DNA from: Proteromonas lacertae
Taxonomy: Eukaryota
Reading direction: 5' to 3'
DNA: 52,841 bases
Assembly: GCA_002245135.1 (NCBI GenBank)
Contig: NGBS01000623.1
Location: 1-52,841, forward strand
Made by a program: the position numbers and the translations under genes. The notes beneath the pieces are model-generated. The model saw nothing but the letters and a program-made list of their open reading frames with translations, made no database searches and was not told the DNA's origin. Numbering within the stretch: the stretch's first letter is position 1; each line of letters opens with the position of its first letter. Shown here in pieces: positions 1 to 52,841 of the stretch.

Positions 1-815
1 AAGATAAGCAATCAACATTTCTATTATCCTTTACTGAGGATGATTCTGGATATGAATATTCAGTACTTATTAGAAAAATAGGAAAATAATTCATCATCTG
101 AGAGAAAGGTGTAAATACTGTGAAATGTTCCTTCATTAAAAGGAAAGTTCCTTAGTGATGTGTTGTGTTTAAAATACCATATCTTTTTTGTTTTCTTACT
201 AATTCATAAGTTGTAAGATTCATTAACATACATCAAGAAGGTACGTATAACTGTCAATGGTATTATTGATATAAATACAAACTATATATTATATAAATGC
301 ATAGCTAATAATCATCATCTCACTATATAAAAATAATAAAAATTTTCCATGATTTCTCTGCCAATACAAGTTACAATTACAGCACAGTGATGATCATACA
401 TTTTCACACATTTGTTACAATATTTTCAATGATAACTTCTTACTGGCTCAGATATATCGCAGTATTTACACACTTGCTTACTATTTTGATTATATATATA
501 TATACATTATTGATACAAGTAATATTGAATTAGTACTTGTATCAATATATCCTGCATTGCTTCCTTGAACAAAAATGAATAATATGCCAACATAATACAC
601 ACATAATATCAAAGTAGTACCACAGTTTAAATCTTCAGTTAATATACAATAAAATACTATTCATACATCAATTATATTAAATGAACATACTCAATAATCG
701 ATAAAAAAGCACTCTCTAGAATAAATAATCATCATTAATATTTCTTTTCTTATCTTTTCTGGTAAATTTTTGTTCATAGATGGTAATAGTATTTTCTTAA
801 ATCCTGGTATTCATT
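1..815 (-). pseudogene. DHHC palmitoyltransferase, disrupted (ends approximate; 3' part may run off the window)
   Basis: The minus strand reads KQVCKYCDISEPVRSYH*KYCNKCVKMYDHHCAVIVTCIG (DHHC at 384-395). There is an in-frame TGA at a conserved Cys (426-428), a 1-nt frameshift near 359 before RNHGKFLLFL, and a further stop downstream. Confidence 0.85.
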
Positions 816-1116
816 ATATTCAACTCAAAAAAAGAGAAAAACAAATTTAAAATATGTTTGATTTTTCAAACACCCAAAATATAAAAATTAACAAAGAACC
901 GTCACAGCCAACTATTTATGAAGAATAGATATGCTGAATAGATAAAATATATCACAATGTATGTATGTAAATGACAAAATTAAAATCAAGATCTTAAACC
1001 ACTATATAATACTTAGTTTGACAAACTGTAAATAGTATACTTTTTCCAACAATCCTGATATTTAAAAACAACTTTAATAAAGAAAGAAATCATTTATATA
1101 ATAATAAAAATGTAGA

Positions 1117-2897
1117 TTATGAGTATTCTTTCATGCGATATTCATCACCTTTCTTATAACCATCTTTAAATCCATTTAAAGCATCTTCTACATCAAATAA
1201 ATTGTAATTTTTTTCAAAATTTTTGCTCTCATATCCACATCTAAAACCAAAGTGATATGCTAATGTATAATCTTCATTATATTTTGTATGGACTTTTTTA
1301 TCTGTTAATACTACTCTTTCAATTTCTATTTCTTTTTCTTTTTCTTTCATTTCTGATATTTTCTTTTCTAATTCTTCGTTTTCTATTTCATTTAACTTTA
1401 CTTCTAATTATAATAGATTATATTCATATATACCATCAATTTTTAATATTTTTAAATTATTTAACTTTAATATTTTATCAAGTAATTCTATCATATCTTC
1501 ATACTTTACAAATTCTCCACGCATATTTAAATATTCCAAACATTCATATTTTTCTATATTCTTTAAAAAGGCATTTATATCACTTATCTTATTACCACTT
1601 ATATATAATTCTTTTAACTTTGGAACTTCACATAAACTATTACATAACTCTTCAAATGATTTGTTATATATACCACATACATTTAAACTAATAACTTCTA
1701 ATTTTGATAAATGCTTTATTTCTTTACATAGTTCATTTATATCTACTCCTGCAACTGTATTACCGTCATATCGAAACTCAATTAATTCACTAAACTTATT
1801 CAAGTTCTTTATTATTATATGATTACTTTTTATATATTGATCATTGCTCATTAAACTCAGTCTTTTTAAGTGTTCATTATTTCGGTATATTAATCTCTCT
1901 ATTTCAATGCTCATTATCTCATCTTCATCATTTATAATTTCATTACATACACCATCAAAATGTAATGTTTCTATTCTAATTGGAAGTTTGTTTATTAAAT
2001 CAATCATTATACTATTCTTTATACAACTATAACTAAAACTAAATTTCTTCAAATTATGGAATTCACTAATCACATCAGTAAATTTCTCATTATTAATACT
2101 TGTGCCAAGCAATTCCATGTTTTCTATATTCTTTTTATTTGGTAATAAACAAAGTATATTTAACACATCATCATACAAAAAAGATTCAATTATAATGCTT
2201 TTTAATTTGTTTAACTCACATATCTTATCTTTTAATTCATTATAGATATTACCATCTTTATCAAATGTAAAAGTATGATGTAATTCAAGTGTTATTATAT
2301 TACTTAAATTTACATCGTTTAATAATGATTTAATATTGCCACTCTTGTAACAAATATTACCCAACGAGATATGCTCCAGTTTGGGAGAATTTTTCAATAA
2401 ACTATTTTAAACATTTTATCATCTCATCACTCATATATGGAATAAATGCTATTCATTAATAAATATTAATTATTATTATACTTTCTATATTTAACCTCTT
2501 TAAATTGTTGTAATATCGCTCTTTATATTCACCAAAACACTTAATATTATCATCATTTTTGTTGTTTTCACAGTGTATAGTAATTTCACTTAAGTCACTT
2601 AAATTTGACGAATACTTTAATATATTTCGCAGATCTTCAGCTCTTAGTACTCTGCTACCATTTAACCATTCATTTGCATCACAATACTCTATAAAAAAAC
2701 AATAGACTATTTAATATACTCTCTTTTATATCTTTTTCACTTTCAACAGTGGTGATTTCATCTCCATCGGAACTATTTTTATCTACTTCATTGATAACAG
2801 AACACTTAGTAGAAAGATTACTCTCTGTTACAGAATTCTTCTCTTCGATATACACAATTTCATCGGTAACACTTGATTTAATCTCTTTATCTGCCAT
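1117..2897 (-). CDS. RNI-like leucine-rich repeat protein; 3 short introns and one 1-nt frame break at ~2405
   Basis: LxxLxLxxN repeats (LKELYISGNKI, LEYLNMRG). ORFs 2679-2897, 1408-2397 and 1117-1350 join through GT-AG introns, except for one extra base in a homopolymer at 2405-2408. Confidence 0.7.
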
Positions 2898-3009
2898 TTC
2901 AAATATACAATGTAAACAAGAAAGAATTAGAAAATTTTATGTATTGTATTGTATTTTAATGTATTGTATTGTATTATCAAAACGATGTTATAATTTATCT
3001 TAAATCCAA

Positions 3010-3660
3010 GATGTGAAAGTGGTTGTGATGTATTTGGAGAAGATAGTAAGATAGTATATTAGTTATGGTTAAAGAAGAAGAAGTAGAAGTATTTTAACTG
3101 TATTGAGTAAAATATTGAGAATAAATGCGATTTACTTATGTAGTATTTTTCAGAAGATGTTACTGTGATAATAGTGTAGAGTAAATATTTGACCATTGTG
3201 AAATAAGGTATAGAAATTATGAAGAAGCTGTTTAGATTTTTGATGAGTTGGTTGTAGTGAATGCAATAGTTTTAAATTATATAAATATGCTATTGATGGT
3301 GGTCATGTTGCTTTTAAGAATAGAAATGAAGAATTAAAGTGCAATAGATGAGAAACTAATGAAGAATACAAACATTTATAAAAGAACTGTTAAAATCCAT
3401 ATATTTATTATTGTTGTTGTATGATAAAGTTGAAGTGTTTAATAGATTAGTAATAATATAGTTCTGCAAAATTAAGATATATGTTCTCGAGTTAGAAAGA
3501 GCATATACCGAAAAGTGTATTGATTAATATAACAACAGTACAAGTATAGTATAGATTACGAGTAACAATGTTTCTGAAGAAATATATCTGATAAAGTGTT
3601 ATTTTGGACTTTGATAGTAAAGATAGTGAAAATGAAGAATATAACATATTAAACAATCCT
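3010..3660 (+). pseudogene. Possible decayed remnant of the BTB gene family
   Basis: Purine-rich, coding-like strand bias with many stops. The fragment LLLRIEMK (~3308) resembles YLLRLEMN of the 37416-39536 BTB gene. Confidence 0.3.
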
Positions 3661-4256
3661 TCCTATTAATTAGTTTTACTTTTAATAAAAATTATTAAAT
3701 GCATTTTATTTTTATCAATTCAACAAAATAAATATAATCTCAAAGAATATTATGTAAAAAATATAAGTTATATGAATAAAACAACTTATGTCCTTTCTGT
3801 TTTTCTTTTTTAACAAAAAATTATATCAATAAATTTAGATTTTTATGCTTTAAGTTACAAAAATGACGTCCTCTTTGTCTTGTGTCCATGTTATGCCCTA
3901 TTCTTATCCTATCCTGTCCTTATCCTTTGTAGCTCAGATGCAAACTCAATCTTGAAAATTTATGAAACGGATAAATATTTTGTAATAAGGTATACTTCTC
4001 TTTTATACATTTAGAACCTATTTCAGTTATGCCAAATCAAACAATCATTGTATCATACCATAGTACTGACGCTCCTACTGCTAATTACTACAGTTACTTT
4101 GAGTATTCATATGAAGGTATTCTTTATCCTACGATCGCTGTAAATGCCGCTTGCGCATATATTACCGGACTATTAGGTATCAGTTGTGATGGTACTGGCT
4201 ATACATTTGCTGTAATTAACGTATTAACTAAGCCATTATATTTAAAACTATTATAG

Positions 4257-5426
4257 GGGCAAAGAACGCTTTGTATTAAGTTCATTCACAGAATTTCCTT
4301 AGAAGATATATTTGAGAAGAATGAAAAGAAAATGAATTTTGCTCCATTATTAGAAAATGGAGATTTAGTTGAATGTCCAAATTGTAAATTGATATTTTAT
4401 GTATATTTCATTATTTTATATATAATGAATAGATTGAAGTAGGTGAAGTGCATAAACAAATAACAGGAGAAAAAGATGATGAAGGAAATGTAATGACATT
4501 AAAGCAAATTCAAGCTAGAGATAAATATAGAGTAAGATGTAGTAAATGTGAGTATATATATATAATGAACAATAGAACAATATGGTGTAGAAATTGTAGT
4601 AAAATTCCATTCCATTTAGGTAAAACATGTGAAGAATATAATGTATTTTTAAGAATCAAAAAATGTAGATATTGTCATAAGAAACTCAATGCAATAAGAA
4701 ACTGTGATGTTTGTAGTGATGAAGATTGTTATAATAAACTTGTTATTGGATGTCAAAAGAAGCTTAAATGTGGTCATTATTGTTGTGGACTTCTTCATTC
4801 ACCTTGTCTTCCTTGTTTCAACCCTAAATGTAGTGATAATAATAAAATAGATGGAAATGAATATTGTACTATTTGTTATAGTGAAGGATTGAGTGATTCT
4901 CCTTGTATTAGATTAAAATGTGGTCATATATTCCATTATAATTGTGTAATAGAAAAGATAAAGAATAAATGGAGTGGTATTCGAATATCATTTGGTTATT
5001 TAGTATGTCCTCAATGTAGAAAAATAATGGAACATCCTTCAATCAATGAGATAATCCATCCTGAATTAAAACTATTAGATACAGTGAAAAGAGCTTGTTT
5101 GAGTTATTTAAAAGTAGAAAATATGATGAATGATAAAGAATTGACAAATCCTTCAAGTGAATTTTATAATAAACCTGAAGAATATGGTTTAAAGAGATTT
5201 GCATTTTATTTATTGTTGTAATGTAAGTAGATGGTTTTGTTTTAATACAACTCGCTTTTGCAATGATTGTCACAGTAGATGCATTGAAGTGACAAGAAAA
5301 CCAAAAAATGGATTGCCATGATGTTTAGGAAAGGCTGGGTGTCCATTAGGTGTTGATCATCCACCAAATGGTGAAGAATATTGTTTAGGTTGTGGTTTGT
5401 GTAGATTTGAAAATGCTGCTTTATAA
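4257..5426 (+). pseudogene. MYCBP2/Highwire-type RING-Cys-relay E3 ligase, disrupted (5' boundary uncertain)
   Basis: RING CTICYSEGLSDSPCIRLKCGHIFHYNC...WSGIRISFGYLVCPQC. An out-of-frame tail from 5211 reads YCCNVSRWFCFNTTRFCNDCH...LP*CLGKAGCPLGVDHPPNGEEYCLGCGLCR, matching the MYCBP2 C-terminus. Internal deletion at ~5210 and TGA at 5319-5321. Confidence 0.85.
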
Positions 5427-5802
5427 TTTAATAATATAAATATTTAAAAAGAATTATTTTTAATTAATTTCATTAGGTAGTTTTGATGTGTTTGATGATT
5501 TTAGAAAATATTACTCAATCCTTAACAAATGGTATATCATTATCTCTTCTAAATTTTATATATATTGCTTTCTCAATAATTTGATCAATCTTTCTCTCAT
5601 ATCTTTGTAATTCTTAATTCTAAGAATAAGAAAGAAACACATATAAATATACTTTAGTTTGTTAAGGAAATAAAATATACTATCGTGTTGAAGAAAACAG
5701 GTGTATGAAAAACAAACACACAATTAATAAAACCATTTAAAATATAAAATGTAGTAAATATTTAATTAAAAATTAATATAAAAATCATAATATCAATATA
5801 TT

Positions 5803-6921
5803 TTACTCTATTACTACAGACAATAACTCCACACTTTCATCTTTATAATCAATCTCAACAAATGGATAAACTACCGAATCTAATTTATCAAATAAAACAG
5901 TCTCTATTCCATCATTCTGTTTAATTGTAAACACTCTAGTAGTCATATTAATTACTAGTTCATATATATCACCATTATGATTGGCAAAATCAGGATTCAT
6001 TACTTTATTTGTTCCACACAATTCACTTGTATTACTCATTCTGATACTCTTCGCTGATTGATGTTGATGATAATGACTTCCAGTGTAATTATTAATAGTA
6101 GATAAACCAAAACAAAGTAAAGTATGATTAGTAAAAATTGATCTAAATTTCATATGATATATACCTGTTTCTAGTTTAGCATTAATATAACAATGATTAT
6201 AATTATCGTCAGTGTTAGTTACCACTTTTCCTGCACTACTTATCAACATTCCACTGCTTTTATATTTCTTTGTAAATGCAAAATCGATAATTGTTAATGA
6301 TAATCTTGCAGTGAATTCTCTTACACTTTGTTGTGACTTTACTTCATATTCAATTTCGTCCATTACATTTGTGATTCTTCCTTTGAATTCACCTGTCTTT
6401 TTATTGAATCTTAATCCGTCAGGTAATTCTATTTAATCATTAATAATAATAATATATATATATATATATATTATACCTTTTGGTGTTATTGAATAATTAC
6501 ATTCTTCACCATCTGTTTCACATTTTATAGAAATAGGTTCAGTTCGTGTAAATACATAATCACTCTTAGGATATCTGAAATATGTTAATGTTTGAACCAA
6601 TATCTTTTGTTTAATATTTTCATTCTTTATTGTTGCTTTCATTTCATTAATCATCTTTGTATCTTTCAGTATTTTGATCTCTCTTATAAATTTAATGATT
6701 AATTCTGCTTTGGGCATTGTTACATTTGGCAGATTTAATATCATATATAATAAATAATAACCGCAAGTCTCATAGATCGTTCGTAATGTATAACAATCAA
6801 CAAAAAATGAAAGACATTTGTGGCTTACTTGTTTTTCTTCATTTGAAAGATTATCTTCTTTGTAATTTTTTAATAAATCTAACAATAAAATCCACTGCAA
6901 TTTCTTTTCAACTATTTATAA

Positions 6922-6954
<33 letters not shown>

Positions 6955-7969
6955 CTTTCATAATTCATTTTCATATCAATAATAATTATTATACTGATCT
7001 TCACTAACTTCAAATTTTCACTATTTAAAAGCAATGTTACATCTCTTCTAATTTCCATTTGATTTAGCATATTCATTTCTACATCATTCAACTGTAATAA
7101 TGGAGTAGAACTTAAGAAAAATTTCTTTACCATTGTCAACATCTTTTCGTTTGTTAATTCAGGAATATGACAGTATAAACGGTTAATATTATGTTTCATT
7201 GATTTGGACATCATCTCTGGTAAAGTGTTGAATGGTTTTAAATCATCAAATGGAAGTGCTTTTATCTTTATTTCTTTCCAGTTTATATACTCAAATAATT
7301 CTTTGTAACCATTTTTCATTTCTGTATTTGCTTCGATTGATTTTTGATTGACTTTATAATATTCCACTAAACCGTTCAATATCCTATTTTCATCGTTTAC
7401 TAGCAGATTGGGAATTGATAGAATGTGTTTAATTCCACTTACTTTAAAATCTTTAAGTATTTTACATTCAGAAAATAAATTTCCATTTTCTTTAATATAC
7501 AAATCGCAGTTTTGGCATACATCGCTAATTATCTCCGTTTTTAAACTGCCAGAGTTATTCAATAATTCCTTTACGATTTCTGCATTCATATGCATAATTG
7601 CATATTTTTTTAATCTTGCTAATAACTCCTTCTCGTTGTAGTACAGACATATTAGTAATAAACCTCCTACGTTCTTTTCAGTCAAATTTACTTTACCTCC
7701 ACCGTAATACTGCATCAACATCATGATTGATTCTTTTCTACAAGCAGCATTCAGTGGTAATGGATTTTTTCTATTTGGGTTAGTTATTAAACCCTTAAGA
7801 ACTGCATTTTGATGGCACAACAAAGATTTCACAGAAAGAACCTCGCCATCATCTACCTTTAAGCTGATATCACTATAACCGTCATTAGCCAAATCAAGAA
7901 TGAGTCTATAATGTTAGACAAATGCTGAATATTATACCCATTTATTCCTAAATCCTTAGAGATAATCAT
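5803..7969 (-). CDS. BTB/BACK-like + He_PIG-type Ig + SPRY-like protein; introns 7906-7937, 6912-6955, 6429-6476
   Basis: Splices into one frame starting MIISKDLGING|LILDLANDGYSDISL. BTB-like N-terminus, YSITPKELPDGLRFNKKTGEFKG Ig motif, C-terminal SPRY-like VYPFVEI...VELL. Confidence 0.75.
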
Positions 7970-8208
7970 ATCAACAATTATTCTAACTCACTTTTCCCAA
8001 ACTGATCAAGCTCTCAAGCCAACTTATTTAATTTTATTCGTTTTTAAGATTTCTCATTACCGCCAATGCGCATTATAAATATATTTAAAAAATATTACGT
8101 ATAAGTATGACAGAATACATCAACAGTATTGCTTTACAGCAGACATTTAAAATAAATAACATAACATTGAACAAAAAGGATTCAGTTTATATTTAAATGC
8201 AGTTTATT

Positions 8209-11200
8209 CTATTCGATTTGGAATCCAAAGTTACCATAAGCCAAAGCACTTCTAATCCTGCTATTCATCTCCTCATACGATCTATACATCGGTAGATCTA
8301 GTTGGAAAAAACAAGTATGTGATTTAGGTAAGAGATTTGGATTATCTGCCCTTGTAATCCTGTATTTTCTACTCCATACTTTAGTGTTGGGTATTCTGCT
8401 TCTTCCCCATACGAATACTATCCACTGACTTCTTAATTCATTAGTTAATTCTTCCATCACCCTCCAATACCATCTAATAACTTGATCACTTTCTTTATAA
8501 TTCACATAAATAGTGTTTTGTTTTAGTAAATCAATATCAATAATATCAACACCACAAGTGATATATTCCAACTCATCTCCATTGAAAATGTATAATGATT
8601 CTTCAGGTAGAACTTCCAATAATCCTTCTCTAATACATTTCACTTGAATATCAAATTCATGCAATCTCTTTTCAATCATTATATCACACATTTCTCTTCT
8701 ATTTTCTAATGTCAATGGAATACTACTTCCACCTTCTATTAATTCAATTGATTCACCTTTGAAGTTATTAATAACACACATCGCATCATCTCCAACTAAA
8801 TATGGGAAATTATCATCATCACAAGACTTTAATTCATTTATATAATTGACAATTGGATTATCAACTTCAATTAAATCATTCAATGTCACTTCTCTATTGG
8901 CTATTAACTTCCATATCATGTTAGATAACTGGAATGGCAATAAAAGTTGTAATCTAATTGAAACACCAATAATTCTTCCAATGAATTTAAATATATCCAA
9001 CATTTGAGGTGATGTTAATTGAGGATTTGGTACAAATTTATTGGCTAAAACTTTATTATTATCATTTCCATTATGATTACCATTTTCATCATCATCATCA
9101 TCATCATCTCCTTCTTCTGCACCATCGGAAATAAAACAAGGTAACATTATATTAATATTTGGATCAAATAAATTAGTAATACTTTGATGTAAACAATCTC
9201 TAAATAAACCACCAGCATCAACACCTTCTTCATTCATATATGTTACACCCATAAACCTTCCTTCCAGTCTTGTTTTTGGACTTTTTAGATATATTTGGTT
9301 AGGACAATCTTTTAGATTTAAATATAGCTGTATAAACATACCATGAGATGACAATGGATTATCAAACTTTTTACCATTTTCAATACCTGATGCAATATTA
9401 TCAATGTTAACATGTGTTGTTGCTTCATCTACTCTGGTACTTTCAATAAATTGATCTAAATAACATGATTTTCTATTCCTATCGATTAAATAGAAACTAT
9501 TAAAACCTATTTTAGATAATGCATTTGGATATTCTATTTTTAAATCAATATTATTAATGAAATTATTCCAATAACTATTTACTAATTTCAACAAAAACAA
9601 TCTAAAATCTACATCTTCAATGTTTATATCGTTAATGATTGGATATTTTTGTGATGTATTTTGATTGGATATATAATGATCTGTATTACCATTACTGTTA
9701 CTTGAATTTTCATTTATGTAATTAATCAACTCAATATCTGCTTTTTTAGGCCAATTATGTTGAGTTTCTAAATCTTCTAAAACTCTATCTTTTGAACTGA
9801 CTATAATATCATTCTTCACAAAATTACCATGTAAATGAAAAGTCATTATTATACCAAATTCATCTGATGGCTTATTGGAATTAGATTTAATAGAATATTT
9901 CACTGAATTTGCTGTGTATCTAATCTCTTTTAATTGCTTATTATTAATATCTAATTGATTCTTTGTTCCATTACAGTTAAATTCAAAATGAATAGCCCAA
10001 CCTTCAGGTAATCTACAACGATAATCAAAATAGATGAATATATTTGTTGTTCCATCAATTCCAATACCTCCTGTAAAATTATTATCTTTGATTGGATGTT
10101 CTGTTTGTATCATTCTCACACTATTCTTATGGTTTAACCATGAATATAAAAAGATTTGATTATCAATATATCCTTCATTAGTTATTCCTTTTACTAACAA
10201 TGGATAATATTCTACACATTTTTCTGGATTTTTTTCATATTCTAAATAGTTTGTCTTATTATAAGTAAAATTGAAATTATCTTTTGTTGGTTTTTCTTTA
10301 TTCAGTGGAATTAACATGTTCTTTAATCTTTTGTACTGGTAATGATTCTCTATTGCTAGTTTATAAGATTCATTCATATTCAAGTAAGTTAGATTATACA
10401 ATTCTCTTATTCTTTCTTCTTTAAACAATGGAGTTAGTTTATCACACCAAGCTGGCTTGATAAAGCAATGTGTTGATAATATCAATAATAATATCTTCAT
10501 AACATCCACATTTGGTTCATTTTCAATAGAATTAATCAAACAATTGAAGAATTCTTCATTTTCATTACAAGCTTGATAAATCTCTTCATTTGGTTGTAAT
10601 AACAAAGTTTCAATTATCCATAACGCCCATTTTCTATTGGATCTTTCTGGATCTAATATATCAGTATCATATATCCATAATGGTCTGTTTATTTTATACA
10701 CTCTCATCTTATATCCAAAAGATTTGATAGGAATTGGAACACCTGCTTGAGTATAATTTTGATCAAATAGAACCTTAAAATAAAACAGATTTGAGTTTAT
10801 TACTACTGATTCGAATAATTTGGTTGTTTTATTGAATAATTTCACTAACTCTTTACATTCTGCATCTCTGTAAATGCCAATTGTATGATCATCTTGTAAT
10901 TGTGACTCTCTATCAAATGTAATTAATAACTCATCAGCATCTTCTATGAATATTGATTCTACAGATAGTTGAGGTCTATATGGATGATTAGATTCTCTAA
11001 TAATTTCACTTCTATAATCTATTGAATATGTTGGTTTAAGATGCTTAATAGCATTCTTTAAGAATGTATTATATAACTGATTCTTATCTTTATTGTAACT
11101 GGATAACAAGAACACTTGTAAAGATTGTTTTTGTCTTTCTAATTCTGCTAATTCTACAATATTATTATTATTTGTAATATTATCATCCCTTTCATTGTTT

Positions 11201-14200
11201 TCAATTAATCTTCTAATCACCATCAAGGCATAAAGATTATATAACGATTGAGGTAATGATGTAGAATTTGTCTTAAACTTTGTTAATAACAACTTATAGA
11301 AATTATCACCAACTTTCAACATGACATTCATAATTACTTTTTGAGCTGCGAATCTTTGTAACTGCAAACAATAACCAATACATCTTGAAACTAATGTTGT
11401 TTTATTGTTATTAGTTTCACAATATTGTAATCTATTAAACTCACATTTTTGAATCCATTGAAAACCAGTCAATGGATTATAAAACTTCACAAACACAAAT
11501 CTATCACTTTCTTCTCTCATTTCTCTATCAATTACACCAATTCGATTATTACCATCACCAGTAAATCTTACAAATAATCCTCTTTTAATCTGTCTTTTCT
11601 CCATATTGTAATATTCATTATTATTCAAATGAACTTCATCAGCACAAAGCATTTTATCAGATGGTGAGTTTATAGCTCGAAGATACCACGGTTGATAGTT
11701 TAAAGATCCATTACTATTGGATATCTCTCTTTTTGGCACAAAATTACTTCTCATTACGTTAGTAATTTGATATTTTTTTACATCTTTATTCACATCAACT
11801 GCAATACCTAATATTCTATTTGCAGCATCAAATTTGCTTTCACATTCTTTTAATTCTTCATAACATGCTCTTATAGAATATCCTGCTAGTGAATTGTGCA
11901 TTACAGTTGAATCCATTTTGAATGAATCTGGACATTCACTTTCATCTCCTTGTAAATTATATTCTGCTTTAATATTTGATAATTCACAGATTCTAGAATG
12001 TTTTTCATTCACATATTTTTCTATTCTATCTTCACTTACACTTGGTATATAAGAAGGTATATATTCCATATCACATGTATAATCTAATGATTTACCTGTT
12101 GCAATAGCAAATGCTTTTTTCATAATTGTATTTGAAGCTAATTTATTAGCAATTTCCATATTATTTGTCTGAACAGAAAAGAATCTGAATAATTGGTATT
12201 TCAATGATGATAATATGAATAAATGTTCAGGTGAATTTCTTATTTTTGCTTCATTCTCTTCTATTGCCGATTTTAATGCATCTCTTACTTCATCGCTATT
12301 TATTCCTAATAAAATATCAGTTACAATAGGAGGTTGAATTTTATCTAATGGAATACAGTTATTACTATTATAATGATGTATTTCTTCATTAAATGATTCG
12401 TTAAATATAATTCCAATATCATTCAAAAGTGGATCATATGATACAACTGTTCCTATTTGATTGGTTGGTTTATATAATACTTTTCCACTTGCTCTTATAA
12501 TTTCAATACTACTTCCTAATACTGATAAAACACCAAAACAAATTAACACTTCTTTTGTAGATGATTTTACATTGCTAATATAACTACTAAGTTGATTATC
12601 TAAATCACTTAACAACACTTTAAACTTGTCAGATATTATATCATTCCAATATTTATTACTAGTTAATAGCTTTCGAATAAAATCAATCAATTCAGATACG
12701 ATAATTTGTGTATTATATCCATAACCATTTGGATAAGTTATTCCTCTTTCATCTTCATCGTTGAACTTTTCTATGTTATAAGTTTCACCTATTAACTGTA
12801 GAAATGCTCTTAATAACTCAGAAATATCAAAATTAATAGTTATATTTTGGAATATATTAGATAAGAATCGAATTAAAGAGATTTTCAATTGTGGATATCC
12901 ATTTATTATAGCCTCTAATATAAACTTAAAATTATTGCTTAAAAATGTATTTTGTACCTTTGAATCACAGATTATATTAATAAACGTAATAGCATCAATC
13001 AAATGTGATTCAACTTGCAAAGAATTTCTTAAAGAAGGATTATGAATCTGTAAATAGGTAGAAATCCAGTTTTGTATATAATCATCAATTCTTTCACTTT
13101 CTTCACTTACAGTAATTGTTTTTATTATATCATGAGATAATTCATCTGGAATTCTATCATATATCACATTTCTAACATCTTTATTATCTTTATCATTATT
13201 ATTATTACTAATATTGATTAGTTGTCTCTTTCTATGCTTTATATGTTCATTATGAGATATAAACTGAGTTAATAATTCCAAGTGGAAATAATGACAGTAT
13301 TTTGATATTATTAAGTTGTTATACTTATGAGGTGATGATGGTTTAAATAAGAATGGCAATATTTCATATTCTTTCCTATTCCTTAACTCTTTCTTCATTA
13401 TCAAATAACACTCAGCATAATGCATAATAAAAGTTTGATTGTCATTAAATTCATCTAAATTATTGGTTATATAGTCTTTCAGACATTTTTGATTTAATAA
13501 CAACTTTCTTACACTTTCAATAGAAATTGTATTATCAGAAATCAATTCAACTAATTGTTTTGAAGTTGGTAAAGATTCTAGATTCCAGTTTTCAAGAATA
13601 TCACAATAATCTATTTCTTTGTTTTGATCCATACATATCATTTCATAATCAACTAATTTATTGAAGAATCCAATTTTAAATATCATTTCTAAATCAGATT
13701 TCTTATAATCTAAACTCAAAGTGTATAAAATAGCATAACTTAAACTATTACACGAAGTAATATTCTTATTCAATAATCCATATAAATCAATAAAGAAATC
13801 ATAAAATATTTGTTTCAATTCCCATATATCTTTTATACCAATTCCATTAATACCATTATCATATGAATATTTAAAATAGAACAAATTATCACTTGTTACA
13901 TTTGAATTACAACTTCTAAATGCACTTTTTATGTTATGCAATAAATCACACTGGCAAATCTTAGATTTGATATTACTTAGCATGTACAATATCTTCTTTA
14001 AACTATCAATTCTATTTCTACATATTTTCATTCTATTTTCTTGGATATTCTTCAAACTGTTCAACCTGTCTTCATCTTTAACAGTTGATAAGAAATCAAT
14101 CAACAAATCATTAATATTAACAGTTTCTTTTTCTACTGGTAATTCATTCAATTTGAAATTATCATCATTTTCTTCATAATGTTGTAAAAACTGGTTCAAT

Positions 14201-17200
14201 ACTTTAACATTTATATTTCTTATACTATTAGAAATAAGAATTCTATTTGATCTTGGAGTAGGAACAGCTTCTGGAGCTTCAACATCTCTTACAATAATAT
14301 CTTTGATAGGCTCATTCTTATTTCTGAATGACAATATATACTTCAATTCATTCTCTACATTCTTGTAATATTTGTCTTTCAATGAATCAATATCTTCTTC
14401 ACTTGCATTATTTCTCAAGTTGTTTATTGTTGTTAAAATTTTCTTTCTAAAGTGAGACATATCTAAACCTATTGCTTCACATATTTGTAATTGTTCTGGT
14501 GTGAGTTTATCTTCAATTTTGTCTTTATTTTCTGTTACTATGGCTATGATATCTTTCAATAATTGTAGATTATTAGTTTGTTTAAATAGAATTATTAAAT
14601 AGTGCATTTCCAATGTTGCTGGTATTCTTCTATTCTTATTCAACAAGTCTCTTTCATATTTAGTAAAGAACCATCCACTTATAGTCTTTGCTATTTGATC
14701 TTCAGATGCTATTATATAGATATAAATGATAATTATATACTAAATTGTTTAGTTAAATCATTGATTTCTTTATTCTCAAAACCTTCTCCTTCTGATTCTT
14801 GACCATTTATACATATATCAGTTGATAATAACCATGATAAGTTGTATTTATCTTCTATTGAATATCCATGAATCATTTGTTTTAACATTTCACTTATTGT
14901 AGCGCAATATAATCTTTCAATGTTGTAATGTAATGGAGTATCTCTTAATATCTTTTGATCTATACAGAATTATATGAATATGAATATAATAAAAAAGTAT
15001 ATTTTACCTTTAACATAACAATTAAACTTCATTTTACCTTCAAATGCAACAGCTAATTGGCATTTATCACTTGTTAACTCTTCTCCTATGACTTTATCAG
15101 ATTCTGAGATAATTTCATTATTATATTCAACTGTTAATTTGAATGTTTTACTATTAATTGTTAACACAATGATAGATCCTGATGTAATGCAGAATGGTCT
15201 AACAAAATACTTCTTATCTTTTAAATATATAAATTCACCTTTATTATTAGTATATATCTCACAATTCTTAATACCTTTAGCTGGATCAGATTTTGTCAAG
15301 CCAAATGAAAAGCTTGATGTATTATCTTCAGATGAAATAATATGAAAGATAATTTTCAATTCAACATCATGAAAAACAGTTGAAGATAATAACCTTTGCT
15401 TAAATGCATTACTAATCACTGGATAAACAGAAGGACCAATTCTCTTCTCCAATTCTGATTCTTCTATTCCATCTAATTCAAAATATGGTTGAATATTGAA
15501 CGACTTTTGATTTCTTGGAAATATATATAAAGTACAAAGTGTATAGTTAATTAAGAACTTATTGAATCCTTCAATACTATTATCTTCAGATATATCTGTC
15601 ACTAAATCTATCAAATCTGTTCTATAATGAATATCATCGATTCTATTAGTAATTTTATATGGATCATTACTCTTATATATTTCAGTCGAATAAATGAAAT
15701 ATGTTCTATTTGCACGTAGAATTAGAGGATATAATAAACCTTCAGAAGCAAAACCCAAACTATCAATTTGTGATTTACTATTCACAACAACTGAAGATAA
15801 TATTTCTTTTGTGCTTTGGTCAATTAAACGAATAACATGTGGTGAATGTAATTGTCTCAAATTATCTCTTAAACTAACAGCTCTTCCCAACGAATATAAT
15901 ACTAAATCCACTTTTGGTTTAAAGAAATAACCCATATTGCATGTTTTATTATCAATTGAACCATCTTCTAATGATAATAATGAACTGGTTGGTGGAGAAA
16001 TAAAGTCTCTTTGTATCCAATCGTTATCTATTATATTGTTCATTATTATATCATTATTATCATATTCAGAATCAAGTATATGGCAATATTTCTCATGTTC
16101 TATACATAATTCTATGATTGGTTGATTAATAGATTCAATAATGCTTTGATTGTATAAATTATTTTTAATAAATGATATAAATTCAATCACAAATTCACCA
16201 ATTGGAGATGAATAATAATTAGCTTTTGTATAATCCATTAATTCTTTTTCTTTTTTAGTTTCTTCCATACATTTTAGAATATATTCTTTTATTGCTATTT
16301 TTGTATAGTTTTCTATATCAACATACTTCTTTTCAGTGTCTTTAGAAATAATGGCAGTTAAATACTGTTCTTGATATTTAATAATGAAATTACTGAGTAT
16401 TCTATACTGATTATTTATATTTTTATCTTTCTTCTTTATTGAATCAATATATAACCCAATTGATTTAAAAAATAGTAATTTAAATAAGGCTATTTCTATT
16501 GGATATATTTCACCATTATCATCATTACATAAATAATATATCATTACTGGAGATTCGCTGAATCTTTCTAAAAGAATAAAGAATATTTTATCATTATCTT
16601 TTAACTTTAGGAAATAACTAATCCTTTCCTCAACTGTAGTAAATAACAATGAATAACCTGATACGATTGTTGATGTTAATTGTTTAATCAAATCTTCATG
16701 ATCTGGGTTAATAACATCATATAAAGAGATTATATTCTTTGTCAAATTCTCGAACTTTCCCATTAATTGTAATGGATCTGCCATTTTCCACAATTGATTA
16801 TCTTTTGGACTTAATCCATCTAATATAAACTGTTTAAAATTCATTTGCATTAAGTATAAAACATGATACAAATCTGTTTCGTGAAGTTTTAAATCTTTTT
16901 TACATTCATCAATTAGTGTATTAAATATTGAAACAGTTTTATTGGATAATTCATACCAAATTGGTATTTGACTAATACTTTTACTTGAATATGGAATAGT
17001 CTCATAAAATTCTATTATCTCTTTCAATAATTCAAATATTACATTCATAAATTCAGAAGTATTATTTATTGCTCTTTCTACATACAACTTATCATATTCT
17101 TCTTTATTTAAAAAACAAATATTATGCCAAGCAATACAACATCTATTAACATCATTTCTTGAATTAATAACAAAACTAATCTCACACATATTCTCTATTT

Positions 17201-19375
17201 TAATATCAAATTCATATTTTGGATTATGAACATCTATCGGTTTTTCTCCATAAACTAATTGATTTGTACCATCACTATCTCTTGCATATATTTTAATAAA
17301 TATAGAATTATCACGTATAATGTCATCTTTATCTTTATCTGTCATAGCAACATAGCCATGACAGTAATACTTTAATCTACAAGGCACAGAGAGTGAATAA
17401 TCATTTCTACCTTCAATATTATATCCATAAGCATCATAGTTAATATTACCTTTGAATTTCACTACATCTGTTGAATAATCATTATTAAAATTAACATTTG
17501 GCATTGCTATTAATAATTTACTATCTCTAGTCTCAGTGAAAGATAATAAACTAACTTTTGAATTACCATTAAACAACACAATTGGATAAATATTGTTTCC
17601 TTTTGATAAACTGAAAAATGGAACATATAAATCATTATTAATACTTATATATAATGCATGAGATGTTTCAACATACAATAAACTAATTACATCATTTTCA
17701 ATCATTGGTTTAACATAATCATATTCTAAACATCTACCATTAAACACTCTATTTCCTTTAGTTGAATATAAATAGATCATTCCACATTCTTCTATATTCA
17801 CTCCTTCTATATATGTTTTCTTTGATATACCAAAATATATTTCATCCTTTTCATCTAACTTTGTAATTAAAAACTTCCATTCATAAACAGCAGGATAAGA
17901 TAAACAATAATTCAAAATAGCGTAATTATATTTGATATTTGATTTATCACTACTTAAGTGAATTCCATCTTTTATTCTTATACCAGCTGTACAATAGGTT
18001 GGTTCAAATATTGTCCTTATAGGATTCTTCTTTATATATAAATTATGTTCTCTTTCATAAAATAATGATTGTTTTTTATCCTCCAAATACTTTACAAATG
18101 ATGAAGCTTCCTCTTTTATTTTAGAGAAATCAAATGATTTATTATCAATTTGTAACATTGTAGAAATATAACTGATTAATGGATAGAATAAATCGGTAAT
18201 TTTACATATTCTTAACATTAGAAACGTATATTTGTCTAATTTATCATGGTAATTGGTAGTCAATTTTTCAATATATGTTCTAAAAGTAGTTCTAGCATAA
18301 ACACTATCAGCTTCATCATAAAATAACACTTTCTTAATATTAATATAAAACGATCTACTCTTATCAGGACATTTGAATGTAAAAACAAGCGATTTTAGTT
18401 CATTAGGATCAATTGAAGATGGAACTAATAAGTTTATATCATTATCTATTTCATTATCTGTGATTAATGTCTCAGTAAGTTCAATTTCTCCTATTTTTGT
18501 CTTCATTATGATTGGATATGAATGACTCTCCAATCTTATCTATTATTTTATTATTAAATTAAATATATAATATACTCTAATATAACTCGGTAGTTCAAAA
18601 CATTCTAATTGACAATTACATATTTTCTCTCTATTTGGTTGTATTACTCCACTTTTCCATAATATACTCCTGTCTCCCATTTGTTTTTGTTCTTCATCAT
18701 CTTCTGGACTTAGTTTCAATGTACATGAATCACATTCTCTTCCTCTTTTCTCTTGAAATTGACATATTTCTCTATTCAACTTTTTAGAGGAATTTTGGAG
18801 TTTATCGTTTAATTTTTCTAGAAATTTGTCATAACTGGATGGTACTATATCTTCATTGCTTATCTATTAGAATAATAATGATTAATATACGAAACAAGGA
18901 ATAGTAAAAAAGAATTTCGGTTGTTCAGAATAAGAATGTAATAAACCATTATATATGTTTTGAAAATTACGAAATATTGACTTATTATTCTATAAAATAT
19001 AATATAAATCAAACAACTAGGAGATACTTCAATTAAATTCTCTAAAGGTATTGAATATGATGAAAATGGTGGACCACATATTTCCATTTGAGAATATAAA
19101 TTGAGTTCCATCAAGGAATGGTAAAAATCTGAACGATTTCCAAATCTAGAGTATTAAAGGAAGGAAAAATACTTCAACCTTTCTTCTGTTTTAGTTATGG
19201 TGCTTTCAAAATCTTGGTGATATAAAGAGCCCATCCAATACTCATATTCATATCCTGTAAAATCGTTTGTGTTTGAATAACAGTTATTATTCTGTGATTT
19301 ATTAATATTGTACAGACGTTTCATGGCATCACCTTTATATAGAAACCTAAGATCTTTATTGTCTGTAAATTCCAT
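8209..19375 (-). CDS. Giant HECT E3 ubiquitin ligase (~3,650 aa) with two SPRY-like domains and ESxHPY CUB-like modules; about 6 short introns
   Basis: C-terminal HECT (EEGVDAGGLFRD ... LPKSHTCFFQLDLPMY). ORFs 19154, 18860, 18543, 14970 and 8209 join in frame through GT-AG introns (e.g. 19146-19172, 18540-18575, 14960-15007). Confidence 0.9.
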
Positions 19376-19414
19376 TTTTAAAATTACATTTGATCTCAAG
19401 CCGAGCTTTTTACT

Positions 19415-19454
19415 TTTTCATAACCCCAAAACACAATAAATTGGGTTATGAAAA
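19415..19454. promoter_or_regulatory. 12-bp perfect inverted repeat in the 111-nt divergent HECT/Ras intergenic region
   Basis: TTTTCATAACCC (19415-19426) and GGGTTATGAAAA (19443-19454), 16-nt spacer. Confidence 0.55.
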
Positions 19455-19486
19455 GAAATTTTTTAAAAAGATAATTTTTTCACAGA

Positions 19487-20372
19487 ATGAGAATTATTGC
19501 ACATAAAAATGAAAGAGGTGCAGAAGGGAAAGTATTTATTATTTTTAAAACTATAGATAATGCATGTTGACCTTCAGAACACCTCATTTGATCAATTGAA
19601 GAAGGATATAGCCGATAAAGTTGGATTGAAGCAGTGTAGAAGAATATTTATTTCAAGTGGTGCTGAAATAACCAATATAAACGAAATTCACGAACTTGAT
19701 CTATTATATGGCTCATCAGGTGAAGATTATTTTAAACGTATTTATTTACTGATAAATAATACATAATAGAAACTGGTTTATCAGATCATTTCGCAATATC
19801 AGTTGTAGGAGCAGGTGGTGTAGGAAAATCAGCTCTGACGTTAAGATTCGTTAGAAATTCATTTATAAATAATTGGGATCCAACCATAGAAGACGCATAC
19901 AGCAAACCAGTCGAAGTTGATCATAAAATATGTAAATTGGATATTTTAGATACTGCTGGACAAGAAGATTTTGAATCTTTACGATATCAGTGGATGTTAG
20001 ACAAAGATGGTTATTTATTTGTGTTTTCGTTAGATAATCGAGATAGTTTGAAGGAACTTGATTCATTTTTCCAATTACATTCTCAATTAAATACAAATAG
20101 GCAAGTTCCAATTGTTGTGTGTGGAAACAAAGCTGATTTAATAGTATCATTATGAATATTATGTAATTTTGTAGAATGATGTAAATCCAGTGATTCCTTA
20201 TGAAAGTATTAAGCAGAAAGTCGCTCAATATCACGCGCAATACCTTGAAACTAGTGCTTTGACTGGTAATAATGTTAATACTGCGTTTGAAACGCTGATT
20301 AGAGAAATCAGGAATATAAACAATCCAAAAACCAAATCTTTATGTCCATGTGGTTGTTGCAATATTATGTAA
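19487..20372 (+). CDS. Ras-family GTPase with an N-terminal DCX/KHA-like ubiquitin-fold domain; introns 19532-19556, 19738-19769, 20144-20174
   Basis: The spliced frame is continuous: GAGGVGKS, WDPTIED, DTAGQE, NKAD, ETSA, and CaaX CNIM. Confidence 0.9.
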
Positions 20373-20434
20373 TTTTATTAATACAAAAATTTTATTTTTT
20401 ATTATTATTATTATTAAAATAGTTTGTATTTTTA

Positions 20435-20725
20435 TTATTTATTTGCATTATCTAAGGTGGGATTACGGATTTTTAATAATAGAGGACTGTTCTTTAAAGC
20501 ATCTGGTAATACAACAAATCTTATCATACTACCTCTTAGAAAAACGTATTGTAATTTTGATATTCTGCCATCTCTTCCTGTAAGAGTCACATTTGACAAC
20601 TGACAGTTCATATTGTCTTCACTTGAGTTTAATAATCCTCTGTATACTTCACCATTTTTTAATTCGACTGTTACGTTGTTTCCTTCACCTTCATGTATTA
20701 ATTTTATTGGAACACCAAGAGACAT
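20435..20725 (-). CDS. SNRPD3: Small nuclear ribonucleoprotein Sm D3
   Basis: [15 protein letters not shown]...[10 protein letters not shown]...EDNMNCQL...[23 protein letters not shown] probable 5' UTR intron lies at 20729-20805. Confidence 0.95.
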
Positions 20726-20978
20726 AATCTATTTGAAATACAAAAAAATAATGCATGCTATGAATTTAAGTAAAAAGAAAAATAGATAAGGAAATAAATA
20801 TATACTTATATTTGATCTAGACTGTAAGAAAAATTGGATGATTAAAAATGTTTATCAAGCCGAAATCAAACTTGTATGAAATTTAAAAGCGTTATTTTGG
20901 GAATTATTTAGGAATTATAATAAATTGAAATGATGTATATAGAATAAACTTCATAATATACATAGATTATTAAACTAT

Positions 20979-23591
20979 TTATTCATCTTCCTTTACATTC
21001 TCTTCATTTCCTTCTTCATCTTCTTCTTCTTCATCTTCTTCTTCTTCATCTTCATATTCTTCATCTTCATATTCTAAATTATTCCACACATTTTCAATAC
21101 AATCCATTATAATATTACAAAAATTATTATTCAAATATTCTATTGCAATAAAATAAAATATATACTATCATATATATTAATTCTACTTTTTATAAACTCC
21201 TTAATATTTTCTAACGATCCAGTCTCACCAAAATCAGCTAAACAACAGAATATATAATGCAATAAAATAATGAATGGATAAACACATGACTTATCTAAAT
21301 CCAATTGAATATTAACTATAAACTTTTGAAGGAATGAACCATCTTGTATCTCTTCACATTCATAAGTTTCATAATCAAAGACAATTCCATAAGGATATAA
21401 AAAATAACTAGTCACTCTCAATAATTCATCATTATCTTCATTAAATCTATTATTAAATTCTTTCTTTAATTTATCTACTATTTCATCATTATAAAATACT
21501 GAATGATTATTTTGATGAATATTTTTTATAGGGAAAAATATCTATTTATATTTAAATAAATATAATTATAAATATCAAATACTTCTATATCATTAAACAA
21601 GTTAACATCCATTAATCTTTCATTATTTAGATTACTCATAATTTGTTCAATTGTTAATTTCGCAAATGGTGATTGATTATTCTTCTTACAGTAAAATTCA
21701 ACCAACTACATAATATAAATATATAATTTATTATATATATATATATACATTAAATGTTTTATCATATTCAGGTGGTTTAAGTTTATCTCTTTGCAATAAT
21801 AATTGTTCTATATTTTTTCCATTTTCTTTAATGTTATACGATGATTGCTTTTTATTTTCATACTCTTCACATTTCTTTTCAAGATAATTAATTCTATTTT
21901 TATACTCCTTTACACTATTTTCATATTCTTCAGTTTTTTGTTTATACTCTTTAATCAGTTCTTCTTGCTTCTTCATTGCTACTGAATTCATAGTTGGCCC
22001 AACAACATGATTTGGTGGTAAAACAAAAGGAGGTGGAACAGTTGATTTTACTGAATCATTTTTTAATCTTTCATTCTCTTTTCTATATATATTTATTATC
22101 TTTAATTTATCTACAGTTTCAGTTGATATTATGTTATGAAGTCTTTCATACAATTTTTGGATCTCTTGTTGAATATCTTCAATATCATTTTCTTTTTTTT
22201 CTATAAATTCTATTGAATCAGAAATAAAATCTTTGTTTCTCATTATTAGATTATTTGATTCATCTAGAAGTGGTAAAGGAAGTTTACAGGATGGTTTTTC
22301 TATTCGAGAAGTATCTTTTGATGATGATGTAGATGATGAAAATGATTGAATTTGATTATTTCTGTTATTATTGTTGCTTACATCATCATCATCATCATCA
22401 TCACTTTCATCTTTTATTTTATTACCACTTATAATCATATAATTCTTATAATCTTCATATTCTTTTATCATATCTTTCAATTTATTTGATTCTATTCTTA
22501 TTTTATTTAATAATAAAAACACATTGGATGTGACTGGAGTACATCTTATTTCTCTGCATTTTCTACCAAATCTTAATATTTCTTCATTTTCTTTTATTGA
22601 TGCATTAAATGGATCTGCACATAAAGTAAATATTGTGTTACTATCACATCCAATTCTTTTATATAACATTTTACTGAGTAATGTATCATATTTATCATTC
22701 AAATTATAATCTTTGATATCTATTCAATATTTAGATATATATATATATACTATCACTCATTATTAATGTAATTTCAGATGAATAAATACCATTTTGTAAT
22801 GTTAAATTGATTATGTAATGAGATCTTATTGATTTATTTTTTTCTATTAACTCACAATATCTGTAATAAGAATTTTTAAATTCATTGAAATAATCTTCTT
22901 TCTTCGTTATTTCATTACGTTTTAACACAATGTTCTTTTCAACTTCAAATGGTTCTTTTGTGGATAGAATAACATTCTTCACATCATTAAATGTTAAACT
23001 AATAATTGAATCATTATTATGAAGTTTATTACGATGATGATCATCATCATAAATAAAAACGCCGGAAGAATGCATCTATGATTATATATATATATTAAAT
23101 AATAATATATACATAGATTTTTAGGTTATTATTTGATGATTTTTTGTTTAATAAAGTGTTTATTATTCTTGGTACTAATCCATAATCTAATTCTGGGTAT
23201 TTACTATTTTCTATATTACCATGAAACAGATTCAATTGACCTGCATTTTTACATCCACATCTAATATAGAGAAGGAAAGCTAATACACTGCTATAGTTGT
23301 ATTTAATCCATATAAAGATGTCAATACAATTTGTTCAACATATTCATATCTATAACATAGAATATTTATCGATACAAATCACTTTGAAGAGAATCTAAAG
23401 TAAGCACTCTATCAAATATATATGTGTTTCCATTATAATCAATTTGATCCTATAGATTTATAAAATTAAATATACATATTTAATATCCTTGTATCGAGGA
23501 TGATCAGGATGTATATGATTTTCATTCGTCTTTTGCTGTATGCTATATATAATCTATTCAGCTATGTTTAGAAATGTTATACTGTAGTCAT
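20979..23591 (-). CDS. Kinesin-like protein with degenerate motor motifs, coiled coil, a C-terminal globular domain and an acidic tail; multiple introns
   Basis: Spliced: YIFDRVLTLDSLQSDLYEYVEQIVLTSLYGLNTTIAVCGCKNAGQL...GLVPRII...SIRSH...CDSNTIFTLCADP...EILRFG, in kinesin motif order. Confidence 0.8.
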
Positions 23592-23931
23592 GATATTGCT
23601 CTATAATTGAATAAAGATTTAATACAAAAATACAGTGTATAAATGTATTATTTTTTTTAAACAATAAATGCTATAAAATTATGTTAAACGGGAGAATATA
23701 TACAAAAAAATAATAGAATATTAGTCATATTCGAATTGATTAGCTGAGTATTTAATCAATCTCAATTGCTACTTATGTTCCAAACTAAAATTGTATAACT
23801 TATAACCTTGTATGATATTATATCAATGATATAATCACTATGATTGTTAAATTTTCAAATAGCTTGAATTACGGTTTGATTTCTGGCATTTTTTATATTT
23901 TTCTAATTTATTCATTATAATTATACCTAAG

Positions 23932-24375
23932 ATGGCTGATGGTATTAAAACAAATATAATTCTTATAGATGAACAAGTTCTTCCTAGACTAGGAGCTCAC
24001 GATGGTATAGATTTATGTTTTACTTGTAGATATGTTAGCTGATAATGGATCATCTCGTGCTAATATAAATGAAAGAGTTCATATCATTTTTGTTGTAATT
24101 ATATGATAAGTTCTTTAATTTCTTCAAATATTCGTGTTCAACAACGTAATGGTAAAAAATTTATCACAACAATACAAGGCTTAGCAACAGATTTAAATAT
24201 AAAGAAGCTATTGAAAGCATTTAAGCGAAATTTCAAATGTAACGGTGCAATAATAGAAGATCCAGAATTAGGAAATATTATACAACTACAAGGTGACCAA
24301 AGACAAAATGTGAGAGATTTTTTGATTGATGAAGAAATAAATGAAAAAGATGCTATTGTCATTCACGGATCATAA
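23932..24375 (+). CDS. EIF1: Translation initiation factor eIF1/SUI1; introns 23942-23968, 24005-24029 and non-canonical 24081-24127
   Basis: Spliced protein MADDEQ...ERVHIRVQQRNGKKFITTIQGL...FKCNG...IQLQGDQR...VIHG. Confidence 0.95.
24081..24127 (+). other. U12-type-like AT-AA intron (47 nt)
   Basis: 5' ATATCATTTT, branch-like TTCTTTAAT at 24111-24119. Removing it restores the conserved eIF1 VHIR(V/I)QQR. Confidence 0.8.
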
Positions 24376-24491
24376 ATTTTAATTTTTATTATGTGTATTT
24401 GTTAGTTTGTTGGTATTATAATTAGCATAATCATCTATAACAGAGGATGTATAAGATTTAAACAGAATATATTTCAAAATAGATTTGAAAA

Positions 24492-25490
24492 ATGATAAAA
24501 CATATTGAACACAATAGAGAGATAAACATAAATATATCAAATAACTCAGTTAACTCTTTATATAGCAAATATACAGAAAAGGAGAAGAGGAAACTTACAA
24601 AGACAGTTATGTTAGCTATTACATTTATTATATCATTTATAATTGCATTTTTCTTGTTACAAAATAATTTACAAACAAATGAAGTGATTGAAACCAAAGA
24701 AACCCATATTGAAGTATATCTTTTTATTTTCAACTATCATTGGAACAGTTATGTAAGTTATCCATATCTAAGAGATGTATACATCCCATATCTACAGAAA
24801 ACATTCAAAAATAAGTGTGAATTTGTGTTTTATGGTCCAAAAGAATCATCACAATACCCTATAAAAAGAAATGGCTTAGATGAAGGTGGCTATTATTCTT
24901 ATTATACCTTAGTTAAGGCATACAAAGACATAAATAAGCAATATGATGGATATTTCTTTCTCAATGATGATAGTTTTTTTGATCCAGTTTTATTTTATAA
25001 AAATGGTTTAAATTTAAATTATCCAATAGTGGAAGGGATGGGGATATTTCCAGCTAATTTTACAGAATGGTTGTGGCCTAATAGTCCAAATTACAGAGGA
25101 ATTACATTTCGACAAGCATATATAAATGTTAGAAATAATATTTGTAGTGAGAAAAACTCTATAGATAATCACAAATTTGAAAAATTGTGTGGTTTTAATG
25201 AAAATCAGAATTTTCATGGTTATGCAGATTTTTTCTACATCCCTAAGAGTTTAATTAAAGATTTTGTCTATTTGTATGATTTAGCTTATAAAGAAGGTAT
25301 GTTTTTAGAAATGGCAGTTAATTCATTCGCTTATAATTATGAATACCAAGAGTTGGGTTATAAGTGTTACTTTATACACGAATTAGGAAAATGTCCTCAT
25401 ATTCATCCAATTAAATATTCATATGAACAAAATAGACAAATTACAGCAAAATATATACAAAAGACTTTAGTTAGGTTGAACATTAGTTGA
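24492..25490 (+). CDS. Type II membrane glycosyltransferase-like protein resembling the STELLO C-terminal half; intronless
   Basis: N-terminal TM helix; FIFNY...FVFYGP...GYYSY...DGYFFLNDD...ADFFYIPK...FLEMAV. Confidence 0.65.
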   Translation: MIKHIEHNREININISNNSVNSLYSKYTEKEKRKLTKTVMLAITFIISFIIAFFLLQNNLQTNEVIETKETHIEVYLFIFNYHWNSYVSYPYLRDVYIPYLQKTFKNKCEFVFYGPKESSQYPIKRNGLDEGGYYSYYTLVKAYKDINKQYDGYFFLNDDSFFDPVLFYKNGLNLNYPIVEGMGIFPANFTEWLWPNSPNYRGITFRQAYINVRNNICSEKNSIDNHKFEKLCGFNENQNFHGYADFFYIPKSLIKDFVYLYDLAYKEGMFLEMAVNSFAYNYEYQELGYKCYFIHELGKCPHIHPIKYSYEQNRQITAKYIQKTLVRLNIS

Positions 25491-25671
25491 TGTAAGTGGA
25501 TTTTTTTGGAAAAATCAGTTATTTTACAAATAAGTTGTGTAAATAATTAGTTATTAATTTTAGTTATGTTGTTTAAGATTGTGTATTAGGAAGAAAAAGG
25601 TTTTAAAGAAATTGGTTAATGAAAATTTTCGTAAATTGAGAAATTAGTTTTTTTCTTTTTTGAAAATTAGA

Positions 25672-26932
25672 ATGTATTTTTACTTAATTTTAGGAGTTGT
25701 AAGTGTGTCATTATGCATTCTCTTTTATATGTTTTCTGGAGATGAATCAGCTACAGTTAGCAATCCTCAAGCTACAATAATGAACAAATTACTACCAGCT
25801 GGTGTATCAGGATCATTATTCAAGCCATTAAACAGAACAATTGACAAAAATGGATTGCTCAATAGCTTAATATTAAACAAAGGAAAACATGAAATAATTC
25901 ATGAATCAACTAAATGGATAGTCACAACATCTATAAGATGTCCCAGCGATATAGAAGCATTGCTCCATGACAGTTATGAGAAATGGAAATTAGTAGTTGT
26001 TGCAGATAAGAAAACATGTTCAAGCTGGTCAGAGGAATTAAGCCCTAAACTTAAAAAGTTTAAAACAGTATTTCTTTCTGTAGAAAAACAACAAAATTTA
26101 TGGTACAACATAATGAAATACACGCCTTACAATTCATTTGCTAGAAAAAATATAGGTTACTTATACGCTATAGAAAGAGGTGCAAAATGTATATTAGATA
26201 TTGATGATGATAATATTTTGTTAAATAATGCAATCGATTTAGACTGTGATCAACCACCAAATTCAATAACAATAAATTCAAAGAATTTACCAACTGTCAA
26301 TCCTTATACACTTTTATGAAGGAATGATATGGCCTAGAGGATATCCGTTAGATTATATAAAGAAACAAAATAACTATACAGAAATCACTGATAATAATAA
26401 TCAACCAGGTGTTATTCAATATTTACAACATTTAGATCCAGATGTAGATGCAATATTTAGATTAAGTCAATTACCATTCAAACAATGGATTAACCGTCAA
26501 ACTTGCATAACAATTGATAGTGAAAATTATTCACCATTTAATGCACAATCTACATTAGTTTATCAATCATCATTTCCACTATTAATCCTACCAGCAAGTG
26601 TTCATGGAAGAGTAGCTGATATTTGGAGATCATATATCACTGAGAAAATAATGTCAAAATGTCATTATTCAATGAAATTCTGCAATCCTGTAGTAAACCA
26701 TATGAGAAATGTTCATAATTATTTAGCTGATTTTCAAGCAGAAATACCATTGTATTTACAAAGTACTGTATTGGTTAATTATTTGCATGATTATGAATTG
26801 AAGTCTACAACTCCAACGGAATGTTTATTGGAATTGTATTATAATATGTATAGTCAAGGATATATTGAAGAAGGTGATTTGAAGCTAGTGAATGGATGGG
26901 TTACTGATTTACGTAATTTAGGTTTGGAATAG
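25672..26932 (+). CDS. STELLO/DUF288 glycosyltransferase-like protein; intronless, frame break at 26312-26315
   Basis: KWIVTTSI, LVVVADKKT, PYNSFARKNIGYLYAIERGA, DIDDDN, NPY../WPRGYPL, DPDVDAIFRL, PFNAQST, RVADIWRSY. Confidence 0.85.
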
Positions 26933-27057
26933 ATTTATGAATAATTTGTTATTTTAAATGAAAATTAAAATATATATATTAATAAATAATTTTAAAAACA
27001 GGTCATAATACTCTATTATCTTATTTACATTAATCATGATTCTTTTACATTTTAAAC

Positions 27058-28129
27058 TTAATGAAATATTTTATATTCATATAATCCCCACACTATTGCA
27101 CTTTGAAGGGATTTTCGACATATTCGAAGAATTGAACCTCGAAAGAATCCTCTTAAACCATCATTCTAAAAGATACAATAATAAGATTTATAATTATATA
27201 CTTCATAAATAAATTTTATTGCTTCCATTGATGTAATTGGACCATTTTGAATTGGAACTTGTAAATTCGTTTTTATTACATCAAATGGATTGGTTATTAA
27301 TGAAGAAATAACACCTCCACTCAAGCCACATACAAATCCATTCAAAAATTTATCTATTGATTATATAAATAATCTTTGTTTATATATAATAATATATATA
27401 CTATTAGATATTAAATGAAAAGAGGAAATTTGTCTTTTAGTCATATTATATATTGCTAAATACAAACCAGAAGATGGAGCATCTCGGATTATTGTTGGAA
27501 ATATACCTCGATAGAAACCTCTTATACTCTCATTCTTATATACTGTTTTAAATGAACTAAATAATTTCGTTCTTTCACGTAACCATTGATTTCGTGTTTG
27601 GATTACTGTTATTGGTAATAATATCATTGAAGTAATTGATCGACAACTAAACGCTAGTAAAAATGACTTTAATGGAGATAGATTTTTACAACTATTTCAA
27701 TTCATATATATATATATATATATATATACCTAGTTATATCTCTACCAGCTACTACACACATTAACGGAACATAGATTCCGAAACCTAAACTCACTCTTGT
27801 TACACTACTAAATGAACCATTCCATAAATGACTTGGATTACTTCTCAGTATATTCTTTAGATCATTCAATATATAATCAACTATTCATTTTTTAAATAAA
27901 ACTAAATACACTTCAAATGAGTTACAGTTTGACATCTCGTCTTTAGAACTTCTAATGGTTGAACAATTAAACCTGGTATTATATTATATAAATTAATAAT
28001 AAATACTTGCCACTGAAGCAGAACTAGCTGAATTTATTACTTTCATTACTATATTCTATTTAAAAATATCTTCATACATGTAGGATTTTGAATTTGAAAT
28101 TCTTTATATTTACTACTCTTATAGTTCAT
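27058..28129 (-). CDS. Mitochondrial carrier (SLC25), most like the Hem25/SLC25A38 glycine carrier; several introns
   Basis: Three carrier signatures (PLEVLKTR, PITVIQTR, PFDVIKT), plus RDAPSSGLY and RKSLQSAIVWGLYE. Confidence 0.8.
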
Positions 28130-28220
28130 TAGAAAAGTAGATTTTAAATAGATTCTGGTTCAAAAACTTTGAAAAGAATTTTCGTAAACCCATTTTGAAG
28201 AAAAAAAGAAAAAGAATGAA

Positions 28221-30175
28221 TTAATACATTTTGTTTAATTCTTCTAATAATTTGTTTATTTCTTCTTTCTCTTTATCATCATTTCTTTGACTATCTACAT
28301 ATTTTAATGATTTTTCTAAATATTCTTTACTCTTTTCTTTTTCTTTCTATTTATATCATATATCAATTATCAAATAATACAATTTGAAGATAATATTTTC
28401 CCATTACTTTATTATACCAATATTTTGTATTATCATTACATAATTCTTCTTTTATTTCATTCAAATATGAAATTGTCTTTTCTTTTTCTCCTATTTCCAA
28501 ATAACTTGCTGCTATATTTGACATTACTAGATATTTATCTTTTTCATCTTCTAAATAACCTAATGCAGTATTACAATATTCCAATGCTTTTTCATATTCT
28601 TTCTATTAACAGAAATATTATCATGATTATACTAAATTATAATAACAACAACCTAATCCATTATTATTCCATCCTTTTCTTTCATTTGATGATGAATATT
28701 CTAATGCTGTTTTAAAATATGGAATTGCTGACTCATATTCTTTCTATTTCTATTATATTCATCATTAATACTAAATAAAAACAACACCAACCAATCATTC
28801 TATTATTGCATTCTTTTTCTTCATCTTTTGATGAATATTCTAATGATGTTTTAAAATATGGAATTGCTGACTCATATTCTTTCTATTTCATTTTATTATC
28901 ATAATTATACTAAATTATAATAACAACAACCTAATCCATTATTATTCCATCCTTTTCTTTCATTTGATGATGAATATTCTAATGATGTTTTAAAGTATGG
29001 AATTGCTGACTCATATTCTTTCTATTTCATTTTATTATCATAATTATACTAAATTATAATAACAACAACCTAATCCATTATTATTGCATTCTTTTTCTTC
29101 ATCTTTTGATGAATATTCTAATGATGTTTTAAAGTATGGAATTGCTGACTCATATTCTTTCTATTTCATTTTATTATCATAATTATACTAAATTATAATA
29201 ACACCAACCAATCATTCTATTGTTGTATTCTTTTTCTTCATCTTTTGATGAATATTCTAATGATGTTTTAAAATATGGAATTGCTTTCTCATATTCTTTC
29301 TATTTCATTTTATTATCATAATTATACTAAATCATAATAACAACAACCTAATCCATTATTATTCCATCCTATTCTTTCATTTGATGATGAATATTCTAAT
29401 GATGTTTTAAAGTATGGAATTGCTTCTTCATAATGTTTCTAATATATATAATCACTATATTTATACTGATTCATTATAACAATTTCCTATCATTCTATTA
29501 TTCTCTTCTTTTTCTTCATTTGATGATGAATATTCCAAAGCAGTCTTAAAATACATAATTCCATCATTATAATGTTTCTATTCAGTATCATAAATATATA
29601 AATATATATACCATTTCATAGTAACAAAGTCCAATATTTCCATTATTTATTGATTTTTCTACATCTGATGAATTAAATAATAAAGCAGCCTTGTAATATT
29701 GAATTGCTTCTCTATATTCTTTCTAATTTATATTATATTCATCATTAATACTAATTCTTCATAACACCAACCGATCTTTCTATTACTACATTCTTTATTT
29801 TCATTTGATGTAGGGTATTCTAAAGCACTTTTATAATATGGAATTGCTGATTCAAATTCTCTCTAATTTATATTATATTCATCATTAATACTAATTCTTC
29901 ATAACACCAACCGATCTTTATATTATTACATTCTTTATTTTCATTTGATGTAGGGTATTCTAAAGCACTTTTATAATATGCAATTGCTAACTCATATTCT
30001 TTCTATTCATCATAAATTCTATTTTATATACATTATCATAATAATAATCTCCTATCATTTTATATACTTTATAAGTCTCTTCACTACTACTTTTGCTTTT
30101 CATCTCATTCAATATTTCGTTCAACTTGACCACATCTTTATTCTTCAATAGTTCCTTTATTTCATCTACATTCAT
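28221..30175 (-). CDS. TPR-repeat protein with ten consecutive 111-nt (37-aa) phase-0 exons
   Basis: Each exon encodes e.g. KEYESAIPYFKTSLEYSSSNERKGWNNNGLGCCYYNL, separated by ~28-34-nt GT-AG introns. The whole gene splices in frame to EEINKLLEELNKMY*. Confidence 0.85.
28603..30002 (-). repeat. Tandem array of ~139-140-nt exon+intron units
   Basis: Near-identical units with period 139 at ~28630-29440 (intron GTATAATTATGATAATAAAATGAAATAG repeated exactly), and a near-identical pair with period 140 at 29723-29990. Confidence 0.95.
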
Positions 30176-30577
30176 ATCAGTTCTAATGTTTTTTTGAATT
30201 TTTTATGTAATTAATTCAAGCCAAGCCAATATTTTTCTGTTTTTTTATGTAAATGCATGATTAATATGTAAATAACACTTATATAGAGTATATTGTCCTT
30301 TTTCATAAATATTCTGTAGATGTTAATAGTAATTGTGAGTAAATAGTGAGAGTGTAGTGAAGTAGAGTGTTAATAGAAAGAATAGAATATCTATGAAATA
30401 TTTATAAGTGACACCAAATAATCTATATATAATTATATTGATTGATAAGAGAAATAAACTACTTTTGTGTTTTAAAGAAGAATTTCTATCAATTTATCTG
30501 TATTTATTATGTTATATTATTATACTGGTAAAGAAAAACACAAATATTATCAAAATATTAGAAAATCAATCAGTTAT

Positions 30578-32491
30578 TTATAAATCATATTCAGAAGGAT
30601 CTACTTTCACAGCTGCTTCACTTTCTTTTCGAATCTTTTCATTTTCACTCTTTTCTTTTTCTTCTTCTTCTTCAGACTCATCAGAAGGAATATAATCAAT
30701 AAAATCACAAGCATTTGCTAAACGAATTCGAGCTTCTCTCATCTCTTTACTTCCACTTCCTTCATTTACCATTTTTAAAAATTCTAACCAAGTCAACTCA
30801 TTTCGAATAGCTAAAGCAGTTTGAAGTCGACCAACTAAACCTATCATTTTCTTAAATCCATTATTACGAAATTTACTATTCATTACATTATTATATATAT
30901 AGTTGTTATACATGAATTTTTCTAACTCACAATGAATTATTGCTTTGTTTATTAAGATCCATTCAAATTTTGTTAAATGAGTTAATCGTTTTAACTAGTT
31001 ATATATATATATATATATTTATTATATACTCTTCTTACTTCAGCTATCATTTTGGCTAATTTTCGAGATTTTTCACCACTTTCTATTAATAACAATTATA
31101 TATATATATATATTCATACGCTTAAGCTTATATACTTCAAATTCTTTATCATCTTTACATTGCCACATTTCTTTATATCTTTCACTGTAAATCTTTCGAC
31201 GATCTAATAATTCTAATAATCCTTTTAAATGAATTAATTCATCTTCAAATTCATATTGAATCTCAGGAATTATTTCTTGAGGAGAAAAGAATTCTAATTG
31301 TTGCCAAGCATCACTCGTCTTACTAAATGTTTCTAAATACTTCGTATATTTTTTATGATCGTTGATTATTTCATTTTTGACTTTTAAACCAACTAAATCA
31401 ATCTCTTTGTTTATTGTATTATAACATTTCAATGAGGCATATAATTGTTTGCCCATTAAACCATAATTTGTTCCACTTACTACCATATTCTATTAATAAC
31501 AAATATATTCATATTATTATACTTTTAATATTTCAATCATTGTATTTACTAAAGCAATTGATTCACTTATTCGATCTCCAAATTCACGAATTTTTCTATC
31601 AATTTTATAGATTTATATATAAATATACATATCTACATTCTCAGGAATTGAGATATTCATTAATAATTTATGCCATCGTAATAAACCTTCATTTGGCCGT
31701 TTATCTTCAATCTCTTTCGGAACTTTCTATTCATTATTATTTTTTATATTTATTATTATATACTCTTAATAGATTTGTAAAACCAGAAAATATGGATTTT
31801 GATTTCATTACAGATCCTACACTCAGTTTTACGATCTTTCCATTCGAATGACGAAAATCACTCCATTCTTGAGCAGATAACTTTAAAAAGTCTAAAAATA
31901 AATTATCTCGTTGAATGTAAGGATTATCACTTAATTTGTTTATAAAATTTTCTAAACCTCTCATTCGAACTTCTACAAAATCAACACCAGTGTTTCCCAT
32001 AATCTTTTTGGGAGGTAAATCTTCAAATATCATTGCAGGATATCGCTGTATTAAACCTAATAATAAATATTCAAAATCACTATATCTTCTTCTAACTCCC
32101 CAACCTTCAGGTAATGTGGAGACTAAATAAGTCACATATGGTTGAAGATAGGTACCTTCCTTTATTGGCTCACTTATTGTTATACTCAATTTATGTTTTA
32201 AAGCTTCTTCTAACCAAATTTCGTGAGATTTCAAATATATTTCTCTTTCTTCTTCTGGTTTATCATCAAGTGGGGGTAAATCTATTTATTATAATAAACA
32301 AAAAAACATAAATATTAATCATACCACTATCATCAGAACCAACACTCCATTCAGAATCTATTATTCAGTTTAAAAAAATAATGCAAAAATAAATATAATA
32401 TACCATAAGACACAACACTTGAATTATCATCACTTTCTCTTTCTGATTCATAATCAGACTCACCGCTGAGTTCAGATGAAGATCTTGACAT
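30578..32491 (-). CDS. PX-domain sorting nexin, probably SNX-BAR; multiple introns
   Basis: PYVTYLV...VRRRYSDFEYL...LPPKK...RMRGLENFINKL...FLDFL, followed by a helical coiled region. Confidence 0.85.
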
Positions 32492-33015
32492 TTTACTTAT
32501 CAATTAAGCACTTTGACAATTATCAGATATATTAATAATGATGATTGATCAATGGGTGTTCCAAAAAAACAATCTTTTCTATTATTCTTTTTCTATTTTT
32601 CAAGTCCTACATGATGAATATTCTTTTTCTGTGAAATGAAATGGGTACTTAACCGTTTATTGAATAGATTAAGATAATTAAATCGAGAAATTATAAAGAT
32701 TTTTGATTTATAGAAAAGAATAAAAAAATGCATGAATATGGAGAGAGAGTTATTTAATTTAATACAATCATCCTTTTTTACTCAATTTAAACTAATCTGT
32801 GACATTATAAATCGTTATACATAATATTCCATTTCTGATAATAACTTTATGTTAAAATCATATCTACTCTCAACCTCAAATGTTCCAAATGTATATTATT
32901 CAATGTAAAATTCACATTTTTAATTTTAACCCCCAAAATTTCCGCTCACCCGAAACAGTCTTTTAATTTCTTTTTAATTGTGGTTACTCCAGAAGTTATT
33001 CTATCAAATTCTGAA

Positions 33016-34213
33016 ATGCGAAGTCCAACACAACAAGTGGCTGATAATGAAAGCGATGAATATGTTTTTTTTATCAACAATAGAGAGAAGAATGGTAAAA
33101 TGTATGTTCTTTTGTAATGTGCAATATAGATTTCCTGTAAATTTCTTTGTGACTTCAAAATATACAATAATATCCTTTATACCACAGAATTTACTGGAGC
33201 AATTTCGTAGAATAGCAAATATATTCTTTCTAATTATGGTAGCAATACAGCTTATACCAGGTAAATTTATAATGAAATAATTTTATTATAGGAGTTTCAC
33301 CATATGCAATAGAAGTTACAATTATGCCTATGGTGTTTATTCTGGGTGTGACGATGATAAAAGATGGATATGAAGATTGGTTAAGGCACAGAGAAGATAA
33401 TATAACAAATTCCACAACATATGAAGTGTTATTACCGAGTATTGTTTATATGTCTTACTGTATAGAAAAAGAAGAGCACGGTCAGCGTCGTAATACTGTA
33501 AGTGGACCAGTAGAGCAAGAATATCAAATAATAACTAGTGGGAAACTACATGTTGGTGATATTGTCAGAATACACGACGGTGAGTCTTTCCCTGCAGATT
33601 TGGTGTTATTAACAAGTAGTGAAGAAAATGGAATAGCTTACATAGATACAGCTAACTTAGATGGTGAAACTAACCATAAAAAAAGAATCGCGCCAAAAGA
33701 TTTAAATTCCAAATATCAACATGAAACGCAATTTAGTGATTTAGATGGGTTTATTATATGTGATGTACCTGATGATTTATTAAACCAGTTTCATGGAATA
33801 TTGGGAAGGGATGGATTTGATGATATATCATTAGATTTAGTCAATGTATAGAAATATATATATATATATATTATTATAGTTTCTTCCAAGAGGTGCAATT
33901 CTTCGAAATACAACAGAAGCGTATGGAGTTGTGGTATATACCGGAGAAAACACCAAATTATCACGTAATTCAAAAGAACCAGCCTTTAAATTCTCCAGAA
34001 TAGAAAAACTAATGAACAAATTCGTTCCATTCATATTTGGCTTGCAATTGGTATTGGCATTAGTAGATGGCGCTATAGCTCGAAGGTTTGATAACACTTG
34101 GAAAGAATTAGGTTGGAATGTGCAGAATTATTTTTATGATTTTTGTACATTCTTTATATTGTATTCTTACATGTTGCCAATGTCACTGTATATATATATT
34201 AATATTATTATTT

Positions 34214-34249
<36 letters not shown>

Positions 34250-37051
34250 GATATGTTGGTTTAGAATTATCAAGATTACTTCAAGGTTTATATATGTTTG
34301 TATATATATTATTATTATATTATATTATAGTGGGATATTGAAATGTCAATAGAAGGTGAAGGAGGATGTAAAGTAAAGACAACTAATCTGAACGATGAAC
34401 TTGGTCAAATAGAATACATTTTCAGTGATAAAACAGGAACATTAACTCAAAACTTAATGATGTTTAGATGTTGTTCAATTGGTACTAATCTATATAATGA
34501 TGATTACATTGATAAATTAAGAGAAAAAGAGAAGAACAATATGAATTATCTTGAATTTGATAAACAAAGTAACAATCAAAATGTTATGAAATATTTTTCT
34601 TATTGTTTAAGTCTTTGCCATGAAGTGTCTCCTGATGTTAAAGAAGATGGAAGCATATCATATCGAGCCGAGTCTCCAGATGAATTTGCTTTGATGGATG
34701 CTTGTCATTTAATGAAATATGATGTAATAGAAAGAGGTGAAGATTATATAGTAATAAAAAACAATGAAAAAAAATTGAAGTTTAAAATATACGCATTAAT
34801 GCAATTTAATAGTGATCGTAAAAGGATGTGCGTAATAGTTGAAGATATGACTGATACTAATATTTATTTATTTACAAAAGGGGCAGATTCAATGGTTATT
34901 AGTTTAAGTGCAAATACATATGGAATGGATTGTTTGTTTTATACAGATGATGTTGAATATCAAAATGTAATTAATAGAACCAATGATTACTTAATGCAAT
35001 TCAGCCAAAAAGGGTATAGAACGTTAGTTTATAGTGGGAAAAAATTAACAAAAATTGAGCTTGACAATTGGCTTGTCAAATTTCATGAAGCTGAAAATGC
35101 GTTAAAAGATCGTGAAGGTACAATTGATAGAGTGTTTAAAGAATTAGAAAATGGAATGTATATATTAGGTTGTACAGCAGTAGAAGATAAATTACAAGAT
35201 GAATTACCTGCCACATTAAGTTCATTTTTAGCTGCTGGAATACAATTCGCTGTAGCAACTGGAGATAAAGTTGAAACAGCAGTAAATATTGGTTATAATT
35301 GCGGTTTACTCACCAAAGAGATGAAATTATTATATGTAAAAGGAAATGAACCGGAGGATATATTAAAATGTATATTAGAATTGATTAAAAGAATTGAACA
35401 AAATCCCAAATATGTATATGCCTTAATAATCGTTGGAGATCAATGTAGTGCAATGTTAGAGAAGAAATATATCGATGATTTCGCCAATTTATTTACTCTT
35501 TGTAAGACAGCAATATGTTGTAGAATGACTCCTTTAGAGAAAGCAAAAATGGTAAAATTGGTGAGAACCAAAATGAAGAAATGTTGTTTAGGAGTTGGTG
35601 ATGGTGCGAATGATGTAAGTATGATATTAGAAGCGAATGTTGGTGTTGGAATATATGGAAAAGAAGGAAAACAAGCAGTTAATAATAGTGATTATGCTTT
35701 ACGAAGATTCCATCATTTAAGAAGGTTAATATTTGTACATGGTCGATATGATTATTTTCGATGTGCTTTTTTGATATTTTTTGCGTTTTATAATAATATG
35801 TCATTTTCAATACCACAAGTATATATATATATATATATATTAATAGTTTTTATTTTCATTTTTCAGTGGATACACTGGTACAAATCTCTACCCTTCAACT
35901 GTTTTAACTGTTTATAACATATTATTCTCTGGTCCAATATTCATGTCGTTCGGTTTGTTTGGTTATGATATTAATATGGATACTTGCACTTCCTGCCCTG
36001 AATCATATAGACGATTTATTACAAGTATTATTATTATTATTAATATATATATATATTATAGAACCATATATATTTTCATATAAATATTATCTATTTTGGG
36101 TATTGTTAGCATTATTTCAAGGTGCAATTGAATTTGTTATTTCCTATTTAACATATTCCTATAGTTATGATGTATTGACTAGCAGTGGAAGACAGACAGG
36201 ATGTGAGATGTTGGGGATAATGATAATATCAATTAATGTATGGGGAAACTTGTTAATATCGTCACGTATATATATATTGTTTAATTTTTCTATTATATAT
36301 ATGTTATTTTATTTTATTAGTTACTGTAAGGAAATGGAATGTTTGTATTGGTTTCTTAGTGTTAATATCCATTCCATTCTATTATATTACTGTATATATA
36401 GCTGCAGCTATGGAAGGTAAACCAATTGGTACAATGAATAGTTTACTCGCTGTTCCAACATTTTGGTGGAGTTCAATAATTGGTATTTCAATGGGATTTT
36501 TAATCAGAGTATTTCTTTATATTTCTTTATTTATTATTTATTAGTTTATTGTTGTTACTGGTTTTAGATACTTCCATCCAAGTGATTCAGAGATTCTACA
36601 AGAAATTGAAACTGTGAAAAAGAAAGATGAAAATGCTCGAGAATATATCAAACGTCAATTAGCAGTAGTGGATATCAATATATTAGATAGCGATAATACT
36701 AATTCGCATTCGGTTACACAGATAATGCCTGATGTTCAAGTAGGAAATAATACTCAAAGTCGTATATTTCAAAGTATAAACAATTCTGTTTCACCTGAAG
36801 AAAAAACATCATCAGCTGGAGCGTCTGTATTTCAACAACAGCAGCAACAACAACAACAAGAGAATGAAGAAAAAGAAAAAGAAAAAATTGAAGAAGAGAA
36901 AGAAAGTGAAGTGAAAGTTGATATAGATATTCCTCCTCCTGCAGCTACTGAATGTGAAAATAAGAATGAATTATTGTCAGATAATGTAAATTGTGAATGT
37001 AAAAATGGAATAGAAGGAGGGGATGAAAATAAAGATAATAATGGAAAATAA
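33016..37051 (+). CDS. P4-type phospholipid-transporting ATPase (flippase); multiple introns
   Basis: TSKYT..FIPQNLLEQFRRIAN, LDGET, FSDKTGTLT, AESPDE, FNSDRKRM, TGDK, GDGANDVSMI. Confidence 0.95.
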
Positions 37052-37415
37052 TAGTTGTTAATATGATTATTATTGTTATTATTATTAGTTTAAATATTTG
37101 CTTATTAATATATATTATTATTATGATATTTGAAATTAAATATTTTTAGAGAGTTTTTTTATATAAAAAATAGGATCAATAAAGTCATTAAATTTAAAAA
37201 GAAAAAAGTTAAACATTTATCTTGAAAATTTGTATAATGATTTCTGAGTTAATAATTTGGATATTAATAGTTTTAATATTGGTCAATCTTCCTTATTATT
37301 GCTGTTAGAAGTATTTGTAAAGACATGTTTAATGAATTTTGTGAATTTGTTTGTATAAAGAAGTAAGAAATAAATGAAATAAAGCAGATATTAATATAAT
37401 ACATCTTACAGAAGT

Positions 37416-39536
37416 TTACTTTAGATGAGAAACTGATAATAATTCAAGTGAAGTGTTTTGGTATAATAATTCAGCATATGAATATAATGGAGAAGGTAAA
37501 TCTTTAACAAGCAAAACAGGAGATGAATCATTATGACTTATCCAAAATTCTCTTTTATTCATATCAATAATCACTTCATAAATTGAACCATTTCCATGAT
37601 TATTGAAATTTGGATTTGAATTTACAACTCTTCCAATATGACAATTATCAGTAATATCTTGACTTAAACAATCATATTCCCAATAATTACATGTTGTTGA
37701 TTGATTATAAATACTATAACCAGAATATGTATTATCAGTTGATAATCCTAACATCATACCATCATATTCACTTCTATTTTGATGATATTTATATTTGATA
37801 TGATAAACTCCATCTTCCATTTTCAGATTCAAATAACAATGATTAGAACCATAATATGTAATTGTTATTATTTTTCCATTATTTGAGATTGATATACTAT
37901 AACTTTTGTTTAATTTTGTGAATCTTCCCAACAAAAATTCTAATGAAATTTTAAATTTCTTTTCATTTAGAATATTCTTGCAACTTATTTCATATTCTCT
38001 CTTTTTGATTTCTTTGTTCATTTTTCCATGAATTATTCCACTTTCTTTATTTATCATTAAACCATCAACTAATGAAGGATTGATTGAAAAGTCACATCGA
38101 TTTCCATCAAATAATGGAATTATTGACATTTCTTCATTTAATCCAAATGAATATTCTGATTGAGGATATGAAAATGATGTGATTTCTTTTGTTTTTAATT
38201 CTTCCAATAATTCTTTATCTTTCATTATTACAATCATTTCTTCTTCTTCTAAACTCAGTTTATTCTCTTTTATATATTCTATTAATAATTCTTTAGATTT
38301 GGAATTTAGATAATTATCTTCATTCAATATTCTAAAAAGAATCTCTTTTCCACATACTTCTTCTATTATTGAAACACTCTTTTTATCATCAACAAACAAA
38401 CATAAACATTTCATTGTTCGATTTCTTTTATTCTCATTATATTCCATACATAATCTTTCCAATAGATTTCTCTTTTCGATATTTGAGATATATTCTATTT
38501 AAATATATTTTTAGTATTTATACTTTCCATTTTCATATTTTTATATTTCATTATCATCAATACTATTTCCATCATTTTTATATTATTCATTTCTAATATA
38601 CACATTATTTCATCATTCAATTCTTCTTCTTTCATTTTATCCAATATTCTTCTTTCTTCTTCATTAAAGTCATCTTCTTCATTATCTTCATTGTAATTGT
38701 TGATTATTACATTTTGAATTCTCTCATCTTTTATTAAATATAATTCTATATGATTTTTACATTCATTTTTCTTTAATTCTATTTTCATTTCTTTCAACAT
38801 TTCTTTATTCTCTTTTTCTATCTCTTTCTCTTTTATCTTTTCACCATCGACATCTTCTTCTATCAATTGTTTAAAATCATCTTGTATCTCTTTATTATCT
38901 TTCTTATTCTTTTGGAATTTATACCATTCTAATAATCGATTTAATAACCATAACTCATTCACTATTATCACATCTTTCATATTTAATATCTCTCTCAAAT
39001 TATTCATTTCTAATCTCAACAAATATTCATTCTTATATAAATATTTATATCCTCGCTTTTCTATTTCCATATTTTTCAATTCTTCTATCTCTCTCAAATA
39101 TCCACCAAATACATTACAGATATGAATTAATTTCATTAATACTTCATCATCTATATTATTCTTCACAAATTCATAACAATCATTTATTATCTCTTTTTCA
39201 CTATAACATAAACAAAACATCAACACTTCACACACACTCTCTTTACAGATTATCAGTTCACCACCACTGTAGTATTTCTCCATCTCATAATAGCCAATTT
39301 CTTCGATTTCTTCATATAACTCTAAAACTCCAACAAACTCACGATCTAACAACAGTTTCTTTAGAGTTTCATTCCCATTTACTAAAATTGACTTGATTGA
39401 CATTATTCGATTATCTCTAATCTTCACTTCTATATCACCAAAACCACTTTCGACCAATTTTCGACATAATCTATCATAAAAATAAATATAAAATATACCC
39501 CTCTTCTCTTATGCTTTTATTAACTTTTCTTATCAT
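37416..39536 (-). CDS. BTB/BACK-like + He_PIG-type Ig + SPRY-like protein, paralog of 5803-7969
   Basis: Same domain order (KYYSGGEL; FSINPSLVDGLMINKESGIIHG; NHCYLNLKMEDGVYHIK; LYSYAEL). The first two introns have the same position and phase as in the paralog. Confidence 0.75.
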
Positions 39537-39989
39537 CTTTATGTAAATATATAACAAAAATAACGAAATTCGATTTTTATCAAAATTTTGAATAACCCAA
39601 AAATTAAAATGTGATTTAATTTAATTGCAGAAGGTGTGATAAAGACAATAATATTATATTCTGTTTTATTTATGCACATTGCATATGTTGTAATGATATA
39701 AATGATGAATAATAAGTTTTAGTGTTAGTTTGTGTTATTGAGAGTGAAATGTAATATGAATATGTTATTGATGATAATTAATATTTCTTGATATAATTTG
39801 ATATTATTAGAAGATGTGAAAGATTTAATTAAAAGATGTTACATTTAATGCATTATTTGGTAGTGTTTAAACAGCTAATATTTCTCCAATGAAGAAATTG
39901 AATTTAGATATTGATGAATAGTTGGAGTATAGTAGAATTGAAAGTGATAATTTTAGAGATAAAAGAAAAATTACTAATTATTAATATGA

Positions 39990-40299
39990 TTATGATTTTT
40001 GATACACTTCATGTTCATCTACTGCTTGATTAGCACCATCAATAACGGCATACTAAAATGAGTATAATTAATGAATATACCTGTCTCTTTCTTAATGGTA
40101 TTTGATGCTTATCCTTCTTTTGAGTCTCTAGTAATTTTTGTGAGTCTGTTATTGCCACTTCTTTCTTCTCTTCTTCCTTCACTTCAGGTGGCGGAGCAGC
40201 TACTGTCTTATCAGTAGTTTCTTTAGGTACTACTGGAATAGTGGCTACATCATCATAGACAGCCCCTACTTTATTCAAATCAGAAGTACAAATACCCAT
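39990..40299 (-). other. Short N-acylated ORF or truncated N-terminal fragment of a PKG/PKA-R-like gene
   Basis: MGICTS myristoylation/palmitoylation-type start, a good intron after RKRQ, then YAVIDGANQAVDEHEVYQKS*. Sequence beyond this has the opposite strand bias. Confidence 0.45.
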
Positions 40300-40392
40300 A
40301 TTTTGTAACGAATTTTTGTTGGTTGTTTGTCTTTAAAATGTCATTTTTACTAAACAAGCATATAAAAATTTATTATATATATATAACACAAA

Positions 40393-41496
40393 TTACTTTA
40401 CAAAATTGTATATCAATACTCCAACCCCAATTATAACCACAATAAGAATCAGATTGATACAAAAACGATCTTCAGCCTGTGCAGTTTCAAGCGTCTCTTT
40501 AGCCTTTTTAACATTACGATCTAATTTATCTTGAGTTTTATCCATATGTTCATTTATTTGATCCAATTTATCTGACTGTTTCTTCAATTCATCACCCATT
40601 GTATTAGCTATATCCTATAATACAATAAAAAAACACAAAAATACTGATAAAACATCCAAACCATCACCTATTTGCTTCACCATCTCGTCTAATTCCTGAT
40701 CATTCTGTTTAATCTGTGCCAAGCCTTGTCTTTGCTCATCACTTAATTCTGGACCACCACCTCCACCTGTAGGTGCATCAATAGTACCACCGCCTGGCTC
40801 ACCGAAGGGATTTGAAGACCCACCTCCTACTAATGCATTTTTAGCATTCTTAGGTAGTAATGGTATTTTTTGTTGTTGTTGTGGAGTTATATTTGAACCA
40901 CCTGATTCAGCTCCAAAACCTGTTCCTGCTCCTGATGGAACTGCTTCTTCTACGTTTCTGATCTCGATGATTCCACCTACATCACTCATGAAATCTTCAT
41001 CTCTTTCATCCAGTTCTATTATAATGGTATAAAATATTAATGATTTATAGGAAATATACTTGAAACTTTTTCATCTGCTGATTTTTTTATTTCTTCTAGT
41101 TGATCTAATAGATCTTGAACTATATCTTGTCGGAACTTCTTTTCATCTGGTGTTAATTTGGATCTTCTCTTTTTCATTTCTTTATCCATCAATTTACTTA
41201 ATTCTGTAAAGGAAGTTATAACAGTATTAATTTCTCTTCTTATATTTGAATTTAATTCTATAATTAACCTTCTATTACCACCTCTATCAACTAAGGCGTT
41301 TCTCTTTTTAACAAGCTATTAAAATAGTTATAAAACTTCATACATCTCGAATGCTATTTATTCCTTTTTGAACTTCTTTCTGTTTTTGTAAGAATACATC
41401 TGCTGCAGCTTTTCTAGCTGCAGGATCTTCTAGATCTACTCCATGTAAGTCTTGTAATTCTTGTATTTTAACTATTAGTTTCTTTATATCAGTCAT
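40393..41496 (-). CDS. Qc-SNARE (Syp7/syntaxin-8-like); 3 introns
   Basis: Helical N-terminus, SNARE heptads (QNDQELD...MGDELKKQSDKLDQI), C-terminal TM FCINLILIVVIIGVGVLIY. Confidence 0.8.
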
Positions 41497-41589
41497 CACC
41501 TTAAAATCTTTTTATCAAAAATTCTAATAAATTTTTAAGCTTGGCTTGACAAAAGTTTCGTTTTTGTTTTTTCAAAATATAGAGGTAAA

Positions 41590-44500
41590 ATGTCATTAGA
41601 AAGAGTGAATTTACCAATAAAAATGTCCAATGACAAGCATAATCCTTTAATCAGAGGTGGTATGAGACAATCTCGTCCTTTAGAATCAAAAATGTCTCCT
41701 AGAACATCAATAAGAAAATCAAGAACATCAAGAACATCATTCAATAATAGTAAGACTGAAAGCCAGTTTGGTCAACCTCCACAACAGCAAGGAACAAATA
41801 TTTTGAATCTACATACTACTACCAGTTTTAGATTGCCTGCTAGAACATCGTATATATTTTATATTAAATTATAATTTCATATTTATTGAAATAGAAGTAA
41901 TTATGTAAATTCTTCAGACAGATCCACAAAAAGTGTATGTTCACAATCAGCAGAAGAAGATGATTTAGCTCCACAAACACCCGTTGATTTGCAACAAGTT
42001 GATTTAAAAAGAAAACCATTAATGGGTATTAGTCCATCAAGACCTTCCACATCAGCAATACCGAGTGTAATACAACACAATCGAAAACCACTAGAAACAA
42101 GAGAATTGATATCCAAAGCATTAAAAAGTCATTTTCTGTTTTCATTCTTAGATAAAGAGATGGAAGATTCAATTATTGATTCAATGGACTGTTTATTAGT
42201 TTCTAAAGGTACAAATATCATCATAGAAGGCAATATGGGTGATAACTGTTATGTGATAGAATCAGGCGAATTTTGCATTTATGAAAAATCCAAAGGCAAT
42301 GCTATGGTAAATAAACTAGGTCCTGGTGAGTTATTTGGTGAATTAGCGTTATTATATAATTGTCCATGTTCAGCCACTGTCCAGAGCTCTATGCCAAGCA
42401 AAGTTTGGGTATTAGACCGTGCTGCATTCAGAGCAATTGTTGCACAACTCTCCGAAAAAGAATCAACAAATTATCAAAATTACTTGAAGAATTTGAATTG
42501 TTTGAAATCACTGACTGAAGAGCAATTAGCCTCAGTAGCAGAAGTAGTCAGAGTGGAAGAATACAAAACAGATGACATTTTAGTCTCACCAGATACAAAG
42601 AACTTCACTATCTATATAATCCAGAAAGGTACAGCCAAATACAAAGACAGAAATGGTAAAGAAACTGAACTCAAAGAAGAAGATAGTTTTGGTGAAGAAA
42701 CATTACAACATAAAAATCCCACTTATACAGTAAGAGCAACGAGTAACTTAACATGCATCACTGTACATTACAACGATTTTGTTCGAGTAGTCGGTGATAT
42801 CGGTGATGTGATCGATCATAATAATCGATTAAAAGCGTTATTATCTATACCATTGTTACAATATTTGAGTTATCAGGAATTAGAACAATTAGATGAAGCT
42901 TTTGTATTAGAAACTTATACTTCAGGTAGTTATATAATTCGACAAGGAGAAATTGGTGATAAGTTTTATATTTTACATGGCGGAATATGTGACGTTACTA
43001 AAACTGTCGACAAAGATGGACAACCAATCGAACAATTCATTCGAAAGATTGAAGATGAAGGTAGTTACTTTGGAGAATTAGCTTTATACTCCCAAGATAG
43101 AAGAACAGCTAATGTAATAGCAGTAACTACTGTAACATGTTATACATTAGATCGACAATCATTCATCAAACTGTTTGGTCCTTTGAAAGATATTATGGGT
43201 CAACATTCTGTAACTAGAACTCTCAGATCAGTTCCACTATTTAGATCACTTTCTAATACAGAAATTGAATCATTAGCACATGCTTTAAGACGAAGGAAAT
43301 ATTCCAAAGGTGAATATTTAATTGAAGAAGGTACACAAGGTAATGAGTTCTTTATAATAAGTGAAGGATGTGTAAATATAACGAAGAATACTCCAACTGG
43401 TCAAATTCCTATTAGTAAGTGTGGTAATGGTAGTTATTTAGGTGAAATTGCATTGGTAACGAATGATTTGAGAACTGCCAATGCCATTGCTGAGACTGAA
43501 GTGGATGTATTTGTATTGGGAGCGAAGGAGTTTAGCACATTGTTTGCACCAATATTAGTATTATATATATATTATTATTATTATTTATCTCTTATCTTTT
43601 TTTACCTCTTTTTTTACCTCTTTTTTTCCTCTTTTTTCCCTCTTTTTTTTCTATCAATTTACTTCTTCTTATTATTATTAACAATAGTCAAAACTTCAAG
43701 AAAGTGCATCTCAAAAACGTCAAGCCGATGATTTGAGAGAACAATCTCAAGTAAATGACAAAATGAAATCACTCACCTTAGATAAACTAGAAACAGTTGC
43801 CTTACTAGGAACTGGAGTATTAGGTCGAGTTACACTAGTAAAAAATCCACAATCAAATGATATTTATGCATTAAAAGCAATGCATAAATACACAATAGTT
43901 GACAAAAAACAAGAAATAGCTGTAGTAAATGAGAAGAATATATTATTATCTTTAGATCATCCATTTATATTGAAATTATATAGAACTTTCCAAGACAGTG
44001 AGAAAGTGTATATGTTGACGGAATATGCTCAAGGTGGTGAGCTATATGGTTTATTAAGAAGAACACCTAAGTATATATATATATATTATAATAATTATTA
44101 TTTTAAATTGTTTATTAGACATCGATTAAGGCCAATTAAAGCTCAATTCTATGCTGCTTCTGTCTTATCAATATTAGAATATATCCATGGTAAAAGAATA
44201 GTCCATCGTGATTTAAAACCAGAAAATATCTTAATTGATACTCAAGGTTATATCAAAATGATAGATTTTGGTTTTGCTAAAGAAATAAGAGATAAAACTT
44301 ATACATTATGCGGTACACCTGAATATTTAGCTCCAGAAGTATTAACAGGTAAAGGCTACAACAGATCGTGCGATATTTGGGCATTTGGCATATTAATCTA
44401 TGAAATGTTATGTGGTCATGCACCATTCAGAGCACAACAAGAAGATCGATTATTCCAAAAGATTACAGAAGGCGTACTAGAATTTCCACCAAAATTCTTC

Positions 44501-44770
44501 GATTTTGCAGCTAGAGATTTAATTCAAAAGTTATTGACAGTTGATGTGAACCGTCGAATGGGATGTTTAAGAAGAGGTGTTAGAGATATAAAAGATAATA
44601 TTTGGTTTAAAGATATTGACTGGAAAAGATTAATGAAGAAGAAATACGATGTGCCTTGGATTCCTCCAGTGAAAGATGAAGTAGATTATTCTAATTTTGG
44701 ATGTAATGATCCTGAAGAGGAAGTACCACATTATGAAGGATCAACTTCAAATTGGGATAGTGAATTTTAG
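41590..44770 (+). CDS. PKG: cGMP-dependent protein kinase-like: four cyclic-nucleotide-binding domains plus an AGC kinase; introns 41850-41894, 43558-43687, 44071-44118
   Basis: FGELAL motifs and RTA cassettes; HRDLKPEN, DFGFAK, TYTLCGTPEY; AGC tail ending WDSEF. Confidence 0.9.
43595..43652 (+). repeat. Pyrimidine minisatellite (~12-nt unit CTTTTTTTACCT, 4-5 degenerate copies) in a 130-nt PKG intron
   Basis: Directly visible tandem copies. Confidence 0.8.
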
Positions 44771-45023
44771 AAAGTATTTTATTGTTTAATCTAATGTAAT
44801 TTGTTATGATATTTGTTTGTTTTGGTAGATTGCTCAATGTTTGTCTATGGTAAAAAATAAAAATTATAAAAGAATGTAATATGTGGGACTTTTAAAGCGA
44901 TTTTTTCTAATTACGAATATATCATTCAACAAAAATCCCAAATTACAGAAAGGATTTGAATAATAATTATTTTTAATTATTAATTCATTATGTTTAAATC
45001 TTTTAGCAATTTGTTTATTTCTT

Positions 45024-46595
45024 CTAAGCACTTTTAAAGTATGGTAGTGCTTCTTTATATTCTTTCTACTTAATATTACAATGGTGAATAATACTAAAAT
45101 ATAATAACAATAAGCTAACCAATTATTATTACATGCTTTTTCTTCATTTGTTGATGAATATTCTAAGGCAATTTTAAAGTAAGGAATTGTTTCTCTATAT
45201 TCTTTCTATTTATTATTACAATGATTAACATACTGAATAGTAATAACATTTGCCTATCATTCTATTATTATATTCTTTATCTTCATTTCTTGATGAATAT
45301 TCTAATGCAATTTTATAATATATAATTGCTTCCATATAACGATGCTAATGAATAATTATTATATATATACTATATTGTAATAACAGTCTCCTATACCACA
45401 ATTATTTATTTCTTTTTCTTCATTTAATGTAGAAAATAATAACGATTTTTTACAATATTGAATTGATTTTTGATATTCATTCTACACTATATATCAATCT
45501 ATAAATACTAATTCAAAATAACAACATCCTAGCCGATTATAACAATATTTTTTATGATCATTTGTTAAAGCATATTCTAATCTATTTTCGTAATATGGAA
45601 TTGCTTCTCTGTATTCTTTCTATTTATTTCATAATATATAACAATATACATTTTCATAATAATAATCTCCTATTATCTTATTCATTTGACAGTTTTCTTT
45701 TTGTGAATTGTTTTCTCTCATTTCTACCATCATTTCATTCGCTTTTTCTTTTTCTTTATTCTTCAATAATTCAATAATAACATTAACTCTAATTCTGAAT
45801 ATTAATTCTTCTATTGTCATTCGATTATCTTTATTCACTGCTAATAATCTACATAATATATTATTGTATCTATAGTTTAGTTTATCATTATTTTCATATT
45901 TAAATTCTGTTATGGATTTTATTAAATCATAAGTTGAATTGGTTTTAAATGGAATTTCTTTTCTTAATAATCTATAATAGATTATTCCTATATTCCATAT
46001 ATCACTTGCAACATTCATTTCTTCATCTTTCAATATTTCTGGACTTAAATATATTATCTCATCCATATCTCTTTTTATATCATTTAATCTGTCTTTCAAT
46101 AACAAATATTTTAAATTATCAACTATTATTATATCTCCTTCTTCATTCAACAACATATTATTCAGTTTGATATTGTTATATATCATACCATTTTCTTCCA
46201 GTGTCTTTATCGCTTTTATCAATTTTAACATTATCTCATTGATTTCTATCTCTTTTAACTCTTTCTTAAACATTAACTCTTCTAAGTTACTCTCATATTT
46301 CTTCATTATCAATATCACATATTTTTCGGTAATTATGTATTTATCATATATCAATACATTGCTCACTCTCAAATTACTCGATTTCTCTAGTGATTCAACA
46401 AAACGATCCAGACACCTCAAATTCATTTTATCTCTGTTATATATCTTCACACATTTTATATCATTACTATTCTTTTCTTTAACTTCCAACAAAACACTTA
46501 AATCACTCTTCTTTATCACTCTTATCAACTATTTCATATTAAACAGCAGTAAAATATACAGAATATTCATCACTTATACTTTCAAATTCTTCCAT
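45024..46595 (-). CDS. Pseudokinase-TPR protein, truncated at the C-terminus by a deletion
   Basis: MEEFESISDEYS|LIRVIKK; kinase fold with YNN for HRD, DNL for DFG, YLSPE and SDIWNIG; four ~37-aa TPR exons; premature TAG at 45024. Confidence 0.8.
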
Positions 46596-47019
46596 TCTTG
46601 AGAAATTTTAATCTCAAAATCTATCAAGCCAAATATTTTTTAATGTTTTTTTATGTAAATACTTCATATTTACATAAACTGTGAAAATTACTATTAAAAA
46701 TTATGATCAATTAAGATAATCCAGTACAAAAAACATAACATAATAAATATTAAACTGATAAAGCTCTCAAATTTGAGTTTTCTTTAATTTCATTACTAAC
46801 ATTATTTCGACCATTCTTTAAAATATCTATACTCTTATTATTATCAAATATCTTTTCTATTTTCATTTTCTTCATTGTCATCATTATAACTATTACAATC
46901 ATTATAGATTAAATTGTATATTCCTTATTTTGTTCTTTTAAAAACTGAAATGACATATGTTTATATATATAATTATTTTTTTAATTGCTGTAAGAATGGG
47001 GCAAATCAATCAATTTTAC

Positions 47020-49528
47020 AAATATATAGCTTTACTGTTATTAGAGGTATAAAAACATATTAAATAACTTTATTAAATAATAAATAATAAAATATATAAA
47101 ACAACAACTAGAGCCAGCGAAGGAATAGCAAAATAGTGAATCTTATTCACTTCTCTTTTTTTTATGTACAATCCTTCAATATCGAAAATATAGTTGAGTT
47201 ATTAATTCTATCTCTTCTACCAATTTTATATGCCACATCTATTCTTACAGTTCCATTTCCTTTACATTTAATTTTAATGTCAATTTTTTTGTTTTATCAC
47301 TCAATTTCTTAACATGCAATATTGATCCACTTACTTTAACTTCACAAATACTTTCATTGTTTGATATTGCATAAGGTTTATCGATCACTTCATATTCTAA
47401 TAATTTATTTGCTTAAAATAAATTAAGCAATTACTAATACGGTTTATCTATTTTAAAAAAAGATATAACAAAATGATATGTTTTTTCATCACATGGATAT
47501 GGATTGGCTGAATACCAATCTTCCTGTACATAACCATTGTATACTACATAATCTTCATAGTAATCGTAATAACATGTATACTTATGTAAATCTTGAAGAT
47601 TAGGAGTTAAAAAAGAAATATAAAATATATATTATAAAAATGATATAAAATGATTCGTTTTAACAGCATATAAAAATATATCTTTTTTACAAATTTTAAT
47701 CAAACTAAATGTGATTGGAGTGTTTTCTACTAATATCTCTATTATTACTTCAAATTCACCATCTACACTGCATTTATAATCTATTATCAATTCTCCTCTT
47801 CTATTTTCTTTGCTTAAAGTTATTTTTTTTTCACCTTTATAATTAACTAAACTTATTTTAGCTTTAAGACTATCATAATATACTCCAGTTATAATTCTTG
47901 GATGTGATATTACCAAATCTTCATCTCCTTCATTTTCCATATAATAATGAGATTTAATTTCATCCCAATTTACTTTCACTGAATTATTTCCATGTGTATA
48001 ATCAGGTAATACAATTCCATTCTTTACTACATAACTATCAGATTTTGAATCCCCACAATCATATGAAGTTATAGTAATTGGATATTTTTTAGATAATTTA
48101 CATTCTTTGTTATATCCAAAAGAAAACTTGGGTAATGAATCAACTGTTTTAGCTTCTGTAGATAATACATCAAACGATACTCTTACTCTTTTTATTCCAT
48201 TTTCATTACATTTGTGATGAATTATTAACTTTTTATTGTCTTTTCCAATACTCATTATTTTGGATGATTCTTCTATTATTCTTACATCCATATCATCGCC
48301 TCTTATTACTGGATATGCAATATTTGTTTTTCCATAACGACTCTATTGATATAATATTTAAATATATTTAATACTCGAATATGCAAAATTAAATAAATTT
48401 GGCTACTTTCTAATGTTATATTTTTTTCATCATTCTTTGAATATGGAAATTTAACTACTCCATCAGTTATTACCTTATTATATGAAACAAAATTACTTTC
48501 ATCCATTACAACATCAAAACCATGAATTGGACCTACTCTATAATCTTTAATGAATGAAAATTCAATTCCATAATAATAACTACATCTAACAGTTACTTTA
48601 TATCTTTTTGGTTCACCTGAAAATACAATTCTAATTTCATTTATATTATCATCTCGATTATTATATACTTTCTCTATTTTTATTTCATCATAGTTAAAAT
48701 CCTTTAATTCACAACACATGTTATATGATACTTTACCACTTAATAATATGCTTGTTATTGAACCAACATTATCTATATATAAATCTTCATTAGAAGGATC
48801 AAAAATTGGATTAATTAAACCTTCATGTGAAATTGTATTATTAATAGCTTCATTATGCTATTATCACTATATAACATAATAACAATACTATATATATATT
48901 CTCATCTCTCATACCTACAAAAGTACAACTCTTATTTACAAATAAATCAAATACAAAATTATATTTATCTTCTAATATCAATGACATTAGGATTTTAACT
49001 GTTACTGTTTTAGTATTTTTACATCCAAAGTTAATTGAAAAAATACCTTTGTATTTATTATCTTTTACATTAGATATCTTATTTCTTGCAAATGGAATAA
49101 CTGTAACATTCATTGCTTTAGGATATTCTTCTGCTTTTATATTAACTGTAAAACATAATGAAGGATATATATAAATCTTTAAAAAATCAAATCAAAATGA
49201 TATATTGGCTTAGTTTTACTGATCATCTCATAATAACAATCAAAATAAGATAATGTATCATAAATTTCATTCTTTGGAGGATAACTAAAATCATTTCTAG
49301 AAGAAAATAATAGAACTGTATATACTCTACTAAAATACCTTCTGCAACTATTTTATCACTCTTATAACCATCACTGCAATACATGTCCATTTCAGTTGAA
49401 AGCTATGTATTTATATAAAAATTATATACTAACTTTTGCCTATCTAGTCGAGATGATTTTGTTAATACACTACCACAACTTTCAGTTAATAATATTATCA
49501 CAATCACTCTAAATATGGATTTTATCAT
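47020..49528 (-). CDS. Putative type I membrane/secreted protein with ~4 beta-rich internal repeats; two non-canonical introns and several 3' frame breaks (pseudogene or assembly errors; 3' end approximate)
   Basis: Signal-like N-terminus MIKSIFRVIVIILL; recurring VxxGxV..Y/W and I..KC...G motifs; out-of-frame hydrophobic tail FAIPSLALVVVLYILLFII near 47080-47140. Confidence 0.55.
47599..47646 (-). other. U12-type-like intron, AT-AT (48 nt) or AT-AA (54 nt)
   Basis: 5' ATATCATTTT, branch-like TTTTTAAC. It contains the in-frame stop of ORF 47632, and the frame continues LQDLHKYTC. No GT donor fits. Confidence 0.65.
49148..49203 (-). other. U12-type AT-AC intron (56 nt)
   Basis: 5' ATATCATTTT, branch-like TCCTTCAT 10 nt from AC. 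Removal joins SKTKP-I-VNIKAEEYPKAM in frame. Confidence 0.8.
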
Positions 49529-50318
49529 TTTTGAAATTGTTGAAATAATGTTTAAACATTTTCATTTTTTCATATTTTGAGAGTTTCAATGGGAAATATG
49601 TGATTTGTATGTATGATTATTGTAATATTTTGCTTAATTTACACTTTCAACCAGGAAAAGACATGATTGATGATTGAAGTCATCAATATAATTCATTCAC
49701 CACTTAATTGATTCTATTTATTCAATAACAGTATAAAATTCTATAATTTCTTCCTTGCTACTAACAGCAACCAAACGGTGTTCGTGACCAAATATATTCC
49801 CATTTCCACCTGTATTCTACTATGTAATATTAAATATCATTAATATGAATATTAACAACAAACAATAATACCCTAGTTAGGTCAAAACCATAAATTTTAA
49901 TATTTTGGGGAATTAATTCAACGAAAAAAGTTTCAAAAAATATTATAGTTTTTCATTTATATCCTTTCAGTTTCTTATTCATTCTCTTCAAATTATTAAT
50001 ATTATATCTAGTATACAATAAAATAAAAATTTCCTTATAACGATGAAGAAGAAAGATGTACAAGTTAATAAATAAAATGATAAACTTCAACATATTATTT
50101 ATACACAGAGTACATGCAAAATAGTGATTTATTCTTTTAAATTTTCACAATTTAATTTTGTTTTAAAAAATATATTCGTTTCGATTCATCATAATTATCA
50201 AATTTATTGAATATTTCAATAACAGGTTATTTTGAACAACTGTTGAATCATTAGTTCTATCATATTTATATAAAATAAGCAAAGAAACAAAATAATTGAA
50301 GTTTCAATGAATTTTGAA

Positions 50319-51485
50319 ATGCATAAACTGCTTCAAGATGATTATCAAGGTGGATTGTTGAAGATCCAACCAAATATCAACAATTCATTAGAGATTAAAG
50401 CTGTGAATCTTCGTTTATAGCAATTCAACAAATAAGAAGGAAGAACCTCCAAATGAATATGACAGAGTGGATAATCCAATGCATATTTCACCTCATCATC
50501 CGTTCAAATATTATAGTGAAGCTGATTTCCTGGATAGTCCTTTTTATAACAGTAGAGAGGGGTGTATGAAAGTAGATCATAGAATAGCAGAAGATATAAT
50601 TAATGTGACAAAAAGTATACCAATGCATCCAAAGAAAATAATCATATCAAATCAGAAACGAATGACAGTAATAAAGATGATTTTTTAGAAGAACTTGACG
50701 ATTTAAACGCAGTAGATGATATTTCATATTATCTACAACAATCACGCACTGTTGAAACAATAGAGCAAGAAGAAGAAGTAATTATTTTCAATGCTACAGA
50801 ACAAATAGTAAAAAAAATGGAAGAAGAAAGTGGTAATATTAAAGATATTCCATACTTAGGTAATGCAATTGCAAGTTACAACTTATGTATATCATCATCA
50901 ACAACAAGTAATAATAACGCATTAATCATACAAAAAGAAACAAAAGTAAAACGAAAGCAAGTAAATGAATATGAATATGAATATAATGATGAAGAACAAC
51001 AACCTATAAAGAAGAAGAAGAAGAAGAAAATAAGCAGAAATAAAACCTGTAAAAGTATCAATAGTAAATATCCAAAAGGTATAAAATTAAATACAAAACA
51101 ACCAGTTTCTGAAGAAGATAAAGTAAAATATCAGTCATTAATAAATAATCCAAAGAATATGAGAGAATGTTTTTATTGTAAGAACATAATAAGCAAATTA
51201 GAAGTATTAATTGTGGATAATAGATATATATGTTGTAAGAGTTGTGGAATAAAGAAAAAATTTGATTTGACAAGGTTAAAAGTTGATATAGCTGAAGAAG
51301 AGGATTTTGATAATGAAGATGTAATACTATATCAGTGTGAAAGACAACATCATGCAAGACCAATTGAATATTTTATAAAGTATAATGAAAGTGGAGATGA
51401 ATATCGATATATGAGCAACTGTAAATGGTGTAGATTATATAAAAGTCAAGAATATGCAAGAAAGAAAGAAAGTGATAGAAAATGA
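50319..51485 (+). pseudogene. Intronless gene with two frame breaks; acidic region, poly-Lys NLS-like tract and a C-terminal Cys/His zinc-binding region
   Basis: Three successive open frames (breaks near 50410 and 50610). CFYC..CCKSC and CERQHH..CKWC clusters. Confidence 0.5.
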
Positions 51486-51717
51486 ATAAAATAAAGCTAT
51501 TAATTATTAACGCATTTTTTTATTTTATGAATTATTTGTTGTTGAATTAGTTATTTATCTAACAATTATCTACTATTTTAAGAGCATAGTGGAGTAAAAT
51601 AGAGTATAATAATTTACATACAAAATGAAACGAATATATATACAATTTTTTAGTCTCAACTGATTCGATTTTATTGGATAATTAATATTTCATTTTTTAA
51701 TTGACAATAGAAGGTTA

Positions 51718-52841
51718 ATGATACTTTCTAGCCATGGAAATGTAGAGGATGCATTACAACATGCTGATAATGTAGATAACAATAATCAAATAGTAGTTTA
51801 TGATTACTTTAACAAATCAACAAACTCTATAAAGACAGTTGCTGATGCATTAATCAATATATTTGACGATATGAACAAATCTGGGGTAGATCCAGGCGAC
51901 GAAAAGAAAGAGGACATAATCAGCAGTACAACCTTTAATGATAATTTATCAGATAATATAAACGGAGAATGGTATGATAAAAGTAGTGAAAATCACATAT
52001 TACCCGTTCTATATAAAGAAAACATTGATGGTAAACTTGTGCTTTATGAGAATAAAGATAGTGAAAGATCTACTAGTAAAATGCAAATAATGATTATTTT
52101 CACATATTTGGAGGAAATGACCCAGATAAAGACATTTGGCCAATTACCTGCAGAAGATAGTGAATACCTCCACCAATACAGATATCTGCACAAGTTTGTG
52201 TAGAATTAATAGAAAAGAGTGCTTTTAACACTCCACAAGAATGTTCATTAGTAAATGCAACAATAAACACTAAAGATCCTCCATTACATTTAGATAAAGC
52301 AATTGCAAGTATATATGCAAGGACAAATGCTATTATAACTAATAGTACTTGTCCAAATTCACCAAATATAAAAGAAAGTAACGCTATAAGTGAAATACAA
52401 AGCAAACTTGAAGTAATAATGAATATAAGCAATATACAACAACAACATCAACATAATTCAGCTTATGCAAATGCAACAAAGCAATAGATTTATTTTCTAC
52501 ATTTGCAAGTAGAGTGTAGTAAATAAATCAAATTATATAGTAGATAATACCACAGAACCTCCTCTACCAATATCAAATAAAAGAAGTATATGTGAAAGTT
52601 ATGTTGAATGTAAGGAAGATGAAATAATTATCTATAAAGGTGTTAAAAGAAAAACACATAAAACAAAGCAAGAAAGATAATGATGATGATCATGATGATA
52701 TTTGTAACTGCACTGATAAATATGATAAGAAACGTGGAAATGCTGATAGTAGATATAAAAGGGAAGATAGAAGAAGAATAGTTAATATTGAAGATCTTAA
52801 AAAACCATTAATAAAAGAAACAAATATTCAGAATGAGTTTA
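51718..52841 (+). pseudogene. Degenerate tandem paralog of the 50319-51485 gene (runs to window end)
   Basis: Collinear blocks VADALINI/IAEDIINV, YLEEM/FLEEL, SEYLHQYR/SYYLQQSR and HLDKAIAS/YLGNAIAS. Frame break at ~52195 and later stops. Confidence 0.45.

What the first reader, a model, noticed from the sequence alone, without database searches (positions are those of the whole stretch)
28221..30175. TPR gene diversifying by duplication and recombination of whole exon+intron cassettes
Seen: ten consecutive 111-nt phase-0 exons, one TPR each, with introns copied along with the exons. Two exon types alternate: A (SSSNERKGWNNNGLGCC) and B (SSKDEEKE[C/Y]NNRMIGWC). The unit at ~29050-29160 is a B/A chimera (SSKDEEKECNNNGLGCC). 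The intron at 28744-28771 has the 5' part of the 29723/29863 intron type and the 3' end (GAAATAG) of the other type, so exchange also occurs between non-adjacent units. Differences cluster in a few residues of one helix (NG/RM/RK/IK, CC/WC, YYN/YYD/CFY/YEE). Established: one-repeat-per-exon shuffling is described for Ectocarpus ROCO-LRR and NB-ARC-TPR candidate immune receptors. Inference: this is an independent variable-recognition system, and the phase-0 exons also allow in-frame exon skipping.
Basis: partly seen in the sequence, partly recalled or inferred. Interest (0 to 1): 0.85.

Follow-up and report, generated by a model that had tools for sequence, protein, structure and literature searches.

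The report
Recombining one-repeat-per-exon TPR binding array
A microbial eukaryote carries an intact gene built from ten same-sized mini-exons, each one binding-repeat long, whose copies have swapped short DNA patches and differ most at the predicted ligand-contacting residues, so it is likely a variable-specificity binding protein of a design already known from brown algae and fungi.

Summary
The array is real: an intact 533-aa gene (minus strand, 30175-28221) with ten 111-nt exons and twelve 28-34-nt phase-0 introns. The chimeric exon and chimeric intron are confirmed, and recombination is significant (p=1e-4).

Four corrections. Only six of ten units are A/B type. Each exon straddles two TPRs (helix B + next helix A). 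Exchange runs through sub-exon patches, not whole cassettes. Exon skipping is untested and unlikely with such short introns.

Variation concentrates at TPR groove positions 2, 5, 6, 9, 12 and 13 (dN/dS 1.0-1.4, against 0.5-0.6 on the outer surface and 0.15-0.17 in the core), but is not significantly above 1.

A paralogue at 46595-45024 fuses four such exons behind a predicted pseudokinase, apparently in the same order. Eight of ten short relatives from unnamed sequencing-run contigs show the same 37-residue unit with an apparent intron at the same place.

Verdict: a new variant of a known design (Ectocarpus TPR exons, fungal concerted-evolution repeats), with a pseudokinase or no signalling domain instead of NB-ARC. 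An immune or recognition role is plausible but not shown.

The parts
28221..30175 (-). Gene 1: intact TPR-array gene, 13 exons, 533 aa, no kinase domain
30032..30175 (-). Exon 1 (48 aa): helical linker/cap plus first helix A; 48% identical to the segment that follows the kinase domain in gene 2
29892..30002 (-). U1, type C exon; following intron 29891-29863 identical to the next one
29752..29862 (-). U2, type C exon, 7 of 111 nt different from U1 (recent tandem copy)
29612..29722 (-). U3, type D exon; groups with K2 of gene 2 (support 89/96)
29467..29577 (-). U4, type E exon; groups with K3 (96/92); likely donor lineage of the helix-A patch of B units
29328..29438 (-). U5, A-type exon whose first codons match U4
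29189..29299 (-). U6, B type: A-type scaffold with a U4/K3-like patch at exon nt 64-88
29050..29160 (-). U7, mosaic: U9-type patch (nt 55-75, at most 28-82) in a U8 background
28911..29021 (-). U8, A type
28772..28882 (-). U9, B type; differs from U8 at 6 of 6 groove and 6 of 31 other residues
28744..28771 (-). Mosaic intron i9: 21-nt prefix shared with i1/i2, 7-nt end shared with i5-i8
28633..28743 (-). U10, A type, 2 nt different from U8
28381..28602 (-). 222-nt exon (two repeat lengths, no intron between); predicted four-helix TPR-like fold, pLDDT 92.8
28221..28346 (-). Last exon: helix B, capping helix, stop
30215..30260 (-). Upstream element shared with gene 2 (15-nt core at 30253 and 46659, the only two matches in the window); likely promoter
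45024..46595 (-). Gene 2, paralogue: 12-aa exon, 879-nt exon (predicted pseudokinase + linker), four 111-nt exons K1-K4, short last exon; all six introns phase 0, 26-31 nt
45650..46528 (-). Kinase-fold domain (Pfam Pkinase 1.9e-23) with catalytic loop YNN for HRD, DNL for DFG, no GxGxxG; the same changes in 3 of 3 relatives
44980..45065 (-). Collapsed 3' end of gene 2: stop at 45026 after 13 codons; the family's C-terminal helix follows in another frame (deletion plus frameshift, or an assembly indel)

Best explanation
This is an intact TPR-array gene whose 139-nt exon+intron units have been tandemly duplicated and have exchanged short DNA patches, likely by unequal crossing-over and gene conversion, which varies the residues predicted to line the binding groove and would give the protein and its pseudokinase-fused paralogue changeable binding specificity. 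SHOWN in sequence: the gene structure; recent copies (2-7 nt apart); patch mosaics from non-adjacent units; identical introns and helix-B scaffolds flanking a divergent linker/helix-A block; 9 distinct groove signatures in 10 units; a paralogue with the same linker, upstream element and 3' end. INFERRED: the near-invariant stretch (end of helix A, intron, helix B; up to 97 nt identical) is the homology in which strand exchange starts and ends, so that the variable block of about 45 nt is what gets swapped. Ordinary germline or mitotic recombination does this, with no dedicated recombinase. Gene 1 lost the pseudokinase (or gene 2 gained it) and works as a stand-alone binder or adaptor. The TPR superhelix binds a changing set of ligands (foreign proteins or fast-evolving partners), with the pseudokinase as a non-catalytic switch or scaffold. 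The DNA-level mechanism is about 0.85-0.9 likely; selection for varied recognition about 0.5.
For: Structure. Recombination: near-site incompatibility 0.092 vs 0.24 overall, p=1e-4 for U1-U10, p=0.008 for U5-U10; U7 P=2.6e-4; B units carry a U4/K3-like patch. U5-U8 have 25 variable exon sites and 0 variable intron sites (P=0.0075 if uniform). Groove positions 2, 5, 6, 9, 12, 13 (defined from HOP co-crystals, PMC1261162): entropy 2.03 vs 0.94 bits, P=1e-4, 14 units; dN/dS 1.15-1.36 vs 0.52-0.62 outer/loop (p=4e-4 and 6e-3) vs 0.15-0.17 core. A vs B differ at 6 of 6 groove and 6 of 31 other residues, p=4e-4. In 17 units from 10 unnamed relatives, six of the seven most variable positions are the groove positions. 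The architecture recurs: 8 of 10 short relatives, 11 of 17 units, are followed directly by V (an apparent read-through GT), against 0 of 19 units in long TPR proteins. Paralogue and pseudokinase family.
Against: Groove dN/dS is not significantly above 1 in any of four fits (p 0.37-0.92), and those fits assume one tree although recombination is present. These positions are hypervariable in all TPRs, and young repeats generally evolve fast under relaxed purifying plus positive selection (abstract of PMC5120217). Among members of 7 relative clusters only 3 of 17 in-unit differences fall on the groove (2.8 expected), and unit order is unchanged. No incompatibility signal when the four gene-2 units are added (p=0.54), so exchange between these two genes is not shown. 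Gene 2 looks truncated. No ligand, expression or phenotype data.
Confidence: 0.55

Rival explanations
1. Ordinary repeat turnover: a TPR scaffold gene whose intron-bearing repeat was recently amplified and homogenised, with relaxed constraint on exposed helix-A residues and no selection for diverse recognition.
For: Groove dN/dS about 1, not above. Those positions vary in all TPRs. Fast horizontal repeat evolution is described as universal (abstract). Uniform exon size and phase follow from tandem duplication, and Tetrahymena and kelp LRR arrays do the same in phase 2. Relatives' alleles are not groove-enriched (3 of 17). Unit order appears conserved between paralogues.
Against: The groove evolves about twice as fast as other non-core sites. 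Introns and helix B are homogenised while A and B grooves stay fully different. All ten units keep frame and core (dN/dS 0.15-0.17).
Confidence: 0.33
2. The array is mainly a splicing device: in-frame skipping of 111-nt exons yields many TPR isoforms from one gene, as reported for brown algal genes.
For: All exons are symmetric phase 0. Splice variants are reported for brown algal ROCO genes, and for NB-TPR genes as cited in PMC11378527 (passages).
Against: Skipping one unit needs a 167-nt intron where all 18 introns of both genes are 26-34 nt. Skipping is widely associated with long flanking introns, though with named exceptions (PMC6142364 passages). Symmetry is a by-product of duplication.
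Confidence: 0.06
3. The chimeric units or the copy number are assembly or polishing artefacts.
For: Near-identical tandem units are a known source of error; gene 2 has a one-base frame break at its 3' end; no raw reads could be laid.
Against: The longest exact repeat in the gene is 97 nt, shorter than common reads. All ten units are distinct and in frame. The same unit and apparent intron position occur in independent unnamed contigs. B-type mosaics recur in two units with their own later changes.
Confidence: 0.04
4. A programmed, somatic rearrangement system (adaptive-immunity-like) shuffles the cassettes within a cell lineage.
For: Proposed for Ectocarpus (PMC3341825 passages); the scaffold-flanked variable block would suit it.
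Against: No silent donor exons, inverted exons, signal sequences or recombinase gene seen near the gene (tblastn finds units only in the two genes). PMC11378527 notes somatic recombinants have not been reported even in brown algae.
Confidence: 0.02

Closest known systems
Ectocarpus NB-ARC-TPR candidate receptors (Zambounis et al., PMC3341825)
   Same: One repeat length per exon, equal-sized frame-preserving exons, tandem paralogues, probable pseudogenes; probably also a stramenopile. The paper's TPR search motif runs from TPR position 15 to 14, which hints at the same register (not confirmed).
   Different: 126-nt (42-aa) exons vs 111-nt (37-aa); NB-ARC vs pseudokinase or nothing; long introns holding inactivated spare exons vs 26-34-nt introns without spares.
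Fungal NLRs with high internal conservation: Podospora het-d/het-e WD40 (PMC1805685) and HIC TPR NB-ARC genes (PMC13449251)
   Same: Concerted evolution of scaffolds, repeat exchange, diversity focused on a few interaction-surface residues. This is the closest match for how it works.
   Different: Those have NACHT or NB-ARC plus effector domains, demonstrated positive selection and allele polymorphism, and known allorecognition roles. Here each repeat carries an intron, and selection and function are unproven.
[quoted passage not shown]
   Same: Exon+intron unit amplified by unequal crossing-over; uniform length and phase; some fused to protein kinase domains.
   Different: LRR not TPR; phase 2; thousands of genes or tens of genes with RNA support, vs two genes seen in this window.
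Generic TPR domains (HOP TPR1/TPR2A, consensus CTPR proteins)
   Same: Consensus positions and helix pair; variable groove positions 2, 5, 6, 9, 12, 13.
   Different: 37-residue period (3-residue insertion between repeats); very recent near-identical copies.

Membership tests
TPR proteins | Repeated helix-pair with TPR consensus residues | tested here: met
   Single exons give weak Pfam TPR_1 hits (E 0.008-0.03, below the curated cut-off) at profile positions 15-33; the exon profile hits consensus TPR proteins at E 4e-14; the 74-aa exon folds as four helices, pLDDT 92.8, with TPR proteins among the top Foldseek rows but none at E<=0.001.
Ectocarpus-type NB-ARC-TPR | NB-ARC domain before the TPR array | tested here: not met
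   Gene 1 starts with a 48-aa helical exon; gene 2 has a kinase fold.
Ectocarpus-type NB-ARC-TPR | One repeat length per frame-preserving exon | tested here: met
   10 of 10 array exons are 111 nt, phase 0; Ectocarpus exons are 126 nt.
Ectocarpus-type NB-ARC-TPR | Inactivated spare TPR exons inside introns | tested here: not met
   Introns are 26-34 nt; tblastn finds units only in the two genes.
Ectocarpus-type NB-ARC-TPR | Alternative splicing of repeat exons | not testable with these tools
   No sequencing run was listed.
Fungal HIC repeat receptors (het-d/e, HIC TPR NLRs) | High internal conservation and repeat exchange within the gene | tested here: met
   Units 2-25 nt apart; identical introns; mosaics, p=1e-4.
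Fungal HIC repeat receptors (het-d/e, HIC TPR NLRs) | Repeat exchange between paralogues | tested here: inconclusive
   No shared identical unit and no incompatibility signal with gene 2; other paralogues are not available as DNA.
Fungal HIC repeat receptors (het-d/e, HIC TPR NLRs) | Positive selection at interaction-surface residues | tested here: inconclusive
   Groove dN/dS 0.96-1.37, above other sites, not significantly above 1.
Fungal HIC repeat receptors (het-d/e, HIC TPR NLRs) | Copy-number polymorphism among isolates | not testable with these tools
   No second copy of this locus was found.
Fungal HIC repeat receptors (het-d/e, HIC TPR NLRs) | STAND NTPase and effector domain | tested here: not met
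   Absent from both genes.
Pseudokinases (gene 2) | Kinase fold lacking the catalytic HRD aspartate and/or other canonical motifs | tested here: met
   Pfam Pkinase above cut-off; YNN for HRD and DNL for DFG in 4 of 4 family sequences; no GxGxxG in the 3 that include the N-lobe; strand-3 lysine kept. Motif names are recalled knowledge. Inactivity is predicted, not assayed.

The most novel reading that the evidence does not exclude
A lineage-wide family of pseudokinase-TPR receptors and kinase-less TPR decoys in a poorly sampled protist forms an innate recognition repertoire. Tiny, homogenised introns plus an invariant helix B serve as built-in recombination handles that swap the groove-lining helix A between repeats, under diversifying selection from viruses, endosymbionts or host proteins.
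Probability: 0.25. Interest if true: 0.75.

Novelty: new variant of a known kind. Interest (0 to 1): 0.48.

Why it matters
Repeat receptors that diversify by repeat exchange are described with NB-ARC, NACHT or ROCO signalling domains. A version tied to a pseudokinase, or to no signalling domain, in another protist lineage would be a further apparent convergence and a handle on how such protists recognise foreign proteins. The locus is also a clean test case: each 139-nt unit holds a near-neutral intron, a conserved scaffold and a six-residue variable surface, so conversion and selection can be separated with one long amplicon across isolates. If the neutral rival holds, it is an ordinary young TPR array.

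Tried and rejected
No whole genome is held for this window, so the family could not be collected genome-wide. No sequencing run, DNA or RNA, was listed; this is no evidence either way, and no reads were laid. Scans for related loci found none: JGI metagenomes with the kinase alignment (0 of 325 pattern matches) and the A/B exon alignment (0 of 355); viral contigs (0 of 38); prokaryote genomes (0 of 64). The word-indexed protein search with the exon profile gave 6 generic TPR proteins among 7993 candidates of 131-2000 aa. The kinase-exon model was unusable (pLDDT 42.9) and was not searched. The spliced 533-aa protein was not folded, so groove positions rest on sequence register, not on a model of the array. 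The ESM Atlas returned only generic kinases; a second query did not complete. A crude regular-expression survey of intron-like spans (53 of 97 at 20-39 nt) is not used as evidence. One search had two of 17 relative units one residue out of register; one search corrects this and is the one cited for those counts. Earlier scan notes held nothing on this genome or these sequences. Whether the Ectocarpus TPR intron sits at the same position could not be settled: the supplementary table has no sequences; a PDF of pictures, an HTML file and two .doc figures could not be read. Rejected: phase 0 as an adaptation (any phase is preserved by duplicating a unit with one intron; known arrays use phase 2); strict A/B alternation; membership in NB-ARC-TPR or NLR families (no NTPase). 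Literature searches listed no paper describing a pseudokinase-TPR family with 111-nt exons; the library lacks most subscription papers.

Full report
Setting. The window is AT-rich eukaryotic DNA (22-32% GC per 2 kb) with dense genes and very short introns. No whole genome is held. A search with the window's SmD3 exon gave two unnamed close relatives (95% and 90%) and then hits at about 60-70%; most of the best hits that name an organism are stramenopiles (oomycetes, a bicosoecid, a brown alga), with an amoebozoan among them. The organism is therefore probably a stramenopile without a named close relative in the collection. Introns near 30 nt and low GC are reported for Blastocystis lineages (PMC12129017, passages), but that placement is a guess and was not tested.

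The observation. A search for the best open spliced frame, free to choose any intron phase, returned for the minus strand 30175-28221 an exon of 144 nt, ten exons of exactly 111 nt (U1-U10), one of 222 nt and one of 126 nt. The twelve introns are GT..AG, 28-34 nt, all phase 0; the frame is open for 533 codons. The repeat period is 139 nt. Introns i1 and i2 are identical, and so are i5-i8. The order of types is C, C, D, E, A', B, B/A, A, B, A, so the A/B description covers 6 of 10 units. Each exon begins at TPR position 15 (Pfam TPR_1 positions 15-33, weak and below cut-off; consensus TPR proteins at E 4e-14 with the register fixed at both helices). An exon thus codes helix B, a three-residue insertion and helix A of the next repeat. 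The 222-nt exon folds as four helices at pLDDT 92.8; Foldseek's top rows include TPR proteins but none reaches E 0.001.

Recombination. Among 26 informative sites in U1-U10, nearby sites are less often incompatible than sites in general (0.092 vs 0.24, permutation p=1e-4; U5-U10 alone p=0.008). U7 has no private base: it follows U9 at seven contiguous sites (nt 55-75) and U8 at the other twelve, P=2.6e-4. B units are themselves mosaics, an A-type scaffold with a U4/K3-like block at about nt 64-88 (triplet scan at its floor, p=2.5e-4, 345 of 1092 triplets tested, uncorrected). Intron i9 shares 21 nt with i1/i2, seven and eight units away, while the exons beside them differ at 26-27 of 111 nt. 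All breakpoints fall inside exons or introns. Whole units were duplicated, but what is exchanged is a patch. In U5-U8 there are 25 variable exon sites and none in the introns (P=0.0075 if spread evenly). The longest exact repeat is 97 nt and covers the end of helix A, the intron and helix B. That stretch is the likely homology for strand exchange (inference), and its shortness makes misassembly unlikely.

Where the variation lies. PMC1261162 (passages) gives positions 2, 5, 6, 9, 12 and 13 as the ligand contacts in HOP co-crystals and notes that most of them are the most variable positions of TPRs in general. In the 14 units of the window these six have mean entropy 2.03 bits against 0.94 elsewhere (P=1e-4). 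A and B units (U8, U9) differ at 6 of 6 groove and 6 of 31 other residues; gene 1 has 9 distinct groove signatures in 10 units. A codon model with a shared synonymous rate gives dN/dS 0.96-1.37 for the groove against 0.26-0.40 for the rest (p 4e-5 to 2e-8), but never significantly above 1 (p 0.37-0.92; four data sets). With three classes the groove is 1.15-1.36, outer and loop sites 0.52-0.62, core 0.15-0.17 (groove vs outer p=4e-4 and 6e-3; my own site classes). These fits assume one tree. The result fits diversifying selection but cannot be told from loss of constraint.

The family. A second array lies at 45619-45095. It belongs to a gene starting at 46595: a 12-codon exon, an 879-nt exon with a kinase fold, four 111-nt exons and a collapsed end with a stop at 45026 and the family's last helix in another frame. 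It shares with gene 1 an upstream element found only at these two places, the helical linker (48% identical) and the 3' end. Its units pair with gene 1 in order: K2 with U3 (89/96) and K3 with U4 (96/92); K4 is nearest the A/B units and K1 falls beside U1/U2 in one unsupported tree. The paralogues therefore differ in copy number (4 vs 10 units), with no sign of reordering, and no exchange between them was detected (p=0.54). The kinase lacks the catalytic aspartate (YNN for HRD), has DNL for DFG and no glycine loop; three unnamed relatives at 58-60% identity share these changes, so it is a predicted pseudokinase family. One relative, P0009, ends in a stretch weakly like gene 1's first exon (E 0.009-0.06).

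Relatives elsewhere. The exon profile matched 296 proteins at E<=0.001; 150 were listed. Most are long generic TPR proteins. I picked ten short representatives; all come from Logan contigs and are unnamed. They look like gene fragments read through in-frame introns: 11 of 17 units, in 8 of 10 clusters, are followed directly by V, often with a spacer of 8-13 residues that ends in Q, against 0 of 19 units in ten long proteins. This is what a phase-0 GT..CAG intron after position 14 would give (inference; the DNA was not seen). In P0134 two successive spacers are nearly identical while the exons share 22 of 37 residues, the same pattern as i5-i8. Across these 17 units six of the seven most variable positions are the groove positions. 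Against my reading: among members of seven clusters only 3 of 17 in-unit differences are on the groove (2.8 expected), with unit order unchanged. Older family members look fixed, as the two-phase model of repeat evolution predicts (PMC5120217, abstract).

Mechanism. Most likely an intron-bearing TPR unit was amplified long ago in a pseudokinase-TPR gene family. In gene 1, which has no kinase, the C unit and above all the A unit expanded recently by unequal crossing-over, and short conversion tracts moved helix-A patches between units while homogenising introns and helix B. The product would be a superhelix with a constant backbone and a mixed groove. That this serves recognition of changing ligands is inferred from the groove bias and from analogy. 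Exon skipping is possible in frame but needs a 167-nt intron where all 18 introns of the two genes are 26-34 nt; skipping is widely linked to long flanking introns, with exceptions (PMC6142364, passages).

Comparison with what is known. Ectocarpus NB-ARC-TPR genes have 126-nt exons, spare inactivated exons in introns and an NB-ARC domain (PMC3341825, passages and section 16; supplementary table searched). Brown algal ROCO and Tetrahymena LRR arrays use phase 2 (PMC11378527 and PMC6564038, passages). Fungal het-d/e repeats combine concerted evolution with positive selection at four surface residues (PMC1805685, abstract), and repeat exchange is reported for TPR NLRs (PMC13449251, passages and section 11). 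The 2023 Plant Journal paper on NB-ARC-TPR splicing was seen only as a citation. This locus works most like the fungal case and is built like the algal one, but it is a member of neither, lacking the NTPase. Four searches listed no description of this family; PMC5608401 (passages) mentions TPRs only for the anaphase-promoting complex. Unchecked notes from this scan describe similar one-repeat-per-exon genes in other microbial eukaryotes, which suggests the layout is common.

Verdict. Observation largely right, interpretation partly right. A real, recently recombining TPR array with groove-focused variation in a pseudokinase-TPR family: a new variant of a known kind, interest 0.48.

Noticed in passing
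window 45024-46595 (-): Pseudokinase-TPR paralogue with four 111-nt exons and a collapsed, frame-broken 3' end; three unnamed relatives of its kinase share the non-canonical motifs.
   Followed up: yes
window 5803-7913 (-) and 37416-39508 (-): Two paralogous genes with weak BTB or BACK hits whose C-terminal parts are 36% identical over 214 aa; possibly another expanded adaptor family with a variable C-terminal domain.
   Followed up: partly
window 1117-2406 (-): Leucine-rich-repeat gene (Pfam LRR_14 6.7e-9, below cut-off), largely in one long exon.
   Followed up: no
window 8209-18863 (-): Very large gene with ORFs of 2176 and 1189 aa whose end resembles a HECT E3 ligase (by eye; not searched).
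   Followed up: no
window 24489-26932 (+): Two adjacent genes with N-terminal membrane anchors that look like glycosyltransferase-type proteins (by eye; no convincing Pfam hit).
   Followed up: no
window 41890-44770 (+): Gene resembling a cyclic-nucleotide-dependent kinase with all canonical motifs, convergent with the pseudokinase-TPR gene.
   Followed up: partly
proteins P0141, P0146, P0202 (unnamed Logan contigs); window 28381-28602: Some family units are joined without the intron, as in the window's 222-nt exon: intron loss, or never gained, at some repeat junctions.
   Followed up: partly
PMC3341825, methods: The Ectocarpus TPR search motif starts at TPR position 15 and ends at 14, the same register as these exons; whether the intron position is shared is unresolved.
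   Followed up: partly
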